Made by a program: the position numbers and the translations under genes | Part shown: positions 1 through 64,000 of the stretch, in pieces | Layout: the number at the start of each line of letters is the position of its first letter | Numbering within the stretch: position 1 is the stretch's first letter | Notes under the pieces: generated by a model | The model's database searches: none | The model's input: the letters and a program-made list of their open reading frames with translations, nothing else | Told to the model about the DNA's origin: nothing | NCBI RefSeq assembly: GCF_054482595.1 | Contig: NZ_CM137008.1 | Direction: 5' to 3' (one strand) | Length of the DNA: 64,000 bases

Positions 1-10641: not shown

Positions 10642-10692
10642 ACTGTAGCAGTGTTGTATCTCGTATAAACAGGGAACTAAATATGCTGTTAA

Positions 10693-11574
10693 TCATGGGG
10701 CAGCATCATTAGGAGGGTATACATTGACCGATGTACTTACACGATGAAACTCTAGTATGTTGCCAGTATGGTGACCAGGGATAGCTTCAAACACCCCAAG
10801 AAATCGGTACAGTGTCCTGTTCAACTCATCACGAGAATGTGCCATAACAATTCGTTTATCCCAGCGTTCTGTGTATCCCTCATCATCCTTTATATTCCGC
10901 TCTATGATTTTGTTACCATCATCAGTCAATTCATTTCCCCAATCTGAATTTCCATATAGTTTTGGAAACCAAACCATGCATTTTCCTGATAGACCCATTG
11001 CTTCACTTATGTGAGAAGGAATGCTCCAACCGCCAGACTGATGATGTCCTTTGTTGTAACCGAAACAGTTCAAAGCATCCCGGTGGTATCTGAAGACGGC
11101 ATCTGGACCTACAGATATCCTTCCTGCCTTAAGATGAGGACGAGCTGTATATTTATTATCATAATCCCATTCTTTGAATTTTTTATCTTTAATCATTCTA
11201 TTTTTACGATTGCGTATCAACTCAATAAATTCATTGATATAACGATCGAAAATTTCAAGACTTATTTCGCTGGCGGGAATTCTTTTCTCTAAAAATCCTG
11301 TAACTTCAGTAATATCCATACGACGTTTCGCATCATCTATTTGTGATTGCTCACTGTTGTGATGCCCTTCATCAATTTCAAGATAAAGTTCCAGTTGTGG
11401 GAAAAATAAATCTGCCAAATAGATTTTTCCATTTTCTTTTCTGACACATTGCTGGCAGACAAATTCAATGTCGGGATCATTTAAAAGATGATAAATGCGA
11501 GTTACTGCATAATGTTCCCATCGTTTTTTTGAGGTTTTCGTAAGTGAACGTAGGATGTAATCAGTTTTATCCAT
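10693..11574 (-). CDS. Hypothetical protein, 293 aa, AT-rich, inside the satellite-like island
   Basis: Clean ORF; ELYLEIDEGHH and C-terminal KRIVMAH (Rx4H-like) motifs noted but no confident family assignment. Confidence 0.55.
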   Translation of the reverse strand: MDKTDYILRSLTKTSKKRWEHYAVTRIYHLLNDPDIEFVCQQCVRKENGKIYLADLFFPQLELYLEIDEGHHNSEQSQIDDAKRRMDITEVTGFLEKRIPASEISLEIFDRYINEFIELIRNRKNRMIKDKKFKEWDYDNKYTARPHLKAGRISVGPDAVFRYHRDALNCFGYNKGHHQSGGWSIPSHISEAMGLSGKCMVWFPKLYGNSDWGNELTDDGNKIIERNIKDDEGYTERWDKRIVMAHSRDELNRTLYRFLGVFEAIPGHHTGNILEFHRVSTSVNVYPPNDAAP

Positions 11575-11845
11575 TTATATGCCTTCCTTCTTTGTTCTTC
11601 ATGTAATGTGCTTTTTCTTATGGCGATAGTGTTACCTATCGCCATAAGATGCGTTAGTATTTTTTTAATCTAACTGTTTATACTGTTAACTTCGATGATT
11701 TTCTATTTTATATCATGTGGTTAAGCGGTGGTGAGTTGGTGAGGAGTGAAAAGTCGAATCTTCCCCTTTGTGATTTTTGCTCGTTCTGGATCTGCCCGGT
11801 CAGGCGATGTGGTGGGGGGGGGTAAAAAGTTTTTTTAGGTTTTAC

Positions 11846-11937
11846 TGTTCACACTGTTCACCTCTGGTTTTTTATTAATAATTTCATGGTGATACAGGGT
11901 GAAGATACGGTGAAGGGTGAACAGTGGATTGTTCACC
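11846..11937. repeat. Iteron cluster of TGTTCACC octamers in both orientations (P4 ori/crr-like alpha-binding repeats)
   Basis: Full octamers or close variants at 11846-11853, 11855-11862, 11916-11923 (GGTGAACA) and 11930-11937, plus partial GGTGAAG copies at about 11898 and 11909; the last two form a palindrome GGTGAACAgtggatTGTTCACC. Confidence 0.6.
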
Positions 11938-11989
11938 TTGTGGCAATGGCCAGAAAGGAAAAGACCGGCTGTTGCCGGTCTGAGTGAGG

Positions 11990-12565
11990 TTATGTTGCTA
12001 CGGGTTCGTCGCATTTCGGTAGCCAGTCGCCGTAGCTTTCCTCTTTCAGCGACAGATTGGTTTGTATCCCCTGCTTAGTGTGCCGCTTCTCATAATTCAG
12101 GCCGTACTCTTTCAGCATCATGGGCAGCCCCAGCCCGAACATTTTCAGGCTGAGTACGTTCCTATACCCGTTAGCCTCCATATAGGCCAGATACGCGTGA
12201 TAGAGATATTTACGATAATTACGCGGGATGATGCTGGCATTCCCCATAAACATCCCGTTGGTCTGCGGGAGCATTTCCAGATAGCCGCAAAAATCAAACG
12301 TAGGGTCAGCATCGCGCTTGATGCTGAGCGCCTCGTCGGAATTCTGCTGTGACTGGAGCAGTGCGCAGGCTGCCATCGGGTCGCTGAACTTCTGCATGAG
12401 CTGGCGCACAATCACGGCCAGCTCGCGCGCAATTTTATCCCTGAGCTGCGGGTCGCGTTCCTCCGGCGCAATTTGCTCCGGGAAGTGAATAATCACCCGG
12501 CGACGTGACACACCACCGCTGCGGTCGGTGAAGCGCATGGGGTTATTGTTCACTGCCAGAATCAC
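11990..12565 (-). pseudogene. Truncated primase/helicase (P4 alpha-like, D5/SF3 family) C-terminal remnant
   Basis: Frame stays open upstream to about 12670 without a start codon (…LKAITGGDAVSVDPKYQNPYSTHIPAVILAVNNNPMRFTDRSGGVSRRRVIIHF…); far shorter than an intact alpha (~770 aa). Confidence 0.5.
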
Positions 12566-12722
12566 CGCCGGAATGTGTGTTGAGTACGGGTTCTGGTATT
12601 TCGGGTCAACCGAGACCGCATCGCCGCCGGTGATGGCCTTAAGCCCTGCGCCGTCACCGCCGCCGCGTAAAGTACAGGGCTGCTACAGCTCGCCGTTCCG
12701 GCATTAATCAGGAGAGAGACTC

Positions 12723-13289
12723 GTGACCACTGTGACCATACAGCAGGCCTTTGAGGCCTGTCAGACGAACAAAAATACCTGGCTGAAACGTAAAGCCGAA
12801 CTGGCAGACCTTGAACGGGAATACCGTGAACAGCTCCTTGCCGGTGACGAACAAATCCCGCGCAGAATGCAGGATTTGCGCGACAATTTCGACGTGAAAA
12901 AATGGGAGATTAATCAGGCCGCCGGTCGTTATATCCGCTCACATGAGGAAGTGCAGCACATCAGCATCCGCAACCGGCTCCATGACTTTATGCAGTAGCA
13001 CGGCGCGGAGCTGGCCGCCACGCTGGCACCTGAGCTGATGGGGTATAACGAACAGCTTCCCGCAGTAAAACAGAGCGCCATGCAGCACTCGGTTGATTAT
13101 CTGCGTGAAGCCCTGTCGGTATGGCTGGCTGCAGGTGAAAAAATTAATTATTCCGCGCAGGACAGCGATATTTTAACGGCCATCGGATTCAGGCCTGATG
13201 CGGCCTCGCGGGATGATAATCGCCAGAAATTCACCCCGGCACAGAACCTGATTTACACCCGCCGACGTGCAGAACTGGCCGCACGGTAG
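12723..13289 (+). pseudogene. psu: psu-like (P4 polarity suppression protein) gene with one in-frame TAG at 12999..13001
   Basis: ORFs 12723..12998 and 13038..13289 are in the same frame separated by a single amber; N-terminus MTTVTIQQAFEACQTNKNTW resembles recalled P4 Psu; combined length 188 codons. Confidence 0.55.
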
Positions 13290-13690
13290 CACGCAAAAAA
13301 ATCCGCAAAATTCCGCTATTTTTTCCGAAAAAAGCCATGCATCCATAAGGTGCATGGTTTTTCATGCAAATCCCCGTATTTTATTTTCCTCACCGCGCCA
13401 GTACCGGCGCGGCCTGAGCCGGTTCATGCACCTGCATTAAAAGCGACCTCTTAAGCGGGCAGGCGTGGCGGGGAGAGCATTGCGCGCGGAGTGGGTGTTT
13501 TATTTTTTGTATGTCACATAAACTTAAGGTATGCAGTACGTAGCTAGTTTCACTAATACTGGGACGAAAAGAATGGTGCGTTTGTAAAAATGTATTTTAA
13601 TTTTTGGATTGTGATACAGAGTAAATTTCATTTAATTTTGTATTTTAATTGCGGTAAGCTATAACAAACTTGAAAAGGAATTATAATCAC

Positions 13691-15352
13691 ATGAGGTATG
13701 TTGAAAATATGAAAATTCTAGTAACTGCACCTTCAAGAAAAAATCACCCAAAAAATAATGTATTGTATGATTTTATATTGCAACAAGATGATTGGAATGA
13801 TTTTAGTTTTATCACTAAGTATCATTTATACATTACAACGAAACTTACTGGTCTTGATGAAATAGAGTATGCTGGGGTTGTTAAAATTATAAAAAAAGAT
13901 CAGTCTGAAGCTGATTACTACATGGTTGAAGAAGGCGAGTTTTCATATTTGAGTGACGAGTTTTGTTCTGTGGGACAATCTCTTGATTATTATGGGAGGC
14001 TCTCTGAATTGGGGAGTGAAATTTGTGAGGGGATATTGACATCATTACGCGACATTAATATGTTTGATTATGTTTCTGAGGGTTTCAAAAATGAAAGAGC
14101 TTGGGAACGTTCTATCATGAGAGACTTAAATAATGATGATGATATTTTTATTCTTCCAAAGTTTATAATAAAAAATCAGTTCTCGGCTATACCTAGTATA
14201 GACATGAAGTTTTCATTTATGTATTCAGGAATGATTAATACTCTTTCGTTTGATTTCGATTCAATACAATATGGATATTTTGAAAGTGAAAAACTACCAT
14301 GTAGAATGTCCGTAATTGTAGGCCGGAACGGTTGTGGGAAGAGTACAACATTGGCAAGACTTTCTAGGGTTGCTTATTCTTCAACTCAGGACAGAAAAAA
14401 AGAACAGATAGCCAAAATTGGTGAAATTCTTCCAGAGGGATTAGGTTTTCCGAAAATAATCAACCTTTCATACAGTGCTTTTGATAGTTTTCAAATACCC
14501 GGGTGTACTTTTAAAGAAAAGAAACAGCTAAGGCAAGACATACTTGATGGGAAAGGTAGGTATATATATTGCGGAGTCAGGGATGTTGGTGCTGAATTGG
14601 ATTATGTATTGGCTAATGTAGATGAAAACAATATGGATATAGAGTTTATTACATTAGATAGGCAAGAGAGAACCATATTAAAACCTCTTGAAGTACTTAG
14701 TGAAGAGTTTTATGGTGTCTTGATAAAAATACATAAAGATAGTGATAAGTGGAATTTGTTTAATAAAGTGATGATGAAGTTGAGAGAAGAGGTTTCATTA
14801 TCTGAAATTATTGATGAAATCTTTAAAGATGATTTTATTCTTAAATCTAAAGAATATTTTCATAGGTTGAGTACAGGGCATAAATTTGTTTTGCATTCGA
14901 TGGCGCATATTTTGTTGTATATTGAAAAAAGATGCCTTGTTTTATTTGATGAGCCTGAAACTCATTTGCACCCGCCATTGCTTGCGGTTTTAATGAGCGC
15001 TCTGAGAATTGTTTTGAACGAAGTCGATGCTTTTGCTATTGTTGCTACTCATTCACCTGTGGTAGTACAAGAAACATTAAGTAAAAATGTTAATGTTATA
15101 ACTAGAAATGGGGAGTTTACTGATTTTCAACGACCTGAAATTGAAACTTTTGGTGAGAATATTGGAGCAATAACATCATCAGTATTTTCATTAACGACTC
15201 AAATAACTGATTATCATGATGAATTAGACAAGCTAATAATAGAATATAAAAATAATAATAATCCATTAGATGACATTGAAAAATGTTTTGATACAGGTCT
15301 TAGTACACAAGCAAGGTCTTATGTAATATCTAAATTAGCGGTAAAAGGATAA
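13691..15352 (+). CDS. ABC-type (AAA_15/AAA_21-like, SMC/RecF/OLD superfamily) ATPase with ~190-aa N-terminal extension; PtuA-like candidate defence ATPase
   Basis: Walker A VGRNGCGKST, signature-like LSTGHK, Walker B LVLFDEPETHLHP, H-loop ATHSP. AAAGGAA SD before ATG 13691; alternative starts TTG 13670 and ATG 13709. Strongly AT-rich. Confidence 0.8.
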   Translation: MRYVENMKILVTAPSRKNHPKNNVLYDFILQQDDWNDFSFITKYHLYITTKLTGLDEIEYAGVVKIIKKDQSEADYYMVEEGEFSYLSDEFCSVGQSLDYYGRLSELGSEICEGILTSLRDINMFDYVSEGFKNERAWERSIMRDLNNDDDIFILPKFIIKNQFSAIPSIDMKFSFMYSGMINTLSFDFDSIQYGYFESEKLPCRMSVIVGRNGCGKSTTLARLSRVAYSSTQDRKKEQIAKIGEILPEGLGFPKIINLSYSAFDSFQIPGCTFKEKKQLRQDILDGKGRYIYCGVRDVGAELDYVLANVDENNMDIEFITLDRQERTILKPLEVLSEEFYGVLIKIHKDSDKWNLFNKVMMKLREEVSLSEIIDEIFKDDFILKSKEYFHRLSTGHKFVLHSMAHILLYIEKRCLVLFDEPETHLHPPLLAVLMSALRIVLNEVDAFAIVATHSPVVVQETLSKNVNVITRNGEFTDFQRPEIETFGENIGAITSSVFSLTTQITDYHDELDKLIIEYKNNNNPLDDIEKCFDTGLSTQARSYVISKLAVKG

Positions 15353-15357
15353 TACAT

Positions 15358-16203
15358 ATGTGGACACTACCTTTACCAGATGATGCGGATAGAATGAGCG
15401 AGTTATTAACCGCTTTAACGTATAAAAATGGAAATCCTAAGTATGCTTTAACACAAGATGAAAAGGATAAAATTGAAACTATTTATACTTTATATCACGA
15501 TCGTAAAGCAACTCCCTGTGCTGAATTTTTAGCAGAGGAAATAAGTGATGAAACCCAAAATGCTATAAAAACAGCTTATTCAGAAGTGCAAATAAATGGA
15601 CGGCTTTCAACCCTTCGCTCAAGGATTTTATTAAGTTCTAAAAAATGCCCATTATGTGGGATCGAATCATCAACCGACCTAGATCATTATCTTCCCGAAT
15701 CAATATATAAATGTCTCGCAGTATATTCAAGAAACCTGATACCGACCTGTCATAAGTGCAATAATAAAAAAAGAGCTGGTGTAGCAGAAAATGGAGTTGG
15801 ATTTATTCATGTGTATTATTTTGATGAGCCCGATGGTGTATTTTTCGTTGCCAATACTGAAATGATAGATGGTGCTTTAGTAATTGATTTTAATATCAAT
15901 ATGATCGAGGGTATGACTCGAGAGGTATATGATTCATTATGCTTTCAAAATAGAGTTGTTAACCTAAATGAAAGGTTAAAGATGGAAGCGAATGATTTTT
16001 TAGGGGGGCTCTATACTTCACTTGAAGAAACATATAATTCTGCAGGCCAAGAAGGATTAAGATTATTTCTAAAAAGAACTAGGGATGACTATACCAGACG
16101 TTATGGGCTTAATCATTGGAGAAGAGCATTGATAGATAGTCTATCCGATAATGTGGAGTTCCTTGACGCTGGTTTTATTACTGCCTTAGGAACTCCAGAG
16201 TGA
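15358..16203 (+). CDS. HNH endonuclease-fold protein, 281 aa; PtuB-like candidate defence nuclease
   Basis: HNH motif KKCPLCG…DLDHYLPES…N…CHKCNNKK; starts 5 nt after the ATPase stop with AAAGGA SD (translational coupling); ends 2 nt before the convergent integrase. Confidence 0.8.
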   Translation: MWTLPLPDDADRMSELLTALTYKNGNPKYALTQDEKDKIETIYTLYHDRKATPCAEFLAEEISDETQNAIKTAYSEVQINGRLSTLRSRILLSSKKCPLCGIESSTDLDHYLPESIYKCLAVYSRNLIPTCHKCNNKKRAGVAENGVGFIHVYYFDEPDGVFFVANTEMIDGALVIDFNINMIEGMTREVYDSLCFQNRVVNLNERLKMEANDFLGGLYTSLEETYNSAGQEGLRLFLKRTRDDYTRRYGLNHWRRALIDSLSDNVEFLDAGFITALGTPE

Positions 16204-16205
16204 GT

Positions 16206-17399
16206 TTACTGGTGGGGATGAATATGTCGTCCCCACCAATTCATCAATTCAATTCTTGCGTGTAAATATGTTGAGCGATTGTAGGCTTTTCGTACTTCAT
16301 TTCTATCTGAATGAGCAAGAGCAGCCTCAATTACATCAGCATTAAAACCGGCTTCATTCATTGCCGTACTTGCAATCGAACGTAAACCATGTGCAACCAA
16401 TTTCCCACCATAACCTATTCGCTTAAGTGCAGCATTGGCAGTTTGGCTATTCATAGGTTGTTTTGGATTATTTCTGCTGGGAAAAACATGTTCTCGATGT
16501 GCACTAATAGGTTTCATCACATCCAGAATTTCTAATGCTTGTGGTGATAAAGGAACAATGTGTTCACGCTTAGCCTTCATTCGTTCGGCGGGAATCGTCC
16601 AGAGTTTGGCATTGAGATCGATCTCTACCCACCGAGCACCAGAAGCCTCAGAAGGGCGCACTAGGGTCAGAAGCTGCCATTCAATAAGACAGCGAGTCGG
16701 AACAGACAGATTCGACATGACCAGGGAACGCATAAGCTTAGGTAATTCTTCTGGCCGTAGCGTGGGCATATTTTGCTTTTTGGGTTTCTCAAAAGCCATT
16801 CCTACACCCGAAGCCGGGTTGGCATCTATCAGACCGGTATTAACCGCATAAATCATTATTTCGTTAATACGCTGAACTAGGCGACGAACCGTCTCTAATG
16901 CGCCACGTGCTTTGATTGGCTCCAATGCTTCAACAATCGTTCTGGCCTTTATATCCTGAACGGGCATCGCACCGATTGCCGGGAACACGTCTTTATCCAA
17001 AGAACGCCAAATATCCTTTGCATAATCCTCTGTGACACTTCTGCTTTTAATCTGGAACCAGTTAGCGGCCACAGTTGAGAAAATGCTGTCTAACTCAATC
17101 TGGCGTTGTGCTGACGCTTGCTCCTGTTGCTGTTGTGGATCCATGCCTTGCGCGAGCGTGGTTAAGTGCTGGTCGCGTATCTGACGAGCTGCTGCGAGTG
17201 TAAGGGCAGGGTATGAGCCGAGACTCAAATTTGTGCGGCTGCTGCTTCCCGGTCGTTGATAACGGAAGCGTCAGAGTTTTTTACCGGAGGTTTTGACGAG
17301 TAAGAACAGGCCATCACCATCATGCAGGGTGAAGTCTTTTTCGCGGGGTTTCGCTTTGAGGATTTCGTTGTTAGTGAGGGGGCGTGTAATGCGCGCCAT
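16206..17399 (-). pseudogene. intA: P4-family tyrosine integrase (intA-like) interrupted by an in-frame TGA after codon 42
   Basis: N-terminus MARITRPLTNNEILKAKPREKDFTLHDGDGLFLLVKTSGKKL, then TGA (complement 17271..17273), then the same frame continues RFRYQRPGSSSRTNLSLGSYPALT… into the 340-aa ORF. Confidence 0.8.
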
Positions 17400-17449
17400 G
17401 TCTGGATCCCTTCCATAATTGGTACACGTTTAATGGACCACAGTATAGC

Positions 17450-17477
17450 GTGTACCTAAACGTGTACCAATTTTCTC
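17450..17477. repeat. 28-bp direct repeat, right copy (between integrase and ssrA)
   Basis: Identical to 10614..10641. Confidence 0.8.
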
Positions 17478-17513
17478 TGGATTTAGCCGGATGTTCTCGG
17501 ACAACGACAGACA

Positions 17514-17549
17514 CAAAAAAGCCCGCAGGGCTTGTGCCGTGCGGGCTTT
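17514..17549 (-). terminator. Rho-independent terminator downstream of ssrA
   Basis: Minus-strand GCCCGC…GCGGGC stem followed by TTTTTT. Confidence 0.7.
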
Positions 17550-17582
17550 CTGTACTTCACCGGACGTATCCGGATCATCATT

Positions 17583-17945
17583 TGGTGGAGCTGGCGGGAG
17601 TTGAACCCGCGTCCGAAATTCCTACGTCCTCGGTACTACATGCTTAGTCAGTCTTTACATTCGCTTGCCAGCTGCGGACGGACACGCCACTAACAAACTA
17701 GCCTGATTAAGTTTTAACGCTTCAACCCCAGGCAGGGCCTCCACGCGATCTCTTTTGGGTTTGACCTCTCTTGATCCCCGTCCTAAGAGCGGAGGCTAGG
17801 GAGAGAGGGCTCTAAGCAGGTTATTAAGCTGCTAAAGCGTAGTTTTCGTCGTTTGCGACTATTTTTTGCGGCTTTTTACGAGGCCAACCGCCCCTCGGCA
17901 TGCACCTTGGGTTTCGCAAATCCCGTCGAATCCAGAATCAGCCCC
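17583..17945 (-). ncRNA. ssrA: tmRNA (SsrA), 363 nt
   Basis: Reverse complement begins GGGGCTGATTCTGGATTCGACGGG and ends …GGTTCAACTCCCGCCAGCTCCACCA, with the tag-coding region between. Confidence 0.95.
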
Positions 17946-18159
17946 AATGTGTAAAGGTAAGTATACCAGATTTATGAGCGCCATGACCAGCCTCAATGGC
18001 GTTATCGTTAAAGATTTAGCGACCATGTAGCCTGATTTTTATTCGATTTAGCAATGGGATGGCAACATTTTCGTCGGATGTGATAGCCAATAAGATGTTC
18101 ATTCGCGCCGCCGGAGAGGGAGGCGCGGTGAGGAACTGGTCAATAATTGGAGTGCAGGT

Positions 18160-18642
18160 TTAACGGTGAGCGTTTTTCATGATACGCGCTTTATCCACCT
18201 GCCATTCGCGTTCTTTGATATCTGAACGTTTATCGTGCTGTTTCTTACCTTTGGCGACGCCGATTTTCACTTTGCACCAGGCATTTTTCCAGTACAGGGA
18301 GAGCGCCACTACGGTATAGCCTTCTCGATTGACGCGACCGTACAATGAGTCCAGTTCGCGCTGGTTGAGAAGTAACTTGCGGGTACGGGTAGGATCGCAC
18401 ACCACATGCGTGGAGGCCACGGCCATTGGCGTGATGTTAGCGCCAAACAGAAATGCCTCTCCGTCACGCAGAAGGACGTAGCTGTCGCTGATATTGGCTT
18501 TTCCTGCGCGCAGGGATTTAACCTCCCAGCCTTGCAGGGCAAGTCCCGCTTCGAACTCTTCTTCGATAAAGTATTCGTGACGGGCGCGCTTGTTAAGCGC
18601 GATGGTCGCTGAACCAGGTTTATGTGCTTTTTTCTTCGTCAT
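18160..18642 (-). CDS. smpB: SsrA-binding protein SmpB
   Basis: 160-aa product [29 protein letters not shown]…; adjacent to ssrA. Confidence 0.95.
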
Positions 18643-18773
18643 AAGCGTCGTGAATCATCGGTAATCTGAAATCGAAAACACCCCATATCAATCCTGCGGG
18701 GGACAAGGCTCTATCTTAGCATGAACCCGATGTTACCCAGCGCCGGGATAGCGTTTTTTTTACAGCAGGATAA

Positions 18774-19250
18774 ATGATATTATTTGTTGGATTTTTGTTG
18801 ATGGAAATTGTTATGCCTCAGATTAGCCGGACCGCACTGGTACCCTACAGCGCGGAGCAAATGTATCAGTTAGTGAATGACGTTCAGTCTTATCCTCAGT
18901 TTTTGCCGGGTTGTACCGGAAGTCGGATTCTGGAGTCCACTCCTGGGCAGATGACTGCGGCGGTAGATGTCTCTAAGGCTGGGATCAGCAAAACGTTTAC
19001 TACCCGCAACCAGTTGACCAGTAACCAAAGTATTCTTATGAATCTGGTGGATGGGCCGTTCAAGAAATTGATTGGTGGATGGAAGTTTACGCCGCTGAGC
19101 CAGGAGGCGTGTCGTATCGAGTTTCATCTCGACTTTGAGTTTACCAATAAGTTGATTGAACTCGCTTTTGGTCGCGTGTTTAAAGAGCTGGCGTCTAATA
19201 TGGTCCAGGCTTTTACGGTTCGTGCGAAAGAGGTTTACAGTGCCAGGTAA
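18774..19250 (+). CDS. ratA: Ribosome association toxin RatA (SRPBCC fold)
   Basis: 158-aa product; position between smpB and ratB/bamE. Confidence 0.85.
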
Positions 19251-19530
19251 AATTGCCGTTGAGGTGGCTTATGCGCTACCTGAGAAGCAGTACCTGCAGC
19301 GCGTGACGCTGCAGGAGGGCGCGACGGTTGAAGAAGCTATTCGCGCCAGTGGCTTGCTGGAGTTGCGTACCGATATCGATTTAACTAAAAACAAAGTCGG
19401 CATTTACAGCCGTCCGGCAAAACTAAGCGATAGTGTGCATGATGGCGATCGGGTGGAGATTTATCGCCCTCTCATTGCCGATCCGAAAGAGCTTCGCAGG
19501 CAACGAGCAGAAAAATCAGCGAATAAATAA
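19240..19530 (+). CDS. ratB: RatB (YfjF), 96 aa, GTG start overlapping the ratA 3' end
   Basis: In-frame GTG at 19240 gives 96 codons ([16 protein letters not shown]…); ORF-track ORF is longer at the N-terminus. Confidence 0.75.
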
Positions 19531-19536
19531 CAGACA

Positions 19537-19566
19537 GAAAAAAGGTGCTCATTGAGCACCTTTTTT
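19537..19566. terminator. Bidirectional hairpin terminator between ratB and bamE
   Basis: AAAAAAGGTGCTCattgaGCACCTTTTTT. Confidence 0.7.
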
Positions 19567-19591
19567 AACGTCTTTGAGAGCAACTTTATTA

Positions 19592-19933
19592 TTAGTTACC
19601 ACTCAGCGCAGGTTTGTTATCAATATTGGTCAACACACCGCTACTGTTAAAGGTTAGCGTCAGCGTTTGCTGCGTTACACCTTCATGACCTGGTTGCTGG
19701 CGGAAGACATAGAACCAGGTATTCGTACCAAATGGATCGGACATCAGCGGTGTACCCAATGCGTACGCAACTTGTTGTTGCGTCATGCCAACACGTATTT
19801 TGGATACGTCGTTAGCGGTCAGATAGTTCCCCTGGTTGATGTCAGGACGGTAAACCACTCGCTCCAGAGTGGAACAGCCTGCGGTCAACATCAATAGTAC
19901 TGCTGCTGCAGCAGTCAGCGTTTTACAGCGCAT
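19592..19933 (-). CDS. bamE: Outer membrane protein assembly factor BamE (SmpA)
   Basis: 113-aa lipoprotein with lipobox LTAGC. Confidence 0.9.
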
Positions 19934-20081
19934 AGTGATTTGATTCCTTTTCGGGCCCGAGCAGTACGTGGCTCATCTGTAATATGCCGATGATAATAGA
20001 CCTTTCATCACTTTAAAACCTTTTGCTTTCCGGTCTTACGGCGTTTTGCTGTTTACTCTGACCGTGAAGCAGGAAAAAAGT

Positions 20082-21743
20082 TTACGCCGCAAGCAGTTCT
20101 TTCGCATTCGCCAGTGTGTTACGTGTGACTTCACTGCCACCAAGCAGGCGCGCCAGCTCTTGTAACCGCGCTTTTTTATCCAGAGATTGCATATGCGTTT
20201 CTGTCATCGCACCATCGGTTTCTTTGCTGACAAAATAGTGTTGATGACCACATCCCGCGACTTGTGGCAGGTGGGTAACACACATCACCTGAGTTGATTC
20301 GCCGAGTTGACGCAGCAGTTTGCCGACAACTGCCGCTGTTGGACCGCTAATCCCTACATCCACTTCATCAAAAATCAGTGCCGGGGTTTCCATTTTACGC
20401 GCCGTGATGACCTGGATTGCCAGTGCGATGCGGGACAATTCACCACCGGATGCGACTTTGGCAATAGGCTGCATTGGCTGACCTGGGTTGGTGGTTACCC
20501 GAAACTCAATACGATCGGCACCGTCAGCGCCCAGGTGATGCTCGTCAAATTTAACATCAATCGTAAACTGCCCATGCGGCATTGAGAGCGCATGCATACT
20601 GTCGGTGATCAGCTGTGCAAGTTCTTCTGCATAATGCTGGCGTTGCTGGTGTAATGCGCGCGCCGTTTCCAGTGCCTGCTGATGATGTTTCGTTACCGCC
20701 AGCGCGAGCGTTTCTTGTGAGTCGGCCTGATCGTCCAGTTGCTGCTGTTCTTCCAGTAGCGACTGGTAATACTGTGGTAATGCCTCAGGGCTGACGTGAT
20801 GTTTACGTGCCAGCGAAATCTGTTTTGAGATGCGCTGTTCAAGTTCAAACAGTCGGTTGGGATCGAGATCCAGACGATCGCAGTAGTGGCGCAGTTCGTC
20901 GCTGGCTTCAGCGATCTGGATGGTAGCTTCTTCCAGCATATCAAGTACGCCGGACAGTTTGCTGTCCATGCCAATCAATTCGCTCACCAGTTGTTTAGCC
21001 GTGTAAAGCTGACTTTGCAGGTTTGCGTCTTCACCGTCGGCCATTAATGCCAATGCATTCTGGCTGGTGGTCAGCAATTGACCGCTGTTCGCCAGACGTT
21101 TGTACTCTTCGTCGATTTGCTCAAACTCTCCGGGCTGCGGATTAAATTCGTTAAGTTCTTTTAATTGGTATTGCAGCAGTTCCGCACGGGCGGCGCGTTC
21201 CTGACTTAACTGTTGATGATGCGCGAGGTCACGGCAGCTTTGATGCCACAACTGATAACGTGCGGTCATTTCCTGGAGTAGAGAGGTTTCATTGGCATAG
21301 CCATCAAGCAGGAACTTTTGGTGCTCGGGTTTGGTGAGTAACTGATGAGCGTGCTGACCATGGATCTGAATCAGCAACTGACCCAGTTCGCGCAGTTGTG
21401 ACAGAGGAACAGCTGTACCGTTGATGAAACCACGGGAGCGACCATCGCTGCTGATCACGCGACGAAGCAAACATTCATGCCCGTCTTCAAGCTGGTTTTC
21501 TTCCAGCCAGCGCAGGGCCGCTGGCGTATCTTTCAGAGAAAAACGGGCGCACAGGTCAGCGCGAGCAGCGCCGGTACGCACCATGTCGGCTTCAGCGCGA
21601 CCACCGAGACAAAGACCGAGGGCATCTATTGCAATAGATTTACCCGCGCCGGTCTCGCCAGTTATTACGGTCATGCCGCTATGAAAATCAATCTCAAGCT
21701 CACGAACGATAGCAAAGTTGCTGATGGTCAGTTGTGCCAACAT
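20082..21743 (-). CDS. recN: DNA repair protein RecN
   Basis: 553 aa; Walker [12 protein letters not shown]-like. Confidence 0.95.
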
Positions 21744-21828
21744 AGTCGTTTTCCTGTATGAAAAACCATTACTGTTATTGTGTACAGTATAAACTGGTTT
21801 TATATACAGTAAAGAGGCTGGCGTAAAA

Positions 21829-22707
21829 TTAGAATAATTTTTTTGACCAGCCGAGCTTGGTGCTTAATATATTGAAATAACTGTAATCTTTCGGATGAAT
21901 CAGATTCAGATGGTAATCACAGCGACGAATCAGGACATCTTCACCTTCCTGAATCGGCAGTGCTATCTGGCTGTCGCAACTGATTTCCAGGTCGTTACGG
22001 CGATGCGAAAAACGCAGACGGATCGTGCTGCTGCTGTTTATGACCAGTGGTCGTGCTGACAACGTATGCGGGAACATGGGCACCAGGGTAATCGCATCCA
22101 GAGAGGGGGTCAGAATAGGACCGCCCGCAGAGAGGGAATAGGCGGTGGAGCCTGTTGGCGTCGAAATAATTAGCCCATCAGATCGCTGAGAAAACGCAAA
22201 GATCTCGTCGATATACACTTCGAACTCTATCATATGCGCCACTTTGCCTGGATGAAGTACCACTTCATTTATCGCGGTGCTGATGCGTTTCTGGCAATCT
22301 TGCTGACAGACTTGCGCTTCCAGCAAAAAACGTTTCTCGCTGATGTAGTGACCTTCCAGCACATCGGCTAATTGTTGCTGGGCGTTATCGGGGTCAAGGT
22401 CAGTCAGGAAACCCAGGTTGCCACGGTTGATTCCAATAACTTTAATATCGTAACGGGCGAGCGTGCGCGCCGCGCCCAGCATATTACCGTCGCCACCAAC
22501 GACTACCGCGAGATCAGCCAGTTGCCCAATCTCCGCGAGCGTGCCAGTTTTCACATTCTTCAGTTGCAATTCGTGAGCGATTTGTTGCTCAACGATGACC
22601 TCGTAACCTTTTGTGCACAGCCAGCGGTAGAGCATTTCATGTGTTGTCAGTGCAGTAGGGTGCCGTGGGTGTCCCACAATGCCAATACACTTGAAATGAT
22701 TATTCAT
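21829..22707 (-). CDS. nadK: NAD kinase
   Basis: 292 aa; GGDGN motif. Confidence 0.95.
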
Positions 22708-22796
22708 TTTTCCGAGGTCCTTGTTGCGAAGATTGATGACAATGTGAGTGCTTCCCTTGAAACCCTGAAACTGATCCCCATAATAAGCGAAGTTAG

Positions 22797-23423
<627 letters not shown>

Positions 23424-23445
23424 TTTCTGTTTTCGTAATAATTCA

Positions 23446-23479
23446 CGGCCCTGCATGCGAATGCAGGGCCGTTTTCGTT
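23446..23479. terminator. Bidirectional terminator between grpE and yfjD
   Basis: GGCCCTGCAtgcgaaTGCAGGGCC followed by GTTTTCGTT. Confidence 0.7.
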
Positions 23480-24740
23480 ACTCCGCCACACTCTCGCGCA
23501 GCGGTTTCACAGGAAAAACTTTTACCTGCTTAATCATATTGTCCTGTACGTCGAGAATATCTATATCGTACTCGCCAATACGCACGCGGGTGCCTGCGAC
23601 AGGGATCTCTTCCAGTGCCTCAAGAATGACGCCATTAACCGTGCGGGCATCATCTTCCGGTAGATGCCAGTTAAAGGCTTTGTTGATTTCCCGCACGTTG
23701 GCGGTGCCATCGATAATCACCGAACCGTCGTTTTGCGGCGTGACCTCTTCGGCAAGTGTTGGCGACATCGACGTAGTGAAATCGCCGACAATCTCTTCCA
23801 GAATATCTTCAACCGTCACCAGCCCTTGAATGTCTCCATACTCGTTGACGACCAGGCCGACTTTCTTTTTGTTGCGCTGAAACTTTACCAACTGCGTGCT
23901 GAGCGGCGTACCTTCCGGCACAAAATAGATCTCGTCCGCGGCGCGCAGCATGGTTTCTTTGGTGAACTCTTTTTTCTCCGACATCAACCGCCAGGCTTCA
24001 CGTACTCGCAGCATACTGATGGCGTCGTCCAGCGAATCACGGTAGAGCACGATGCGCCCGTGAGGTGAGTGGGAGAGTTGGCGCAGAATAGATTTCCAGT
24101 CATCGTTGATATCAATACCGATAATTTCACTGCGCGGCACCATGATGTCATCAACGGTCATTTTTTCCAGATCGAGCACCGACAGCAGCATATCCTGATT
24201 GCGACGGGAAATTTGTGAGCGCGATTCGTGCACGATAGTGCGCAACTCTTCTTTGCTCAAAGAGCCGCTGACCACGATATCGGTTTTGATGCCCATAATG
24301 CGCATTAACATGCGGGTGATAGCGTTCAGCAACCAGACCAGCGGCATCATCAAAATTTGCAGCGGTGCTAACAGAATACTACTCGGATAAGCGACTTTTT
24401 CCGGGTATAGCGCAGCGATAGTTTTCGGCAACACTTCGGCAAAAACCAGCACCACAAAGGTCAGCACACCAGTCGCAATTGCCACGCCCGCATCGCCGTA
24501 CAAACGCATCCCAACAATAGTGCCGAGCGCGGAGGCAAGAATATTGACCAGGTTATTGCCGATTAACACCAGGCTTATCAGGCGGTCTGGCTTACGCAGC
24601 AATTTTTCGACGCGTTTGGCCGAGCGATTACCCTGTTTCGCCATATGTCGCAGACGATAGCGGTTGAGGGTCATCATTCCGGTTTCGGACCCGGAAAAAT
24701 AGGCTGAAATGACCACCATGATGATCAGAATAATGATCAA
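23478..24740 (-). CDS. yfjD: Inner membrane protein YfjD (CorC/HlyC family with CBS domains)
   Basis: 420 aa; N-terminal transmembrane helices then CBS/CorC region. Confidence 0.9.
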   Translation of the reverse strand: MIIILIIMVVISAYFSGSETGMMTLNRYRLRHMAKQGNRSAKRVEKLLRKPDRLISLVLIGNNLVNILASALGTIVGMRLYGDAGVAIATGVLTFVVLVFAEVLPKTIAALYPEKVAYPSSILLAPLQILMMPLVWLLNAITRMLMRIMGIKTDIVVSGSLSKEELRTIVHESRSQISRRNQDMLLSVLDLEKMTVDDIMVPRSEIIGIDINDDWKSILRQLSHSPHGRIVLYRDSLDDAISMLRVREAWRLMSEKKEFTKETMLRAADEIYFVPEGTPLSTQLVKFQRNKKKVGLVVNEYGDIQGLVTVEDILEEIVGDFTTSMSPTLAEEVTPQNDGSVIIDGTANVREINKAFNWHLPEDDARTVNGVILEALEEIPVAGTRVRIGEYDIDILDVQDNMIKQVKVFPVKPLRESVAE

Positions 24741-24784
24741 CGTAGTAGTAGAAATGTGTTCCAGGGGAAACTCCTTTTCTGGGT

Positions 24785-25576
24785 TTAGCTGATTAACTGC
24801 TGGACAATTCGGCTGCCGAAGTAGGCCAGTGTCAGAATGACTGCACCCGCAACGTTAAACCAGACGACGCGGCGTCCACGCCATCCTTCATGATAATGTC
24901 CCCACAGCAGCACAATATAGACAAACCACGCCACGATAGAGAGCACAGCCTTGTCGATATTTTCCATGCTAAATAAGTTGTGCATGTAGAACAGGCCAGT
25001 GCAAAGCGTGAGCGTTAGCAGCACCACGCCAATCTGCGTGATGTGGAACATTTTACGCTCGATACTCATCAATGGCGGCATTTCCTGGTTAAACGCCAGC
25101 TTCTTGTTCTTCAGTTGGTAATCAATCCACGCCAGTTGCAGCGCGTACAGGGCGGCGATAATTAGCGTGGCATAGGAAAAGAGCGATAAGCCAATGTGCA
25201 CCAGCATCCCAGGTGTAGCTTCCAGATGGGTGATGTATTCATTGGGCATGAAGGTTGCCAGCGCCAGGTTGATAAGCGCAAAGGCATAGACAATGGGTAG
25301 CAGCAACCAGCCACGATTGCGAGAAGCCACAATGGTCATTACCGTACAGATCATCAAACTGACCAATGAACCAACGTTCAGCAGGCTGAGGTTTTGTCCG
25401 CTATCACCGTCGGGCAGGATGCGGGCTTCCAGAGCGATTGCGTGGCAGACCAGCGCAATGACCGCAGAAATAATAGCCATGCGCCGCCAGCCGCCGTTTT
25501 TTTGCAGCAGACCGGGAACAATCAGCGCAAGACTGACGGAGTAGGCGACAAGCGCGAGCAGAGCAAAAACGGGCAT
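24785..25576 (-). CDS. ypjD: Inner membrane protein YpjD (cytochrome c assembly-like)
   Basis: 263 aa from internal Met MPVFALL…; ORF-track ORF extends 25 codons further upstream to 25651. Confidence 0.85.
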   Translation of the reverse strand: MPVFALLALVAYSVSLALIVPGLLQKNGGWRRMAIISAVIALVCHAIALEARILPDGDSGQNLSLLNVGSLVSLMICTVMTIVASRNRGWLLLPIVYAFALINLALATFMPNEYITHLEATPGMLVHIGLSLFSYATLIIAALYALQLAWIDYQLKNKKLAFNQEMPPLMSIERKMFHITQIGVVLLTLTLCTGLFYMHNLFSMENIDKAVLSIVAWFVYIVLLWGHYHEGWRGRRVVWFNVAGAVILTLAYFGSRIVQQLIS

Positions 25577-25742
25577 AGTAATGTCGACAGTTTGAGCAAT
25601 AAGAAAGAGAAGCAGTATAGCGTCAGGTGAACGCTGCTCCAACCGTTGCATAACAACAAAGACGCCTTCATGTTATACTGCGGCAAAATACTGATGATGT
25701 GTCGCGATTGCGGCCAACCGTTTCCACCCCAGGCGAGAGACA

Positions 25743-27104
25743 ATGTTTGATAATTTAACCGATCGTTTGTCGCGCACGCTGCGCAATATCAGTGGCCGTG
25801 GACGCCTCACTGAAGACAACGTAAAAGATACGCTGCGCGAAGTGCGCATGGCGCTGCTGGAGGCGGACGTCGCTCTGCCGGTAGTGCGTGAGTTTATCAA
25901 TCGCGTAAAAGAGAAAGCGGTTGGTCATGAAGTTAATAAAAGCCTGACGCCGGGGCAGGAGTTCGTCAAAATCGTCCGTAACGAACTGGTTGCGGCGATG
26001 GGCGAAGAGAACCAGACCCTGAATCTGGCGGCACAACCGCCTGCGGTCGTGCTGATGGCGGGCCTGCAAGGTGCCGGTAAAACCACCAGTGTCGGTAAGC
26101 TCGGTAAGTTCCTGCGCGAGAAGCACAAGAAAAAAGTGCTGGTGGTTTCTGCCGACGTTTATCGTCCAGCGGCAATCAAACAGCTTGAGACGCTTGCAGA
26201 GCAGGTGGGCGTTGATTTCTTCCCTTCTGATGTTGGTCAGAAGCCGGTAGATATCGTTAACGCGGCGCTGAAAGAAGCCAAACTGAAATTCTACGACGTG
26301 CTGCTGGTGGATACCGCTGGTCGTCTGCACGTTGACGAAGCGATGATGGACGAGATCAAACAAGTCCATGCGTCCATAAATCCGGTTGAAACCCTGTTTG
26401 TGGTTGACGCCATGACCGGTCAGGATGCGGCCAATACGGCAAAAGCATTCAATGAAGCGTTACCGCTGACCGGCGTAGTGTTGACCAAAGTGGACGGCGA
26501 TGCCCGCGGCGGTGCGGCGCTCTCTATTCGTCACATCACTGGCAAACCGATCAAGTTCCTCGGTGTTGGCGAGAAAACTGAGGCGCTGGAGCCGTTCCAT
26601 CCGGACCGCATCGCGTCGCGTATTCTCGGCATGGGCGACGTACTGTCGCTGATCGAAGATATCGAAAGCAAAGTTGACCGCGCGCAGGCAGAGAAATTAG
26701 CCAGCAAGCTAAAAAAAGGCGACGGCTTCGATCTCAACGACTTTCTTGAGCAACTGCGCCAGATGAAAAATATGGGCGGCATGGCTAGTCTGATGGGCAA
26801 GCTGCCGGGCATGGGGCAGATCCCGGATAACGTCAAGTCACAGATGGACGATAAAGTGCTGGTGCGTATGGAAGCCATCATCAACTCGATGACGATGAAA
26901 GAGCGCGCTAAGCCAGAAATCATCAAAGGTTCGCGTAAACGCCGTATTGCTGCCGGTTGCGGTATGCAGGTGCAGGACGTTAACCGTCTTCTGAAACAGT
27001 TCGACGACATGCAGCGCATGATGAAGAAAATGAAGAAGGGCGGAATGGCGAAGATGATGAGAAGCATGAAGGGGATGATGCCGCCGGGATTTCCTGGTCG
27101 CTAA
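25743..27104 (+). CDS. ffh: Signal recognition particle protein Ffh
   Basis: 453 aa; GLQGAGKTT G-domain; Met-rich C-terminus. Confidence 0.95.
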   Translation: MFDNLTDRLSRTLRNISGRGRLTEDNVKDTLREVRMALLEADVALPVVREFINRVKEKAVGHEVNKSLTPGQEFVKIVRNELVAAMGEENQTLNLAAQPPAVVLMAGLQGAGKTTSVGKLGKFLREKHKKKVLVVSADVYRPAAIKQLETLAEQVGVDFFPSDVGQKPVDIVNAALKEAKLKFYDVLLVDTAGRLHVDEAMMDEIKQVHASINPVETLFVVDAMTGQDAANTAKAFNEALPLTGVVLTKVDGDARGGAALSIRHITGKPIKFLGVGEKTEALEPFHPDRIASRILGMGDVLSLIEDIESKVDRAQAEKLASKLKKGDGFDLNDFLEQLRQMKNMGGMASLMGKLPGMGQIPDNVKSQMDDKVLVRMEAIINSMTMKERAKPEIIKGSRKRRIAAGCGMQVQDVNRLLKQFDDMQRMMKKMKKGGMAKMMRSMKGMMPPGFPGR

Positions 27105-27162
27105 ATGACCTTATGCGACAGAGTTATTAACTGCTGATTGCATTTTCTCCAGAAATCAGTAA

Positions 27163-27489
<327 letters not shown>

Positions 27490-27507
27490 TCTGTCACGGT
27501 GGTCATG

Positions 27508-28056
27508 ATGAGCAAACAACTCACCGCGCAAGCACCTGTTGATCCCATCGTTTTGGGAAAAATGGGTTCGTCTTACGGTATTCGTGGGTGGCTCAGAGTG
27601 TTTTCTTCCACCGAAGACGCCGAAAGCATTTTTGACTATCAGCCCTGGTTTATCCAGAAGGCGGGTCAGTGGCAGCAAGTCCAGCTGGAAAGCTGGAAGC
27701 ACCACAATCAGGACATGATCATCAAGCTGAAAGGCGTTGACGATCGTGATGCGGCGAACCTGCTGACAAATTGTGAAATTGTCGTGGATTCATCGCAGCT
27801 GCCTCAGCTTGAAGAGGGTGACTACTACTGGAAAGACCTGATGGGCTGCCAGGTAGTAACCACTGAAGGCTACGATCTCGGTAAAGTCGTCGATATGATG
27901 GAAACCGGATCCAATGACGTTCTCGTCATTAAGGCAAACCTGAAAGATGCGTTTGGTATCAAGGAACGTCTCGTACCGTTCCTCGATGGGCAGGTTATCA
28001 AGAAAGTCGATCTCACTACTCGTTCAATCGAAGTAGATTGGGATCCTGGTTTTTAA
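27508..28056 (+). CDS. rimM: Ribosome maturation factor RimM
   Basis: 182 aa from [10 protein letters not shown]…. Confidence 0.93.
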
Positions 28057-28086
28057 ACCACCGGATAAACGGTAAAAGACGGCGCT

Positions 28087-28854
28087 ATGTGGATTGGCAT
28101 AATTAGCCTGTTTCCTGAAATGTTCCGCGCAATTACCGATTACGGGGTAACTGGCCGGGCAGTTAAAAATGGCCTGCTGAGCATCCAGAGCTGGAGTCCT
28201 CGCGATTTCACGCATGACCGGCACCGTACCGTGGACGATCGTCCTTACGGCGGTGGACCGGGGATGTTAATGATGGTGCAACCCTTGCGGGACGCCATTC
28301 ATGCAGCAAAAGCCGCGGCGGGTGAAGGCGCAAAGGTGATTTATCTTTCACCACAGGGACGCAAGCTTGATCAAGCGGGCGTCAGCAAACTGGCAACGAA
28401 TCAAAAATTGATTCTGGTGTGCGGTCGCTACGAAGGTATAGATGAGCGCGTGATCCAAACCGAAATTGACGAAGAATGGTCAATCGGCGATTACGTTCTC
28501 AGTGGTGGTGAGTTACCAGCAATGACGCTGATTGACTCCGTTTCCCGGTTTATTCCGGGAGTACTGGGACATGAAGCCTCGGCAACGGAAGATTCCTTTG
28601 CTGAAGGATTGCTGGATTGCCCGCACTATACGCGGCCTGAGGTGTTAGAAGGGATGGAGGTTCCGCCAGTGTTACTGTCGGGCAACCATGCCGAGATACG
28701 TCGCTGGCGTTTGAAACAGTCGCTGGGCCGTACCTGGCTTAGAAGACCTGAACTTCTGGAAAACCTGGCTCTGACTGAAGAGCAAGCAAGGTTGCTGGCG
28801 GAGTTCAAAACGGAACACGCACAACAGCAACATAAACATGATGGGATGGCGTAA
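28087..28854 (+). CDS. trmD: tRNA (guanine37-N1)-methyltransferase TrmD
   Basis: 255 aa [13 protein letters not shown]…. Confidence 0.95.
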
Positions 28855-28892
28855 GCCCCCGAGATATCAGTTTACCCAGGATAAGAGATTAA

Positions 28893-29243
<351 letters not shown>

Positions 29244-29271
29244 GATTTCGCTTAAGCGACATCCTGTTAAG

Positions 29272-29302
29272 AAGGGCTGGCCAATTGGCTGGCCCTTTTT
29301 TT
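29272..29302. terminator. Bidirectional terminator between rplS and yfiB
   Basis: GGGCTGGCCAattggCTGGCCC followed by TTTTTTT. Confidence 0.75.
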
Positions 29303-29319
29303 ATCTGTTTGCTCGTGTT

Positions 29320-29802
29320 TTAAGGGGTAGTAATCACCACTGCGACGCGGCGGTTCTCGGCGCGGCCCTGGGCGGTCTTGTTACTGGCTATGGGATATTT
29401 TTTTCCTAAACCCTGTGTGGTGAGATTGCTGCGTGGAATTTGTCCACCCATAGCCCATGCATCGGCCACGACATTCGCCCGTTTCAATGATAAGCCTTCG
29501 TTGTAACTGTCTTCACCATAGTTATCGGTGTGTCCATCCATACGGGCATGTGTTAGCCCTGTCGAGGCCAATTTGGCTGCCATGGTTTGGATCTGTTGCT
29601 GGCTTTCCGGGAGCAATTTGTAGTCATTTTTTGCGAACAGAATGGCATCTGATAAGCCCAGCGACCAGTCGCCGGCGGATTCAGTAAATCCATAAGATTG
29701 CATAGCGGCGACTTGCTCAGGAGTAAACTTTCCCTGAGGGGACTGGCAGCCAGTCAGTATTAGTGAGGTGAAAATCAGGGGTGCTACCAGGTGCTTTATC
29801 AT
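29320..29802 (-). CDS. yfiB: OmpA-family lipoprotein YfiB
   Basis: 160 aa; lipobox LTGC; OmpA-like C-terminus. Confidence 0.9.
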   Translation of the reverse strand: MIKHLVAPLIFTSLILTGCQSPQGKFTPEQVAAMQSYGFTESAGDWSLGLSDAILFAKNDYKLLPESQQQIQTMAAKLASTGLTHARMDGHTDNYGEDSYNEGLSLKRANVVADAWAMGGQIPRSNLTTQGLGKKYPIASNKTAQGRAENRRVAVVITTP

Positions 29803-29817
29803 ATCGATATATCCTTG

Positions 29818-31044
29818 TTATCTCACCAGCTTTTCGGCACGCTGGTGTTTGGCCTGATACATATTGTGATCGGCCAGCTCTTGTAATTTTTCCGCAGAAG
29901 CGTGCGCAATGGTCATTGCGTAACCAATGCTTAATGTCATGGTGGTCTGATGGCCATTATGAAGATCAAACGGGAGATTAAAGATTTGTGTCAGTGCTGA
30001 GCATATCTGCTGCACTTCAGATTCCGACTGTACATCATAGAGCACCATAGCGAATTCATCGCCGCCCAGGCGGTATGCTTTATGTCGCAGCCCGCCAAAT
30101 TCAGCTAACCGTTTTGCGATTTCAATCAAGACTCTATCGCCCGTCGCATGACCCCAGGTATCATTGATATATTTGAAATTATCGCCATCAAGAAATAGTA
30201 ACGCCGACGTTTTTCGGGCATCGGAATTGTTCATCAACGTATTGATGCCGCTACGAAACGCTGCGCGGTTAGCCAGCCCGGTTAATGGGTCATGTAGCGC
30301 GGTACGCAGAAGCTGCGCATTTTTGGCCTGTAAACGAAGCTGCCACTCTTCCATTTCATCCAGCAGACTGTTGAAGTCGAGAGCGAAGCGGTGAAACTCA
30401 GCGATACGTTCTTCCGAAACTCGTCGGGAAAAATTGCGGTTGGAACGCACATCATGTACGACATCGGTGATATTTTTCAGTGCTTCCACCAGGCCATTGT
30501 GCAAATGGCGGGTGAGGGTAATTGCGATTCCTGATGCCAGCAGAATACAACCGGTCAGTACGGCGAGCGAAAACCAGATAAAATGGCTGATTGAACTGTC
30601 GCGAGCGGTTAAGCGTACTTCGCCAATGGTTTCACCATTGTGACGAATCGGCTGAATGATGGGGGCAGGGAAGAGCCAGTGGCTTATGAAATTGCTGAAA
30701 GTATCGCCTGGATCCTTACGGGTGTAATGCCAGGATGCCAGAATATTTTGCTGCTTATCACGTACTTCTGCAGTTGAAAATTGCCCTTGCTGGCCCAGCG
30801 CTGCCAGTGTTTCAGTTGCTGCAGGGCCATCGGCAAAAACGACAGCTGCTTCCAGACTGTAAGTCATTGTTGCTGCTGTCAGTGCCAGGTTTTTTTGCGC
30901 GTACTGTTTCAGGGTCAGCACCGAGGTCACGGAAAGCAGCAACCAGATCAGCATCATAGTGATAAATATGCTGGTCATACTGATGTTGCGTAATGCTCTT
31001 TTAAACGTGGGGCGCTTATTAAGAGAATTATCGTTATCCATCAT
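29818..31044 (-). CDS. dgcN: Diguanylate cyclase DgcN (YfiN)
   Basis: 408 aa; membrane/HAMP region then GGDEF (RLGGDEF). Confidence 0.93.
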
Positions 31045-31552
31045 TTTTCTTCCGTGCGAGCATTAAGACATCCGGGTTGACCTTTACACCGCTACGCGAT
31101 AAGGCATCCAGGTTTACGGCAAATCTGACGTCATTATTGTGGATGATCAGACAAAAGGCGCTACCAATAATGCACTCGGTATTTTGTTCGGCAATTAATA
31201 ATAACGCCTTTGACGGATATTGTTCGGTTAATTCCATCTGGAATGTCGGTGACTCGTTGCCAAAATAAAAACCATTGCAGCCTGAAATCATCGCCTCTTG
31301 TTGAGTGTGAATGATGACAGGCAGATAAGGCAAAGATGTCGCGGCATTCTCTTGTAGGGCGGTACTAAAACGTGAAGATGAAAAGATACATAACTTTGGT
31401 GGCCCTGATAGCGCAGGCCAGCGGGTGTAACTGACAATACCGGAAACCATCATACGCACGTTTTTCGCAACGTCAGAAGGCTCCTGAGCGAGTATTGGTG
31501 CTCCCGTCAGCAGGAGAATCAGCAGTAAGAACAGTCGGTGAGAAAAACGCAT
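31034..31552 (-). CDS. yfiR: Periplasmic repressor YfiR
   Basis: 172 aa with signal peptide; overlaps dgcN start by 11 nt. Confidence 0.9.
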
Positions 31553-31701
31553 TCAGGGATCCCCACCATCTTCGCTCGAAATGCATCGATATTTTTTCAG
31601 AATGCTCATTAAAATATCATTATTTCATGCGGTCGTCATCATTGTGAGAAATAAAACATAATGAGTAAAATCTTATGTTTAATTTATTTGTGGGGTTTTA
31701 A

Positions 31702-32067
31702 TTAATTTAATCGTATTGCGCTGGCATTTTCATCAGCCCCTTTTTGCCATACTTCATGCAGTTGGCTGGCATTTTCAACATTGTTGCAGCTGGCAGGAAA
31801 GCTTTTACCGGAAAGTCCTCGGGCATAAGTAAAATCGGTCTGGCAAGTTTTCTTTTGTCCTTCGGCATATCCTTTAAGGTATAGACCGCGATCCGCCTGT
31901 GAATCGCTAAATGCATCGTCATCTTTTATGGCGCTGCCCGATATCGCATCTTCCATACCAACATCATACCAGTCGGTGCTGGTCAAGGTTGGCGCGTGAG
32001 TATAAGGATCAATCTGGCATCCGCTAACCAGTAAAGCCAACAAGGGGGCGATAAACTTTTTCATCAT
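31702..32067 (-). CDS. yfiL: Lipoprotein YfiL
   Basis: 121 aa from MMKKFIAPLLALLVSGCQ; ORF track extends upstream to 32106. Confidence 0.8.
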   Translation of the reverse strand: MMKKFIAPLLALLVSGCQIDPYTHAPTLTSTDWYDVGMEDAISGSAIKDDDAFSDSQADRGLYLKGYAEGQKKTCQTDFTYARGLSGKSFPASCNNVENASQLHEVWQKGADENASAIRLN

Positions 32068-32112
32068 TTCTTTCTCCTTTTTCAAAGCATAGCGGATTGT
32101 TTTCAAAGGTGG

Positions 32113-32182
32113 TGTAAATTTATCTATACAGAATCAAGGGTTGAAAGCGCGAATAAATTGCTTCTGTAAAGAAAAATGTACG
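32113..32182. promoter_or_regulatory. TyrR boxes upstream of aroF
   Basis: TGTAAAtttatcTATACA (32113-32130) and TGTAAAgaaaaaTGTACG (32165-32182), close to the TGTAAA-N6-TTTACA consensus. Confidence 0.65.
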
Positions 32183-32276
32183 AAATATGGATTGAAAACT
32201 TTACTTTATGTGTTATCGTTACGTCATCCTCGCTGAGGATCAACTATCGCAAACGAGCATAAACAGGATCGCCATC

Positions 32277-33347
32277 ATGCAAAAAGACGCGCTGAATAAC
32301 GTACATATTACCGACGAACAGGTTTTAATGACTCCGGCACAACTGAAGGCCGCTTTTCCATTAAGCCTGCAACAAGAAGCCCAGATTGCTGACTCGCGTA
32401 AAACCATTTCAGATATTATCGCCGGGCGCGATCCTCGTCTGCTGGTAGTATGTGGTCCTTGTTCCATTCATGATCCGGAAACTGCTCTGGAATATGCTCG
32501 TCGATTTAAAGCCCTTGCCGCAGAGGTCAGCGATAGCCTCTATCTGGTAATGCGCGTCTATTTTGAAAAACCCCGTACCACTGTCGGCTGGAAAGGGTTA
32601 ATTAACGATCCCCATATGGATGGCTCTTTTGATGTAGAAGCCGGGCTGCAGATCGCGCGTAAATTGCTGCTTGAGCTGGTGAATATGGGACTGCCACTGG
32701 CGACGGAAGCGTTAGATCCGAATAGCCCGCAATACCTGGGCGATTTGTTTAGCTGGTCAGCAATTGGTGCTCGTACAACGGAATCGCAAACTCACCGTGA
32801 AATGGCCTCCGGGCTTTCCATGCCGGTTGGTTTTAAAAACGGCACCGACGGCAGTCTGGCAACAGCAATTAACGCTATGCGCGCCGCCGCCCAGCCGCAC
32901 CGTTTTGTTGGCATTAACCAGGCAGGTCAGGTTGCGTTGCTACAAACTCAGGGGAATCCGGACGGACATGTGATCCTGCGCGGTGGTAAAGCGCCGAACT
33001 ATAGCCCTGCGGATGTTGCGCAATGTGAAAAAGAGATGGAACAGGCGGGACTGCGCCCGTCTCTGATGGTAGATTGCAGCCACGGTAATTCCAATAAAGA
33101 TTATCGCCGTCAGCCTGCGGTGGCAGAATCCGTGGTTGCTCAAATCAAAGATGGCAATCGCTCAATTATTGGTCTGATGATCGAAAGTAATATCCACGAG
33201 GGCAATCAGTCTTCCGAGCAACCGCGCAGTGAAATGAAATACGGTGTATCCGTAACCGATGCCTGCATTAGCTGGGAAATGACCGATGCCTTGCTGCGTG
33301 AAATTCATCAGGATCTGAACGGGCAGCTGACGGCTCGCGTGGCTTAA
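32277..33347 (+). CDS. aroF: DAHP synthase, Tyr-sensitive (AroF)
   Basis: 356 aa from [15 protein letters not shown]…; ORF track starts 23 codons earlier. Confidence 0.93.
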
Positions 33348-33357
33348 GAGGTTTATT

Positions 33358-34479
33358 ATGGTTGCTGAATTGACCGCATTACGCGATCAAATTGATGAAG
33401 TCGATAAAGCGCTGCTGAATTTATTAGCGAAGCGTCTGGAACTGGTTGCTGAAGTGGGCGAGGTGAAAAGCCGCTTTGGACTGCCTATTTATGTTCCGGA
33501 GCGCGAGGCATCTATGTTGGCCTCGCGTCGTGCAGAGGCGGAAGCTCTGGGTGTACCGCCAGATCTGATTGAGGATGTTTTGCGTCGGGTGATGCGTGAA
33601 TCTTACTCCAGTGAAAACGACAAAGGATTTAAAACACTTTGTCCTGCGTTACGCCCGGTAGTTATCGTTGGCGGCGGCGGTCAGATGGGACGCCTGTTCG
33701 AGAAGATGCTGACACTATCGGGTTATCAGGTGCGGATTCTGGAGCAACATGACTGGGATCGAGCGGCTGATATTGTTGCCGATGCCGGAATGGTGATTGT
33801 TAGTGTGCCAATCCACGTTACTGAGCAAGTTATCGGCAAATTACCGCCTTTACCGAAAGATTGTATTCTGGTTGATCTGGCATCAGTGAAAAATGGACCA
33901 TTACAGGCCATGCTGGCGGCGCACGATGGCCCGGTACTGGGGTTACACCCGATGTTCGGCCCGGACAGCGGTAGCCTGGCAAAGCAAGTTGTGGTCTGGT
34001 GTGATGGACGTAAGCCGGAAGCATACCAATGGTTTCTGGAGCAAATTCAGGTCTGGGGCGCTCGGTTGCATCGTATTAGCGCTGTCGAGCACGATCAGAA
34101 TATGGCGTTTATTCAGGCACTGCGCCACTTTGCTACTTTTGCTTACGGGCTGCACCTGGCAGAAGAAAATGTTCAGCTTGAGCAACTTCTGGCGCTCTCT
34201 TCGCCGATTTACCGCCTTGAGCTGGCGATGGTCGGGCGACTGTTTGCTCAGGATCCGCAGCTTTATGCCGACATCATTATGTCGTCAGAGCGTAATCTGG
34301 CGTTAATCAAACGTTACTATAAGCGTTTCGGCGAGGCGATTGAGTTGCTGGAGCAGGGCGATAAGCAGGCGTTTATTGACAGTTTCCGCAAGGTGGAGCA
34401 CTGGTTCGGCGATTACGCACAGCGTTTTCAGAGTGAAAGCCGCGTGTTATTGCGTCAGGCGAATGACAATCGCCAGTAA
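33358..34479 (+). CDS. tyrA: Chorismate mutase / prephenate dehydrogenase TyrA
   Basis: 373 aa [26 protein letters not shown]…. Confidence 0.95.
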
Positions 34480-34521
34480 TAATCCAGTGCCGGATGATTC
34501 ACATCATCCGGCACCTTTTCA

Positions 34522-35682
34522 TCAGGTTGGATCAACAGGCACTACGTTCTCACTTGGGTAACAGCCCAATACCTTCATTGAACGGGTGATTTCCCCTAAC
34601 TCTTTCAATGCTTTTTGCATTTCCGCTGATTCAAGATTGGCCTGAATATCCAGATAAAACATCTCTTCCCATGGATTACCGTGAATCGGGCGTGATTCCA
34701 GACGGGTCATAATCAGATTGTGGTTGCGCAGTACCAGCAACGCTTCAACCAGCGCACCGGCTTGTTGCCCGGTCGCCATTAACAACGTCGTTTTCGCCGG
34801 AACCTGATCAGACACGTTAATGGCTTTACGCGCCAACACCACAAATCGGGTGAAGTTTTGTCGCTGATTCGCTTCAATCCGCTCCAGTACCTGCAAACCG
34901 TACAAAGTGCCGCCAGCTTCGCTTCCCAACGCAGCAACATGCGGTGATTTTGCCTGTGCAACCTTTTCCATTGCCGCAGACGTACTTTCGGTATATTCAA
35001 TCTTCCAGTGCGGATAACGATTAAGGAATTTGCTGCATTGCTGGAATGGCTGCGGATGGCTGTAGACCGTATTGATGGTGGATAAATCAGTCGTGCCGGA
35101 GACTAACAAACAATGGTCGATAGTTAACGTCATCTCGCCAACAATCGACAAGCTGGTATGTTGCAGCAGATCGTAAACGTCATTTATGGCACCGGAGCTG
35201 GTATTTTCAATCGGTACGACGGCATAGTCGGCCTGGCCGGTTTCCACCTGATTAAAAATATCGGCAAATTTGGCGCAGCCACTTTCAATGAATTGCTCAA
35301 AGTGACGCGCAGCATACTGGCGCGCCGCAAGATGGGAATAAGAACCTTTGGGGCCGAGAAAAGCGATGCGTGCTGAGTGCGGATTAATTTTATTGAGATG
35401 TTGTTGGAGCAAAGCCTGCTGAGTTAATACGGAATCTTCAATGATGAGCTGGAACAGGCGAGTAATGTAATGGGCGTCCAGATGGTGCGCTTTACCGAGC
35501 GTAATTAATCTTTCCAGTAAATCGCGTTCACGATCAATATCACGTACCGGGCGATGCGAGAGCAGTTTGGCTTTTCCCACCTCGACGGCCAGTTCGCGCC
35601 GCTCTGCGAGTAATGCTAATAATTTTTCATCCAGCGCGCTGATTTTCTCTCGCAGCGCCAGTAACGGGTTTTCCGATGTCAT
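34522..35682 (-). CDS. pheA: Chorismate mutase / prephenate dehydratase PheA
   Basis: 386 aa [29 protein letters not shown]…. Confidence 0.95.
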
Positions 35683-35703
35683 AGTGTTGCCTTTTTGTTA
35701 TCA

Positions 35704-35734
35704 ATAAAAAAGGCCCCCCGATTTGGGAGGCCTT
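35704..35734 (-). terminator. pheA attenuator terminator
   Basis: Minus strand AAGGCCTCCCAAATCGGGGGGCCTTTTTTATTG between pheL and pheA. Confidence 0.8.
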
Positions 35735-35780
35735 ATTGTTCGTCTTCGCATTCTGTTTCACACGACGAAACGCCTCCCAT

Positions 35781-35828
35781 TCAGGGGAAGGTAAAAAAGA
35801 ATGCGAAGAAAAACGGTGTATGTTTCAT
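35781..35828 (-). CDS. pheL: phe operon leader peptide (15 aa, 7 Phe)
   Basis: ATG AAA CAT ACA CCG TTT TTC TTC GCA TTC TTT TTT ACC TTC CCC TGA = [15 protein letters not shown]. Confidence 0.85.
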   Translation of the reverse strand: [15 protein letters not shown]

Positions 35829-35882
35829 GTTTGTTTCCTTAAGTGACTTTAGTACAGTACCCGTACTGTTTTCACGCTGTCA

Positions 35883-35910
35883 ACAAAAAACGCGCCCGAA
35901 GGCGCGTTGG
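35883..35910 (-). terminator. raiA terminator
   Basis: Minus strand AACGCGCCttcgGGCGCGTTTTTT. Confidence 0.7.
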
Positions 35911-35931
35911 CGATACACTCAATATAAAGGA

Positions 35932-36327
<396 letters not shown>

Positions 36328-36543
36328 TCAAAATGTGTGATGGAAATCTCATAATTTTGTCACTTTTTGTCAACGAATCTTTTTTGTGAGAAATCGCAGG
36401 AAGAGGTGTTTTTTTACTTGAGGAATATCTCAAAGCGAGCCATATTTGATGAGATCGATAGTGACTAAATCGCTTCAGTTTCACAACTGACAGAATAAAA
36501 AAACGGCAGCTCAAGGGCTGCCGTTTTGTGTTTCAGGTTTCTG

Positions 36544-37281
36544 TTATGTATTGCTGCTGTTTGCGGCGATGATTTTCGCTACTTTTTCAGCTTGCGCATT
36601 CATCTGCATCTGACGGTATGCATTTTCCATCAGCGGCAGCGCATCACGCGTAGCCTGGGTATCCGGGTAGTCGCGCAACATGCCTTCTACGCGGTTAACG
36701 ACGGCAACCCATGCGCCACGTTCTGTATAGTACTCGGCCACGGAGTATTCATATTTCGCCAGACGATCTTTCAGGAATACCAGACGTTTGGTGGCATCGG
36801 TGGTGTACTGACTGTTTGGATAGCCGCGCACCAGTTTGGAAAAGTCACTAAACGCAGCTCGTGCATGTTGAGGATCTCGATCGCTACGGTCAACGCCAAA
36901 GAACCCTTGCAGCGCACTGTCATCCAGCGCCATATTGGTCAGGCCACGCATGTACATGACATAATCGATATTCGGATGGGTCGGGTTAAGGCGAATAAAA
37001 CGATCGATGGCAGCCTGCGCTAACGGCAAATCGGCGTTTTTATAGTAGGCGTAGATGAGATCCAGCTGCACCTGCTGCGAATACGGACCAAACGGATAGC
37101 GATTATCTAACGCTTCCAGTTGCGTTATTGCCTGTCTCCAGTTACCGTCCTGCAGCTTTTGTTGTGCAGTCGCGTAAATTTCATTTGGCGGATTATCAGG
37201 TACTTCTTCCTTTGACCCCGAGCAACCCGCCAAAAACAGGCTTAGTGTGGCGGCTGCCACCAGATATTTCATGCGCGTCAT
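36544..37281 (-). CDS. bamD: Outer membrane protein assembly factor BamD
   Basis: 245 aa; lipobox LAGCSG; TPR-like. Confidence 0.95.
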
Positions 37282-37415
37282 GACGTTTTGACTTTCCTCA
37301 AAATGTAATACGGGAGATTCTCTGTTCCTGCTCCCGGTTAAGACCAGCTACAATAGCACACTATATTAAACGGCAAAGCCGTAAAACCCCAACGATAAAC
37401 GAAGAAGCAGTATAT

Positions 37416-38396
37416 ATGGCACAACGAGTACAGCTCACTGCAACGGTGTCCGAAAACCAACTCGGTCAACGCTTAGATCAGGCTTTGGCCGAAATGTTCC
37501 CGGATTATTCACGTTCGCGAATAAAAGAATGGATCCTCGACCAGCGCGTGCTGGTTAACGGCAAACTTTGTGATAAGCCGAAAGAAAAAGTATTGGGTGG
37601 CGAGCAGGTTGCCATCAACGCAGAGATTGAAGAAGAAGCGCGTTTTGAACCGCAGGATATCCCGCTGGATATCGTCTATGAAGATGAAGACATCATCGTC
37701 ATTAATAAACCGCGCGACCTGGTGGTTCATCCTGGCGCGGGTAACCCGGATGGCACGGTACTGAATGCGTTGCTTCATTATTATCCGCCTATTGCCGATG
37801 TACCGCGTGCGGGCATCGTCCATCGTCTGGATAAAGACACCACTGGCCTGATGGTTGTGGCAAAAACCGTTCCGGCTCAGACGCGTTTAGTCGAATCTTT
37901 GCAAAGGCGTGAAATTACTCGTGAGTACGAAGCGGTGGCGATTGGTCATATGACCGCTGGCGGTACGGTGGATGAGCCAATCAGTCGCCACCCGACCAAA
38001 CGTACTCACATGGCGGTGCATCCGATGGGCAAACCAGCGGTGACTCACTATCGCATCATGGAACACTTCCGTGTGCACACGCGTCTGCGGTTGCGTCTGG
38101 AAACTGGACGTACGCACCAGATCCGCGTGCATATGGCCCATATCACTCATCCGCTGGTGGGCGATCCGGTTTATGGTGGCCGTCCGCGTCCGCCAAAAGG
38201 TGCTTCGGAAGCGTTTATCTCCACGCTGCGTAAGTTTGACCGCCAGGCGCTTCATGCAACCATGCTGCGTCTTTATCATCCGATCTCCGGCATCGAAATG
38301 GAATGGCATGCGCCTATTCCACAAGATATGGTGGAGCTGATTGAGGCGATGCGTGCCGATTTCGAAGAACATAAGGATGAAGTGGACTGGTTATGA
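37416..38396 (+). CDS. rluD: 23S rRNA pseudouridine synthase RluD
   Basis: 326 aa; S4 domain then RluA-type catalytic HRLDKDTTG. Confidence 0.95.
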   Translation: MAQRVQLTATVSENQLGQRLDQALAEMFPDYSRSRIKEWILDQRVLVNGKLCDKPKEKVLGGEQVAINAEIEEEARFEPQDIPLDIVYEDEDIIVINKPRDLVVHPGAGNPDGTVLNALLHYYPPIADVPRAGIVHRLDKDTTGLMVVAKTVPAQTRLVESLQRREITREYEAVAIGHMTAGGTVDEPISRHPTKRTHMAVHPMGKPAVTHYRIMEHFRVHTRLRLRLETGRTHQIRVHMAHITHPLVGDPVYGGRPRPPKGASEAFISTLRKFDRQALHATMLRLYHPISGIEMEWHAPIPQDMVELIEAMRADFEEHKDEVDWL

Positions 38397-39124
38397 GTAA
38401 GCTGATTGTCCCGCAGTGGCCGCTGCCAAAAGGTGTTGCGGCTTGTAGCTCTACTCGTATCGGCGGCGTGAGCTTGCCCCCGTATGACTCGCTCAACCTC
38501 GGTGCCCATTGTGGCGATAACCCGGATCATGTTGAGGAGAATCGCAAGCGACTTTTTGCTGCGGGCAATTTGCCTTCTAAACCGGTCTGGCTTGAGCAGG
38601 TACACGGCAAAGATGTGCTTAAGCTTACTGGCGAACCTTATGCCTCAAAACGAGCAGATGCCTCTTATAGCAATACGCCTGGCACGGTTTGCGCAGTGAT
38701 GACTGCCGACTGCCTCCCTGTGCTGTTTTGCAATCGAGCGGGAACGGAAGTCGCCGCCGCTCATGCTGGCTGGCGTGGACTGTGCGCAGGCGTGCTGGAA
38801 GAGACAGTTTCCTGTTTTGCTGATAATCCGGAAAATATTCTCGCCTGGTTAGGGCCGGCAATTGGTCCACGCGCGTTCGAAGTGGGGGCGGAGGTTCGCG
38901 AGGCGTTTATGGCAGCAGACGCCAAAGCGAGTACAGCTTTCATTCAGCATGGTGATAAGTATCTGGCGGATATTTATCTGCTTGCCCGGCAGCGTCTGGC
39001 GAGCGTTGGTGTTGAACAAATTTTCGGCGGCGACCGTTGTACATATACGGAAAATGAGACTTTCTTCTCTTATCGTCGCGACAAGACCACCGGGCGTATG
39101 GCAAGTTTCATTTGGCTGATATAA
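38393..39124 (+). CDS. yfiH: Purine nucleoside phosphorylase-like protein YfiH (PgeF)
   Basis: 243 aa; 4-nt ATGA overlap with rluD stop. Confidence 0.9.
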   Translation: MSKLIVPQWPLPKGVAACSSTRIGGVSLPPYDSLNLGAHCGDNPDHVEENRKRLFAAGNLPSKPVWLEQVHGKDVLKLTGEPYASKRADASYSNTPGTVCAVMTADCLPVLFCNRAGTEVAAAHAGWRGLCAGVLEETVSCFADNPENILAWLGPAIGPRAFEVGAEVREAFMAADAKASTAFIQHGDKYLADIYLLARQRLASVGVEQIFGGDRCTYTENETFFSYRRDKTTGRMASFIWLI

Positions 39125-39253
39125 CCTAAAGAATCAAGACGATCCGGTACGCGTGATTTTCTTTTCACATTAATCTGGTCAATAACCTTGAATAATTGAG
39201 GGATGACCTCATTTAATCTCCAGTAGCAACTTTGATCCGTTATGGGAGGAGTT

Positions 39254-41827
39254 ATGCGTCTGGATCGTCTTACTAATAAATTCCAGCTTGCTCTTGCCGA
39301 TGCCCAATCACTTGCACTCGGGCACGACAACCAATTCATCGAACCACTTCATTTAATGAGCGCCCTGCTGAATCAGGAAGGGGGGTCGGTTAGTCCTTTG
39401 TTAACATCAGCTGGCATAAATGCTGGCCAGTTGCGCACAGATATCAATCAGGCATTAAATCGTTTACCGCAGGTTGAAGGTACTGGTGGTGATGTCCAGC
39501 CATCACAGGATCTGGTGCGCGTTCTTAATCTTTGCGACAAGCTGGCGCAAAAACGTGGTGATAACTTTATCTCGTCAGAACTGTTCGTTCTGGCGGCACT
39601 TGAGTCTCGCGGCACGCTGGCCGACATCCTGAAAGCAGCAGGGGCGACCACCGCCAACATTACTCAAGCGATTGAACAAATGCGTGGAGGTGAAAGCGTG
39701 AACGATCAAGGTGCTGAAGACCAACGTCAGGCTTTGAAAAAATATACCATCGACCTTACCGAACGAGCCGAACAGGGCAAACTCGATCCGGTGATTGGTC
39801 GTGATGAAGAAATTCGCCGTACCATTCAGGTGCTGCAACGTCGTACTAAAAATAACCCGGTACTGATTGGTGAACCCGGCGTCGGTAAAACTGCCATCGT
39901 TGAAGGTCTGGCGCAGCGTATTATCAACGGCGAAGTGCCGGAAGGGTTGAAAGGCCGCCGGGTACTGGCGCTGGATATGGGCGCGCTGGTGGCTGGGGCG
40001 AAATATCGCGGTGAGTTTGAAGAACGTTTAAAAGGCGTGCTTAACGATCTTGCCAAACAGGAAGGCAACGTCATCCTGTTTATCGACGAATTACATACCA
40101 TGGTCGGCGCGGGTAAAGCCGATGGCGCAATGGACGCCGGAAACATGCTGAAACCGGCGCTGGCGCGTGGTGAATTGCACTGCGTAGGTGCCACTACGCT
40201 TGACGAATATCGCCAGTACATCGAAAAAGATGCTGCGCTGGAACGTCGTTTCCAGAAAGTGTTTGTTGCCGAGCCTTCTGTTGAAGATACCATTGCGATT
40301 CTGCGTGGCCTGAAAGAACGTTACGAATTGCACCACCATGTGCAAATTACTGACCCGGCAATTGTTGCAGCGGCGACGTTGTCTCATCGCTACATTGCTG
40401 ACCGTCAGCTGCCGGATAAAGCTATCGACCTGATCGATGAAGCAGCATCCAGCATTCGTATGCAAATTGACTCAAAACCAGAAGAACTCGACCGACTCGA
40501 TCGTCGTATCATCCAGCTCAAACTGGAACAACAGGCGTTAATGAAAGAGTCTGATGAAGCCAGTAAAAAACGCCTGGATATGCTCAACGAAGAACTGAGC
40601 GACAAAGAACGTCAGTACTCCGAGTTAGAAGAAGAGTGGAAAGCAGAGAAGGCATCGCTTTCTGGTACGCAGACCATTAAAGCGGAACTGGAACAGGCGA
40701 AAATCGCTATTGAACAGGCTCGCCGTGTGGGGGACCTGGCGCGGATGTCTGAACTGCAATACGGCAAAATCCCGGAACTGGAAAAGCAACTGGAAGCCGC
40801 AACGCAGCTCGAAGGCAAAACTATGCGTCTATTGCGTAATAAAGTGACCGACGCCGAAATTGCTGAAGTGCTGGCGCGTTGGACGGGGATTCCGGTTTCT
40901 CGCATGATGGAAAGCGAGCGCGAAAAACTGCTGCGTATGGAGCAAGAACTGCACCATCGCGTAATTGGTCAGAACGAAGCGGTTGATGCGGTATCTAACG
41001 CTATTCGTCGTAGCCGTGCGGGGCTGGCGGATCCAAATCGCCCGATTGGTTCATTCCTGTTCCTCGGCCCAACTGGTGTGGGGAAAACAGAGCTTTGTAA
41101 GGCGCTGGCGAACTTTATGTTTGATAGCGACGAGGCGATGGTCCGTATCGATATGTCCGAGTTTATGGAGAAACACTCGGTGTCTCGTCTGGTTGGTGCG
41201 CCTCCGGGATATGTCGGTTATGAAGAAGGTGGCTACCTGACCGAAGCTGTGCGTCGTCGTCCGTATTCCGTTATCCTGCTGGATGAAGTGGAAAAAGCGC
41301 ATCCGGATGTCTTCAACATTCTGTTGCAGGTACTGGATGATGGGCGTCTGACTGACGGGCAGGGGAGAACGGTCGACTTCCGTAATACGGTTGTCATTAT
41401 GACCTCTAACCTCGGTTCCGATTTGATTCAGGAACGCTTCGGTGAACTGGATTATGCGCACATGAAAGAGCTGGTGCTCGGTGTGGTTAGCCATAACTTC
41501 CGTCCGGAATTCATTAACCGTATCGATGAAGTGGTGGTCTTCCATCCGCTGGGTGAACAGCACATTGCGTCGATTGCGCAGATTCAGTTGAAACGTCTGT
41601 ATAAACGTCTGGAAGAACGTGGTTATGAAATCCACATTTCTGACGAGGCGCTGAAACTGCTGAGCGAGAACGGTTACGATCCGGTCTATGGTGCACGTCC
41701 TCTGAAACGTGCAATTCAGCAGCAGATCGAAAACCCGCTGGCACAGCAAATACTGTCTGGTGAATTGGTTCCGGGTAAAGTGATTCGCCTGGAAGTTAAT
41801 GAAGACCGGATTGTCGCCGTCCAGTAA
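39254..41827 (+). CDS. clpB: Chaperone/disaggregase ClpB
   Basis: 857 aa from [25 protein letters not shown]…; two AAA+ modules ([16 protein letters not shown]). Confidence 0.95.
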
Positions 41828-41832
41828 ATGAT

Positions 41833-41860
41833 AAAACGAGCCCTTCGGGGCTCGTTTTTG
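41833..41860 (+). terminator. clpB terminator
   Basis: AAACGAGCCCttcgGGGCTCGTTTTTG. Confidence 0.8.
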
Positions 41861-41914
41861 TCTATAAGTTAGACGGAAAAGACTATATTTAAGATGTTTT
41901 GCCTGAAAAGTGAG

Positions 41915-42140
41915 CGAACGATAAAGTTTTTATATTTTTCGCTTGTCAGGCCGGAATAACTCCCTATAATGCGCCACCACTGACACGGAACAACGGCAAA
42001 CACGCCGCCGGGTCAGCGGGGTTCTCCTGAGAATTCCGACAGAGAAAGCAAAAATAAATGCTTGACTCTGTAGCGGGAAAGCGTATTATGCACACCCCGC
42101 GCCGCTGAGAAAAAGCGAAGCGGCACTGCTCTTTAACAAT
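41915..42140 (+). promoter_or_regulatory. rRNA operon tandem promoters P1/P2 with AT-rich UP element and boxA
   Basis: P1 TTGTCA(41943-41948)-16 nt-TATAAT(41965-41970) with AT-rich upstream; P2 TTGACT(42062-42067)-16 nt-TATTAT(42084-42089) with GC-rich discriminator; boxA TGCTCTTTAACAAT at 42127-42140. Confidence 0.8.
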
Positions 42141-42270
42141 TTATCAGACAATCTGTGTGGGCACTCGAAGATACGGATTCTTAACGTCGCAAGACGAAAA
42201 ATGAATACCAAGTCTCAAGAGTGAACACGTAATTCATTACGAAGTTTAATTCTTTGAGCATCAAACTTTT

Positions 42271-43812
<1,542 letters not shown>

Positions 43813-43897
43813 CCTTAAAGAAGCGTTCTTTGCAGTGCTCACACAGATTGTCTGATAGAAAGTGAAAAGCAAGGCGTCTTGCGAAGCAGACTGATAC

Positions 43898-43973
43898 GTC
43901 CCCTTCGTCTAGAGGCCCAGGACACCGCCCTTTCACGGCGGTAACAGGGGTTCGAATCCCCTAGGGGACGCCA
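43898..43973 (+). tRNA. gltW: tRNA-Glu (UUC) in the 16S-23S spacer
   Basis: GTCCCCTTCGTCTAGAGGCCCAGGACACCGCCCTTTCACGGCGGTAACAGGGGTTCGAATCCCCTAGGGGACGCCA. Confidence 0.95.
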
Positions 43974-44166
43974 CTTGCTGGTTTGTGAGTGAAAGTCGCC
44001 GACCTTAATATCTCAAAACTCATCTTCGGGTGATGTTTGAGATATTTGCTCTTTAAAAATCTGGATCAAGCTGAAAATTGAAACACTGAACAACGAGAGT
44101 TGTTCGTGAGTCTCTCAAATTTTCGCAACACGATGATGAATCGAAAGAAACATCTTCGGGTTGTGA

Positions 44167-47069
<2,903 letters not shown>

Positions 47070-47162
47070 ACAACGCCGAAGCTGTTTTGGCGGATTGAGA
47101 GAAGATTTTCAGCCTGATACAGATTAAATCAGAACGCAGAAGCGGTCTGATAAAACAGAATT

Positions 47163-47282
47163 TGCCTGGCGGCCGTAGCGCGGTGGTCCCACCTGACCCC
47201 ATGCCGAACTCAGAAGTGAAACGCCGTAGCGCCGATGGTAGTGTGGGGTCTCCCCATGCGAGAGTAGGGAACTGCCAGGCAT
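47163..47282 (+). rRNA. rrfG: 5S ribosomal RNA
   Basis: TGCCTGGCGGCCGTAGCGCGGTGG…GGAACTGCCAGGCAT; 120 nt. Confidence 0.97.
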
Positions 47283-47293
47283 CAAATAAAGCG

Positions 47294-47322
47294 AAAGGCC
47301 ATCCTGACGGATGGCCTTTTTG
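47294..47322 (+). terminator. rrn operon terminator
   Basis: AAAGGCCATCCtgacGGATGGCCTTTTTG. Confidence 0.85.
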
Positions 47323-47602
47323 CGTTGGTGAAAAAAATGCCTGATGCGACGCTGCGCGTCTTATACTCCCACATATGCCAGATTCAGCAGCGAATACGGC
47401 TTCCCCAACTTGCCCACCTCCATACGTGTTCTCCTCACCAGAAATTTATCCTTAAGCTCCTCAATAACCATTTTCCTGCTAACTAAATTCATGGTTAAGG
47501 TTGCATAATGACACGCAACAAATGTATAACATTTTCTTTACCAAAAGAAATAAACAAAAGCGACCGACAAAAGCATCGGATTACGGCAGGAGACATAATG
47601 GC

Positions 47603-48901
47603 ATGGCTGAAAGTACTGTAACGGCAGACAGCAAACTGACAAGTAGTGATACACGTCGCCGCATTTGGGCGATTGTGGGGGCCTCTTCAGGTAATCTGGT
47701 CGAGTGGTTCGATTTCTATGTCTACTCGTTCTGTTCACTCTACTTTGCCCACATCTTCTTCCCTTCCGGGAACACGACGACTCAACTACTACAAACAGCA
47801 GGTGTTTTTGCTGCGGGATTCCTCATGCGCCCAATAGGCGGTTGGCTATTTGGCCGCATAGCCGATAAACATGGTCGCAAAAAATCGATGCTGCTATCGG
47901 TGTGTATGATGTGTTTCGGCTCACTGGTAATCGCCTGTTTGCCTGGTTATGAAACAATCGGTACGTGGGCTCCGGCATTATTGCTTCTCGCGCGTTTATT
48001 TCAGGGATTATCCGTTGGCGGAGAATATGGCACCAGCGCCACCTATATGAGTGAAGTTGCCGTTGAAGGGCGCAAAGGTTTTTACGCATCATTTCAGTAT
48101 GTGACGTTGATCGGCGGACAACTGCTAGCCCTACTGGTTGTCGTGGTTTTACAACACACCATGGAAGACGCTGCACTCAGAGAGTGGGGATGGCGTATTC
48201 CTTTCGCGTTAGGAGCTGTGTTAGCTGTTGTGGCGTTGTGGTTACGTCGTCAGTTAGATGAAACTTCGCAACAAGAAACGCGCGCTTTAAAAGAAGCTGG
48301 ATCTCTGAAAGGATTATGGCGCAATCGCCGTGCATTCATCATGGTTCTCGGTTTTACCGCTGCGGGCTCCCTTTGTTTCTATACCTTCACCACTTATATG
48401 CAGAAGTATCTGGTAAATACTGCGGGAATGCATGCCAACGTGGCGAGTGGCATTATGACTGCCGCATTGTTTGTATTCATGCTTATTCAACCACTCATTG
48501 GCGCGCTGTCGGATAAGATTGGTCGCCGTACCTCAATGTTATGTTTCGGTTCACTGGCAGCCATTTTTACCGTTCCTATTCTCTCAGCATTGCAAAACGT
48601 TTCCTCGCCTTATGCCGCTTTTGGTCTGGTGATGTGTGCCCTGCTGATAGTGAGTTTTTATACATCAATCAGTGGAATACTGAAGGCTGAGATGTTCCCG
48701 GCACAGGTTCGCGCATTAGGCGTTGGTCTGTCATATGCGGTCGCTAATGCTATATTTGGTGGTTCGGCGGAGTACGTAGCGTTGTCGCTGAAATCAATAG
48801 GAATGGAAACAGCCTTCTTCTGGTATGTGACCTTGATGGCCGTGGTGGCGTTTCTGGTTTCTTTGATGCTACATCGCAAAGGGAAGGGGATGCGTCTTTA
48901 G
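47603..48901 (+). CDS. kgtP: Alpha-ketoglutarate permease (MFS)
   Basis: 432 aa from [22 protein letters not shown]…; ORF track extends 34 codons upstream. Confidence 0.93.
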
Positions 48902-49242
48902 TGACGGGTCAGTTGCCAGACGGTATAGCCGGTGCTTGCACCGGCGACATCCCAGGCCAAATCCTTCCAGCTCCAGCCGCTCCCTTCGGGGCGGCTATCC
49001 CAAAGCTCTTTTGACGCCCCCAAACTGACAGAGAACATCAATCCAAACATGGCACTGCGATCCCGGCTCATCCCCTGATGCTGTGAATATTCATTTCCGG
49101 CGGCGGAAAGCATCGCCGAGGCGATAAAGTGTTGAGCTTTATCCTGCCCGCTCCAGCTATCGTTAGCCATATGGCTGCATCCAGAAAGTAACAATAGCGA
49201 ACAGACAAAAAGAATACGCAAAACGTGGCCTCCAAAAAACAA
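48898..49242 (-). CDS. yfiM: Lipoprotein YfiM
   Basis: Lipobox LLSGCS; true start may be internal (GTG about 49224); stop overlaps kgtP stop by 4 nt. Confidence 0.8.
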
Positions 49243-49266
49243 ACCCCGTACAGGACGGGGTTGTGA

Positions 49267-50622
49267 TTACAGGATGCGGCTAATTAATCGGTCGATGCGG
49301 ATACGGCGCAAACGGCGGATGAGTTTACGAACCTTCACCGGATAATCGGCAATACTTTGCAGATCGCGATAGTGCTTAACGATGGTGGTATGCTCGCGGA
49401 TCAGCTCCAGTTCTTTCTCTCGCTGCGGCGCAAGCTCCAGTTGTGGATCGTGGATCAAAATGGCGTTTTCCAGATCCAGACGCCAGGCGCGCGGGTTCAG
49501 GTTATTACCGGTGATCAACATCCACTTATCATCAACCCACATCCCTTTTAGGTGATAGGTGTTGTCGTCATCTTTCCATAACCGAACCACTAGCTGGTCA
49601 GTATTGACGTAATACTGCAAACGGCTCAGGAAACGACGCAGATTGATCTCATAGAGATAAGGCAATGCGCCAATTATCTTGAAAGGTTCATCTTCCGGAA
49701 TGTAGAAGTCGTTCGCGGTTTTATCACCAACAATAATTTCGACCTTTTTCCCTTCGCGCAGCAACTGGATAATATTGCGCACAAGGATTGCTGGCAGGTT
49801 GAAGTATGGCGTACAGATGGTTAGTTTCTGCTCGGCACAAGGCATAAGATGGAAAATGGTCTTGTTCAACAGACTCGATTTCCCCAGCCCCACTAGCGGC
49901 GTTACGGAAAGCTGATCGTTGTCGGCATCGCCCTGGAAATGATAAGCGGCATCACGCAGCTCCTGGCGGAACAGACGAATATCGTTCTTGATTTCCGGGC
50001 TTTTTGGCCGATTAACATCATCCAGACGATTAACGCCGCGGCCATTCATAATATTCTGTGTAACCCATTCAAACATAATGTCTGACATCTTACGGTTACG
50101 GATAAGGTGATAACGGTCGTAGCGATATTTATCGTGCTGATGCAGGTAAACATCGTTCAGGCTGGCACCGCTATAAAGTACGCTATCGTCGATGATAAAG
50201 CCTTTAAAGTGCAGAACGCCAAGGGCTTCACGGGTATTGATTGGAACGCCATAAACTGGAACATCTACGCCCGGATTTTCCTGCGCCATGCGGCAGTACC
50301 AGTCAGCGTTAGTGTTAGATGCCGCAGCGCCAATGCGTCCACGTTGTGCACGATGCCAGTCGACCAGCACCCGCACATCCAGTTCCGGACGCTGCCTTTT
50401 AGCTTCATACAACGCGTTCAGAATGCCTTTGCCACCGTCATCCTGTTCGAGATACAGGGCGACAATGCAAATGCGCTGCTTCGCGCTGGCTATTTTTTCC
50501 AGCAGCGTCTCCCGGAAGTCGGCGGGAGCGTAAAAGAAATCGACATCATCAACTGATTGAGAAATCTTGGGTAGTTGGGCAAGGTGTTGTTGATGTTTAT
50601 TACGCTTAAATTTTGACAACAT
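49267..50622 (-). CDS. pssA: Phosphatidylserine synthase PssA
   Basis: 451 aa MLSKFKRNKHQQHLAQLPKISQ…; PLD-like. Confidence 0.95.
   Translation of the reverse strand: MLSKFKRNKHQQHLAQLPKISQSVDDVDFFYAPADFRETLLEKIASAKQRICIVALYLEQDDGGKGILNALYEAKRQRPELDVRVLVDWHRAQRGRIGAAASNTNADWYCRMAQENPGVDVPVYGVPINTREALGVLHFKGFIIDDSVLYSGASLNDVYLHQHDKYRYDRYHLIRNRKMSDIMFEWVTQNIMNGRGVNRLDDVNRPKSPEIKNDIRLFRQELRDAAYHFQGDADNDQLSVTPLVGLGKSSLLNKTIFHLMPCAEQKLTICTPYFNLPAILVRNIIQLLREGKKVEIIVGDKTANDFYIPEDEPFKIIGALPYLYEINLRRFLSRLQYYVNTDQLVVRLWKDDDNTYHLKGMWVDDKWMLITGNNLNPRAWRLDLENAILIHDPQLELAPQREKELELIREHTTIVKHYRDLQSIADYPVKVRKLIRRLRRIRIDRLISRIL

Positions 50623-64000: not shown

What the first reader, a model, noticed from the sequence alone, without database searches (positions are those of the whole stretch)
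10693..11574. Orphan 293-aa AT-rich protein at the island edge: possible second defence or abortive-infection gene
It is a clean ORF with strongly AT-biased composition at the far end of the island. No domain could be assigned by eye; the ELYLEIDEGHH segment and a C-terminal KRIVMAH (Rx4H, HEPN-like) motif are only weak hints of nuclease function.
Basis: inference. Interest (0 to 1): 0.5.

Follow-up and report, generated by a model that had tools for sequence, protein, structure and literature searches.

The report
PvuRts1I-type hydroxymethylcytosine-dependent restriction enzyme gene
The "orphan" ORF is an ordinary, already annotated member of the PvuRts1I/AbaSI family of restriction enzymes, which cut only DNA carrying (glucosyl-)5-hydroxymethylcytosine such as that of T4-like phages; it sits at the edge of a decayed P4-like satellite prophage in E. 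coli.

Summary
The ORF is real: 10693-11574, minus strand, 293 aa, 38% GC against 48% for the window. It is not an orphan.

- **Family:** It aligns end to end with the solved enzyme PvuRts1I (57% identity, E=5e-114) and with AbaSI (E=7e-52).
- **Domains:** Pfam finds PvuRts1I-like_N plus SRA. A PADLOC "Type II methyl-directed restriction enzyme" model matches full length (E=4e-122).
- **Existing annotation:** RefSeq already names the identical gene "AbaSI family restriction endonuclease" in 15 of 5426 complete E. coli genomes.
- **Functional residues:** Every mutationally validated catalytic residue and every base-pocket residue of PvuRts1I is present.
"ELYLEIDEGHH" really is the nuclease active-site motif. 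"KRIVMAH" is a strand of the SRA pocket, not a HEPN motif. Its Arg matches pocket Arg244 and its His is not conserved.
- **Likely mechanism:** a single-protein, modification-dependent (Type IV/IIM) restriction enzyme against hmC phages. It is not abortive infection.
- **Context:** It is the last gene inside a degraded P4-like satellite at ssrA, between the primase/crr end and an att-like repeat. That position is a recently described minor defence hotspot. A Septu-like ATPase/HNH pair occupies the main psu-int hotspot.

Ordinary, low interest.

The parts
10693..11574 (-). CDS, 293 aa: PvuRts1I/AbaSI-family modification-dependent restriction endonuclease
   Evidence: ORF. PADLOC mREase_II PDLC03210, E=4.2e-122, residues 1-291. 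PDB 4oky/4oq2 PvuRts1I, E=5e-114, 57% identity. The identical gene is annotated 'AbaSI family restriction endonuclease' in RefSeq.
11161..11574 (-). N-terminal Vsr-like, atypical PD-(D/E)XK nuclease domain (about aa 1-138)
   Evidence: Pfam PF21598 PvuRts1I-like_N, residues 5-92, E=1.3e-26. Domain limits follow PvuRts1I residues 1-140 (PMC4027163).
11359..11412 (-). Active-site segment D55...E66-I-D68-E69-G-H-H72 (ADLFFPQLELYLEIDEGHH)
   Evidence: Maps to PvuRts1I D57, E68, D70, E71 and H74, whose mutation abolishes or reduces cleavage. D55, E66 and E69 are invariant in 33 family members. K17 and E20 are also conserved, at 11515-11526.
10723..11133 (-). C-terminal SRA-like domain that reads the modified cytosine (aa 148-284)
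   Evidence: Pfam PF18491 SRA, residues 148-284, E=3.4e-22. [quoted passage not shown]
10852..10971 (-). Predicted flipped-base pocket: W202, P204, K205, Y207, N209, W212, N214, E225, Y234, R241
   Evidence: These equal PvuRts1I W205, P207, R208, Y210, A212, W215, N217, E228, Y237 and R244. W202, P204, W212 and N214 are invariant in the family. N209 is the AbaSI-type residue rather than the Ala of PvuRts1I.
11582..11589 (-). Shine-Dalgarno-like AAGGAAGG, 7 nt before the ATG
   Evidence: Read directly from the sequence.
11616..11649 (-). Perfect 14-bp inverted repeat with a 6-nt spacer, 42 nt upstream of the start; a possible operator or 5' hairpin of unknown role
   Evidence: The RNA fold has z=-5.7. 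It is partly conserved upstream of the 85%-identical homologue in L009.
10614..10641 (.). 28-bp direct repeat (att-like) bounding the element on the ypjA side; the gene's stop codon lies 52 bp from it, inside the element
   Evidence: Exact repeat of 17450-17477. A related sequence sits at the same place next to the intact satellite of strain CFS3292.
17450..17477 (.). Second copy of the 28-bp repeat, between the integrase pseudogene and ssrA
11824..11938 (.). P4 crr-like iteron cluster (three exact TGTTCACC octamers), downstream of the primase remnant; a second, degenerate copy lies at about 11650-11766
   Evidence: The name crr and its binding by the alpha protein come from my own knowledge of P4.
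11990..12658 (-). Truncated P4 alpha (primase-helicase) gene, C-terminal part only
   Evidence: RefSeq annotation 'missing N-terminus'. 84% nt identity to the intact gene of CFS3292.
12723..13289 (+). psu pseudogene with an internal stop
13670..16203 (+). Intact Septu-like ATPase (560 aa) and HNH (281 aa) pair in the canonical psu-int hotspot; a separate system
   Evidence: PADLOC PDC-M01A 1.3e-99, PtuA 1.3e-73, PDC-M01B 2.6e-37. RefSeq names them AAA ATPase and HNH.
16206..17416 (-). Integrase pseudogene with an internal stop
17583..17945 (-). ssrA (tmRNA), the chromosomal landmark of the integration locus
   Evidence: ARAGORN and RefSeq.

Best explanation
The ORF encodes a solitary modification-dependent restriction endonuclease of the PvuRts1I/AbaSI family, classed as Type IV or 'Type IIM'. 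The mechanism below is taken from characterised relatives and is inferred for this protein. The enzyme forms a homodimer through its N-terminal helices. Each C-terminal SRA-like domain recognises a 5-hydroxymethylcytosine or glucosyl-5hmC, probably by flipping it into a tryptophan-lined pocket. The two N-terminal Vsr-like PD-(D/E)XK domains, which need Mg2+, then make a double-strand cut at a fixed distance. That cut falls about 11-13 nt from the modified base on its own strand and 9-10 nt on the other. Cutting is best midway between two modified cytosines about 22 bp apart. E. coli DNA contains no hmC, so no protective methyltransferase is needed. T-even-type phages with hmC or glucosyl-hmC DNA are cut on entry. 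The gene is cargo of a P4-like satellite integrated at ssrA and lies in the minor 'primase-att' hotspot. The satellite has since decayed: alpha is truncated, psu and int are pseudogenes, and the sid/delta/regulatory genes are deleted. Its two defence loci remain intact. Shown here: family membership by sequence, domain architecture, conservation of the functional residues, and genomic position. Inferred: expression, activity, substrate preference and the phage phenotype.
For: Full-length similarity to PvuRts1I structures 4oky/4oq2 (E=5e-114, 57% identity, 1-287 against 1-290) and to AbaSI 4par (E=7e-52). Pfam finds PvuRts1I-like_N plus SRA. PADLOC mREase_II matches at E=4e-122. RefSeq names the identical protein WP_021557107.1 'AbaSI family restriction endonuclease'. 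All residues whose mutation inactivates PvuRts1I are present: K17, D57, E71, H74, W215 and E228, here K17, D55, E69, H72, W212 and E225. Twenty family members, down to 29% identity to PvuRts1I, were purified and all had measurable activity on hmC or glucosyl-hmC T4 DNA (PMC3627594). No methyltransferase lies next to it here or next to homologues elsewhere. Its position inside the att-like repeats, next to crr and alpha, is shown. A primase-att defence hotspot in P4-like satellites is described in bioRxiv 10.64898/2026.02.27.708500.
Against: This E. coli allele has no experimental data, and it is not among the characterised homologues. The consensus scan found no sigma-70 promoter upstream, so expression is unproven. 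The surrounding satellite is decaying, so the gene could be on its way to loss. The 15 E. coli copies are at least 99.9% identical, so they give no evidence of purifying selection within E. coli. NCBIfam HMMs gave no hit.
Confidence: 0.9

Rival explanations
1. HEPN-like RNase or other abortive-infection effector. The Rx4H motif KRIVMAH would be the catalytic site and the infected cell would be killed.
For: Only the presence of the string R-x4-H at aa 241-246.
Against: The segment lies inside the SRA-like domain (Pfam 148-284) and aligns with a strand of the PvuRts1I SRA domain. The His is not conserved: H in 19, R in 12, Q in 1 and K in 1 of 33 members. The Arg is the pocket residue Arg244 of PvuRts1I. 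There was no HEPN hit in Pfam or PADLOC.
Confidence: 0.01
2. A Vsr-type very-short-patch mismatch-repair endonuclease, as some JGI records label homologues. It would be a housekeeping repair enzyme.
For: The N-terminal domain has a Vsr-like fold (PMC4081097). Several metagenomic homologues carry the automatic name 'very-short-patch-repair endonuclease'.
Against: [quoted passage not shown] Similarity to a biochemically defined hmC-dependent enzyme runs the full length. The gene sits in a mobile-element hotspot and occurs in only 15 of 5426 E. coli genomes, which does not fit a housekeeping gene.
Confidence: 0.02
3. An intact-looking but silent or functionally dead remnant, carried passively in a decaying satellite and giving no phenotype.
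For: The neighbouring satellite genes are pseudogenes or truncated. No consensus promoter was found. The E. coli copies are identical, so they cannot demonstrate selection.
Against: The ORF is full length with every functional residue present and has a good Shine-Dalgarno sequence. Both defence loci are the only intact genes of the element, while all three recognisable core-gene remnants (alpha, psu, int) are truncated or disrupted, which is the pattern expected if defence is what is being kept. Diverged alleles at 85% and 65% aa identity are also intact in the same kind of context.
Confidence: 0.07

Closest known systems
PvuRts1I (plasmid Rts1, Proteus vulgaris; PDB 4OKY, 4OQ2)
   Same: Same length (293 aa). 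57% identity over the whole protein. Same N-terminal atypical PD-(D/E)XK plus C-terminal SRA architecture. Same catalytic residues (K17, E20, D57, E68, D70, E71, H74) and pocket residues (W205, P207, Y210, W215, N217, E228, Y237, R244). Solitary gene without a methyltransferase.
   Different: A 2-residue and a 1-residue deletion relative to PvuRts1I. Pocket position A212 is N209 here and R208 is K205. In PvuRts1I the A212N change lowered the preference for hmC (PMC4157451), so selectivity may differ. The gene is carried on a chromosomal P4-like satellite remnant rather than a conjugative plasmid. It is biochemically uncharacterised.
AbaSI (Acinetobacter baumannii; PDB 4PAR, 4PBA, 4PBB)
   Same: Same family and domain order, E=7e-52. 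It shares the Asn at the pocket position equivalent to PvuRts1I A212 (WFPRLYENKDW against WFPKLYGNSDW). RefSeq uses this enzyme's name for the family.
   Different: A much more distant sequence; in Table 1 of PMC3627594 AbaSI itself is only 35% identical to PvuRts1I. AbaSI is 321 aa in the crystallised chain (317 aa in Table 1 of PMC3627594), with an insertion in the nuclease domain. AbaSI prefers beta-glucosyl-hmC and PvuRts1I prefers alpha-glucosyl-hmC. Which applies here cannot be predicted.
PpeHI and other characterised PvuRts1I homologues (Borgaro & Zhu 2013, PMC3627594)
   Same: All are dimers of about 290-320 aa that cut at N11-13/N9-10 from (g)hmC. Among the characterised set, only PpeHI (64.6% identity to PvuRts1I) is closer to the prototype than the window protein (57%).
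   Different: No E. coli member was in that set.
Defence cargo of P4-like satellites (Rousset et al. 2022, PMC9122126; bioRxiv 10.64898/2026.02.27.708500)
   Same: A defence gene carried by a P4-like satellite. The Septu-like pair lies in the psu-int hotspot and this gene lies between the primase and an att site, a hotspot said to hold 7% of P4 defence systems.
   Different: The satellite here is degraded. Carrying defence loci in both hotspots is reported as rare, about 1% of P4 elements. Neither paper's main text mentions PvuRts1I or any Type IV restriction enzyme.

Membership tests
PvuRts1I/AbaSI family of hmC-dependent restriction endonucleases | Full-length sequence similarity to the prototype enzymes | tested here: met
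   PvuRts1I E=5e-114, 57% identity, residues 1-287 against 1-290. AbaSI E=7e-52. PADLOC mREase_II E=4e-122.
PvuRts1I/AbaSI family of hmC-dependent restriction endonucleases | Two-domain architecture: N-terminal Vsr-like/atypical PD-(D/E)XK nuclease plus C-terminal SRA-like domain, in a single chain of about 290-320 aa | tested here: met
   Pfam PF21598 (residues 5-92) and PF18491 (residues 148-284). Length 293 aa.
PvuRts1I/AbaSI family of hmC-dependent restriction endonucleases | Catalytic residues K17, E20, D57, E68, (D70), E71, H74 (PvuRts1I numbering) | tested here: met
   K17, E20, D55, E66, D68, E69 and H72 are all present. They are invariant or nearly invariant in 33 homologues. Their roles come from PMC4027163 and PMC4157451.
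PvuRts1I/AbaSI family of hmC-dependent restriction endonucleases | SRA pocket residues W205, P207, W215, N217, E228 (plus Y210, Y237, R244) | tested here: met
   W202, P204, W212, N214, E225, Y207, Y234 and R241 are present. A212 is replaced by N209, as in AbaSI.
PvuRts1I/AbaSI family of hmC-dependent restriction endonucleases | Solitary gene with no cognate methyltransferase | tested here: met
   No methyltransferase lies within about 12 kb on either side. Homologues in Klebsiella and another Enterobacterales genome are also solitary.
PvuRts1I/AbaSI family of hmC-dependent restriction endonucleases | Homodimer; Mg2+-dependent cleavage N11-13/N9-10 from 5hmC or glucosyl-5hmC; little or no cutting of C or 5mC DNA | not testable with these tools
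   Needs purified protein and T4gt, T4-alpha, T4-beta, XP12 and lambda DNA substrates, as in PMC3627594.
PvuRts1I/AbaSI family of hmC-dependent restriction endonucleases | Restriction of T-even phages in vivo | not testable with these tools
   Needs plaque assays.
HEPN nucleases (Rx4-6H) | A conserved Rx4-6H catalytic motif in an all-alpha HEPN domain | tested here: not met
   H246 varies (H 19, R 12, Q 1, K 1 of 33). The motif lies inside the SRA domain. No HEPN profile hit.
Vsr very-short-patch repair endonuclease | A single-domain Vsr protein that matches the Vsr profile | tested here: not met
   Pfam reports PvuRts1I-like_N and SRA only, with no Vsr family hit. The resemblance is at the fold level only.
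Septu (PtuAB) system | Being a component (PtuA ATPase or PtuB HNH) or an operon partner of the pair | tested here: not met
   The protein matches no Septu model. It lies on the opposite strand, about 2.1 kb away, separated by the alpha and psu pseudogenes. The pair itself matches PDC-M01A/B and PtuA.
Cargo of a P4-like satellite (primase-att hotspot) | Located between the alpha primase/crr and the att site of a P4-like element | tested here: met
   A 28-bp repeat bounds the element. crr iterons and the alpha 3' end lie directly upstream. An intact satellite at the same chromosomal site lacks the gene. The hotspot is described in the preprint. The exact recombination core of att was not established.

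The most novel reading that the evidence does not exclude
The window allele and its 85% and 65% identical relatives (L009, L005) may form a sub-lineage of PvuRts1I-like enzymes that has long travelled with P4-like satellites at the crr/att end. In one relative the gene lies between the two crr repeats. This lineage would carry an AbaSI-type Asn in a PvuRts1I-type pocket and a conserved upstream palindrome. It could therefore have a distinct glucosyl-anomer or modification preference, or a satellite-linked regulation. That would make it a helper-safe weapon, since P2 DNA is unmodified, aimed at T-even competitors.
Probability: 0.15. Interest if true: 0.3.

Novelty: already known. Interest (0 to 1): 0.12.

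Why it matters
It matters little beyond correct annotation. It corrects an 'orphan' call to a well-understood enzyme family with solved structures and commercial relatives (AbaSI, PvuRts1I). There are three modest points of interest. (1) The family is rare in E. coli, found in 15 of 5426 complete genomes, all with the same allele in the same island. (2) It illustrates the minor primase-att defence hotspot of P4-like satellites. It also shows an element that has lost its satellite functions yet keeps two intact defence loci: Septu-like, plus a modification-dependent restriction enzyme that would complement it against hmC phages. (3) The natural A212N-type pocket variant could interest people engineering 5hmC-mapping enzymes.

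Tried and rejected
- **NCBIfam HMMs:** no hit at E<=1, even though RefSeq names the protein. The RefSeq name must come from another rule type.
- **PHROGs:** only insignificant hits, E>=0.05.
- **Promoter scan of 10350-12050:** no sigma-70-like site upstream of the gene. The only hit is internal, so the promoter is unidentified.
- **ssrA 3'-end duplication at the ypjA-side boundary** (the usual att for ssrA islands): only an 8-bp match, GCTGGCGG, at 10544-10551. This is too weak to call, so the 28-bp repeat is reported only as att-like.
- **MAFFT alignment of the window against the CFS3292 junction:** uninformative in the middle. It was replaced by BLAST.
- **Literature search for crr iterons:** no usable open-access source. 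The crr label rests on my own knowledge and on similarity to an intact satellite.
- **HEPN, Vsr-repair and 'part of Septu' readings:** considered and rejected (see rival explanations and membership test).
- **Structure prediction:** judged unnecessary given 57% identity to a crystal structure, so it was not run.

Full report
**Observation.** A good Shine-Dalgarno-like AAGGAAGG lies 7 nt upstream. The ORF is AT-rich, with 38.1% GC and 29.3% GC3, against 48.4% for the window. Both quoted peptide segments exist, ELYLEIDEGHH at aa 62-72 and KRIVMAH at aa 240-246. The statement that no domain can be assigned is not.

**Identity.**
- PADLOC-DB matches the whole protein (residues 1-291 of 293) to its model PDLC03210, 'Type II methyl-directed restriction enzyme', at E=4.2e-122.
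- Pfam finds PvuRts1I-like_N (PF21598, residues 5-92, E=1.3e-26) followed by SRA (PF18491, residues 148-284, E=3.4e-22).
- Against PDB sequences, the best hits are the two crystal structures of PvuRts1I (4oky, 4oq2; E about 5e-114). The alignment runs 1-287 against 1-290, with 57% identity and 74% positives. AbaSI follows (4par; E=6.9e-52).
- The identical DNA occurs in 15 of 5426 complete E. coli genomes, always once and always on the chromosome. RefSeq already annotates it as 'AbaSI family restriction endonuclease', WP_021557107.1.
- A more sensitive blastn found no further diverged copies in E. coli.
- The large protein database holds 216 homologues at E<=1e-5, nearly all with the same two Pfam domains.

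**Functional residues.** I mapped the residues that two structural papers identified by structure and mutagenesis.
- Kazrani et al. (PMC4027163) name Glu20, Asp57 and Glu68 as the atypical PD-(D/E)XK site, with Lys17 supplying the lysine. Mutation of Glu71 abolished activity and Lys17Ala left at most residual activity.
- The same paper describes a pocket formed by Trp205, Pro207, Trp215, Asn217 and Glu228, with Arg244 and Tyr237 nearby. W215A and E228A are inactive.
- Shao et al. (PMC4157451) list Asp57, Leu58, Pro61, Glu68, Asp70, Glu71 and His74 as conserved across the PvuRts1I family. Mutants of these residues lost activity, except D70A, which kept some.
- In the window protein these are K17, E20, D55, L56, P59, E66, D68, E69 and H72, and W202, P204, W212, N214, E225, Y234 and R241. 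All are present.
- In an alignment of 33 diverse homologues (41-85% identity to the query), K17, E20, D55, P59, E66, E69, W202, P204, W212 and N214 are invariant.

'KRIVMAH' is not a HEPN motif. It lies in the SRA domain, its Arg is the pocket Arg244 equivalent, and its His is H in only 19 of 33 sequences and R in 12.

One pocket position differs from PvuRts1I. A212 is N209 here, the residue that AbaSI also has. In PvuRts1I the A212N mutation lowered the preference for hmC. Family members also differ in their preference for alpha- or beta-glucosyl-hmC. I therefore cannot predict the exact selectivity.

**Mechanism (inferred from the family).** Borgaro & Zhu characterised 20 homologues sharing as little as 29% identity with PvuRts1I.
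- All behave as dimers and are most active on DNA with two 5hmC about 22 nt apart.
- Most cut at N11-13/N9-10 from the modified cytosine.
- They show little or no activity on unmodified DNA.

The AbaSI structures show dimerisation through the N-terminal helices. Two Vsr-like catalytic sites are brought together and the SRA-like domains sit about 70 Å apart. The window protein is closer to PvuRts1I than all but one of those enzymes, so the same mechanism is the most likely by far. It would act as a solitary enzyme that cleaves incoming hmC or glucosyl-hmC DNA of T-even-type phages and leaves host DNA untouched. This is direct restriction, not abortive infection. No E. coli member was in the characterised set, so activity of this allele is inferred and not shown.

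**Surroundings.** RefSeq annotation of strain Santai gives this gene order: ileY, ypjCB, ypjA (autotransporter), this gene, a primase fragment 'missing N-terminus', psu with an internal stop, an AAA ATPase, an HNH protein, an integrase with an internal stop, ssrA (tmRNA), smpB. The region around the gene is identical to the window, and ARAGORN confirms ssrA.

This is a decayed P4-like satellite at the ssrA locus.
- An exact 28-bp direct repeat (10614-10641 and 17450-17477) brackets it. The gene's stop codon lies 52 bp from the left copy, inside the element.
- Strain CFS3292 has an intact P4-like satellite at the same chromosomal site, carrying alpha, an Icd-like protein, a delta-like protein, psu, a NACHT gene in the hotspot, and an integrase. 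It has no gene between ypjA and alpha.
- BLAST between the two shows shared flank up to 10564, then crr plus the alpha 3' end at 11824-12660, psu at 12736-13487 and int at 16229-16847.
- That leaves 10565-11823 as a cassette specific to the window's element. It contains only this gene and its short flanks.
- Three exact TGTTCACC octamers lie at 11855-11937; 8 occur in the whole window against 1.9 expected. They match the two iteron clusters of the intact satellite. From my own knowledge of P4, this is the crr region bound by the alpha protein.

[quoted passage not shown] It also says only about 1% of P4 elements carry systems in several hotspots. The gene is thus cargo of that minor hotspot.

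The ATPase/HNH pair occupies the main hotspot and is Septu-like: PADLOC PDC-M01A 1.3e-99, PtuA 1.3e-73, PDC-M01B 2.6e-37. Septu has been reported in P4 hotspots before. The two loci lie on opposite strands, about 2 kb apart, with two pseudogenes between them. I see no reason to treat them as one system.

**Relatives elsewhere.**
- The 85%-identical homologue (L009) and the 65%-identical one (L005) are also flanked by P4 crr-like iterons and by sequence similar to the att-side flank. In L005 the gene lies between two iteron clusters. This sub-clade therefore seems to travel with P4-like satellites.
- More distant homologues (62% identity or less) are solitary insertions among housekeeping genes in Klebsiella michiganensis and another Enterobacterales genome.
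- Others sit on conjugative plasmids of Providencia, Moellerella and Proteus, including Rts1 itself (NC_003905, 56.7%).
- A few Streptococcus suis phages also carry one.
- None of the inspected loci has an adjacent methyltransferase, apart from a Dam-like gene about 6 kb away in L011.

**Rivals.** HEPN/abortive infection and Vsr-type repair each fail a defining feature (see the membership test). The only rival with some weight is that the gene is silent or dying in a decaying element. No consensus promoter was found, and the identical E. coli copies cannot show selection. Against this, it and the Septu-like pair are the only intact genes left in the element, and all functional residues are present.

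**Verdict.** This is a real gene, correctly guessed to be a defence nuclease. It is a known and already annotated kind: a PvuRts1I/AbaSI-family hmC-dependent restriction endonuclease. Interest is low. The small added value is the context (the minor hotspot of a degraded P4-like satellite, and rarity in E. coli) and a natural pocket variant whose selectivity is untested.

Noticed in passing
window 10614-10641 and 17450-17477: An exact 28-bp direct repeat (GTGTACCTAAACGTGTACCAATTTTCTC, itself containing two GTGTACC heptamers) brackets the 6.9-kb element. It lies 105 bp from the 3' end of ssrA rather than overlapping it, so the true att core is unclear. A related but non-identical sequence sits at the same position in strain CFS3292.
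   Followed up: partly
window 11616-11649: A perfect 14-bp inverted repeat (TCTTATGGCGATAG / CTATCGCCATAAGA, 6-nt spacer) lies 42 nt upstream of the start codon. The RNA fold has z=-5.7. It is partly conserved upstream of the 85%-identical homologue in L009. It could be an operator or a 5' hairpin, and no T-run follows it.
   Followed up: partly
window 11990-17416: Degraded P4-like satellite. Alpha is reduced to its C-terminal third and joined almost directly to psu; the sid, delta and immunity genes are deleted. psu and the integrase each carry an internal stop. The Septu-like ATPase/HNH pair (13670-16203) remains intact.
   Followed up: partly
window 11650-11938; L005:200-300 and 1355-1450; L002:9342-9613: The intact satellite has two crr-like iteron clusters 180 bp apart. 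In the window only one keeps exact TGTTCACC octamers and the copy next to the restriction gene has degenerated. In L005 the homologous restriction gene lies between the two clusters, which suggests rearrangement or separate insertion events within crr.
   Followed up: partly
window 11814-11822: A homopolymer run of nine G (nine C on the gene strand) lies between the two crr-like segments. It is not conserved in L009.
   Followed up: no
window 3419-4873: An AT-rich 484-aa ORF (about 35% GC) lies upstream of ypjA. It matches no PADLOC model. RefSeq calls the corresponding gene 'YpjCB family protein' and marks it frameshifted or with an internal stop in other strains.
   Followed up: no
window 2593-2668: ARAGORN calls this tRNA-Met (CAT), while RefSeq annotates the same gene as tRNA-Ile (ileY). 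This is the usual lysidine-modified CAT anticodon case.
   Followed up: no
L011:6341-8987 and L010:1830-4566: In L011 a 328-aa homologue overlaps the end of a DUF4942 gene inside a mobile-element-like block carrying a Dam-type methyltransferase and RdgC. In L010 a 69%-identical homologue sits next to a 504-aa HNH_2 protein. These may be other defence neighbourhoods.
   Followed up: no

What the first reader, a model, noticed from the sequence alone, without database searches (positions are those of the whole stretch)
11846..11937. Cluster of TGTTCACC iterons in both orientations next to the primase remnant
At least four full octamers (TGTTCACA/TGTTCACC and GGTGAACA) plus partial GGTGAAG copies lie within about 95 bp, including a palindromic pair. 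TGTTCACC is, to my recollection, the alpha-protein binding repeat of P4 ori/crr, which would make this a satellite replication origin relic.
Basis: partly seen in the sequence, partly recalled or inferred. Interest (0 to 1): 0.5.

Follow-up and report, generated by a model that had tools for sequence, protein, structure and literature searches.

The report
Orphaned P4-satellite crr iteron cluster
The octamer cluster is the leftover 'cis replication region' (crr) of a broken P4-like satellite prophage sitting next to ssrA in an E. coli chromosome; it is a well-known kind of replication-protein binding site that has lost both its origin and its replication enzyme, so it is real but ordinary.

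Summary
Window 11846-11937 holds TGTTCACA, TGTTCACC, GGTGAACA and TGTTCACC, plus GGTGAAGA and GGTGAAGG (P about 2e-9 for four TGTTCAC cores in 92 bp). It is not the origin itself. It is the alpha-proximal 120-bp repeat of the crr of a P4-like satellite (84% identical to P4 4472-5306). All five annotated P4 'type 1 repeats' sit at the same positions and orientations. The alpha terminator and the last 223 codons of the alpha primase-helicase gene follow it.

A microhomology deletion removed the rest of alpha, the immunity and hijacking genes, and the real origin. psu and int are pseudogenes. Only 15 of 5,426 complete E. coli genomes carry this remnant, nearly identical to one another.

Intact relatives always pair a crr cluster with an origin cluster 4-5 kb away. 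Seven of 17 have a single-repeat crr, so the surviving repeat looks complete as a crr, but it is orphaned.

Verdict: a real feature of a known kind, most likely inert. Low interest.

The parts
11823..11942 (+). Alpha-proximal 120-bp crr repeat (the finding). Iterons: 11846-11853 TGTTCACA (+), 11855-11862 TGTTCACC (+), 11898-11905 TCTTCACC (-), 11916-11923 TGTTCACC (-), 11930-11937 TGTTCACC (+). There is also a conserved extra half-site, GGTGAAGG, at 11909-11916.
   Evidence: It maps column for column onto P4 crr repeat 2 (4471-4590), with all five annotated type 1 repeats at homologous positions. It is 84% identical to P4 as part of an 837-bp HSP and 94-97% identical to the closest IMG/VR P4-like elements.
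11772..11822 (+). Spacer between the two crr repeats; contains a G9 run at 11813-11821.
   Evidence: Alignment A3 maps P4 4411-4470 to this stretch.
11646..11771 (+). Distal crr repeat, degenerate. The five iteron positions now read TGTTTATA, TGTTAACT, GGTGGTGA, AGTGAAAA and TCTTCCCC.
   Evidence: It is collinear with the distal repeat of L053/L075/L039/L055. None of its five octamers is within 1 mismatch of the consensus, against 5 of 5 in every relative. It carries 17 lineage-specific changes in 105 comparable columns, against 2 in 112 for the proximal repeat (p = 1e-4).
11956..11981 (-). Rho-independent terminator of alpha (t-alpha); stem 11962-11981.
   Evidence: Terminator scan. It aligns to the annotated P4 t-alpha at 4604-4628.
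11990..12660 (-). Truncated alpha (primase-helicase) gene: the last 223 codons, including the complete winged-helix origin-binding domain. The longest ORF with a start codon is 191 aa, from a GTG at 12565.
   Evidence: RefSeq annotates it as a pseudogene missing its N-terminus. It matches P4 4636-5306. Residues 117-216 match PDB 1KA8 (P4 alpha origin-binding domain), E = 1e-61, about 94/100 identical. NCBIfam primase_Cterm scores below its cut-off.
12644..12660 (.). Deletion junction. The alpha side and the delta/psu side overlap by 9-17 bp of microhomology. The equivalent of P4 5307-10900 is missing.
   Evidence: In some searches the two flanks of the junction match separate places in intact relatives, with overlapping ends. 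Only 15 of 5,426 genomes have the junction.
12723..13289 (+). psu pseudogene (internal stop).
   Evidence: RefSeq annotation; 73% identical to P4 10901-11623.
13462..13480 (+). cos-like sequence at the position of the P4 genome end.
   Evidence: P4 homology ends at P4 11623 = window 13460. There is one 19-mer match with 3 mismatches against 0.02 expected. The cos consensus used was recalled from memory.
13670..16203 (+). Two-gene defence cargo in the psu-int hotspot: an AAA ATPase (13670-15352) and an HNH protein (15358-16203), Septu-like PDC-M01A/B.
   Evidence: PADLOC PDC-M01A E = 1e-99 and PtuA E = 1e-73; PDC-M01B E = 3e-37. The position matches the known P4 hotspot (PMC8628076).
16206..17399 (-). 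Integrase pseudogene (internal stop).
   Evidence: RefSeq annotation; 83% identical to the integrase of the intact UTME-7 element at the same site.
10614..10641 (+). Left copy of a perfect 28-bp direct repeat (attL-like). Its partner is at 17450-17477, between int and ssrA.
   Evidence: the repeat finder family D3. The same sequence borders P4-like elements L055, L119 and UTME-7.
17450..17477 (+). Right copy of the 28-bp direct repeat (attR-like).
10693..11574 (-). AbaSI-family, modification-dependent type II restriction endonuclease gene, inserted between attL and the distal crr repeat.
   Evidence: PADLOC mREase_II E = 4e-122; RefSeq name. The cassette 10642-11659 is found only in the same 15 genomes.

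Best explanation
The cluster is the alpha-proximal 120-bp repeat of the cis replication region (crr) of a P4-like phage satellite. The satellite is integrated beside ssrA in an E. coli chromosome and has since been gutted. In a live satellite, the octamers are the sites bound by the C-terminal winged-helix domain of the alpha primase-helicase. Alpha bound at crr cooperates, in cis and over about 4.5 kb, with alpha bound to the same octamers at ori to start replication. This mechanism is established knowledge for P4, not tested here. In this window one microhomology-mediated deletion removed ori, the primase and most of the helicase part of alpha, and the genes cI, epsilon, sid and delta. psu and int carry stop codons. 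The crr is therefore an orphan: a complete-looking set of alpha-binding sites with nothing to activate. It persists because the deletion is recent, while the intact neighbouring defence genes are what the host may still use. The distal crr repeat had already decayed, probably while the element was still active, because one repeat suffices in many natural relatives.
For: Homology and collinearity with P4 crr, t-alpha and the alpha 3' end are shown. All five P4-annotated type 1 repeats are conserved in position and orientation. Across 17 distinct P4-like crr repeats, the octamers that were not used to retrieve the loci (GGTGAA, GTGAACA, and the 3' TGTTCAC) are among the most conserved columns. 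The adjacent gene fragment encodes the P4 origin-binding domain solved as 1KA8. P4 against the window finds only crr+alpha' and psu+cos, with no ori. The iteron-cluster scan finds one P4-type cluster in the window, whereas all 17 intact relatives have two, crr and ori, 4-5 kb apart. RefSeq annotates alpha', psu and int as pseudogenes. The junction and the remnant occur in 15 of 5,426 genomes at >=99.6% identity. Seven of 17 intact elements have a single-repeat crr and a full-length alpha, including UTME-7 at the same ssrA site. The distal repeat shows 17/105 lineage-specific changes against 2/112 in the proximal repeat.
Against: Nothing contradicts the identification. Three points bear on 'inert'. 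First, the five proximal iterons and the 100-residue origin-binding domain are essentially unchanged, so the sites could still bind alpha supplied by another P4-like satellite. Second, the eight-fold difference in decay between the two repeats would be odd if both had been neutral for the same time; I attribute it to decay before the deletion, but cannot date it. Third, P4 is reported to have a second origin (ori2) inside alpha (my recollection of Tocchetti et al. 1999; the paper is not held). I could not check whether ori2 lies in the retained 671 bp.
Confidence: 0.88

Rival explanations
1. The orphan crr, possibly together with the truncated alpha ORF that still encodes the whole origin-binding domain, is a working decoy. 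It would titrate or compete with the alpha protein of incoming or co-resident P4-like satellites and so interfere with their replication.
For: The proximal iterons are intact. The origin-binding domain is about 94% identical to 1KA8 and lies in an open 191-aa frame. Gene callers call that ORF in many assemblies: the P0001 cluster has 549 members. P4-like satellites are common in E. coli (abstract of PMC8628076). The remnant sits among intact defence genes.
Against: There is no Shine-Dalgarno sequence upstream of the GTG at 12565 or of the next ATG (direct reading). The only promoter-like site nearby scores 9/12, no better than shuffles. The remnant is a recent clonal deletion with almost no variation, so selection cannot be inferred. 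Five sites in one chromosomal copy are a weak sink. Short alpha C-terminal 'proteins' in the databases are largely contig-end partials or frameshifted full-length genes.
Confidence: 0.06
2. The retained DNA is still a conditional replicon. If P4's alternative origin ori2, reported to lie inside alpha, falls within the retained 3' 671 bp, then ori2 plus crr would be present in cis and could fire when alpha is supplied in trans.
For: The crr proximal repeat is intact, and single-repeat crrs exist in intact elements. The existence of an oriII replicon (alpha with internal ori2, plus crr) is my recollection of the P4 literature and was not verified here.
Against: The ori2 coordinates could not be retrieved. 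The integrase is a pseudogene, so no excision is expected. No evidence was gathered.
Confidence: 0.03
3. The cluster is the P4-type origin itself (ori1), not the crr.
For: The tandem octamer pair also gives a 36-bp, 89% match to P4 ori (9395-9430).
Against: The region is collinear over 837 bp with crr repeat 2, t-alpha and the alpha 3' end. It has neither type 2 repeats nor the six-iteron array. In all intact relatives the ori cluster lies 4-5 kb from the alpha 3' end, and the cluster next to alpha is crr.
Confidence: 0.01
4. The octamers are a chance cluster, or operators for a host or cassette regulator, for example controlling the divergent restriction-endonuclease gene.
For: The cluster lies about 270 bp upstream of the REase start codon at 11574.
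Against: P about 2e-9 for chance. Homologous clusters occur in relatives that lack the REase cassette. The REase upstream region has its own perfect 14-bp palindrome at 11616-11649.
Confidence: 0.01

Closest known systems
crr (cis replication region) of satellite phage P4 (X51522 4291-4590)
   Same: Same position (between att and the alpha terminator), same 120-bp unit, and the same five type 1 octamers in the same order and orientation. It is 84% identical to the alpha-proximal repeat, and a two-repeat layout with a spacer is still recognisable.
   Different: The distal repeat has lost all five consensus octamers. The spacer is 51 bp instead of 60 bp. A restriction-endonuclease cassette separates it from att. 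The partners it needs, ori and a full alpha, are gone.
Single-repeat crr of intact P4-like satellites (E. coli UTME-7 at ssrA; IMG/VR loci L048, L052, L057, L074, L118, L119)
   Same: One cluster of about 92 bp with 4-7 octamers directly downstream of alpha, which is functionally what remains here. UTME-7 uses the same ssrA-side attachment site.
   Different: Those elements have a 794-795-codon alpha frame and an ori cluster 4-5 kb away. The window has neither.
P4 ori1
   Same: It uses the same TGTTCACC octamer bound by alpha.
   Different: ori1 has six closely spaced octamers plus type 2 repeats and lies between the immunity region and sid. No such cluster is in the window.
Accessory iteron clusters of iteron plasmids (for example P1 incA, or the R6K gamma enhancer with distant alpha/beta origins)
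   Same: An analogy of mechanism only (my knowledge): a second array of initiator-binding repeats that communicates with the origin through protein-mediated looping.
   Different: There is no sequence or protein homology. P4's initiator is a primase-helicase with a winged-helix domain, and crr is a positive, cis-required site rather than a copy-number brake.

Membership tests
P4-type crr | Sequence homology to the P4 120-bp crr repeat | tested here: met
   Window 11824-12660 matches P4 4472-5306 at 84.1% over 837 bp, and P4 repeat 1 at 76% over 117 bp. Alignments A1 and A3 support this.
P4-type crr | Location immediately downstream of the alpha terminator, between alpha and the attachment site | tested here: met
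   t-alpha lies at 11962-11981, alpha' at 11990-12660 and attL at 10614-10641. A 1-kb REase cassette intervenes before attL.
P4-type crr | Five type 1 octamers (TGTTCACC and one-mismatch variants) per repeat, in the order + + - - + | tested here: met
   Met for the proximal repeat, 5 of 5. Not met for the distal repeat, 0 of 5.
P4-type crr | Two direct 120-bp repeats separated by about 60 bp | tested here: inconclusive
   Two units are present (126 bp + 51 bp + 120 bp), but the distal one is only 76-80% identical to relatives and has no consensus octamer. Seven of 17 intact relatives have one repeat, so this feature does not define the wider family.
P4-type crr | Bound by alpha protein through its C-terminal domain | not testable with these tools
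   Inferred from identical octamers and from the adjacent 1KA8-type domain. It needs a gel-shift or footprint assay.
P4-type crr | Required in cis for replication from ori | not testable with these tools
   No ori is present in the window, so the function cannot be exercised here.
P4 ori1 | Array of six type 1 octamers with an AT-rich region and type 2 repeats, 4-5 kb from the alpha 3' end | tested here: not met
   There is no match to P4 9086-9809 apart from a 36-bp octamer-pair hit, and only one P4-type cluster in the window.
Intact P4-like satellite | Core set int, psu, delta, sid, alpA, epsilon and alpha (PMC8628076) | tested here: not met
   Only int (pseudogene), psu (pseudogene) and the last 223 codons of alpha remain. 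The equivalent of P4 5307-10900 is deleted.

The most novel reading that the evidence does not exclude
The surviving crr repeat and the open 191-codon frame that still encodes the complete alpha origin-binding domain have been kept, along with the flanking restriction and Septu-like genes, as an anti-satellite or replication-interference module. Its action would be to bind or titrate the alpha protein, or the origin, of competing P4-like satellites.
Probability: 0.05. Interest if true: 0.5.

Novelty: already known. Interest (0 to 1): 0.12.

Why it matters
It matters little beyond annotation. It shows that a raw-sequence reader can correctly spot P4 type 1 iterons. It also gives precise boundaries for an unannotated crr inside a decayed satellite: RefSeq lists no feature under it. 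Two small points may interest satellite specialists. First, natural P4-like elements often carry a single-repeat crr, and here the distal repeat decayed about eight times faster than the proximal one, which fits one repeat being sufficient. Second, the flanks of crr (att side here; terminator side in locus L128) can receive cargo genes, outside the described psu-int hotspot.

Tried and rejected
1. Were substitutions aimed at the iterons of the distal repeat? Against the whole aligned region the enrichment is marginal and post hoc (7/39 against 13/246, p = 0.01; all five octamers hit, p = 0.015). Within the distal repeat there is no enrichment (7/39 against 10/66, p = 0.45). The repeat decayed as a whole, so I rejected targeted inactivation.

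2. Do standalone origin-binding-domain proteins form a family? The homologue search returned many 120-330-aa hits. The largest one checked is a contig-end partial, and a 'primase-like DNA-binding domain' hit in E. coli JNU is a frameshifted full-length alpha. The search is also biased toward fragments that contain the query. This is not evidence for selection.

3. An intact close relative at the same site in ETEC1734 turned out to be degraded by IS elements.

4. The primary P4 replication papers (Ziegelin 1993, PMC413647; Tocchetti 1999) are not held. A full-text search for the octamer returned only unrelated primer sequences. Statements on alpha binding, looping, ori2 and the sufficiency of one repeat in P4 therefore rest on GenBank feature tables, secondary citations (PMC4234260; PMC2777425) and my own recollection.

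5. An Rfam scan of the window found no RNA family in the island apart from tmRNA.

Full report
**Observation**

Window 11846-11937 reads TGTTCACA-c-TGTTCACC ... GGTGAAGA ... GGTGAAGG-GTGAACA-gtggat-TGTTCACC. Pattern searches place TGTTCAC cores at 11846, 11855, 11917 (- strand) and 11930. Only ten other cores occur in the whole 64-kb window on both strands. That background rate predicts 0.014 cores in 92 bp, so P(>=4) is about 2e-9. The full octamer occurs 8 times in the window against 1.9 expected from shuffles.

**What the cluster is**

A sensitive blastn against phage records hits only satellite phage P4. The hit covers features annotated there as 'crr (cis required region for replication)', 'crr 120bp direct repeat', 'ori type 1 repeat', the alpha terminator and the alpha gene.

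Comparing all of P4 with the window gives two collinear blocks:
- P4 4472-5306 matches window 11824-12660 at 84%. This block covers crr repeat 2, t-alpha and the last third of alpha.
- P4 10901-11623 matches window 12736-13460 at 73%. This block covers psu up to the cos end.

Mapping the P4 feature table through the alignment shows that all five annotated type 1 repeats of P4 crr repeat 2 have counterparts at the same positions and orientations. The P4 octamers, as read on the + strand, are TGTTCACA, TGTTCACC, GGTGAATA, GGTGAACA and TGTTCACC. The window octamers are TGTTCACA, TGTTCACC, GGTGAAGA, GGTGAACA and TGTTCACC.

The hairpin at 11962-11981 is the alpha terminator. The reading frame at 11990-12660 on the - strand is the C-terminal 223 codons of alpha. 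Residues 117-216 of that frame match the solved P4 origin-binding winged-helix domain (PDB 1KA8) with E = 1e-61 and about 94 of 100 identical residues.

The finding is therefore the crr, not the origin proper. The octamers are the sites that this domain recognises. The recognition itself is taken from the literature: PMC4234260, citing Ziegelin & Lanka 1995 and Yeo et al. 2002.

Four close IMG/VR relatives were retrieved with the tandem-octamer pattern. They are about 92% identical to window 11660-12660 in a single alignment. That alignment shows that 11646-11771 is the distal crr repeat and 11772-11822 is the spacer.

In every relative, and in P4, both repeats carry five octamers within one mismatch of the consensus. 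In the window the distal repeat carries none. Its five positions read TGTTTATA, TGTTAACT, GGTGGTGA, AGTGAAAA and TCTTCCCC.

I tested whether the changes were aimed at the octamers, and they are not. Within the distal repeat 7 of 39 octamer columns and 10 of 66 other columns changed (p = 0.45). The distal repeat as a whole has 17 lineage-specific changes in 105 columns, against 2 in 112 for the proximal repeat (p = 1e-4).

**Context**

The window is E. coli chromosome. It is 100% identical, over window 10400-13700, to strain THO-010 and to several other complete genomes.

The gene order, read leftward from ssrA in window coordinates, is:
- ssrA;
- a 28-bp direct repeat (17450-17477);
- int (pseudogene);
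- an HNH protein and an AAA ATPase;
- a cos-like site;
- psu (pseudogene);
- the deletion junction;
- alpha';
- t-alpha;
- the proximal crr repeat, the spacer and the distal crr repeat;
- an AbaSI-family restriction-endonuclease gene;
- the second copy of the 28-bp repeat (10614-10641);
- ypjA.

The two flanks of the junction at 12644-12660 match separate places in intact relatives, with 9-17 bp of overlap. This indicates a single microhomology deletion of the equivalent of P4 5307-10900. The lost segment held the alpha primase and most of its helicase part, orf106, orf151, epsilon, cI, orf88, ori, sid and delta.

Only 15 of 5,426 complete E. coli genomes carry the junction. The same 15 carry the decayed distal repeat and the endonuclease cassette, all at >=99.6% identity. 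The remnant is therefore a recent clonal state.

**Comparison with intact relatives**

E. coli UTME-7 carries an intact P4-like element at the same ssrA-side site, with a full-length alpha and all core genes. Its crr is a single repeat with the same architecture.

I scanned 17 elements with an open alpha frame of about 795 codons for octamer clusters. Every one has a cluster next to the alpha 3' end, which is the crr. In ten elements that cluster has 8-11 octamers over about 260-390 bp, in nearly all cases ten over about 270 bp. In seven it has 4-7 octamers, over about 90 bp in six of them. Wherever the locus is long enough, a second cluster, the ori, lies 4-5 kb away.

The window has only the crr cluster, plus a chance triple inside ypjA that UTME-7 also has.

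In an alignment of 17 distinct alpha-proximal repeats, the octamers that were not part of the retrieval pattern are among the best-conserved columns: GGTGAA, GTGAACA and the 3' TGTTCAC. So are an A5/T7 tract and a TTTCA..GTGATA block. The tandem pair is invariant by construction, because it was the retrieval pattern, and is not evidence.

**How it most likely works**

For P4, established knowledge is that alpha binds type 1 iterons at ori and crr through its C-terminal domain, and that crr is needed in cis for initiation at ori about 4.5 kb away. The basis is the GenBank feature tables, secondary citations and my own recollection of Flensburg & Calendar 1987 and Ziegelin et al. 1993. I could not read those two papers.

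The window's proximal repeat has everything that natural single-repeat crrs have, so I infer it could still bind alpha. It has no ori in cis and no enzyme, and the element cannot excise because int has an internal stop. I therefore conclude it does nothing now.

The faster decay of the distal repeat is best explained by relaxed constraint on a redundant second repeat before the deletion. This is inference.

I found no support for expression of the alpha' frame. There is no Shine-Dalgarno sequence before the GTG at 12565. The only nearby promoter-like site scores 9/12, no better than shuffles.

**Rival explanations**

- *Decoy or interference role* for the orphan crr together with the alpha' domain. 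It cannot be excluded, but it has no positive evidence. Database 'short alpha' proteins are mostly contig-end partials or frameshifted genes.
- *Conditional ori2-crr replicon.* This depends on where P4 ori2 lies, which I could not retrieve.
- *ori1, chance, or a host operator.* These are refuted by the collinear homology and by relatives that lack the neighbouring cassette.

**Novelty and verdict**

This is a known element type, the P4 crr, in a common class of mobile element. P4-like satellites occur in a large share of E. coli genomes (abstract of PMC8628076). Here the element is in a degraded state.

Interest is low (0.12).

Noticed in passing
window 10642-11659 (gene 10693-11574, - strand): An AbaSI-family, modification-dependent restriction-endonuclease gene (PADLOC mREase_II, E = 4e-122) lies between attL and crr. 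In circular P4 this int-alpha interval is said to hold only the att site (PMC8628076). The 1-kb cassette is found only in the same 15 E. coli genomes that carry the remnant.
   Followed up: partly
window 11616-11649: A perfect 14-bp inverted repeat (TCTTATGGCGATAG / CTATCGCCATAAGA, 6-bp loop) lies 42 bp upstream of the endonuclease start codon. It is a possible operator or control element of the cassette.
   Followed up: no
window 13670-16203: An intact two-gene defence pair sits in the psu-int hotspot of the dead satellite: an AAA ATPase (PDC-M01A/PtuA-like, E = 1e-99) and an HNH protein (PDC-M01B, E = 3e-37), Septu-like. The cargo has outlived the satellite.
   Followed up: partly
L128 (Logan ERR5917375 contig) 3908-5589: A second truncated remnant has its alpha breakpoint within 2 bp of the window's (window 12658 against 12660). 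It is joined to a different partner (a sid-like gene of the UTME-7 lineage, 4-bp overlap). Both of its crr repeats are intact, and a 185-aa gene is inserted between t-alpha and crr. The coincident breakpoint is unexplained: it could be a recombination hotspot, shared ancestry, or ascertainment through ORF length.
   Followed up: partly
window 10614-10641 and 17450-17477; also 17417-17432: The 28-bp direct repeat that bounds the island lies about 105 bp beyond the ssrA 3' end, past its terminator, rather than inside ssrA. It contains GTGTACC..GTGTACC, and an inverted copy of part of it lies at 17417-17432, likely integrase-binding sites.
   Followed up: no
window 11813-11821: A G9 homopolymer run lies in the crr spacer where relatives read GGTGGAGGG. 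It is a slippage-prone tract of no obvious consequence.
   Followed up: no
window 2593-2668: ARAGORN calls a tRNA with anticodon CAT as tRNA-Met, whereas RefSeq annotates it as tRNA-Ile (ileY-type, lysidine-modified). This is a routine ambiguity.
   Followed up: no
window 8114-8260 (inside ypjA): Three octamers within one mismatch of TGTTCACC lie inside the ypjA autotransporter gene, and they are also present in UTME-7 ypjA. They are coding-sequence repeats unrelated to P4, and they account for much of the octamer excess outside the crr.
   Followed up: partly

What the first reader, a model, noticed from the sequence alone, without database searches (positions are those of the whole stretch)
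11990..12670. Alpha-like primase/helicase reduced to a C-terminal fragment without a start codon
The minus-strand frame is open from about 12670 to 11990 but lacks an initiator and the expected N-terminal primase domain. The region where sid/delta/epsilon/cI-type genes would sit is also absent. Together with the int and psu nonsense codons this points to a decayed satellite that mainly retains its cargo.
Basis: inference. Interest (0 to 1): 0.35.

Follow-up and report, generated by a model that had tools for sequence, protein, structure and literature searches.

The report
Truncated P4 satellite replication gene remnant
This is the dead tail end of a phage-satellite replication gene, left when a 4.4-kb deletion gutted a P4-like element next to the E. 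coli ssrA gene; it is an ordinary pseudogene that public annotation already flags, sitting between intact anti-phage genes.

Summary
On the minus strand a frame is open from 12682 to 11993, with its stop at 11992-11990. Bases 12658-11990 encode residues 556-777 of a 777-residue P4-type alpha primase-helicase: 97% amino-acid identity to an intact E. coli copy, 89% to phage P4 alpha, and E=1e-61 to the solved P4 origin-binding domain 1KA8.

The zinc ribbon, Toprim primase, D5_N and Walker A/B motifs are gone. No start codon lies at the 5' end of the frame.

Comparison with an intact element at the same site shows one ~4.4-kb gap, joined at a 4-bp microhomology (CACC, 12655-12658). The gap removes the alpha N-terminus, an orf106 homologue, the Icd-like and HTH genes, the CI/C4 immunity RNA, isrK, the region that holds ori in P4, sid and most of delta. 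psu and int each carry one nonsense substitution.

Still present are crr iterons, a cos-like site, 28-bp flanking repeats and two full-length defence modules (a Septu-like PDC-M01 pair and a PvuRts1I/AbaSI-like enzyme).

RefSeq annotates the identical sequence as an N-terminally incomplete pseudogene in at least one carrier. Fifteen complete genomes carry the allele; at least 14 belong to one clonal lineage. Defective P4 elements that keep their defence genes are already described.

Verdict: real, correctly interpreted, ordinary.

The parts
11990..12658 (-). 3' fragment of the P4-type alpha (primase-helicase) gene: codons 556-777 plus the stop. It keeps SF3 helicase motif C (AVILAVNNN) and the complete C-terminal winged-helix origin-binding domain. 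It lacks the zinc ribbon, Toprim, D5_N, Walker A (GPGGSGKS, 501-508) and Walker B (LIRLPDQE).
   Evidence: the PGAP pseudogene has the same coordinates in an identical genome
12659..12682 (-). Eight further open codons (QPCTLRGG) upstream of the junction. They are antisense to the delta 3' end, are not alpha sequence and contain no start codon.
12655..12658 (.). Deletion junction with 4-bp microhomology CACC, shared by the alpha-side and delta-side sequences of the intact relative (L002 9955 and L002 14357).
12655..12707 (+). Last ~53 nt of the delta (STY4826-family late activator) gene, including its stop. The rest of delta is deleted.
12723..13289 (+). psu pseudogene with a single nonsense substitution, Q92 CAG>TAG, at 12996-12998. 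Its native upstream promoter region was removed by the deletion.
11962..11981 (-). Terminator-like hairpin just after the alpha stop. P4 has its annotated t-alpha terminator in the same position.
11672..11938 (.). crr-like cis replication region. Two ~100-115-bp repeats (11672-11767 and 11824-11938) align to the P4 crr 120-bp repeats. TGTTCACC-type iterons lie at 11846, 11855, 11898, 11916 and 11930.
13462..13480 (+). cos-like 19-mer GGCGTGGCGGGGAGAGCAT, matching 16 of 19 positions of the P4 cohesive end. The flanking alignment runs across the P4 end-to-end junction.
10693..11574 (-). Intact cargo gene between attR and crr: a PvuRts1I/AbaSI-family modification-dependent restriction endonuclease (PADLOC mREase_II, full-length match).
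13670..16203 (+). Intact two-gene cargo in the psu-int hotspot. It comprises an AAA ATPase (PGAP start 13691, end 15352) and an HNH protein (15358-16203), matching PADLOC PDC-M01A/B, which is Septu (PtuA/PtuB)-like.
16206..17399 (-). P4-type integrase pseudogene with a single nonsense substitution, W43 TGG>TGA, at 17273-17271.
10614..10641 (+). 28-bp direct repeat (attR-like), GTGTACCTAAACGTGTACCAATTTTCTC, bounding the element on the alpha side.
17450..17477 (+). Identical 28-bp direct repeat (attL-like), 50 bp upstream of the int start and 105 bp from the 3' end of ssrA.

Best explanation
The interval is a non-functional 3' remnant of the alpha primase-helicase gene of a P4-like satellite. 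The satellite is integrated at a 28-bp att site just downstream of ssrA in E. coli.

Shown: relative to an intact element at the same site, ~4.4 kb is missing between alpha codon 555/556 and the last 53 nt of delta. The two ends are joined at a 4-bp microhomology (CACC). The missing DNA held:
- the alpha zinc ribbon, Toprim primase and helicase Walker A/B motifs;
- an orf106 homologue (DUF5375), the Icd-like gene and the HTH regulator;
- the CI/C4 immunity RNA with its targets, and isrK;
- the HTH-sid intergenic region, which holds ori in P4;
- sid and most of delta.

Inferred: the gap arose as one illegitimate-recombination deletion. Because alpha and sid-delta-psu are transcribed divergently from that central region, both operons lost their promoters. 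The alpha remnant is therefore neither transcribed from a native promoter nor given a proper start. Promoterless psu and then int drifted, each acquiring one nonsense substitution.

The element can no longer replicate, repress, derepress a helper, resize capsids or excise. It is inherited vertically in one E. coli lineage. What remains intact are two self-contained defence modules: a Septu-like PDC-M01 pair in the psu-int hotspot, and a PvuRts1I/AbaSI-like endonuclease between alpha and att. These are presumably what selection now maintains.
For: Identity of the fragment:
- 97% amino-acid identity to residues 556-777 of an intact 777-aa alpha.
- 89% identity to P4 alpha.
- E=1.1e-61 to PDB 1KA8, matching all 100 residues of that chain.
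- In Pfam, the intact relative has Zn_Ribbon_Prim, Toprim_3, D5_N, DUF5906 and Pox_D5. The fragment has only Pox_D5 and the tail of DUF5906.
- Walker A 501-508 and Walker B both lie upstream of the breakpoint.

The junction and what is missing:
- The breakpoints map to L002 9955 and 14357, with shared CACC.
- The genes inside the gap are listed in the intact relative's annotation.
- C4 and isrK are found in P4 and in the relative but not here.
- P4 ori lies in the corresponding interval between ORF88 and sid.

Decay of the neighbours: the psu and int nonsense codons are each a single-base change relative to the intact relative.

Public annotation and distribution:
- PGAP annotates the identical sequence as 'incomplete; missing N-terminus', and psu and int as 'internal stop'.
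- The same 6.9-kb structure occurs at 99.9-100% identity in 15 independently assembled complete genomes.
- 14 of those genomes are also the 14 best matches (>=99.9%) for 22 kb of flanking chromosome. The next genome is at 99.5%.

Cargo and selection:
- The cargo genes match defence profiles end to end.
- dN/dS of 0.046 against the intact relative shows no accumulated damage in the fragment, consistent with a recent deletion.

Independent alpha C-terminal remnants from other internal deletions exist in strains SRY157 and CX21.
Against: - Nothing contradicts the pseudogene reading, but non-expression is inferred, not measured.
- An internal GTG at 12553 has an SD-like GGTGAT 7 nt upstream (-6.3 kcal/mol). 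A promoter-like site lies at 12764-12735 on the minus strand, although such sites are no more frequent here than in shuffled sequence.
- The 223 retained codons carry no stop or frameshift, so a 187-191-aa product is not formally excluded.
- A single deletion event is the simplest reading. No intact progenitor with the same cargo was found among 5,426 genomes, so several successive events cannot be ruled out.
Confidence: 0.95

Rival explanations
1. The fragment is a domesticated, expressed short protein of ~187-191 aa, translated from an internal GTG. It would consist of the alpha origin-binding winged-helix domain. By binding TGTTCACC iterons at the ori/crr of incoming P4-like satellites, or the retained local crr, it would act as a dominant-negative or exclusion factor.
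For: - The complete DNA-binding domain is retained without a single disabling mutation.
- The crr iterons are retained next to it.
- GTG 12553 has an SD-like GGTGAT upstream, with pairing energy in the range of real genes.
- A 9/12 promoter-like site lies upstream at 12764-12735.
Against: - The SD-like motif and GTG also encode part of the conserved PAVILAV motif, identical in the protein sequence of P4 and the intact relative, so they are not a new feature.
- Promoter-like sites are no more frequent than in shuffles: 2 found against 2.7 expected.
- The neighbouring psu and int are decaying.
- All 15 copies are 99.9-100% identical, so there is no signal of selection after the deletion.
- Alpha sits at the end of the element, so C-terminal remnants are the expected by-product of internal deletions. 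They recur with different breakpoints: 245 aa in SRY157 and 68 aa in CX21.
- In a spread sample of 60 E. coli hits, 56 are full-length alpha.
Confidence: 0.03
2. The structure arose in several steps rather than by one deletion. Examples are successive smaller deletions, or a recombinational swap with another P4-like element.
For: - No direct progenitor with the same cargo and an intact core was found.
- P4 hotspots are reported to recombine intensely (bioRxiv 10.64898/2026.02.27.708500).
- One mismatch lies next to the junction on the delta side.
Against: - Both flanks align collinearly at 94-96% identity with the same intact relative, right up to a single clean junction with 4-bp microhomology and no filler DNA.
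- One event is the most parsimonious reading.
Confidence: 0.1
3. The truncation is an assembly or sequencing artefact.
For: None found.
Against: The same junction is present at 99.9-100% identity in 15 complete genomes from different laboratories, hosts and sources.
Confidence: 0.005
4. The ORF is a complete small protein of a family unrelated to alpha.
For: PGAP uses the name 'primase-like DNA-binding domain-containing protein', which could suggest a stand-alone family.
Against: - The nucleotide alignment with full-length alpha genes is collinear at 93.7% and stops abruptly at codon 556.
- The helicase profile DUF5906 is cut mid-domain at profile position 69 of 114.
- PGAP itself flags the feature as an incomplete pseudogene.
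Confidence: 0.005

Closest known systems
Phage P4 gp-alpha (777-aa primase / SF3 helicase / origin-binding protein; X51522 4636-6969)
   Same: The fragment is 89% identical to the P4 alpha C-terminus. It covers all 100 residues of the solved origin-binding domain 1KA8. It is followed by a terminator-like hairpin and crr-like iterons, as in P4.
   Different: Only residues 556-777 remain. The zinc ribbon, Toprim primase, D5_N and Walker A/B motifs are deleted, and there is no start codon at the 5' end of the frame or native promoter.
Intact P4-like satellite at the same att site in E. coli MARGA_3 (NZ_CM170101.1)
   Same: It shares the 28-bp att sequence (full length beside int, first 23 bp at the alpha end) and lies between ypjA and ssrA. 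Identity is 94-96% in alpha-3'/crr and in delta-3'/psu/cos, and the gene order is the same.
   Different: MARGA_3 keeps the 4.4-kb core: full alpha, DUF5375, Icd-like, HTH, C4 RNA, isrK, sid and delta. It carries different cargo (ATP-dependent nuclease plus helicase) and has no gene between att and crr.
Defective P4-like elements with conserved defence genes (described in bioRxiv 10.64898/2026.02.27.708500), and the Type B/C or decaying P4-like sets of de Sousa and Rocha (PMC8628076)
   Same: Core mobility and replication genes are present only as pseudogenes or fragments, while the adjacent defence genes are intact. The cargo sits in the int-psu hotspot and in the minor primase-att hotspot reported there.
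   Different: Here at most 3 of the 7 core components are recognisable, and none is intact. That is fewer than the 5 of 7 required even for Type C, so standard satellite finders would probably not call the element.
Other alpha C-terminal remnants in E. coli (SRY157 at the pao locus; CX21 at tRNA-Sec)
   Same: These are N-terminally truncated alpha pseudogenes created by internal deletions of P4-like elements.
   Different: The breakpoints and partners differ: epsilon-alpha in SRY157, and int fused to the last ~68 codons in CX21. They are independent events.

Membership tests
P4 alpha-type primase-helicase (functional gene) | N-terminal zinc-ribbon primase-helicase domain (Pfam Zn_Ribbon_Prim) | tested here: not met
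   Present at residues 31-66 of the intact relative and absent from the fragment.
P4 alpha-type primase-helicase (functional gene) | Toprim primase catalytic domain | tested here: not met
   Toprim_3 spans 210-300 in the intact relative and is absent from the fragment.
P4 alpha-type primase-helicase (functional gene) | SF3 helicase P-loop (Walker A GPGGSGKS and Walker B) | tested here: not met
   Walker A at 501-508 and LIRLPDQE at ~545-552 lie upstream of breakpoint residue 556. Only DUF5906 profile positions 69-114 remain, below the gathering score.
P4 alpha-type primase-helicase (functional gene) | C-terminal winged-helix origin/crr-binding domain | tested here: met
   PDB 1KA8 at E=1.1e-61 over all 100 residues; Pox_D5 at E=2.5e-17 over the full profile.
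P4 alpha-type primase-helicase (functional gene) | Initiation codon with ribosome-binding site at the 5' end, and an upstream promoter (PLE/PLL operon) | tested here: not met
   No ATG/GTG/TTG in the 8 codons between the upstream stop and the junction. The promoter region is deleted. Only internal starts remain.
P4-like satellite (seven core components of de Sousa and Rocha: int, psu, delta, sid, alpA, epsilon, alpha) | At least 5 of 7 core components present | tested here: not met
   Only int (nonsense), psu (nonsense) and a 222-codon alpha fragment are recognisable, plus 53 nt of delta. sid and the central regulatory genes are absent. The criterion comes from PMC8628076.
P4-like satellite (descent, not function) | P4 gene order att-int-[cargo]-cos-psu...alpha-crr-att, with nucleotide homology to P4 | tested here: met
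   blastn against P4 matches alpha-3'/crr at 84%, psu at 73% and cos at 76%. A 28-bp direct repeat lies at both ends.
P4-like satellite (functional) | CI/C4 immunity RNA and ori1 | tested here: not met
   Rfam C4 and isrK match P4 and the intact relative but not window 10000-18200. Within the element, TGTTCACC iterons occur only in the crr region.
P4-like satellite (functional) | Excision, replication and packaging on helper infection | not testable with these tools
   Needs an experiment. Failure is predicted from the int nonsense codon, the loss of alpha and ori, and the loss of sid and delta.
Septu-like PDC-M01 defence pair (cargo, context only) | Adjacent AAA ATPase and HNH nuclease matching the PtuA/PtuB-type profiles over full length | tested here: met
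   PDC-M01A at E=1.3e-99 (residues 14-553 of 560), PtuA at E=1.3e-73, PDC-M01B at E=2.6e-37 and PtuB at E=1.8e-08. Anti-phage activity was not tested.

The most novel reading that the evidence does not exclude
The retained alpha C-terminal origin-binding domain is translated from the internal GTG at 12553, which has an SD-like GGTGAT upstream. Together with the adjacent crr iterons, it would act as a decoy or dominant-negative that blocks replication of incoming P4-like satellites. The remnant would then be a satellite-exclusion factor rather than dead DNA.
Probability: 0.03. Interest if true: 0.5.

Novelty: already known. Interest (0 to 1): 0.08.

Why it matters
On its own it matters little. 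It is a correctly recognised pseudogene that RefSeq already flags, and it belongs to a described class: defective P4-like satellites that keep intact defence cargo.

Its modest value is as a cleanly resolved example. The breakpoint is mapped to the base. One deletion accounts for the loss of replication, immunity, helper manipulation and both promoters. Single nonsense changes followed in psu and int. Two defence modules stayed full length and are inherited vertically in one E. coli lineage.

That is useful for annotation: such loci should be read as fixed defence islands of satellite origin. It also illustrates how mobile defence carriers become immobilised.

Tried and rejected
- **att site as a repeat of ssrA.** I expected a repeat of the ssrA 3' end. 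Instead the only flanking repeat is a 28-bp sequence 105 bp beyond ssrA. The intact relative has the full 28-bp sequence beside int and its first 23 bp at the alpha end.
- **Intact progenitor.** I looked for an intact element carrying the same cargo to date the deletion. None exists among 5,426 complete E. coli genomes; all 15 carriers have the deletion.
- **Promoter scan.** The scan of 11600-13700 found 2 sites against 2.7 expected by chance. It gives no support for expression.
- **Shine-Dalgarno scan.** The scan of every in-frame start found one SD-like site, at GTG 12553. I judged it a by-product of the conserved PAVILAV coding sequence rather than evidence of a gene, but kept it as the basis of the low-probability novel reading.
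- **dN/dS.** A value of 0.046 against the intact relative reflects divergence between functional alleles before the deletion. It says nothing about selection afterwards, because the 15 copies are identical.
- **Literature.** A search for the classic P4 alpha domain papers found nothing usable in the held library. Statements about alpha domain functions therefore rest on the X51522 feature table, the PDB entry name and general knowledge.
- **Not run.** I did not run the large protein-database searches, structure prediction or metagenome scans, because the sequence-level answer was already unambiguous.

Full report
**Observation**

On the minus strand, the frame containing the finding is open from 12682 to 11993 (230 codons). 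Its stop is at 11992-11990, and an in-frame TAG lies at 12685-12683.

The eight codons between the upstream stop and position 12658 (QPCTLRGG) contain no ATG, GTG or TTG. The frame does contain internal candidates. The ORF listing reports a 191-aa ORF from GTG 12565. A scan of all in-frame starts for pairing with the 16S anti-Shine-Dalgarno sequence found one respectable site: GGTGAT lies 7 nt upstream of GTG 12553, at -6.3 kcal/mol. Real genes nearby score -5.4 to -7.9.

**What the fragment is**

- BLASTP against an intact 777-aa protein from E. coli MARGA_3 gives 219/225 identities over residues 553-777, E=2e-164.
- tblastn against phage genomes gives 89% identity to P4 alpha at X51522 4651-5325.
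- phmmer against the PDB matches all 100 residues of 1KA8, deposited as 'putative P4-specific DNA primase', at E=1.1e-61. From general knowledge, this is the winged-helix origin-binding domain.
- In Pfam, the intact relative has Zn_Ribbon_Prim (31-66), Toprim_3 (210-300), D5_N (374-467), DUF5906 (500-608) and Pox_D5 (670-768). The fragment has only a full Pox_D5 plus the last 46 positions of DUF5906, below threshold.
- In the intact proteins, Walker A (GPGGSGKS, 501-508) and the LIRLPDQE Walker B segment lie just upstream of the breakpoint. Only motif C (AVILAVNNN) and the DNA-binding domain survive.

The fragment is thus residues 556-777 of alpha, or 29% of the protein.

**How it arose**

blastn of window 10301-17700 against the MARGA_3 locus gives two collinear blocks. 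Window 11660-12658 matches L002 8960-9955 (93.7%; crr plus the alpha 3' end). Window 12655-13486 matches L002 14357-15189 (95.7%; delta 3' end, psu and cos).

The blocks overlap by 4 bp, CACC, which is present on both sides in the relative. There is no filler DNA. About 4.4 kb is therefore missing.

According to the relative's annotation, the gap held:
- alpha codons 1-555;
- a DUF5375 gene (the P4 orf106 position) and a small ORF;
- an Icd-like gene and an HTH regulator;
- the divergent promoter region;
- the sid-position 'capsid protein' and all but 53 nt of delta.

Rfam finds C4 antisense RNA (the P4 CI immunity RNA family), its a1b1 targets (in the relative) and isrK in P4 and the relative. 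In window 10000-18200 it finds only tmRNA. In P4 the annotated ori lies between ORF88 and sid, inside the corresponding interval. A clean junction at short microhomology is the signature of illegitimate recombination. That it was a single event is inference.

**The rest of the element**

An exact 28-bp direct repeat, GTGTACCTAAACGTGTACCAATTTTCTC, lies at 10614-10641 and at 17450-17477. The full 28-bp sequence lies beside int in the intact MARGA_3 element, and its first 23 bp recur at the alpha end. The element is therefore 10614-17477, about 6.9 kb, and ends 105 bp from the 3' end of ssrA (tmRNA 17583-17945).

Retained cis sites:
- a terminator-like hairpin after alpha, at 11981-11962;
- crr-like repeats with TGTTCACC iterons, 11672-11938;
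- a cos-like 19-mer at 13462-13480, matching P4 at 16 of 19 positions.

Against the intact relative, psu differs by Q92 CAG>TAG (12996-12998) and int by W43 TGG>TGA (17273-17271), each a single base change. Alpha and sid-delta-psu are transcribed divergently from the deleted centre. Both remnants have therefore lost their native promoters, which makes later drift of psu unsurprising (inference).

**Cargo**

The psu-int hotspot holds an AAA ATPase and an HNH protein. They match PADLOC PDC-M01A (E=1.3e-99) and PDC-M01B (E=2.6e-37) over full length, with PtuA and PtuB of Septu as the next relatives.

Between attR and crr sits a PvuRts1I/AbaSI-family enzyme: PADLOC mREase_II at E=4e-122, with Pfam PvuRts1I-like_N and SRA domains. 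MARGA_3 has only ~93 bp at that position.

**Distribution**

The 6.9-kb structure occurs at 99.9-100% identity in 15 of 5,426 complete E. coli genomes. No genome has this cargo with an intact core. In strain THO-010, RefSeq/PGAP annotates bases corresponding to window 11990-12658 as a pseudogene: 'primase-like DNA-binding domain-containing protein, incomplete, missing N-terminus'. It flags psu and int as 'internal stop'.

Fourteen of the 15 carriers are also the 14 best matches (>=99.9%) to 22 kb of adjacent chromosome. The next genome drops to 99.5%. The allele is therefore vertically inherited in one lineage, found in human, pig, poultry and water isolates.

In a spread sample of 60 of 1,093 genomes matching the fragment, 56 carry a full-length alpha. 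The two other truncated cases inspected have different breakpoints: epsilon-alpha in SRY157, and int fused to the last ~68 codons in CX21. Alpha lies at the end of the element, so internal deletions naturally leave its 3' end behind.

**Mechanism and rivals**

The best explanation (about 0.95) is a dead remnant of a one-step internal deletion. That deletion abolished satellite replication, immunity, helper manipulation and late gene control. Nonsense decay of psu and int followed, while the self-contained defence genes persisted.

The only rival with biological content is that an internal-start product carrying the origin-binding domain is made and interferes with incoming P4-like replication (about 0.03). 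Several points argue against it:
- The SD-like GGTGAT and GTG encode part of the conserved PAVILAV motif, identical in the intact proteins, and are not new.
- Promoter-like sites are at chance level.
- The neighbours are decaying.
- The 15 identical copies give no test of selection after the deletion.
- The dN/dS of 0.046 against the intact relative reflects divergence before the deletion.

Multi-step origin cannot be excluded but is less parsimonious. Assembly artefact and 'unrelated small protein' are refuted.

**Comparison with what is known, and verdict**

The fragment descends from P4-type alpha but fails every defining feature of a functional member except the C-terminal DNA-binding domain. 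The element descends from a P4-like satellite but has none of the seven core components intact. That is fewer than the 5 of 7 required even for 'Type C' in PMC8628076.

Defective P4 elements with pseudogenised mobility genes and near-identical, probably functional, defence genes are explicitly described in the 2026 preprint. Interest is about 0.08.

Noticed in passing
window 10642-11660 (gene 10693-11574, minus strand): A full-length PvuRts1I/AbaSI-family modification-dependent restriction endonuclease sits inside the element between the attR-like repeat and crr. The intact relative has only ~93 bp there. This matches the minor 'primase-att' P4 defence hotspot reported in a 2026 preprint.
   Followed up: partly
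window 10614-10641 and 17450-17477: The element's flanking 28-bp direct repeat is not part of ssrA. It lies 105 bp beyond the tmRNA 3' end, past two hairpin/terminator-like sequences. This P4-like family therefore uses an intergenic att site next to ssrA rather than the ssrA 3' end itself.
   Followed up: partly
between window ~17480 and 17950 in related genomes (XH990, GF66.1, W619, DETEC-C31, 2824): In 5 of the 15 carrier genomes the remnant and the chromosomal flank beyond ssrA are 32-45 kb further apart than in the window (coordinates). This implies an extra insertion, probably a prophage, at or near the ssrA 3' end. MARGA_3 likewise has a second integrase and a CI repressor beyond the P4-like int. 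Whether it is a P2-type helper was not checked.
   Followed up: no
window 2593-2668 (+): ARAGORN calls this tRNA-Met (CAT). PGAP annotates a tRNA-Ile in the corresponding flank of the relative MARGA_3, upstream of ypjCB, so this is probably the CAT-anticodon tRNA-Ile2 (ileY-type).
   Followed up: no
window 5679-10382 (+): A large YpjA/EhaD adhesin-like autotransporter is intact here (PGAP 4,575 nt). In the relative MARGA_3 it is split by an IS3 insertion and further truncated.
   Followed up: no
window 5233-5400 (+), from L001 1534-1701: A short 'recombinase family protein' pseudogene fragment, missing both ends, lies upstream of ypjA. It is a sign of an older degraded element on the far side of the autotransporter.
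   Followed up: no
window 13462-13480: The cos-like site differs from the P2/P4 cohesive-end sequence at 3 of 19 positions (GGCGTGGCGGGGAGAGCAT against GGCGAGGCGGGGAAAGCAC). This may reflect adaptation to a different P2-like helper or simple drift. It was not compared across relatives.
   Followed up: no

What the first reader, a model, noticed from the sequence alone, without database searches (positions are those of the whole stretch)
12723..13289. psu-like gene split by a single in-frame amber codon
ORFs 12723-12998 and 13038-13289 share a frame and are separated by one TAG (12999-13001); read through, the product is about 188 aa with an N-terminus resembling P4 Psu. This is either decay of the satellite late operon or an amber-suppressible gene.
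Basis: partly seen in the sequence, partly recalled or inferred. Interest (0 to 1): 0.45.

Follow-up and report, generated by a model that had tools for sequence, protein, structure and literature searches.

The report
Dead psu gene in decayed satellite
This is an ordinary pseudogene: a copy of the phage-satellite gene psu that a single C-to-T mutation (CAG to TAG) has switched off, inside a P4-like satellite remnant next to the E. coli ssrA gene, and RefSeq already marks it as a pseudogene.

Summary
Window 12723-13289 (+) is one psu homologue of 188 codons. It aligns end to end with P4 Psu (62% identity, E 2e-84) and covers Pfam PF07455 at positions 2-182 of 182. One in-frame TAG interrupts it. 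The TAG lies at 12996-12998, not 12999-13001.

The stop replaces CAG (Gln92). P4 and all 9 closest intact E. coli alleles carry CAG there. The TAG allele occurs in 15 of 5,426 complete E. coli genomes, and the 91-aa fragment is on 734 public contigs, so it is not a sequencing error. RefSeq already labels it "phage polarity suppression protein, internal stop".

The surrounding P4-like element at ssrA is dead:
- A 4.5-kb deletion (junction 12652-12658) removed the alpha N-terminus, the regulators, the promoter region, the sid-like gene and most of the delta-like gene.
- The integrase carries a TGA at codon 43.

The cos-like site and the defence cargo are intact: a Septu-like ATPase plus HNH pair, and a methyl-directed restriction endonuclease.

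The 91-aa product lacks helix alpha7, which Psu needs to bind Rho. "Decay" is supported. "Amber-suppressible gene" is not. Interest is low.

The parts
12723..13289 (+). psu pseudogene: 188 sense codons, GTG start, terminal TAG at 13287-13289, interrupted at codon 92
   Evidence: RefSeq annotates the same sequence in other strains as 'phage polarity suppression protein, internal stop'.
12996..12998 (+). Premature amber codon TAG, replacing CAG (Gln92)
   Evidence: Codon 92 is CAG in 9 of 9 intact close alleles and in P4. It is TAG in the window and in the 4 lineage members fetched. The exact 71-mer around it occurs in 15 complete genomes.
12888..12888 (+). Window-private SNP A>T (Ile56Phe) inside the pseudogene. 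It is the only difference from strain THO-010 across 7,651 bp.
   Evidence: The 91-aa product with Phe56 is absent from the public protein collection, whereas the Ile56 form is on 734 contigs.
12652..12707 (+). Last 56 nt of the delta-like (STY4826-family) regulator gene. Its left edge (12652-12658) is the junction of a 4.5-kb deletion, with 7 bp shared by both flanks.
   Evidence: blastn against the intact element L004: window 11660-12658 matches L004 192-1187, and window 12652-13487 matches L004 5688-6523.
11990..12658 (-). Remnant of the alpha primase-helicase gene, C-terminal 223 codons only, with no start
   Evidence: (85% to P4 alpha). RefSeq: 'primase-like DNA-binding domain-containing protein, incomplete, missing N-terminus'.
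13462..13480 (+). cos-like site GGCGTGGCGGGGAGAGCAT, matching the 19-nt P4 cohesive end at 16 of 19 positions. The same variant is present in intact relatives.
   Evidence: 1 match, 0.02 expected. The P4 record starts GGCGAGGCGGGGAAAGCAC. Intact relatives carry the identical variant.
13670..16203 (+). Intact two-gene defence cargo in the psu/cos-int hotspot: a PtuA-like AAA ATPase (13670-15352) and an HNH endonuclease (15358-16203)
   Evidence: PADLOC: PDC-M01A at 1e-99 and PtuA at 1e-73 for the first protein; PDC-M01B at 3e-37 and PtuB at 2e-8 for the second. The hotspot position is as described in PMC9122126.
16206..17399 (-). Integrase pseudogene with a TGA (opal) at codon 43 (17271-17273)
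   Evidence: RefSeq: 'integrase domain-containing protein, internal stop'.
17583..17945 (-). ssrA (tmRNA), the chromosomal gene next to which the element sits

Best explanation
The feature is a recently inactivated psu pseudogene inside a non-mobilisable remnant of a P4-like phage satellite integrated next to ssrA in E. coli.

What is shown:
- A single C-to-T transition turned Gln92 (CAG) into an amber stop.
- In the same lineage a 4.5-kb deletion removed the N-terminal three quarters of alpha, the regulatory genes, the divergent promoter region, the sid-like capsid gene and all but 56 nt of the delta-like activator gene.
- The integrase acquired a TGA.

What is inferred:
- psu has lost the promoter and activator of its late operon.
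- If it is translated at all, it yields a 91-residue fragment. That fragment holds the coiled-coil hairpin of helices alpha1 and alpha2 but lacks the dimer-forming C-terminal half and helix alpha7 (residues 170-186).
- P4 Psu needs both of these to bind Rho and clamp two Rho rings, so the fragment cannot suppress Rho-dependent termination.
- With no sid-like gene and no helper activation, a capsid-decoration role is also moot.
- The remnant probably persists because of its intact defence cargo, not because of psu.
For: - Full-length, collinear homology to P4 Psu across the stop.
- Codon 92 is CAG in P4 and in all 9 close intact E. coli alleles, and TAG only in the lineage that carries the window's structure.
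- That structure is 7.65 kb at 99.9% identity or more and occurs in 15 of 5,426 complete genomes. They come from humans, poultry, pigs and water on several continents. The 91-aa product is on 734 public contigs. The stop is therefore real and inherited.
- RefSeq flags psu, int and alpha as pseudogenes in those genomes.
- The deletion was mapped against intact elements at the same ssrA site.
- Intact alleles evolve under purifying selection, with pN/pS of 0.05-0.29. The branch to the TAG lineage has 4 synonymous changes, 0 missense changes and 1 nonsense change, so inactivation is recent.
- The only later change seen, in the window alone, is a missense Ile56Phe at a position that is Ile in P4 and in all relatives.
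- No sigma-70-like promoter was found on the + strand in 11500-13800.
- Helix alpha7 and the C-terminal residues 170-190 are required for Rho binding (PMC11718236; PMC3737525).
Against: - No expression data were available, so absence of transcription and translation is inferred.
- The consensus promoter scan is crude.
- The downstream half of the gene is still unblemished. Pro171, Ala172, Gln173 and a basic residue at position 180 are all retained. This is expected for a young pseudogene, but it also fits continued use.
- UAG followed by C is, from general knowledge of E. coli termination and not tested here, a relatively leaky context. Near-cognate read-through would insert Gln, so traces of wild-type Psu cannot be excluded.
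Confidence: 0.93

Rival explanations
1. The gene is functional and amber-suppressible. The host carries a suppressor tRNA, or read-through is efficient, so full-length Psu is made and the TAG acts as a regulatory valve.
For: - The downstream 96 codons are intact and keep the Rho-contact residues.
- CAG to TAG is exactly the change that a Gln-inserting suppressor or near-cognate tRNA-Gln would revert at the protein level (general knowledge, not tested).
Against: - The TAG is confined to one near-identical lineage. All 9 closest intact alleles and P4 have CAG.
- The window has no suppressor tRNA, only tRNA-Met(CAT), tRNA-Glu(TTC) and tmRNA.
- TAG is used as an ordinary terminator here: by psu itself and by 2 of 38 long ORFs.
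- The second lesion of the element is TGA, not TAG.
- The partner genes and promoter are deleted, so a restored Psu would have no satellite to serve.
Confidence: 0.03
2. The stop is a sequencing or assembly error in this window, and the gene is really intact.
For: None beyond the prior that single-base errors occur.
Against: - The identical 71-mer containing the TAG is in 15 independently sequenced complete genomes.
- The truncated 91-aa product is called on 734 public contigs.
Confidence: 0.005
3. Inactivation was selected for, not neutral. The deletion stripped psu of its regulators, so stray expression of a Rho inhibitor would be toxic. The nonsense mutation was favoured while the defence cargo was kept (adaptive gene loss during domestication). 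Alternatively, the 91-aa fragment has acquired a function of its own.
For: - Wild-type Psu expression is growth-inhibitory or lethal in E. coli (PMC3737525; PMC11718236).
- The allele is widespread, on 734 contigs.
- The defence genes in the same remnant stay intact.
- An independent psu lesion, a 5' truncation, sits beside retained cos, hotspot and int in another lineage.
- The N-terminal hairpin carries part of the Rho interface, Arg43 and Asp49.
Against: - No promoter-like site was found that could drive stray expression.
- One lineage is a single evolutionary event, so its frequency may simply reflect clonal expansion.
- The order of deletion and nonsense mutation cannot be resolved, because every genome has both.
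- N-terminal Psu mutants lose structural integrity, and without alpha7 and dimerisation Rho rings cannot be clamped.
Confidence: 0.04

Closest known systems
Psu (polarity suppression protein) of satellite phage P4; Pfam PF07455; PDB 3RX6 and 8PEU
   Same: Same length class (188 against 190 aa) and 62% identity over the whole length. The conserved alpha7 residues Phe169, Pro171, Ala172, Gln173 and a basic residue at 180 are retained in the downstream part. The gene lies just upstream of the cos site, as in P4.
   Different: The reading frame is broken at codon 92 by TAG. The start is GTG instead of ATG. The sid and delta partners and the late promoter are missing.
Intact P4-like satellites at ssrA in E. 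coli, such as strains HKUOPY1, KMi029 and GF3-3
   Same: Same integration site. psu and the cos region are 94-97% identical. Gene order matches: alpha ... sid-like, STY4826-family regulator, psu, cos, defence hotspot, int, ssrA.
   Different: Those elements have an uninterrupted psu (CAG at codon 92), a full 777-aa alpha, the regulators and an intact integrase. Their hotspot cargo differs: a PARIS-like AAA ATPase plus DUF4435 pair, DRT3, or a hypothetical protein.
psu pseudogenes and psu-less 'Type B' P4-like elements surveyed by de Sousa and Rocha (PMC8628076)
   Same: That survey reports psu missing as a frequent variant, with a psu pseudogene at the expected position in 8% of such cases. 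This locus is one such pseudogene.
   Different: This element lacks far more than one core component (sid, delta, alpA-like, epsilon-like, most of alpha, and a working int). It falls outside even their Type C definition and is a remnant, not a variant satellite.

Membership tests
Psu family (PF07455) | Significant full-length match to the family profile and to P4 Psu, collinear across the stop | tested here: met
   Pfam E 5e-88 over model positions 2-182 of 182. BLASTP E 2e-84 at 62% identity. PDB 3rx6 E 6e-74.
Psu family (PF07455) | Conserved Rho-contact residues of helix alpha7 (Pro171, Ala172, Gln173, Lys or Arg at 180, as listed in PMC11718236) | tested here: met
   The alignment shows KFTPAQN conserved and Arg aligned with P4 Lys180. 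These codons lie downstream of the premature stop.
Psu family (PF07455) | Uninterrupted reading frame giving the roughly 190-aa protein | tested here: not met
   TAG at codon 92. It is a pseudogene of the family, not a functional member.
P4-like satellite (seven core components int, psu, delta, sid, alpA, epsilon, alpha; at most two missing; PMC8628076) | Presence of the sid-delta-psu operon and the regulatory and replication genes | tested here: not met
   The 4.5-kb deletion removes the sid-like gene, all but 56 nt of the delta-like gene, the HTH regulator, the Icd-like gene, the DUF5375 gene and the N-terminal 555 codons of alpha.
P4-like satellite (seven core components int, psu, delta, sid, alpA, epsilon, alpha; at most two missing; PMC8628076) | Functional integrase next to the attachment site | tested here: not met
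   TGA at codon 43 of int. ssrA lies adjacent.
P4-like satellite (seven core components int, psu, delta, sid, alpA, epsilon, alpha; at most two missing; PMC8628076) | P2/P4-type cos site between psu and the hotspot | tested here: met
   13462-13480 matches the P4 cos end at 16 of 19 positions and is identical to the cos of intact relatives.
Programmed stop-codon read-through or amber-suppressed gene | The in-frame stop is conserved among diverged homologues | tested here: not met
   TAG occurs only in one lineage of 99.9% identity or more. CAG is present in 9 of 9 nearest intact alleles and in P4.
Programmed stop-codon read-through or amber-suppressed gene | A cognate suppressor tRNA in the same genome | tested here: inconclusive
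   None in the 64-kb window. The rest of the genome is not available to these tools.

The most novel reading that the evidence does not exclude
The nonsense mutation was positively selected. Once the deletion orphaned psu from its repressor and activator circuitry, residual expression of this Rho inhibitor was harmful, and knocking it out helped domesticate the remnant as a fixed defence island carrying the Septu-like pair and a methyl-directed restriction enzyme. A weaker form of the idea is that leaky UAG-C read-through supplies trace Psu that tunes Rho.
Probability: 0.05. Interest if true: 0.3.

Novelty: already known. Interest (0 to 1): 0.07.

Why it matters
It matters little in itself. 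It is a textbook young pseudogene, caused by one transition mutation, in a decaying mobile element, and public annotation already flags it.

Its modest value is as an example. A P4-like satellite loses mobility, regulation, capsid-remodelling and Rho-inhibition genes while its defence cargo stays intact and spreads clonally. This fits the published view of satellites as carriers of antiviral hotspots.

It also warns gene-based surveys: those that locate P4-like elements by an intact Psu protein will miss remnants like this one.

Tried and rejected
- **Sequencing error:** rejected. The same TAG is in 15 complete genomes and on 734 contigs.
- **Two ORFs from different proteins:** rejected. Both halves align collinearly to one Psu.
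- **A structured RNA or other feature overlapping the locus:** an Rfam scan of 10300-17950 found only tmRNA. Minus-strand ORFs across psu are 60 aa or shorter and unremarkable.
- **A promoter for the orphaned psu:** no + strand sigma-70-like site was found in 11500-13800, and total counts do not exceed shuffles.
- **Recurrent nonsense at the same codon in another lineage:** I followed an 83-aa Psu fragment (P0018) named by its source as from Citrobacter freundii. It is a different lesion, a 5' truncation with homology starting at window position 13018, so there is no sign of recurrence at codon 92.
- **Both stops in the element being amber, which would have hinted at suppression:** the int stop is TGA.
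- **Ordering the deletion and the TAG in time:** impossible, because every genome with one has the other.
- **The Psu crystal-structure paper (PMC3531781):** not held. Helix boundaries were taken from PMC11718236 and PMC3737525 instead.
- **A whole-genome search for suppressor tRNAs in lineage members:** not attempted. The tools read at most 50 kb per call.

Full report
**1. The observation**

Reading 12723-13292 in a single frame gives 91 residues, one stop, 96 residues and a terminal stop. The ORF list shows 12723-12998 (91 aa, GTG start) and 13038-13289 (83 aa, ATG start) in the same frame.

ORF ends include the stop codon, so the internal amber codon is at 12996-12998 (...ATG CAG TAG CAC GGC...). 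Everything else in the description holds, including the 188-aa read-through length.

The ATG at 13038 is not a separate gene start. It is the conserved internal Met of the Psu motif ELMGY, and it is the first start codon the ORF finder meets after the stop.

**2. Identity**

With the stop masked, the product aligns with P4 Psu over its whole length: 117/188 identities, E 2e-84. The alignment runs straight through the junction (DFMQ-X-HGAELAA against DFMQ-Q-HGTALAA).

It matches the solved Psu structures (3rx6, 8peu and others) at E 6e-74. It covers Pfam PF07455 from position 2 to 182 of 182 at E 5e-88. At the DNA level the region is 73% identical to P4 psu. The two ORFs are therefore halves of one psu gene, not two genes.

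**3. Nature of the stop**

Among complete E. coli genomes, 24 carry this psu allele family. I fetched all nine without the exact 71-mer. Every one has CAG (Gln) at codon 92, as does P4.

Fifteen genomes carry the exact TAG-containing 71-mer. These are the same 15 that share the window's whole 7.65-kb arrangement at 99.9-100% identity. The four I fetched have TAG and are annotated by RefSeq as "phage polarity suppression protein, internal stop".

The truncated 91-aa product is called on 734 public contigs and the 83-aa downstream ORF on 421. The stop is therefore a real, inherited C-to-T transition and not an error.

Intact alleles show purifying selection, with pairwise pN/pS of 0.05-0.29. The branch leading to the TAG lineage carries four synonymous changes, no missense change and the nonsense change. 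The gene was evidently under constraint until shortly before it was inactivated.

The window differs from strain THO-010 at one base in 7,651. That base (12888, A>T) is a missense change, Ile56Phe, inside the pseudogene. The position is Ile in P4 and in all relatives. This variant is absent from the public protein collection. A single event is only weak support for relaxed constraint.

**4. Context**

The gene sits in a P4-like element next to ssrA (tmRNA at 17583-17945). Intact relatives occupy the same site in strains HKUOPY1, KMi029 and GF3-3. Their gene order is:
- alpha (777 aa), DUF5375, a hypothetical gene, an Icd-like gene and an HTH regulator on one strand;
- then, on the other strand, a sid-like capsid gene, an STY4826-family (delta-like) regulator and psu;
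- then a variable defence hotspot, int and ssrA.

Against HKUOPY1 the window has a 4.5-kb deletion. Window 11660-12658 matches L004 192-1187, and window 12652-13487 matches L004 5688-5743 onward, with 7 bp shared at the junction. What remains is the C-terminal 223 codons of alpha (11990-12658, minus strand) and the last 56 nt of the delta-like gene (12652-12707).

The lost segment includes the divergent promoter region and the activator of the late operon. A consensus scan finds no + strand promoter-like site in 11500-13800.

The integrase (16206-17399, minus strand) has a TGA at codon 43, where the frame reads KKL*RFRY. RefSeq flags it as having an internal stop.

Three features are intact:
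- **The cos site.** 13462-13480 matches the P4 end at 16 of 19 positions, with 0.02 matches expected by chance, and is identical to the cos of intact relatives.
- **The hotspot cargo.** This is a PtuA-like AAA ATPase plus an HNH endonuclease (PADLOC PDC-M01A at 1e-99 and PtuA at 1e-73; PDC-M01B at 3e-37 and PtuB at 2e-8). It lies where Rousset et al. place the P4 defence hotspot (PMC9122126).
- **A restriction enzyme.** A methyl-directed type II restriction endonuclease of the AbaSI family lies beyond the alpha remnant (PADLOC mREase_II at 4e-122).

**5. Mechanism**

Shown:
- One gene, one nonsense codon, the ancestral CAG, and inheritance within a single lineage.
- Loss of the operon partners and of the promoter-bearing DNA.
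- A second, opal stop in int.

Inferred from published work on P4 Psu:
- Psu acts as a knotted dimer. Its C-terminal helix alpha7 (residues 170-186) inserts between neighbouring Rho C-terminal domains.
- The tip of the alpha1-alpha2 coiled coil makes further contacts with Rho.
- Dimers bridge two open Rho rings (PMC11718236).
- C-terminal residues 170-190 are required for Rho binding (PMC3737525).

A product ending at residue 91 keeps only the hairpin. It lacks alpha7 and the C-terminal half, so it should not inhibit Rho. With the sid-like and delta-like genes gone, no satellite capsid exists for it to decorate. The most likely state is a silent, non-functional gene.

**6. Rivals**

- **Amber suppression.** This lacks support. 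The stop is not conserved beyond one lineage. The window has no suppressor tRNA. TAG serves as a normal terminator for psu itself and for 2 of 38 long ORFs in the window. The element's other stop is opal. From general knowledge and not tested here, UAG followed by C is a comparatively weak terminator, and near-cognate read-through inserts Gln. Trace amounts of wild-type Psu therefore cannot be excluded if the gene is transcribed at all.
- **Selected inactivation.** Psu is toxic when expressed, so selection against an unregulated copy is conceivable. The data represent one evolutionary event whose timing relative to the deletion cannot be resolved.
- **Recurrence at the same codon.** A lead suggesting this, an 83-aa fragment named as Citrobacter, turned out to be a different lesion: a 5' truncation of psu beside retained cos, hotspot and int.

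**7. Comparison and novelty**

The locus belongs to the Psu family by sequence but fails the requirement for an intact frame. The element fails the core-gene definition of a P4-like satellite (PMC8628076) and is a remnant. That survey already reports psu pseudogenes, at 8% of psu-less variants. RefSeq already annotates this exact allele as a pseudogene. Nothing here is new in kind.

**8. Verdict**

The "decay" reading is supported and the "amber-suppressible" reading is not. The finding is already known and of low interest (0.07). The most novel reading not excluded is adaptive knock-out of a toxic orphan gene during domestication of a defence island, at a probability of about 0.05.

Noticed in passing
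window 16206-17399 (-), stop at 17271-17273: The integrase of the same element carries an in-frame TGA at codon 43 (KKL*RFRY). RefSeq flags it as 'internal stop' in sister strains. It is an opal stop, unlike the amber stop in psu.
   Followed up: yes
window 12652-12658 (junction); 11990-12658 (-): A 4.5-kb deletion relative to intact ssrA-site satellites joins the C-terminal 223 codons of alpha to the last 56 nt of the delta-like regulator gene. Seven bp are shared at the breakpoint.
   Followed up: yes
window 13670-16203 (+): An intact two-gene Septu-like system (PtuA-like AAA ATPase plus HNH endonuclease; best PADLOC family PDC-M01A/B) occupies the cos-to-int hotspot. In strain APEC37 (L014 3592-5254) the ATPase is annotated as two pieces, so the cargo may also be decaying in some lineage members.
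   Followed up: partly
window 10637-11659, gene 10693-11574 (-): An AbaSI-family, methyl-directed type II restriction endonuclease (PADLOC mREase_II, E 4e-122) lies in a 1,023-bp segment. The intact relative L004 has only about 92 bp there, between the ypjA side and the end of alpha. This may be a second cargo site.
   Followed up: partly
window 11660-11774 and 11824-11939: Two neighbouring segments downstream of the alpha remnant both match the same stretch of the intact relatives (L004 about 185-300) at 76-94% identity. This suggests a local duplication or a repeated att-like sequence.
   Followed up: no
window 13462-13480 (+): A cos-like 19-mer GGCGTGGCGGGGAGAGCAT matches the P4 cohesive end at 16 of 19 positions. 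It is conserved exactly in intact relatives, and homology with them stops at 13487, where the variable hotspot begins.
   Followed up: yes
window 5679-10382 (+): A 1,567-aa autotransporter adhesin (RefSeq name in sister strains: YpjA/EhaD) lies next to the remnant. It is frameshifted in strain APEC37 (L014).
   Followed up: no
L016-L019, psu fragment at 6001-6252: An independent psu remnant in another lineage, for which one source name says Citrobacter freundii. Only the last 83 codons survive a 5' truncation. It again lies beside a retained cos, an AAA_15/AAA_21 ATPase plus HNH pair and an integrase.
   Followed up: partly

What the first reader, a model, noticed from the sequence alone, without database searches (positions are those of the whole stretch)
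13670..16203. AT-rich two-gene ATPase + HNH nuclease cassette in the satellite cargo position: candidate anti-phage system (Septu-like architecture)
Seen directly: a 553-560 aa protein with a complete ABC-type ATPase motif set (Walker A VGRNGCGKST, LSTGHK signature, Walker B LVLFDEPETHLHP, H-loop ATHSP), followed 5 nt later by a 281-aa protein with a canonical HNH/zinc-finger motif (CPLCG…DHYLPES…CHKCNNKK), with SD-linked starts. The pair is markedly more AT-rich than the flanking DNA and sits between a P4-type integrase and a psu-like gene. From established knowledge: the int-psu interval of P4-like satellites is a known hotspot for defence cargo, and ATPase+HNH pairs define Septu (PtuA/PtuB). 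Inference: this is a defence system. It may be a divergent Septu or a new ATPase-nuclease family; I cannot tell which without a search.
Basis: partly seen in the sequence, partly recalled or inferred. Interest (0 to 1): 0.9.

Follow-up and report, generated by a model that had tools for sequence, protein, structure and literature searches.

The report
Known Septu defence pair in P4 remnant
This is a real ATPase-plus-HNH-nuclease anti-phage cassette of the known Septu (PtuA/PtuB) kind, and these exact two proteins at this exact satellite position were already listed as Septu in a 2022 paper, so it is ordinary rather than new.

Summary
Two co-oriented ORFs (13709/13691..15352 and 15358..16203, + strand) encode an ABC-type ATPase and an HNH nuclease. 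They are 5 nt apart, and their GC is 30-35% against about 50% in the flanks. They lie between a psu pseudogene with a cos-like site and a P4-type integrase pseudogene next to ssrA.

Rousset et al. 2022 (PMC9122126) list these same proteins, WP_021557103 and WP_021557102, in the E. coli P4 hotspot. Their Table S1B carries both protein sequences as system 17, with 80 occurrences, annotated 'Septu (Doron et al., 2018)'.

One open point remains. This clade differs from the tested E. coli Septu systems: PtuA has an extra conserved N-terminal domain of about 165 aa, and the PtuB catalytic His is at 110 rather than 75. I found no phage test of it, so its trigger and substrate are inferred only.

Novelty: already known. 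Interest is low.

The parts
13709..15352 (+). ptuA-like gene: ABC/SMC-type ATPase (AAA_15/AAA_21) with a clade-specific N-terminal domain of about 165 aa. Alternative starts are 13691 (RefSeq WP_021557103, 553 aa) and 13670 (TTG, 560 aa).
   Evidence: ORF. PADLOC PDC-M01A 1.3e-99 and PtuA1 PDLC00282 1.3e-73, both full length. Pfam AAA_21 and AAA_15 match the C-terminal part. Invariant Walker A, signature, Walker B and H-loop residues. All 50 top Foldseek PDB hits are PtuA chains.
15358..16203 (+). ptuB-like gene: HNH (H-N-N variant) zinc-finger nuclease with a helical C-terminal domain (WP_021557102).
13462..13480 (+). cos-like site of the P4-like satellite, marking the psu-side border of the cargo hotspot.
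   Evidence: 16 of 19 match to GGCGAGGCGGGGAAAGCAC (sequence recalled from memory). It is the single match in the window, with 0.02 expected by chance.
12723..13289 (+). psu (polarity suppression protein) pseudogene.
   Evidence: In-frame stop at codon 92. RefSeq annotates it as 'phage polarity suppression protein, internal stop'.
11990..12658 (-). C-terminal fragment of the P4 alpha primase plus the crr region; the rest of the satellite is deleted.
   Evidence: 84.5% DNA identity to P4 alpha/crr over window 11900-12660. TIGR01613 primase_Cterm partial match. RefSeq annotates it as incomplete, missing the N-terminus.
16206..17399 (-). P4/CP4-57-type tyrosine integrase pseudogene, convergent with ptuB (2 nt between the stop codons).
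   Evidence: NF007246 8.8e-149 over profile positions 59-392 of 413. RefSeq annotates an 'internal stop'. The intact ORF runs only 16206..17228.
17583..17945 (-). ssrA (tmRNA), next to the integrase and the likely attachment site of the island.
   Evidence: ARAGORN. Rfam RF00023, 292 bits.

Best explanation
The cassette is a stand-alone (type I, retron-less) Septu anti-phage system. It sits as cargo in the psu-cos-int hotspot of a decayed, immobilised P4-like satellite next to ssrA in E. coli.

Shown here: PtuA is an ABC/SMC-type ATPase with a complete catalytic motif set. PtuB is a ββα-metal HNH nuclease with an intact zinc finger and active site. The two genes are closely spaced, with an SD-like sequence overlapping the end of ptuA, which suggests translational coupling. 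They travel together across phyla and lie in mobile elements or defence islands.

Inferred from studied Septu and retron PtuAB systems: PtuA oligomerises and holds PtuB in an inactive complex. ATP binding restrains the nuclease. Phage infection releases or activates PtuB. [quoted passage not shown] This stops phage replication at the cost of host growth (abortive infection).

Specific to this clade and uncharacterised: a conserved N-terminal domain of about 165 aa on PtuA, which I suggest acts as a sensing or substrate-recognition module.
For: Family assignment of the ATPase:
- PADLOC PtuA1 PDLC00282, E = 1.3e-73, covering residues 26-551 of the protein and 11-507 of the 520-position profile; PDC-M01A 1.3e-99.
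- PADLOC assigns the same proteins to both PDC-M01 and Septu in other genomes (PMC11811056).
- A profile of 41 homologues hits PDB PtuA sequences 22bu, 22et, 9kjx and 8ee4 at 3e-10 to 4e-6.
- The 50 best Foldseek PDB matches of the AF2 model are all PtuA chains.

Family assignment of the nuclease:

Catalytic residues are invariant in both proteins.

Linkage of the two genes:
- In Yersinia the pair sits next to an integrase of another satellite-like element (PtuB 64% identical).
- In a Sphingobacteriaceae genome it sits beside BamHI-type R-M genes, a KAP NTPase and PemK (PtuB 44% identical).

Prior literature:
- Rousset et al. 2022, Table S1A lists WP_021557103 + WP_021557102 in P4 hotspots. 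Table S1B, system 17, 80 occurrences, carries both protein sequences and is annotated 'Septu (Doron et al., 2018)'.
- Mechanism of relatives: a 6:2 PtuA-PtuB complex, ATP inhibition, and plasmid nicking, ssDNA cleavage or tRNA-Tyr cleavage (PMC12640716). Walker A/B and HNH residues are needed for defence, the phenotype is abortive-infection-like, and tRNA-Tyr is cut at the variable loop (PMC13096335).

No reverse transcriptase ORF and no RNA family other than tmRNA lie nearby, so it is not a retron-coupled type.
Against: - I found no phage-challenge data for this protein pair or its clade. No paper holds either accession, and neither accession appears outside the Table S1 file among the Rousset supplementary files held as text, some of which were cut when stored.
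- It is distant from every characterised Septu. Identity to solved PtuA and PtuB is 10-18% in the fold alignments.
- A PtuB profile finds no PDB sequence.
- Whole-chain TM-scores for PtuA are only 0.25-0.33.
- The NCBIfam PtuA equivalog scores 40 bits against a cut-off of 500.
- The tested E. coli Septu systems have the Walker A lysine at 43 and the HNH histidine at 75. Here they are at 211 and 110, so trigger, stoichiometry and substrate may differ.
- No consensus promoter or terminator stands out above chance, so expression in this decayed element is unproven.
Confidence: 0.88

Rival explanations
1. It belongs to a separate ATPase + HNH defence family (PADLOC candidate 'PDC-M01') that only resembles Septu in architecture and has its own trigger and target.
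For: - The best PADLOC hits are PDC-M01A and PDC-M01B (1e-99 and 3e-37). For PtuB these are far stronger than the PtuB1 model, which scores 1.8e-8 over the HNH region only.
- PtuA carries an N-terminal domain of about 165 aa that all seven sampled carriers share with PDC-M01A-type ATPases.
- There is no sequence-level PDB match for PtuB.
Against: - The PtuA1 model PDLC00282 covers the whole protein, including the N-terminal domain, at 1e-73. This clade was therefore already inside PADLOC's Septu PtuA set.
- PADLOC assigns the same loci to both PDC-M01 and Septu.
- Fold searches put both proteins closest to PtuA and PtuB, and the PtuB similarity extends well beyond the HNH core.
- Rousset et al. 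call it Septu.
- The distinction is therefore one of subtype rather than kind.
Confidence: 0.08
2. It is a restriction-type (type IV or McrBC-like) or OLD/PARIS/Gabija-type ATPase-nuclease module rather than Septu.
For: - TIGR04435 'restriction system-associated AAA family ATPase' matches residues 394-539 (5.7e-22).
- There are weak AriA/AriAB and ATPase-Toprim hits (about 1e-12 to 1e-14).
- An AbaSI-family restriction gene lies 2 kb away.
- One relative (P0283) is fused to a REase_II-like domain.
Against: - TIGR04435 scores 78 bits against a cut-off of 300, and only on the shared C-terminal ABC lobe.
- The partner protein has an HNH domain, not a TOPRIM or DUF4435 domain.
- All AriA and OLD hits cover only the generic ATPase C-terminus.
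- No methyltransferase gene is adjacent.
Confidence: 0.02
3. It is a selfish or non-defence module, for example an HNH homing or mobility nuclease with an unrelated ABC ATPase, or an inactive relic in a decaying satellite.
For: - The surrounding satellite is degraded: psu and int are pseudogenes and the primase is truncated.
- No promoter stands out.
Against: - Both ORFs are intact, and the cassette is 99.9-100% identical in 15 complete E. coli genomes.
- All catalytic residues are invariant.
- The pair is conserved as neighbours across phyla in defence-rich contexts.
Confidence: 0.02

Closest known systems
Septu system #17 of the E. coli P4-like satellite hotspot (Rousset et al. 2022, Cell Host Microbe, PMC9122126, Tables S1A/S1B)
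   Same: The proteins are the same (WP_021557103 + WP_021557102, both sequences given in Table S1B). The position is the same, the psu-int hotspot of P4-like satellites. It is annotated 'Septu (Doron et al., 2018)' with 80 occurrences.
   Different: The system itself does not differ. In this window the carrier satellite is a decayed remnant. I found no sign that the paper tested this system experimentally.
E. coli Septu PtuAB (Li et al. 2024, PDB 8EE4/8EE7/8EEA/8SUX) and Septu EcB88 (PMC13096335)
   Different: Identity is only 10-14%. This PtuA has an extra conserved N-terminal domain of about 165 aa (Walker A lysine at 211 versus 43) and is 547 aa versus 465. This PtuB is 281 aa versus 234, with its catalytic His at 110 versus 75. 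The substrate (DNA nicking or tRNA-Tyr) is unknown for this clade.
Retron type I-A effectors PtuAB (Retron-Eco7/Ec78, Retron-Eco4/Ec83; 'type II Septu')
   Same: These are the best sequence and fold matches in the PDB for both proteins, with the same ATPase-HNH effector logic.
   Different: There is no reverse transcriptase or msr-msd ncRNA here. The NCBIfam retron PtuA equivalog scores 40 bits against a cut-off of 500. Here the nuclease cannot be held in check by msDNA.
PADLOC candidate system PDC-M01
   Same: These are the best-scoring PADLOC models for both proteins, over their full length.
   Different: PDC-M01 is an unpublished, unvalidated candidate label that overlaps Septu calls on the same proteins. 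It adds no mechanism.

Membership tests
Septu (PtuA/PtuB) | PtuA: ABC/SMC-type (AAA_15/AAA_21) ATPase with intact Walker A, signature, Walker B and H-loop | tested here: met
   Pfam AAA_21 2.5e-7 and AAA_15 8.5e-6. The motifs are invariant in 41 homologues.
Septu (PtuA/PtuB) | PtuA matches a Septu PtuA profile over its full length | tested here: met
   PADLOC PtuA1 PDLC00282, E = 1.3e-73, residues 26-551 against profile positions 11-507 of 520. A profile of homologues hits PDB PtuA sequences. The top 50 Foldseek PDB hits are all PtuA chains.
Septu (PtuA/PtuB) | PtuB: HNH nuclease homologous to PtuB beyond the HNH core | tested here: met
Septu (PtuA/PtuB) | Adjacent co-oriented ptuA-ptuB operon, conserved as a pair | tested here: met
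   A 5-nt gap with an SD-like sequence overlapping the end of ptuA. The pair is conserved in Yersinia and Sphingobacteriaceae loci.
Septu (PtuA/PtuB) | PtuA-PtuB oligomeric complex with an ATP-restrained nuclease | not testable with these tools
   This is known for E. coli Septu from the literature. No complex prediction or biochemistry is available here.
Septu (PtuA/PtuB) | Confers phage resistance that depends on both active sites | not testable with these tools
   I found no published test of this pair. The validated E. coli Septu systems are of a different, shorter subtype.
Retron-coupled Septu (type II; retron I-A PtuAB) | Adjacent reverse transcriptase and msr-msd ncRNA; PtuA reaches the NF041760 equivalog cut-off | tested here: not met
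   There is no RT ORF and no Rfam RNA other than tmRNA. NF041760 scores 40.3 bits against a cut-off of 500.
PARIS / Gabija / OLD-type ATPase-nuclease systems | The partner or fused nuclease is TOPRIM/DUF4435 | tested here: not met
   The partner is an HNH protein. AriA and OLD hits are weak and limited to the C-terminal ATPase lobe.
P4-like satellite defence hotspot (psu-cos-cargo-int) | The cargo lies between psu/cos and the integrase of a P4-like element | tested here: met
   psu pseudogene, cos-like site, P4-type integrase, and a P4 alpha/crr remnant 84.5% identical to P4. The same proteins are listed in this hotspot by Rousset et al..

The most novel reading that the evidence does not exclude
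The conserved N-terminal domain of about 165 aa on this PtuA may be an uncharacterised sensor or substrate-recognition module. If so, this Septu subtype would have a different trigger or target from the studied short-PtuA and retron-coupled systems. The domain matches 722 cluster representatives at E <= 0.001, and all seven sampled carriers are PDC-M01A/PtuA1-type ATPases. The Walker A positions (K43 in Septu EcB88, and residue ~95 in retron-type PtuA) leave no room for it in the characterised PtuAs.
Probability: 0.3. Interest if true: 0.4.

Novelty: already known. Interest (0 to 1): 0.15.

Why it matters
It adds little beyond confirmation. It is a clean example of a P4-like satellite hotspot carrying a Septu system, and of a defence cassette that stays intact while its carrier satellite decays (psu, int and the primase are all broken). 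That pattern fits domestication of the cargo.

The one useful lead is that this Septu subtype, with its long N-terminal PtuA domain and long PtuB, seems never to have been tested. Septu substrate choice (DNA or tRNA-Tyr) and its trigger remain unsettled across homologues. A phage panel plus tRNA and DNA cleavage assays on this subtype would help map how PtuAB specificity varies.

Tried and rejected
- PDB sequence search. Single-sequence phmmer of PtuA found only weak C-terminal matches. PtuB found nothing as a single sequence or as a profile. Fold comparison was needed to settle PtuB.
- Pfam on PtuB gave only sub-threshold HNH hits (E = 0.026), and NCBIfam gave nothing for PtuB.
- The promoter and terminator scan gave 13 promoter-like sites against 13.2 expected, none on the + strand upstream of ptuA, and 0 terminators. 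It is uninformative. By eye there is a weak TTGTAT-16 nt-TATAAC at 13638-13665, but I do not rely on it.
- An Rfam scan of 10000-18500 looked for a retron or other ncRNA and found only tmRNA.
- The Li et al. 2024 Septu structure paper (PMC12318543) is not held. Its findings are cited second-hand from PMC12640716.
- I looked for experimental tests of this exact pair. There is no paper with either accession. Wang et al.'s E. coli Septu (preprint 10.1101/2022.06.16.496414) and Septu EcB88 have PtuB H75 (EcB88 also PtuA K43), so they are a different subtype.
- Rejected readings: type IV restriction, PARIS/Gabija/OLD, retron-coupled Septu, and a homing HNH nuclease. See the rival explanations and the membership test.
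Full report
**Observation**

The ORF list shows two co-oriented + strand ORFs at the stated coordinates.
- The first runs 13670..15352. It is 560 aa from a TTG, 553 aa from the ATG at 13691 (the start RefSeq uses for WP_021557103), and 547 aa from the ATG at 13709, which fits the 546-548 aa closest homologues.
- The second runs 15358..16203 (281 aa, WP_021557102).
- The gap is 5 nt. The end of the first gene (AAAGGA, then TAA) supplies an SD-like AAGGA 7 nt before the second ATG, which suggests translational coupling.
- GC falls to 0.30-0.36 over 13500-16250. It is 0.54-0.59 just upstream and about 0.50 downstream.

- ATPase, 41 sequences, 547-aa numbering: Walker A G205/N207/G208/G210/K211, signature STGHK 388-392, Walker B DEPE 414-417, H-loop H448.
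- Nuclease, 36 sequences: C97-P-x-C100, D109-H110, N126, C131-H-x-C134-N135-x-x-K138.

**Context**

The cassette lies in the remnant of a P4-like satellite next to ssrA.
- Upstream is psu (12723..13289) with an in-frame stop at codon 92.
- A 19-mer at 13462-13480 matches 16 of 19 bases of the P2/P4 cos sequence. I recalled that sequence from memory. It is the only match in the window, with 0.02 expected by chance.
- Window 11900-12660 is 84.5% identical to the 3' end of P4 alpha plus crr. Only the C-terminal primase fragment survives.
- Downstream, convergent with the HNH gene, is a P4/CP4-57-type integrase (NF007246, 8.8e-149). RefSeq annotates it with an internal stop.
- Beyond that lie tmRNA at 17583-17945 and smpB, recognised from the 160-aa ORF at 18160..18642.

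The layout is therefore psu-cos-[cargo]-int, which is the hotspot described for P4-like satellites. The satellite itself is broken and presumably immobile, while the cargo is intact. Fifteen of 5,426 complete E. coli genomes carry the cassette at 99.9-100% identity, always on the chromosome.

**What the proteins are**

The ATPase:
- In PADLOC-DB it matches PDC-M01A (1.3e-99) and the Septu model PtuA1 PDLC00282 (1.3e-73), both over essentially its whole length.
- Pfam sees AAA_21 and AAA_15 well only in the C-terminal lobe.
- NCBIfam's retron-type PtuA equivalog is far below its cut-off (40 bits against 500), as is TIGR04435 (78 against 300).
- A profile of 41 homologues finds PtuA sequences in the PDB: 22bu, 22et, 9kjx and 8ee4, at 3e-10 to 4e-6.
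- The AlphaFold model (pLDDT 88.9) has PtuA chains as all 50 best Foldseek matches in the PDB: Retron Ec78/Eco7/Ec83, and E. coli Septu 8EEA/8EE4/8SUX. E-values run from 7e-10, with probability 1.00.
- Whole-chain TM-scores are low (0.25-0.33). My guess, not examined, is that the extra N-terminal domain and mobile helical insertions account for this.

The nuclease:
- It matches PDC-M01B (2.6e-37). Its match to PtuB1 is weak, 1.8e-8 over the HNH region only.
- Pfam scores HNH at E = 0.026.
- It has no PDB sequence match.
- Its model is very confident (pLDDT 94.5).

PADLOC's PDC-M01 is an unpublished candidate label. Others have found it assigned to the same proteins as Septu (PMC11811056).

**Gene linkage**

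The A and B homologue lists share contigs, and two loci were read.
- In Yersinia enterocolitica the pair (PtuB 64% identical) sits against an integrase beside another satellite-like element carrying AlpA, Ash and primase genes.
- In a Sphingobacteriaceae genome the pair (PtuB 44% identical) sits in a defence island with a BamHI-type R-M system, a KAP NTPase and PemK.

**Prior knowledge**

Rousset et al. 2022 (PMC9122126) catalogued the P4 hotspot in E. coli.
- Table S1A lists 'AAA_15/AAA_21 + hypothetical: WP_021557103 + WP_021557102' in many genomes.
- Table S1B gives system 17, 'AAA_15/AAA_21 | HNH_4', with 80 occurrences and both protein sequences, annotated 'Septu (Doron et al., 2018)'.
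- The main text names Septu among the known systems in the hotspot.

The finding is thus already in the literature, at the level of these very proteins and this very position.

**Mechanism**

Shown here:
- Both catalytic centres are intact.
- The operon structure is conserved.
- The homology is to PtuA and PtuB.
- No reverse transcriptase or retron ncRNA is present.

Inferred from relatives:
- E. coli Septu forms a 6:2 PtuA-PtuB complex.
- ATP inhibits its nuclease.
- Stand-alone Septu nicks plasmid DNA, Retron-Eco4 PtuAB cuts ssDNA, and Retron-Eco7 PtuAB depletes tRNA-Tyr (PMC12640716).

By analogy, I expect PtuA here to hold PtuB inactive until infection, and PtuB then to cleave nucleic acid and stop phage growth. 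The substrate and trigger for this clade are unknown.

**Differences from studied Septu**

- The validated E. coli systems have the PtuA Walker A lysine at 43 and the PtuB catalytic His at 75. Here they are at 211 and 110.
- The first 165 or so residues of this PtuA form a conserved, β-rich extra domain. Its invariant residues include W29, D31, T36, S87, L92, D93, Y95 and R97.
- A search of 1.84 billion cluster representatives with this domain alone found 722 proteins at E <= 0.001.
- All seven that I sampled are PDC-M01A/PtuA1-PDLC00282-type ATPases. One of them is a 1,049-aa fusion to a REase_II-like domain.
- The domain therefore marks a Septu subtype rather than a new family.
- I found no paper testing this subtype.

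**Rivals**

- A distinct 'PDC-M01' family: this amounts to a subtype label.
- Type IV restriction, PARIS, Gabija or OLD: the partner is an HNH protein, not TOPRIM/DUF4435, and those hits cover only the generic ATPase lobe.
- Retron-coupled Septu: there is no RT or ncRNA.
- A homing nuclease or dead relic: both ORFs are intact, the catalytic residues are invariant and the pairing is conserved.

**Verdict**

It is already known. Interest is low (0.15). The only open lead is the untested long-PtuA subtype and the role of its N-terminal domain.

Noticed in passing
window 10693-11574 (- strand): An intact AT-rich gene (GC about 0.35-0.40) for an AbaSI-family modification-dependent restriction endonuclease (PADLOC mREase_II, 1.5e-121; RefSeq 'AbaSI family restriction endonuclease'). 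It lies just beyond the truncated P4 primase. It is a second defence gene in the same island, outside the canonical psu-int hotspot.
   Followed up: partly
window 11990-17399: The carrier P4-like satellite is decayed. psu has a nonsense codon at position 92, the integrase has an internal stop, and only the C-terminal part of the alpha primase plus crr remains. sid, delta and the immunity region are absent. The Septu cassette is intact and identical in 15 complete genomes. This looks like domestication of the cargo after loss of mobility.
   Followed up: partly
L001 13340-16678 (E. coli XH990, NZ_CP019359.1): In strain XH990 the same P4 remnant and Septu cassette are followed by an RloB-family protein + AAA ATPase pair and a second site-specific integrase with prophage genes. 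In the window, tmRNA and smpB follow directly. XH990 appears to have a tandem insertion at the same site, carrying another defence-like ATPase pair.
   Followed up: no
protein P0283 (1049 aa): A relative of this PtuA, including the N-terminal domain (PDC-M01A 2.7e-158 over residues 13-539), is fused to a C-terminal region with a REase_II-like match (residues 825-920, 6.6e-12). In this protein the ATPase is joined directly to a different nuclease type.
   Followed up: no
L002 813-9696 (Yersinia enterocolitica) and L003 1348-9259 (Sphingobacteriaceae): Homologous ptuA-ptuB pairs sit in other mobile or defence contexts. In Yersinia they lie between two integrases, next to AlpA/Ash/primase genes of a satellite-like element and an AbiEii gene. 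In Sphingobacteriaceae they lie next to a BamHI-like R-M system, a KAP NTPase and a PemK toxin.
   Followed up: partly
window 5679-10382 (+ strand): A large YpjA/EhaD-type autotransporter adhesin gene (1567-aa ORF from GTG; RefSeq start equivalent to window 5808) bounds the island on the far side. A Pro-Asp-Lys-rich PNPDPKPD repeat linker precedes the β-barrel domain.
   Followed up: no

What the first reader, a model, noticed from the sequence alone, without database searches (positions are those of the whole stretch)
13691..14320. About 190-aa N-terminal extension of the ATPase preceding Walker A, with no recognisable motif
The ATPase core starts only around residue 215; the preceding region (…FSFITKYHLYITTKLTGLDEIEYAGVVKIIKKDQSEADYYMVEEGEFSYLSDEFCSVGQSLDYYG…) has no motif I can assign. 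In defence ATPases such extensions often act as sensor or oligomerisation domains, so this is where novelty relative to described PtuA proteins would most likely lie.
Basis: inference. Interest (0 to 1): 0.5.

Follow-up and report, generated by a model that had tools for sequence, protein, structure and literature searches.

The report
Conserved N-terminal domain of Ea59-type Septu ATPase
The unassigned stretch is a real, well-folded 160-residue domain with no named family or solved relative, but it is the standard front end of a large, already catalogued family of phage-defence ATPases that includes phage lambda's old mystery protein Ea59.

Summary
About 205 residues precede Walker A (14321-14347), and no Pfam, NCBIfam or PDB sequence model covers them. 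Structure prediction (pLDDT 90-91) splits them into an extra ~160-residue domain (13709-14188) and ~40 residues of ordinary ABC-head strands.

The domain is not peculiar to this protein. It is the hallmark N-terminus of the phage lambda Ea59 family. The ATPase is 28% identical to Ea59 from residue 24 onward, and the downstream HNH gene is homologous to lambda Ea31, in the same gene order. PADLOC (PDC-M01A, and one PtuA model), PHROG 8066 and about 2,150 protein clusters carry the domain.

The identical gene pair is already listed as "Septu" (system 17, 80 loci) in the P4-satellite psu-int defence hotspot (Rousset 2022), which is where it sits here.

A regulatory or sensor role is the best inference, by analogy with the retron PtuA N-terminal extension, but it is untested.

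The parts
13709..15352 (+). Ea59-type (PDC-M01A, PtuA-like) ABC ATPase gene, 547 aa from the most likely start. PGAP uses the ATG at 13691 (553 aa); the open frame begins at a TTG at 13670.
   Evidence: Homologue N-termini align with the Met at 13709. PADLOC PDC-M01A 1e-99 over the full length. 28% identity to lambda Ea59, E 6e-52. Foldseek against the PDB hits only PtuA structures.
13709..14188 (+). Extra N-terminal domain, residues 1-160. The beta-rich half spans residues 1-90 (13709-13978, six strands). The helical half spans residues 91-160 (13979-14188). Conserved motifs: DDWNDFSFxTxYHL (13787-13828), FCSxGQSLDYYxRL (13961-14002), LRD (14045-14053), W..S.MRD (14102-14125), DDDIF (14135-14149).
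14189..14320 (+). N-terminal beta-strands of the ABC ATPase head (residues ~161-204). They lie inside the finding's coordinates but belong to the ATPase core.
   Evidence: AF2 strands at 167-171, 179-182 and 200-204 lead into the P-loop. The PDC-M01A model PDLC04236, which lacks the extra domain, aligns from residue 173 in 553-aa numbering, which is about residue 167 in 547-aa numbering.
14321..14347 (+). Walker A, GRNGCGKST (K211).
   Evidence: invariant G205, N207, G208, G210, K211.
14867..14887 (+). ABC signature-like motif, LSTGHKF.
   Evidence: Invariant T389, G390, H391, K392; coordinates.
14936..14974 (+). Walker B and D-loop, LVLFDEPETHLHP.
   Evidence: Invariant D414, E415, P416, E417. 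Pfam AAA_21 and AAA_15 match residues 388-459 in 553-aa numbering. Coordinates.
15044..15058 (+). H-loop, ATHSP.
   Evidence: Invariant H448, S449, P450; coordinates.
15358..16203 (+). HNH nuclease partner (Ea31-like, PDC-M01B), 281 aa, starting 5 nt after the ATPase stop codon. The zinc-finger HNH motif CxxC...DH...N...CxxCN lies at 15646-15771. The N-terminal peptide MWxLPLP (15358-15381) is conserved.
   Evidence: PADLOC PDC-M01B 3e-37 and PtuB only 2e-8. 24% identity to lambda Ea31, E 5e-12. Alignment A3. Coordinates.
12723..13289 (+). P4-type psu (polarity suppression) pseudogene with an internal stop; left boundary of the satellite defence hotspot.
   Evidence: PGAP annotation of the identical locus. 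ORFs at 12723-12998 and 13038-13289. The hotspot is defined as the interval between psu and int (PMC9122126).
16206..17399 (-). Integrase pseudogene (internal stop); right boundary of the hotspot. It lies next to ssrA (tmRNA, 17583-17945, minus strand).

Best explanation
Shown. The segment encodes a genuine, independently folding domain of about 160 residues (six beta-strands followed by four helices). This domain is the family hallmark of lambda Ea59-type, PtuA-like ABC ATPases. The ATPase and the HNH nuclease gene 5 nt downstream form a two-gene Septu-related module (PADLOC PDC-M01, lambda Ea59/Ea31-like). The module sits in the psu-int defence hotspot of a decayed P4-like satellite integrated at ssrA.

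Inferred. The ATPase dimerises and holds the HNH nuclease through its C-terminal helices, as in solved PtuAB complexes. The N-terminal domain is the regulatory or sensing input module. It would bind a conserved infection-associated ligand or partner and couple that to the ATPase head, releasing or activating the nuclease. This parallels the way the unrelated N-terminal extension of retron I-A PtuA docks the RT-ncRNA that keeps PtuAB in check.

The confidence given (0.55) is for the whole statement: the identity part is near certain (about 0.95), the regulatory or sensing role about 0.5.
For: Identity.
- PDC-M01A 1e-99 and PDC-M01B 3e-37.
- Lambda Ea59 28% identity over residues 24-510, E 6e-52, and Ea31 E 5e-12, with the same gene order.
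- Lambda Ea59 and Ea31 are themselves PDC-M01A (4e-201) and PDC-M01B (6e-113).
- Foldseek of the full-length model finds only PtuA structures, probability 1.
- The identical pair is system 17, labelled 'Septu', in P4 hotspots.

Reality of the domain.
- pLDDT 90-91.
- 13 invariant residues.
- 2,150 clusters at E<=1e-3.
- 299 AFDB hits at E<=1e-3, and nearly all of the 50 listed are N-termini of ATPases of about 480-640 aa.

Modular, accessory character.
- A PDC-M01A sub-model lacks the domain (PDLC04236 aligns from residue 173).
- Some members carry further modules in front of it.
- In a census of 80 species, 76 are fusions with the ATPase (one of them frameshifted), and 74 of those have the HNH gene downstream.
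- Stand-alone copies exist. One is a 159-aa gene after an RT_UG17 (DRT10) plus SLATT pair. It keeps its exact length across two lineages that are 77% identical, with dN/dS 0.12.
- The core motif residues W29, D31, T36, S87, Y95, D115, S135 and R138 are kept in that stand-alone copy. They therefore serve the domain itself, not only an ATPase interface.

Analogy.
- The retron PtuA N-terminal domain binds the RT and ncRNA, and deleting it abolishes defence (PMC12673091; PMC12819146).
Against: There is no experimental or structural evidence for any ligand, so the sensor role rests on analogy and on modularity. The domain is about as conserved as the rest of the protein: 41% mean pairwise identity, against 33% for the mid-helical insert and 54-62% for the ATPase lobes. 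A surface that directly reads fast-evolving phage proteins would be expected to vary more. The domain is acidic (mean net charge -7.6, and -11 here), which argues against simple nucleic-acid binding. No anti-phage assay of this particular subtype was found in the searched literature.
Confidence: 0.55

Rival explanations
1. The extension is an annotation artefact. The true start would be a downstream Met, and 13691-14320 would be largely non-coding.
For: Public annotations disagree on the start: 553 aa against 524 aa. Neither candidate ATG has an ideally spaced Shine-Dalgarno sequence.
Against: Homologues of 540-565 aa from Proteobacteria, Bacteroidota, Actinobacteria, Firmicutes and Campylobacterota align from residue 1. 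The model is confident over the whole region. Lambda Ea59 shares the region. The 524-aa start would remove strand 1 and part of strand 2.
Confidence: 0.01
2. The domain is a structural scaffold rather than a sensor. It would mediate higher-order assembly of ATPase dimers or dock the HNH partner, for example its invariant N-terminal MWxLPLP peptide.
For: Stand-alone Septu PtuA self-assembles into an inflammasome-like oligomer (cited in PMC12819146). The conservation level is typical of an intramolecular or intersubunit interface. The HNH partner has an invariant N-terminal peptide shared with lambda Ea31. A full-length pTM of 0.86 suggests that the domain packs rigidly on the ATPase.
Against: In solved PtuAB complexes the nuclease is held by the C-terminal helices of PtuA, not by the N-terminus. 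The domain persists as a stand-alone gene beside a reverse transcriptase-SLATT pair that has neither the ATPase nor the HNH gene. A PDC-M01A sub-family does without it.
Confidence: 0.25
3. The domain is a nucleic-acid recognition module that directs the nuclease to its substrate, such as a modified base, ssDNA or a tRNA.
Confidence: 0.15
4. The domain is a new enzyme, for example a second effector or a nucleotide-modifying activity.
Against: No known catalytic motif and no significant fold match. D93 and R97 are not kept in the stand-alone copies. The ribosome-inactivating-protein catalytic ExxR/W arrangement is absent.
Confidence: 0.04

Closest known systems
Phage lambda Ea59-Ea31 (b-region early genes)
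   Same: Same two-gene order, ATPase then HNH, tightly coupled (a 4-nt overlap in lambda, a 5-nt gap here). The same N-terminal domain followed by an ABC ATPase: 28% identity over residues 24-510, E 6e-52. The HNH partner shares the zinc-finger HNH motif and the N-terminal LPLP peptide (24% identity, E 5e-12). Both lie next to an integrase and attachment site.
   Different: The lambda pair is carried by a functional temperate phage, and my recollection is that it is expressed early in lytic growth. Here the pair sits in a decayed P4-like satellite. The sequences are strongly diverged. The biological role of the lambda pair is itself unresolved: it is non-essential and is annotated 'ATP-dependent endonuclease' (PMC10695390).
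PADLOC candidate system PDC-M01 (PDC-M01A + PDC-M01B)
   Same: Full-length matches to both component models (1e-99 and 3e-37), correct gene order, and the N-terminal domain included in the A models.
   Different: No difference was found, so this is a member. PDC-M01 is a bioinformatic candidate. No functional study was found in the searched library.
Stand-alone Septu PtuA/PtuB (E. coli, PDB 8EE4, 8EEA, 8SUX; Septu EcB88)
   Same: An ABC ATPase plus an HNH nuclease in a defence island. The full-length model matches PtuA structures with probability 1. The exact system is labelled Septu by Rousset et al. 2022. One PADLOC PtuA model (PDLC00282) covers the full length.
   Different: Characterised PtuA proteins have no N-terminal domain (Walker A lysine K43 against K211). 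Sequence identity is 10-15% and global TM-score only 0.3-0.4. The HNH partner matches PtuB only at 2e-8, and its HNH motif starts near residue 97 rather than near the N-terminus.
Retron I-A (Ec78/Eco7, Ec83) PtuA
   Same: The best sequence and fold matches among solved structures. It also has an N-terminal appendage in front of the ATPase that serves as a regulatory docking element.
   Different: That appendage is 63 residues (three helices and two strands) and has no detectable similarity to this domain. The retron needs RT, ncRNA and msDNA, and no RT or ncRNA gene is present in this hotspot. NCBIfam PtuA NF041760 scores 40 bits against a cutoff of 500.
OLD, GajA and PARIS AriA ABC ATPases
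   Same: Homologous C-terminal half of the ABC ATPase (weak PADLOC, Pfam AAA_15 and AAA_21 matches).
   Different: No TOPRIM domain and no DUF4435 partner. Their N-termini begin directly with the ATPase head.

Membership tests
Lambda Ea59/Ea31 family (PADLOC PDC-M01) | Full-length match of the ATPase to PDC-M01A models, including the N-terminal domain | tested here: met
   PDLC04244 and PDLC04235 at about 1e-99, covering residues 7-548. The domain alone scores 6e-26. Lambda Ea59 scores 4e-201 on the same model.
Lambda Ea59/Ea31 family (PADLOC PDC-M01) | Adjacent downstream Ea31-like HNH partner (PDC-M01B) | tested here: met
   PDC-M01B 3e-37. BLASTP to Ea31 5e-12. 5-nt intergenic gap. The same pairing is seen in 74 of 76 fusion loci and in three loci checked by hand.
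Lambda Ea59/Ea31 family (PADLOC PDC-M01) | Direct pairwise homology to lambda Ea59 across both domains | tested here: met
   28% identity over residues 24-510, E 6e-52; tblastn against phage records 1e-41.
Septu (PtuA/PtuB) | ABC-type ATPase with Walker A, signature-like motif, Walker B and H-loop | tested here: met
   Motifs at 14321-14347, 14867-14887, 14936-14974 and 15044-15058, invariant in 60 homologues. Pfam AAA_21 and AAA_15.
Septu (PtuA/PtuB) | Fold similarity to solved PtuA | tested here: met
   All 50 listed top Foldseek PDB hits are PtuA chains, E down to 4e-11, probability 1. Global TM-score is only 0.3-0.4.
Septu (PtuA/PtuB) | HNH nuclease partner recognisable as PtuB | tested here: inconclusive
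   An HNH zinc-finger motif is present, but the best PtuB model scores only 1.8e-8 over 80 residues, whereas 24 PDC-M01B models score better.
Septu (PtuA/PtuB) | Canonical PtuA architecture, with the ATPase head at the N-terminus (Walker A lysine near residue 40) | tested here: not met
   Walker A lysine is K211. A 160-residue domain precedes the head, compared with K43 in Septu EcB88.
Septu (PtuA/PtuB) | Protection against phage that depends on both the ATPase and the HNH activity | not testable with these tools
   Only contextual support: the P4 psu-int hotspot and defence-island neighbours of homologues.
Retron I-A PtuA (NCBIfam NF041760) | Score above the curated equivalog cutoff, and an associated RT/ncRNA | tested here: not met
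   40.3 bits against a cutoff of 500. No RT gene lies between psu and int.
OLD/Gabija GajA | C-terminal TOPRIM nuclease domain fused to the ATPase | tested here: not met
   No TOPRIM hit in Pfam. GajA and Old models match only the Walker B region in relatives.

The most novel reading that the evidence does not exclude
The N-terminal domain would be an autonomous, so far un-named defence module (an 'Ea59-N' domain) reused across otherwise unrelated immune systems. It is fused to Septu-like ATPase-HNH pairs. It is placed behind further N-terminal modules in some members. It occurs in a protein fused to McrB. It is homologous to the C-terminus of the PADLOC single-gene candidate PDC-S34. It also occurs as a stand-alone third gene, under purifying selection, beside DRT10 (UG17) reverse transcriptase-SLATT loci. 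Under this reading it recognises one conserved infection cue, for example a phage SSB-like or recombination protein, or an ssDNA intermediate. Studying it would also explain what lambda's ea59-ea31 genes do.
Probability: 0.25. Interest if true: 0.6.

Novelty: already known. Interest (0 to 1): 0.3.

Why it matters
The system is already catalogued, so the locus adds no new kind of immunity.

The useful outcome is a sharper target. A confidently modelled, strongly conserved 160-residue domain separates the large Ea59-type branch (about 2,150 protein clusters at 50% identity) from every PtuA whose structure or mechanism is known. It has no Pfam family and no solved structural relative.

Because phage lambda carries the same domain in Ea59, simple lambda genetics and a deletion series in this E. 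coli system could reveal two things: how this Septu branch senses infection, and what a 40-year-old pair of lambda accessory genes does.

The stand-alone copy beside a DRT10 locus hints that the domain is a transferable input module. That remains a hint.

Tried and rejected
- Pfam on the whole protein and on all 42 domain sequences: nothing covers residues 1-190.
- NCBIfam: nothing relevant on the domain.
- PDB sequence search with the protein and with the domain profile: only the ATPase C-terminal half matches, and the domain hits are noise (E>=0.2).
- Foldseek against AFDB50 returned only family members, so it gave no annotation beyond 'AAA ATPase', 'AbiEii-like' and 'Ea59'.
- Promoter and terminator scan of 13250-16350: counts were no higher than in shuffled sequence.
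- Literature searches for PDC-M01, Ea59, and Ea59 with Ea31 found no functional study and no paper linking Ea59 to Septu.
- The DRT10 preprint I read (10.64898/2026.04.29.721553) does not mention a third protein. I did not read the second DRT10 preprint listed.
- Short 'stand-alone' hits P0145 and P0142 lie on contigs too short to interpret. P0146 is a frameshift at the domain boundary of a normal fusion gene. L092 is a frameshifted normal gene in a high-GC genome.
- I could not obtain model coordinates or run a multimer prediction, so the position of the conserved residues and the contacts between the domain, the ATPase and the HNH partner remain unknown.
- I could not retrieve a PDC-S34 protein to examine that architecture.

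Full report
**Observation**

The + strand between 13670 and 15352 is one open frame. Three starts are in use or possible:
- ATG at 13691 (PGAP, WP_021557103.1, 553 aa).
- ATG at 13709.
- A TTG 29 codons downstream of 13691, used in another NCBI model of 524 aa.

More than fifty homologues of 540-565 aa from several phyla begin exactly at the Met of 13709 (MKILVT...). I therefore number from there (547 aa). Walker A (GRNGCGKST, K211) is at 14321-14347, the base after the finding's end.

Generic libraries see nothing in front of it:
- Pfam matches only residues 388-459 in 553-aa numbering (AAA_21, AAA_15). It gives no hit at E<=10 on the first 164 residues of any of 42 family members.
- NCBIfam has nothing relevant.
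- PDB sequence searches with the protein or with a domain profile return only the ATPase C-terminal half, or noise.

**Anatomy**

AlphaFold2 with a 60-sequence alignment gives a confident full-length model (pLDDT 90.1, pTM 0.86). The first 164 residues modelled alone give pLDDT 91.3.
- Residues 1-90 form six beta-strands.
- Residues 91-160 form four helices.
- From about residue 166, the strands typical of an ABC ATPase head lead into the P-loop.

So the extra domain is about 160 residues (13709-14188), not 190. Residues 161-204 (14189-14320) already belong to the ATPase core.

Thirteen positions are invariant in the domain: W29, D31, T36, L40, I60, S87, L92, D93, Y95, R97, D115, S135 and R138. 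They group into the motifs DxWND.SF.T.YHL, VKI.KKGQ, FCS.GQSLDYY.RL, LRD, E.GW..S.MR and DDDIF.

Mean pairwise identity in the domain is 41%. That lies between the ATPase lobes (54-62%) and the mid-helical insert (33%). The domain is consistently acidic, with a mean net charge of -7.6 and -11 here.

**What family it is**

- PADLOC matches the whole ATPase to PDC-M01A (1e-99) and to one PtuA model, PDLC00282 (1e-73). The downstream 281-aa gene matches PDC-M01B (3e-37) but PtuB only at 2e-8.
- The domain on its own still hits PDC-M01A (6e-26), PDLC00282 (1e-19) and PHROG 8066 (4e-18).
- A Foldseek hit named 'Ea59 protein' led to the key comparison. tblastn against phage records finds lambda and its relatives. 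BLASTP gives 28% identity to lambda Ea59 over residues 24-510 (E 6e-52), so the match includes the N-terminal domain.
- The HNH gene is homologous to lambda Ea31 (E 5e-12).
- In lambda, ea59 and ea31 overlap by 4 nt, in the same order, next to att and int.
- Lambda Ea59 and Ea31 are near-perfect matches to PDC-M01A (4e-201), PDLC00282 (5e-184) and PDC-M01B (6e-113). PDC-M01 is in effect the Ea59/Ea31 family.
- The full-length model matches only PtuA chains in the PDB (retron I-A complexes and E. coli Septu 8EE4/8EEA/8SUX), with probability 1, 10-15% identity and TM-score 0.3-0.4.

**Context**

- The identical locus in complete E. coli genomes is flanked by a psu pseudogene, a primase-like fragment and an integrase pseudogene next to ssrA. 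This is a decayed P4-like satellite.
- Rousset et al. 2022 define the interval between psu and int as the P4 defence hotspot (PMC9122126).
- Their Table S1 lists exactly WP_021557103 plus WP_021557102 as system 17 ('AAA_15/AAA_21 | HNH_4', 80 loci), annotated 'Septu (Doron et al., 2018)'. The protein sequences there are identical to the window's.
- The two genes have 32-35% G+C, against 51% for the chromosome.
- Only 15 of 5,426 complete E. coli genomes carry the locus.
- Homologues in Vibrio, a Sphingobacteriaceae bacterium and Paraburkholderia are always followed by a partner of about 285 aa. They sit among BrxR, restriction-modification, KAP NTPase, SIR2 and T5orf172 genes.

**Is the fold known?**

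**Distribution and modularity**

- A profile of the domain finds 2,150 clusters (50% identity representatives) at E<=1e-3 and 1,493 at E<=1e-10.
- In a census of 80 species genomes, 76 loci have the domain fused to the Ea59-type ATPase (one of them, L092, is frameshifted). Of these, 74 have the HNH partner immediately downstream.

Variants:
- Extra modules of about 60-260 residues in front of the domain (P0195, P0235, P0255, L051, L073, L075).
- A PDC-M01A sub-model that lacks the domain (PDLC04236).
- Homology to the C-terminus of the single-gene candidate PDC-S34.
- A 1,049-aa metagenomic protein in which the domain plus ATPase is fused to a McrB-like GTPase, with McrC downstream.
- Genuine stand-alone copies.

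The clearest stand-alone copy is a 159-aa gene in Odoribacter laneus and relatives. It lies 24 nt after an RT_UG17 (DRT10) plus SLATT pair. A lineage that is 77% identical keeps the same three genes and the exact 159-aa length, with dN/dS 0.12. The gene is therefore functional, not a remnant, and no ATPase remnant follows it. The DRT10 preprint I read does not mention this gene. The stand-alone copy keeps W29, D31, T36, S87, Y95, D115, S135 and R138, but not D93 or R97.

**Mechanism**

Shown: a PtuA-like ABC ATPase with intact catalytic motifs, coupled to a zinc-finger HNH nuclease, in a defence hotspot.

Inferred from the solved PtuAB and retron complexes (PMC12673091, PMC12819146): the ATPase dimerises, its C-terminal helices hold the nuclease, and nucleotide state and bound partners gate the nuclease.

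In retron I-A, the only regulatory element at the PtuA N-terminus is a 63-residue extension. It docks the RT and ncRNA and is required for defence. By analogy, and because the Ea59-type domain is modular, autonomous and optional within the family, I consider a regulatory or sensing input role most likely (about 0.5).

Its fairly high conservation and acidity argue for a conserved ligand or partner rather than direct reading of variable phage proteins or plain DNA binding. Alternatives, with my estimates:
- An assembly or HNH-docking scaffold (0.25).
- A nucleic-acid reader (0.15).
- An enzyme (0.04).

**Verdict**

- Its interpretation is half right. The domain is indeed what distinguishes this protein from characterised PtuA proteins. 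But it is the ordinary N-terminus of the lambda Ea59/PDC-M01A family, and this exact system is already catalogued as Septu.
- The locus is therefore already known.
- The residual interest lies in an abundant, uncharacterised domain without a solved fold, in its link to lambda ea59/ea31, and in its stand-alone occurrence beside a DRT10 locus.

Noticed in passing
L002 (phage lambda NC_001416) 24509-26973; window 13709-16203: The lambda b-region genes ea59 and ea31 are a Septu-like ATPase-HNH pair. They are near-perfect matches to PADLOC PDC-M01A/B and to the PtuA model PDLC00282. I found no paper in the searched library that says so or tests a defence or competition role.
   Followed up: partly
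L007 2014-4480; L049 (Odoribacter laneus) 4935-5417; L096 3011-5480: A stand-alone 159-aa copy of the N-terminal domain is the third gene after an RT_UG17 (DRT10) plus SLATT_5 pair, 24 nt downstream. It is kept at exact length between two lineages (77% identity, dN/dS 0.12). The DRT10 preprint I read does not describe it.
   Followed up: partly
L011 515-5025 (metagenome contig): A 1,049-aa protein fuses the domain and the Ea59-type ATPase to a McrB-like AAA_5 GTPase (DUF8426, McrB_lid). A McrC gene follows, so the HNH partner appears to be replaced by a McrBC module. This rests on a single 7-kb contig.
   Followed up: no
L095 (Prevotella sp. MAG) 4905-6522: A divergent stand-alone copy of the domain (193 aa) overlaps the start of an unannotated 322-aa gene. 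The two-gene island is inserted between adk and obg.
   Followed up: no
window 10693-11574 (-): An AbaSI-family endonuclease gene (PADLOC mREase_II, 4e-122), a type of enzyme I recall as dependent on modified DNA. It lies just outside the satellite remnant, so the island holds a second defence gene.
   Followed up: partly
window 11990-13289 and 16206-17399: The P4-like satellite is decayed: a primase-like fragment, psu with an internal stop, and an integrase with an internal stop. Its hotspot cargo (ATPase plus HNH) is intact.
   Followed up: partly
window 13670-13790: Public annotations disagree on the start codon. PGAP gives 553 aa from 13691. Another NCBI cluster of 406 sequences gives 524 aa from a TTG, which would delete strand 1 and part of strand 2 of the domain. 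Homologues support 13709 (547 aa).
   Followed up: yes
window 15358-15381 and alignment A3: The HNH partner has an N-terminal peptide, M-W/K-x-L-P-L-P, whose M1, L6 and P7 are invariant from E. coli to lambda Ea31, about 95 residues upstream of the HNH motif. Its binding site is unknown; it may dock on the ATPase.
   Followed up: no
L009 646-2276: In one metagenomic locus the domain and the ATPase are in different reading frames, with the shift exactly at the domain boundary. This may be a sequencing error or a naturally split gene.
   Followed up: partly
window 1-5000: A low-GC (34-38%) stretch holding a tRNA-Met gene (2593-2668) and a DUF5507-family gene (3419-4873), upstream of the YpjA/EhaD autotransporter gene (5679-10382).
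   Followed up: no

What the first reader, a model, noticed from the sequence alone, without database searches (positions are those of the whole stretch)
17271..17273. Integrase inactivated by a single in-frame TGA at a Trp-type position
Minus-strand translation from ATG 17399 gives a typical P4-integrase N-terminus for 42 codons, then TGA, then continues in the same frame (RFRYQRPGSS…LSLGSYPALT…) into the 340-aa ORF. A single nonsense codon, not a frameshift, splits the gene, consistent with immobilisation of the island while retaining its cargo.
Basis: seen in the sequence. Interest (0 to 1): 0.5.

Follow-up and report, generated by a model that had tools for sequence, protein, structure and literature searches.

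The report
Integrase pseudogene in decayed P4-like island
A single G-to-A change turned a conserved tryptophan codon into a stop in the integrase of a small, already decayed phage-satellite island next to the E. coli tmRNA gene; this is an ordinary pseudogene that public annotation already flags.

Summary
On the minus strand, ATG 17399 opens a P4-type integrase gene. Codon 43 (17273..17271) is TGA, and the same frame runs on for 354 codons to the stop at 16206. Eight intact relatives have TGG there, and Trp is present in 132 of 132 aligned homologues, in P4 Int and in a solved arm-binding domain. Fifteen complete E. coli genomes carry the identical TGA allele, so it is not a sequencing error. 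RefSeq already marks the gene "internal stop". One public contig matches 3209 nt of the island with a single difference, TGG at this codon, so the change is recent. dN/dS against relatives is 0.05-0.09, and all catalytic residues are intact.

The gene lies in a 6.86-kb remnant of a P4-like satellite, flanked by a perfect 28-nt repeat 105 bp downstream of ssrA. psu also has a nonsense codon. delta, sid, the immunity region, epsilon and most of the primase are deleted. Three defence genes are full length: a Septu-like ATPase with its HNH partner, and an AbaSI-type nuclease.

The one open point is low-level UGA-C readthrough by Trp-tRNA. Interest is low.

The parts
16206..17399 (-). P4-type (DUF4102 / Arm-DNA-bind_3) tyrosine integrase pseudogene, 397 codons with one internal stop
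   Evidence: RefSeq annotates the same gene as 'internal stop'. It is 36% identical to P4 Int, E 1e-85.
17271..17273 (-). Premature TGA at codon 43, ancestral TGG (Trp). The next base is C, giving the context CUC UGA C.
   Evidence: Locus L011 differs from the window only at 17271 over 3209 nt.
17442..17470 (-). Sigma-70-like promoter match upstream of int (TTGGTA, 17 nt, TATACT), overlapping the att core. This is a consensus match only.
17450..17477 (+). attL core: 28-nt perfect direct repeat GTGTACCTAAACGTGTACCAATTTTCTC, 105 bp downstream of the ssrA 3' end
   Evidence: The same core (23 nt) flanks the intact 10.96-kb element of strain GF3-3.
10614..10641 (+). attR core, second copy of the 28-nt repeat. 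It marks the island boundary on the ypjA side.
17583..17945 (-). ssrA (tmRNA) gene, intact. It is the chromosomal landmark next to the integration site.
15358..16203 (+). HNH endonuclease, full-length defence cargo (PADLOC PDC-M01B; weak PtuB match). It is convergent with int, with the two stop codons 2 bp apart.
13670..15352 (+). AAA ATPase, full-length defence cargo (PADLOC PDC-M01A 1.3e-99; PtuA 1.3e-73). It occupies the int-psu hotspot of P4-like satellites.
   Evidence: The hotspot is described in PMC9122126.
13462..13480 (+). cos-like cohesive-end sequence GGCGTGGCGGGGAGAGCAT (16 of 19 to P4 cos, identical to the intact GF3-3 element), within a region 76% identical to the P4 cos region
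12723..13289 (+). psu (polarity suppression) pseudogene. Codon 92 is TAG at 12996-12998, CAG in intact relatives.
11990..12658 (-). Remnant of the alpha primase-helicase gene. Only the C-terminal part is left (phrog_2249 positions 619-801 of 802). It abuts the sequence just upstream of psu.
10693..11574 (-). AbaSI-family, modification-dependent type II restriction endonuclease, full length, next to attR
   Evidence: PADLOC mREase_II, 4.2e-122, residues 1-291 of 293.

Best explanation
The gene is the integrase of a P4-like phage satellite that integrated just downstream of the tmRNA gene. A recent G-to-A transition changed the invariant Trp43 codon TGG to TGA. Translation therefore ends after 42 residues, inside the arm-DNA-binding domain. 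The core-binding and catalytic domains (89% of the protein) are not made, apart from rare readthrough. The 6.86-kb island keeps both att cores and a cos-like site, so the DNA substrates for excision and packaging are still there. The recombinase is missing, and so are the satellite's replication, regulation and helper-exploitation genes. The island is therefore fixed in the chromosome and inherited vertically, while its three anti-phage genes remain intact. Shown here: the sequence facts, the ancestral state, the recency of the change and the distribution. Inferred: loss of recombinase activity and of excision.
For: The anatomy of the stop is established. TGG is present in six intact relatives at the same ssrA site and in two near-identical intact alleles. 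W43 is found in 132 of 132 aligned homologues, with R248, K275, H337, R340, H363 and Y373 all present in the window. W is conserved in P4 Int and in PDB 3ju0.

The change is not an error. Fifteen complete genomes carry a 100% identical gene and a >=99.9% identical 6971-nt island. The truncated 340-aa ORF is on 933 contigs. PGAP flags 'internal stop'.

The change is recent. dN/dS is 0.05-0.09 against seven intact relatives. The exact repaired protein exists on two contigs. L011 differs from the window over 3209 nt only at position 17271.

The island context is clear. It has 28-nt perfect repeats, and the same core flanks the complete satellite in GF3-3. psu carries CAG->TAG and only a remnant of alpha is left. 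The defence genes are full length.

Inheritance looks vertical. Thirteen of the 15 carriers share a >=99.8% identical 24-kb core stretch. The other two share long identical flanks that run beyond the att sites.
Against: No functional measurement exists. UGA is the leakiest stop in E. coli: K-12 reporters give about 2% readthrough at 37 C and 4% at 25 C through Trp-tRNA-Trp (PMC10570021). Here, readthrough would insert the original Trp, so a trace of wild-type Int cannot be excluded. Both att cores, a promoter-like site and every catalytic residue are intact, so the gene is one reversion away from function. In strain TB06051 the block of identity with the window ends only 120 bp outside attR. 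Homologous recombination explains this, but it is not proven.
Confidence: 0.88

Rival explanations
1. The integrase is attenuated rather than dead. The UGA followed by C is occasionally read by Trp-tRNA-Trp. This restores the exact wild-type protein at roughly the percent level or below, giving rare excision or integration.
For: The context is CUC UGA C. UGA readthrough by Trp-tRNA-Trp is about 2-4% in E. coli K-12 reporters (PMC10570021). A C after UGA weakens termination; this is stated for other systems in PMC9841425, and for E. coli it rests on my own knowledge of Poole et al. 1995. All catalytic residues, both att cores and a promoter-like site are intact.
Against: Non-K-12 E. coli generally carry a more active RF2 than K-12 (own knowledge), so readthrough is probably well under 2%. 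Integrases work as multimers, so activity should fall faster than protein level. No excisionase or regulator gene is left in the island. No SECIS-like or other stimulatory structure follows the stop. The island's distribution looks vertical.
Confidence: 0.1
2. Translation restarts downstream (TTG58, ATG86 or GTG110). This would give an N-terminally truncated integrase that keeps the core-binding and catalytic domains and some activity.
For: In-frame start codons exist after the stop. Gene callers do predict 340-aa and 312-aa products.
Against: No start codon has a properly spaced Shine-Dalgarno sequence. The AAGG before ATG86 lies only 1 nt upstream of it. Any such product would lack part or all of the arm-binding domain (residues 8-94). 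Own knowledge from lambda Int: arm binding is needed for integrative and excisive recombination.
Confidence: 0.03
3. The TGA is a sequencing or assembly error and the real gene is intact.
For: Two public contigs carry TGG in an otherwise identical or near-identical gene.
Against: Fifteen independent complete genomes from different laboratories, hosts and countries have the identical TGA. The truncated ORF is on 933 contigs.
Confidence: 0.01
4. The TGA is a programmed recoding site, such as selenocysteine or regulated readthrough.
For: None beyond the in-frame UGA.
Against: No Rfam element is found there. The 91 nt around and after the stop fold no better than shuffled sequence (z = -0.59). All relatives encode Trp with TGG.
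Confidence: 0.005

Closest known systems
Phage-satellite P4 integrase and the enterobacterial 'CP4-like' DUF4102 integrases (for example IntA of cryptic prophage CP4-57 at ssrA)
   Same: It has the same three-domain architecture: Arm-DNA-bind_3, central domain and catalytic domain. It is 36% identical to P4 Int over 402 residues and 49.5% identical to an intA-annotated integrase. The R-K-H-R-H-Y set is conserved. Integration is beside a tRNA-like gene with direct repeats.
   Different: The ORF is interrupted at codon 43. The att core lies 105 bp downstream of ssrA, beyond its terminator, rather than inside the 3' end of the RNA gene. A second site inside the ssrA 3' end is used by other elements.
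P4-like satellites with a defence hotspot between int and psu (Rousset et al. 2022, PMC9122126; Moura de Sousa and Rocha 2022, PMC8628076)
   Same: The gene order int, variable defence cargo, cos, psu is the same. Relatives at this site carry Drt3, a helicase-nuclease pair, a retron, SIR2, or HEPN with DUF262 in the same slot. Here the slot holds a Septu-like ATPase with an HNH nuclease.
   Different: Only three of the seven core components are detectable, and all three are defective. That is below the five-of-seven threshold used to call a P4-like satellite. An extra AbaSI-type nuclease lies between the alpha remnant and attR.
Cryptic, decayed prophage and satellite remnants of E. coli kept for their cargo (own knowledge, for example the CP4 elements of K-12)
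   Same: Mobility and replication genes are lost through point mutation and deletion, while accessory genes are retained and the element is inherited vertically.
   Different: Nothing of principle differs. This case is unusually 'fresh', because an intact-integrase copy that differs by one base still exists in public data.

Membership tests
P4-type (DUF4102) tyrosine integrase | N-terminal arm-type DNA-binding domain (Pfam Arm-DNA-bind_3) | tested here: met
   Residues 8-94 of the conceptual translation match with E 5.1e-23. PDB 3ju0 and 3jtz also match. The stop falls inside this domain.
P4-type (DUF4102) tyrosine integrase | Central core-binding domain plus C-terminal catalytic domain with the R-K-H-R-H-Y residues | tested here: met
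   Phage_int_M matches residues 107-198 and Phage_integrase matches 213-378. R248, K275, H337, R340, H363 and Y373 are present and conserved in 132-134 homologues.
P4-type (DUF4102) tyrosine integrase | Sequence homology to P4 Int itself | tested here: met
   36% identity over 402 residues, E 1e-85. NCBIfam PRK09692 scores 580 bits against a cut-off of 434.
P4-type (DUF4102) tyrosine integrase | Uninterrupted reading frame that encodes the full protein | tested here: not met
   TGA at codon 43. RefSeq marks it a pseudogene with an 'internal stop'. It is a pseudogene of this family, not a functional member.
P4-type (DUF4102) tyrosine integrase | Site-specific recombination activity (integration and excision) | not testable with these tools
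   This needs an excision PCR or a recombination assay.
P4-type (DUF4102) tyrosine integrase | The element is bounded by direct repeats (att cores) next to a tRNA or tmRNA gene | tested here: met
   A 28-nt perfect repeat lies at 10614-10641 and 17450-17477, with 0 expected by chance. The same core bounds the intact GF3-3 element.
P4-like phage satellite (seven core components, at least five required; PMC8628076) | int present | tested here: inconclusive
   Present only as a nonsense pseudogene.
P4-like phage satellite (seven core components, at least five required; PMC8628076) | psu present | tested here: inconclusive
   Present only as a pseudogene, CAG->TAG at codon 92. Both halves match phrog_6366.
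P4-like phage satellite (seven core components, at least five required; PMC8628076) | delta, sid, alpA and epsilon present | tested here: not met
   No such ORFs or annotations lie between the att cores. The intact relative GF3-3 has them between psu and the primase. No P4 immunity RNA was found by Rfam.
P4-like phage satellite (seven core components, at least five required; PMC8628076) | alpha primase-helicase present | tested here: not met
   Only the C-terminal remnant is left, profile positions 619-801 of 802. PGAP notes 'missing N-terminus'.
P4-like phage satellite (seven core components, at least five required; PMC8628076) | cos site for packaging by a P2-like helper | tested here: met
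   The cos-like 19-mer at 13462-13480 is identical to that of the intact GF3-3 element and matches P4 cos at 16 of 19 positions. Function was not tested.
Septu-like two-gene defence system (cargo) | PtuA-type AAA ATPase next to an HNH nuclease partner, both full length | tested here: met
   PDC-M01A 1.3e-99 and PtuA 1.3e-73. PDC-M01B 2.6e-37 and PtuB 1.8e-08. The profiles are covered almost end to end. The best models are the PDC-M01 candidate family, so it is Septu-like rather than canonical Septu. Defence activity was not tested.
Programmed UGA recoding (selenocysteine) | SECIS hairpin immediately downstream of the UGA | tested here: not met
   No Rfam hit. Folding z-score is -0.59.

The most novel reading that the evidence does not exclude
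The TGG-to-TGA change is a 'soft' knock-down rather than a knock-out. UGA-C at a Trp codon is read through by Trp-tRNA-Trp, and the product is then exactly the wild-type integrase. The lineage would therefore keep a very low excision capacity that depends on condition (temperature, cAMP), while the defence island stays stable. A related idea is that premature termination in int lowers convergent transcription into the facing defence operon, whose stop codon is 2 bp from the int stop codon.
Probability: 0.1. Interest if true: 0.35.

Novelty: already known. Interest (0 to 1): 0.1.

Why it matters
The case matters little on its own. It is a textbook example of how a mobile element becomes domesticated: mobility genes are lost through point mutation and deletion, while anti-phage cargo is kept. 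It is unusually well resolved, because an intact allele that differs by a single base still circulates. That makes the strain pair a convenient natural control for measuring how much an integrase contributes to the stability of a defence island. For annotation, the 340-aa and 312-aa 'integrase' proteins deposited for this locus (933 and 11 contigs) are fragments of a pseudogene.

Tried and rejected
1. Empty-site test. I joined the two flanks across one copy of the 28-nt core and searched 5,426 E. coli genomes. No genome has the unoccupied junction, so the boundaries rest instead on the direct repeat and on comparison with GF3-3.

2. SECIS or recoding structure. None was found.

3. Downstream restart. 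No start codon has a usable Shine-Dalgarno sequence.

4. Intact psu allele. The exact look-up of the repaired psu found nothing, and only the C-terminal fragment is on record (421 contigs). This is weak evidence, because gene callers may choose other start codons.

5. Horizontal spread of the dead-integrase island. Two carriers (strains 2824 and TB06051) differ from the rest in a distant 24-kb core stretch. Both, however, share long identical flanks that run beyond the att sites. That fits homologous recombination or local mosaicism, not site-specific transfer.

6. Poole et al. 1995 (PMC398062), on the effect of the fourth base in E. coli, is not held in the library. That point rests on my own knowledge.

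7. Structure prediction was not run, because sequence evidence was decisive.

Full report
**1. The observation**

On the minus strand an ORF starts at ATG 17399 and reads MARITRPLTNNEILKAKPREKDFTLHDGDGLFLLVKTSGKKL. It then meets TGA at 17273..17271. The same frame continues for 354 more codons (RFRYQRPGSSSRTNLSLGSYPALT...) to the stop at 16206, with no further stop and no frameshift. The description is accurate at the stated coordinates.

**2. It is an integrase gene, and the stop replaces a conserved Trp**

- **Family match.** With Trp at codon 43, the 397-aa translation matches NCBIfam PRK09692 over residues 1-392 (580 bits; cut-off 434).
- **Domains.** It matches three Pfam domains: Arm-DNA-bind_3 (8-94), Phage_int_M (107-198) and Phage_integrase (213-378). 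The stop lies inside the arm-binding domain.
- **Homology to P4 Int.** Identity is 36% over 402 residues (E 1e-85). P4 Int has W at the aligned position, in the motif K-x-W-R. PDB 3ju0 also has W there.
- **Intact relatives.** Six intact genes at the same chromosomal site in other E. coli all read TGG where the window reads TGA. A seventh intact protein has W as well.
- **Wider conservation.** W43 is found in 132 of 132 residues aligned at that column among database homologues. The catalytic residues R248, K275, H337, R340, H363 and Y373 are conserved there and present in the window.

**3. It is real and already annotated**

The region is identical to E. coli O157:H16 strain Santai and to 14 other complete genomes. 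In a distant 24-kb stretch the best match is strain SM107. All 15 genomes carry the 1215-nt gene region at 100% identity, TGA included, and the whole 6971-nt island at >=99.9%. They come from humans, poultry, pigs, a duck and water, in several countries, so a sequencing artefact is excluded. RefSeq (PGAP) already labels the gene in Santai 'integrase domain-containing protein, internal stop'. It does the same in strains 2824 and TB06051.

**4. Direction and age of the change**

- **Purifying selection until recently.** dN/dS between the window allele and seven intact relatives is 0.05-0.09, with dS from 0.42 to 1.7. The allele was therefore under strong purifying selection for essentially all of its history, and it shows no second lesion.
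- **The intact allele still exists.** An exact-sequence look-up found the repaired 397-aa protein in public data on two contigs. The truncated 340-aa and 312-aa products are on 933 and 11 contigs.
- **One-base difference.** Contig L011 (Logan ERR11525761) matches window 14300-17508 with a single difference in 3209 nt, at 17271. It reads G there on the coding strand, giving TGG where the window has TGA.
- **A second intact haplotype.** Contig L010 differs from the window allele at four further sites, all synonymous.
- **Conclusion.** The TGA allele is the derived state, one transition away from a still-circulating intact allele.

**5. Context: a decayed P4-like satellite**

*Boundaries.* A perfect 28-nt direct repeat, GTGTACCTAAACGTGTACCAATTTTCTC, lies at 17450-17477 and at 10614-10641. 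The first copy is between the ssrA terminator and int. None is expected by chance. In strain GF3-3 the same core (23 nt) flanks a complete 10.96-kb P4-like satellite at the same site. That element carries primase, Icd-like, HTH, capsid/Sid-like and delta-like genes, psu, Drt3a/b and int. The ypjA-side flank of GF3-3 is identical to the window's up to the repeat and diverges right after it.

*Content.* The window's element is only 6.86 kb. Its parts are:

| Part | Coordinates | State |
|---|---|---|
| int | 16206-17399 (-) | W43 changed to stop |
| HNH nuclease | 15358-16203 (+) | full length |
| AAA ATPase | 13670-15352 (+) | full length |
| cos-like site | 13462-13480 | retained |
| psu | 12723-13289 (+) | CAG->TAG at codon 92 |
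| alpha primase remnant | 11990-12658 (-) | profile positions 619-801 of 802 only |
| AbaSI-type nuclease | 10693-11574 (-) | full length |

These assignments rest.

*What is missing.* delta, sid, the immunity region, epsilon and three quarters of alpha are gone. No P4 immunity RNA was detected. Under the published seven-component definition, which requires at least five (PMC8628076), this is a remnant and not a functional satellite.

*What is kept.* The ATPase-HNH pair sits in the int-psu slot that Rousset et al. describe as a defence hotspot (PMC9122126). Relatives at this site carry other systems there. The PADLOC profiles cover all three defence proteins nearly end to end. In short, three of three satellite genes are broken and three of three defence genes are intact.

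**6. How it most likely works**

*Shown:*
- The stop removes 354 of 397 codons.
- Both att cores, a promoter-like site and a cos-like site persist.
- No other closely related integrase is present in these genomes: there is one matching place per genome.
- Thirteen of the 15 carriers share a >=99.8% identical distant core stretch.
- The other two share long identical flanks that extend beyond the att sites.

*Inferred:* without Int the element cannot excise. It also cannot replicate or exploit a helper, so it is inherited vertically as a fixed defence islet.

The TGA is therefore one of several independent disabling events. It is probably the latest, because an intact-int copy is on record but no intact-psu copy was found. 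The psu evidence is weak.

**7. Rivals**

- **Sequencing error.** Excluded.
- **Selenocysteine or programmed recoding.** There is no SECIS-like element or unusual structure.
- **Restart.** TTG58, ATG86 and GTG110 lack properly spaced Shine-Dalgarno sequences. Any product would also lack the arm-binding domain.
- **Leaky readthrough.** This is the only rival that I cannot exclude. The context is CUC-UGA-C. UGA is read by Trp-tRNA-Trp at about 2% (37 C) to 4% (25 C) in E. coli K-12 reporters (PMC10570021), and here that would rebuild the wild-type protein. From my own knowledge, UGA-C is the weakest E. coli termination signal (Poole et al. 1995, not held), and non-K-12 strains have a more active RF2. 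I put the chance that this gives biologically meaningful recombination at about 0.1.

**8. Comparison with what is known, and verdict**

The gene is a pseudogene of the P4-type DUF4102 integrase family. The element is a remnant of the P4-like satellites that carry defence hotspots. Decay of mobility genes with retention of cargo is the standard fate of such elements. The pseudogene is already flagged in RefSeq.

- **Novelty:** already known.
- **Interest:** low (0.1).

Noticed in passing
window 12723-13289 (+), stop at 12996-12998: psu, the polarity-suppression and capsid-decoration gene of the satellite, is also split by a single nonsense codon. It is CAG->TAG at codon 92, another G:C-to-A:T transition. 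Both halves still match the Psu profile.
   Followed up: yes
window 11990-12658 (-) and junction near 12652-12658: Only the C-terminal quarter of the alpha primase-helicase is left. It is fused directly to the sequence just upstream of psu. One deletion seems to have removed delta, sid, the immunity region, epsilon and the N-terminal three quarters of alpha, judged against the intact GF3-3 element.
   Followed up: partly
window 13299-13487 (cos-like 19-mer at 13462-13480): A P4-type cos region survives downstream of psu. It is 76% identical to P4, and its 19-mer is identical to that of an intact relative. The packaging signal has therefore outlived the genes that would use it.
   Followed up: partly
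window 10693-11574 (-): A full-length AbaSI-family, modification-dependent restriction endonuclease lies between the primase remnant and attR. In GF3-3 this position is empty, which suggests a second cargo slot at the alpha-att end of these satellites.
   Followed up: partly
L013 (strain 2824) 27186-46971; L010 1-3976: There are two distinct integration sites at ssrA. Other elements use a site inside the 3' end of ssrA and sit in tandem between ssrA and this island. In strain 2824 this is a P2-like prophage carrying an IS26 insertion. On a metagenome contig it is an integrase plus an AbiL-type system. The P2-like prophage is the helper type for P4 satellites.
   Followed up: partly
L014 (strain TB06051) versus window 8797-10493 and 10494-37531: In TB06051 the ypjA side is densely diverged from the window up to 10493. 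From 10494 to 37531 there are only 7 differences. The recombination breakpoint therefore lies within 120 bp of attR. It is probably homologous recombination in the variable ypjA region, but the closeness to the att core is unexplained.
   Followed up: partly
window 16203-16206: int and the HNH defence gene are convergent, and their stop codons are 2 bp apart. Transcription of int would run antisense into the defence operon. Whether the premature stop changes this, for example through Rho-dependent polarity, is untested.
   Followed up: no
window 17450-17477 and 17442-17470: The att core contains an internal repeat, GTGTACC-TAAAC-GTGTACC. It also overlaps the only sigma-70-like promoter match upstream of int, so the int promoter would be split by excision.
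   Followed up: no
public protein records for this locus: The 340-aa fragment is deposited under misleading names, including one attributed to Ligilactobacillus acidipiscis (MAG, HJE97219.1). That attribution looks like contamination or mis-binning of E. coli DNA.
   Followed up: no
window 38000-62000: In this stretch the window is 100% identical to strain SM107 and 99.9% identical to Santai. The window may therefore come from SM107 or a close relative rather than Santai. This does not affect the finding.
   Followed up: partly

Follow-up and report, generated by a model that had tools for sequence, protein, structure and literature searches.

The window, by which we mean the whole 64,000-nucleotide stretch of contig NZ_CM137008.1 (RefSeq assembly GCF_054482595.1) analysed here, contains the leader gene pheL and the biosynthetic gene that it precedes, pheA. 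Translation of both strands identified pheL as an ORF at 35781-35828, on the minus strand, encoding a leader peptide of 15 residues. Read from 35828 to 35781, the codons are ATG AAA CAT ACA CCG TTT TTC TTC GCA TTC TTT TTT ACC TTC CCC TGA. Phenylalanine is specified by 7 of the 15 codons, in the layout FFF-A-FFF-T-F, and the ORF is short with runs of Phe codons. The 3' end, ACC TTC CCC TGA, carries the UUC_CCC_UGA sequence of enterobacterial pheL group A (PMC3082878). The window gene also shares the Pro at position -10 and the Phe codon layout of this group, and no difference from it was found. In the near-identical strain SM107, an ORF at the same coordinates is annotated as pheL (WP_001386991.1). 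A first-pass annotation, made from the DNA letters, had listed codons, peptide and coordinates that agree with our minus-strand translation, but left the strand unnamed. The plus-strand reading of the same interval was rejected because it translates to nonsense (SGEGKKECEEKRCMFH).

The regulated gene, pheA, encodes chorismate mutase/prephenate dehydratase and occupies 34522-35682, also on the minus strand. Its coordinates are identical in the SM107 annotation. The pheA ATG, at 35682, is 98 nt downstream of pheL, which has its stop at 35781. On the other side, raiA (35932-36273) is upstream of pheL. The raiA terminator (35889-35908, minus strand), consisting of an 8-bp stem and a T run, is the upstream boundary of the pheL-pheA transcription unit. 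The sequence TTGACA, at 35878-35883 on the minus strand, is a candidate -35 element of the pheA promoter and is followed by TACTGT 18 nt downstream. Note that this pair was recognised by inspection; a sigma-70 consensus scan of 35600-36000 called no promoter.

In K-12 MG1655, pheL begins ATG AAA CAC ATA CCG, encoding MKHIP. The K-12 peptide quoted in the first-pass annotation is the one encoded by the MG1655 sequence. Two bases differ between the window and K-12. The first, at 35820, is in codon 3 (35820-35822, minus strand) and is synonymous; His is encoded by CAC in K-12 and by CAT in the window. The second, at 35818, is in codon 4 (35817-35819, minus strand), which is ATA (Ile) in K-12 and ACA (Thr) in the window. 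These are the 2 substitutions in 301 nt. The K-12 product (WP_010723158.1, 'phe operon leader peptide') shares with the window its locus, its length, the Phe codons, the UUC CCC UGA ending, the attenuator sequence and the predicted fold.

Structure of the attenuator RNA

The Phe leader attenuator model of Rfam (Phe_leader, RF01859) matches the minus strand at 35704-35829 across its full length, with model positions 1-125 of 125 aligned. The match scores 133 bits, where the gathering score is 55 (E = 6e-25), and all helices of the model are present. Because of this full-length match, and because pheA lies downstream, the pheL ORF is not a chance occurrence.

The long 1:2 helix, which acts as the pause and anti-antiterminator structure, spans 35738-35814 (minus strand) in the minimum free energy (MFE) structures and in the Rfam structure line. 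It begins after codon 5, and the variable bases at 35818 and 35820 are unpaired in the predicted MFE fold. Similarly, the Rfam structure has both bases within its unpaired 5' tail, 5' of all attenuator helices. The intrinsic terminator (3:4), at 35704-35734 on the minus strand, is located between the leader ORF and pheA. Its stem of 10 bp (35734-35710) includes 7 G-C pairs and is followed by a U tract. An antiterminator (2:3; 35724-35779, minus strand) was predicted when segment 1 was omitted from the fold, to mimic ribosome stalling at the Phe codons. In this fold, UGGGAGGC (35779-35772) pairs with GCCUCCCA (35731-35724) and the energy is -23.3 kcal/mol (z = -4.25). The predicted antiterminator would sequester the 5' arm of the terminator, such that the two structures should be mutually exclusive.

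The window and K-12 leaders have the same MFE structure and the same energy, -51.7 kcal/mol. Since the predicted fold and energy are unchanged, we rejected the idea that the two base differences from K-12 have an effect on RNA structure.

The established mechanism at pheL starts with translation of the 15-codon leader by a ribosome. If Phe-tRNA is ample, the ribosome reaches the UGA codon, helices 1:2 and 3:4 form, and transcription ends before pheA. If Phe-tRNA is scarce, the ribosome halts at the seven Phe codons and covers segment 1. With segment 1 masked, segment 2 pairs with segment 3, no terminator forms, and pheA is transcribed. Phe-dependent control of pheA transcription is known in K-12 (literature cited in PMC3082878). 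We conclude that the locus is, very probably, the ordinary textbook pheL-pheA transcription attenuator of E. coli, with the commonest leader peptide allele (Thr4). That the Phe control codons and the attenuator are intact had already been claimed in the first-pass annotation; the full-length Rfam match and the K-12-identical predicted folds bear this out.

Alleles of pheL in E. coli

Three pheL alleles are present in an alignment of seven strains. At codons 3 and 4, these read CAC ACA, CAC ATA and CAT ACA. Allele counts were obtained as exact matches to 61-mers centred on the site, and about 363 of the 5,422 genomes fall outside all three exact queries. The CAC ACA (His-Thr) 61-mer is found in 3,651 of the 5,422 complete E. 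coli genomes. The equivalent 61-mer for CAC ATA (His-Ile), the K-12 allele, is found in 1,383 of the 5,422, a number inflated by many re-sequenced laboratory derivatives of K-12. An 81-mer with CAT ACA, the window allele, has exact matches in 25 of 5,425 genomes. According to these exact-match counts, at least 68% of complete E. coli genomes encode Thr4.

The Thr4 peptide is in RefSeq as WP_001386991.1 ('pheA operon leader peptide PheL') and is annotated in XH990, O157:H7 9234, Z0117EC0005, NRZ14408 and SM107. All 15 residues are identical to those encoded by the window, while in the window DNA the usual CAC at His3 is replaced by CAT. The XH990 gene, listed under the same accession, is identical to window pheL in both protein and DNA. 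The Ile4 peptide (WP_010723158.1) is annotated in K-12 and EcN_Sk. A full-text literature search with either peptide string returned no papers.

Thr4 is already known, being in RefSeq, and is ordinary for E. coli. The first-pass annotation had described Thr4 as a strain variant, a view to be given up if reference pheL sequences also encoded Thr at this position. They do so, as WP_001386991.1 illustrates (in O157:H7, for example). Moreover, Thr4 is the majority allele on the above counts, 3,651 against 1,383, and is also the state of the outgroups (see below). The description as a strain variant does not hold.

Two further observations concern the leaders of individual strains. First, E. coli MSI001 (NZ_CP076645.1) has a more unusual pheL variant, WP_216684335.1. 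The changes in this gene include TTT TTC to TTT TCC, which converts a control Phe to Ser, and ACC to ATC. In MSI001, a phage integrase gene is upstream of pheL, at the usual place of raiA. Second, O157:H7 9234 has GAAGAAGAAC at column 129 of alignment A1, where the others have GAAGACGAAC. This column lies in the long 1:2 helix, on its 3' side.

Variation of residues 3 and 4 across species

We searched the genomes of species representatives for ATGAAA-NNNNNN-CCN with the conserved codons after it. The pattern matched 112 species, a set without an E. coli representative, E. fergusonii or Salmonella. Note that the pattern left no freedom for change elsewhere in the peptide, and the scan is informative on variation at positions 3 and 4 alone. 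Thr4 is present in all four of the Escherichia representatives recovered. Codons 3 and 4 are CAT ACT in E. albertii and CAC ACA in Escherichia sp. MOD1-EC7003 (both MKHT), and CAA ACG in E. whittamii and Escherichia sp. E1V33 (both MKQT). Because all four other Escherichia species recovered carry Thr4, we infer that Thr4 is ancestral in the genus and that the Ile4 of K-12 is derived, by a change of ACA to ATA.

Residue 4 is Leu in 33 of the 112 species, Val in 26, Thr in 26, Phe in 10, Ile in 9, Gln in 6, Ser in 1 and His in 1. In total, 21 codons are used. At residue 3, there are 12 different amino acids. Residues 3 and 4 of pheL are hypervariable across enterobacterial species. A catalogue of 53 unique pheL genes was compiled by Gurvich et al. 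2011 (PMC3082878). In the UUC_CCC_UGA group, all pheL codons vary among enterobacteria except for the initiator and the Phe codons (PMC3082878). The same study measured +1 frameshifting in constructs and found wild-type levels in those that kept, of the wild-type codons, only the three preceding CCC_UGA. The sole upstream position with an effect was Pro at -10, and this effect was 2-fold. Changes in pheL frameshifting had no influence on pheA expression (PMC3082878).

Codons 3 and 4 would be essentially free to drift in identity, because both precede the control codons and all the helices. The Thr4 allele is almost certainly neutral, judging from the sequence comparisons. A neutral reading had been put forward in the first-pass annotation, and the identical predicted folds and full-length Rfam match favour it; Thr4 is most likely a neutral natural allele. 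It carries little biological weight, since it is in RefSeq, is found in roughly two of every three complete E. coli genomes, and occupies a position that appears to drift freely across Enterobacterales. What the comparison does illustrate is that the consensus of the species cannot be read from K-12. At codon 4 of pheL, K-12 has a minority state that is apparently derived. As a lesson in method, a difference from K-12 should be compared with the population before it is named a variant.

AUA is a rare codon and is decoded by the minor tRNA-Ile2. The Thr4/Ile4 polymorphism might be functional. Briefly, the K-12 AUA codon would need the scarce, lysidine-modified tRNA-Ile2, and ACA, free of this requirement, would shift the set-point of attenuation. 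The proposed route is that AUA delays the leader ribosome shortly after initiation and so alters the speed with which paused polymerase is released. Some of our data fit such a role. ATA at codon 4 is confined to the K-12-type allele and was found in none of the 112 other species representatives. Furthermore, both alleles have appreciable frequency in E. coli, and strains that share an allele can be unrelated, as are K-12 and EcN_Sk, both with Ile4. However, residue 4, for which the species use 8 amino acids and 21 codons, has no sign of constraint. Codon 4 is also outside every helix, and the folds predicted for window and K-12 are identical. The one translational phenotype that has been measured, frameshifting, stayed at wild-type levels when the N-terminal part of PheL was scrambled, and changes in frameshifting were without effect on pheA expression (PMC3082878). 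On balance, we consider a functional role for the polymorphism very unlikely. In a more specific form, the K-12-type AUA would make the timing of leader translation, and with it the set-point of pheA attenuation, dependent on the supply of tRNA-Ile2, and the ancestral ACA would be independent of this supply; this we regard as highly improbable. A small kinetic difference in leader translation, due to the K-12 ATA codon, is possible.

The window also encodes a tRNA with anticodon CAT, at 2593-2668 on the plus strand. ARAGORN assigns it as tRNA-Met, and the RefSeq annotation of near-identical SM107 as tRNA-Ile. Presumably, this tRNA is the lysidine-modified AUA reader and would decode the ATA at codon 4 of K-12 pheL.

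Origin of the window and K-12 alleles

In the majority allele, CAC ACA belongs to an (AC)4 run, AAACACACACCG. This allele is probably that of the common ancestor. If so, the K-12 (CAC ATA) and window (CAT ACA) alleles would each have arisen from CAC ACA by one independent C to T transition, at different positions. As CAC ACA is a single transition from each, the two-base difference between window and K-12 would result from two independent one-step changes away from the common ancestor. The only differences are two bases just 2 nt apart, and a single two-base event could also be envisaged, in which the window allele was derived from the K-12 allele, for example by movement of a CA dinucleotide (CACATA to CATACA). 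We consider this extremely improbable. Each of the other alleles differs from CAC ACA by exactly one transition, and a single step is more parsimonious than two. In addition, CAC ACA is present in Escherichia sp. MOD1-EC7003.

The rare synonymous codon and the local haplotype

With Thr4 shared by most E. coli, the only uncommon feature of window pheL is the silent change of His3 from CAC to CAT, which the first-pass annotation overlooked. Most E. coli, including K-12, have CAC at this codon. The 25 genomes with the CAT 81-mer are from humans, pigs, chickens, one duck, one otter and water. At least 16 of the 25 are also among the best matches to the window over 24 kb, at 99.4-100% identity. Because these CAT genomes, at least 16 in number, are the nearest relatives of the window over 24 kb, we conclude that CAT was inherited with the local haplotype. 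The strain closest to the window haplotype is SM107. Silent His3 CAT could mark a local haplotype of the SM107/XH990/Santai type. The short AC-repeat context of the site (AAACACACACCG in the majority allele) might raise the suspicion that CAT ACA is an error of sequencing or assembly within a (CA)n-like run and that the true sequence is a common allele, but this reading is effectively refuted and has a negligible probability, given that 25 complete genomes, sequenced independently, share this 81-mer, that at least 16 of them are the nearest relatives over 24 kb, indicating inheritance, and that the alleles differ by substitutions, without change in length.

The window is collinear with SM107 (NZ_CP130667.1, 1295557-1359556). 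In the first 50 kb there are 12 mismatches and no indels, and none of the 12 mismatches is in pheL. Differences between the window and SM107 are at 36154 (in raiA), 12591, 12888, 14792, 28254, 28387, 29121, 42039, 43998-44002 and 44097. Four of the differences are clustered in the 16S-23S spacer, just after tRNA-Glu. SM107 has a different RaiA accession, and a RaiA variant in the window was suspected for this reason. We rejected this possibility because window RaiA is 100% identical to that of K-12. The accession unique to SM107 is explained by a single SM107-specific base at 36154.

Other features of the window

A decayed P4-like satellite, at 10693-17399, adjoins ssrA (tmRNA, 17583-17945, minus strand). 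Its integrase gene (16206-17399) is interrupted by an internal stop, psu (12723-13289) is a pseudogene, and the primase gene (11990-12658) is a fragment. Three of its genes are of defence type and apparently intact. The first encodes an ATPase (13691-15352) that matches PADLOC PDC-M01A/PtuA (E = 1e-99). The second encodes an HNH protein (15358-16203) that matches PDC-M01B (E = 3e-37). The third, at 10693-11574, encodes a methyl-directed type II restriction enzyme of the mREase_II/AbaSI family (E = 4e-122). Elsewhere, yfiE, which encodes a LysR-family regulator, is a frameshifted pseudogene in the SM107 annotation, at a position equivalent to about 58029-58909 (plus strand) in the window.
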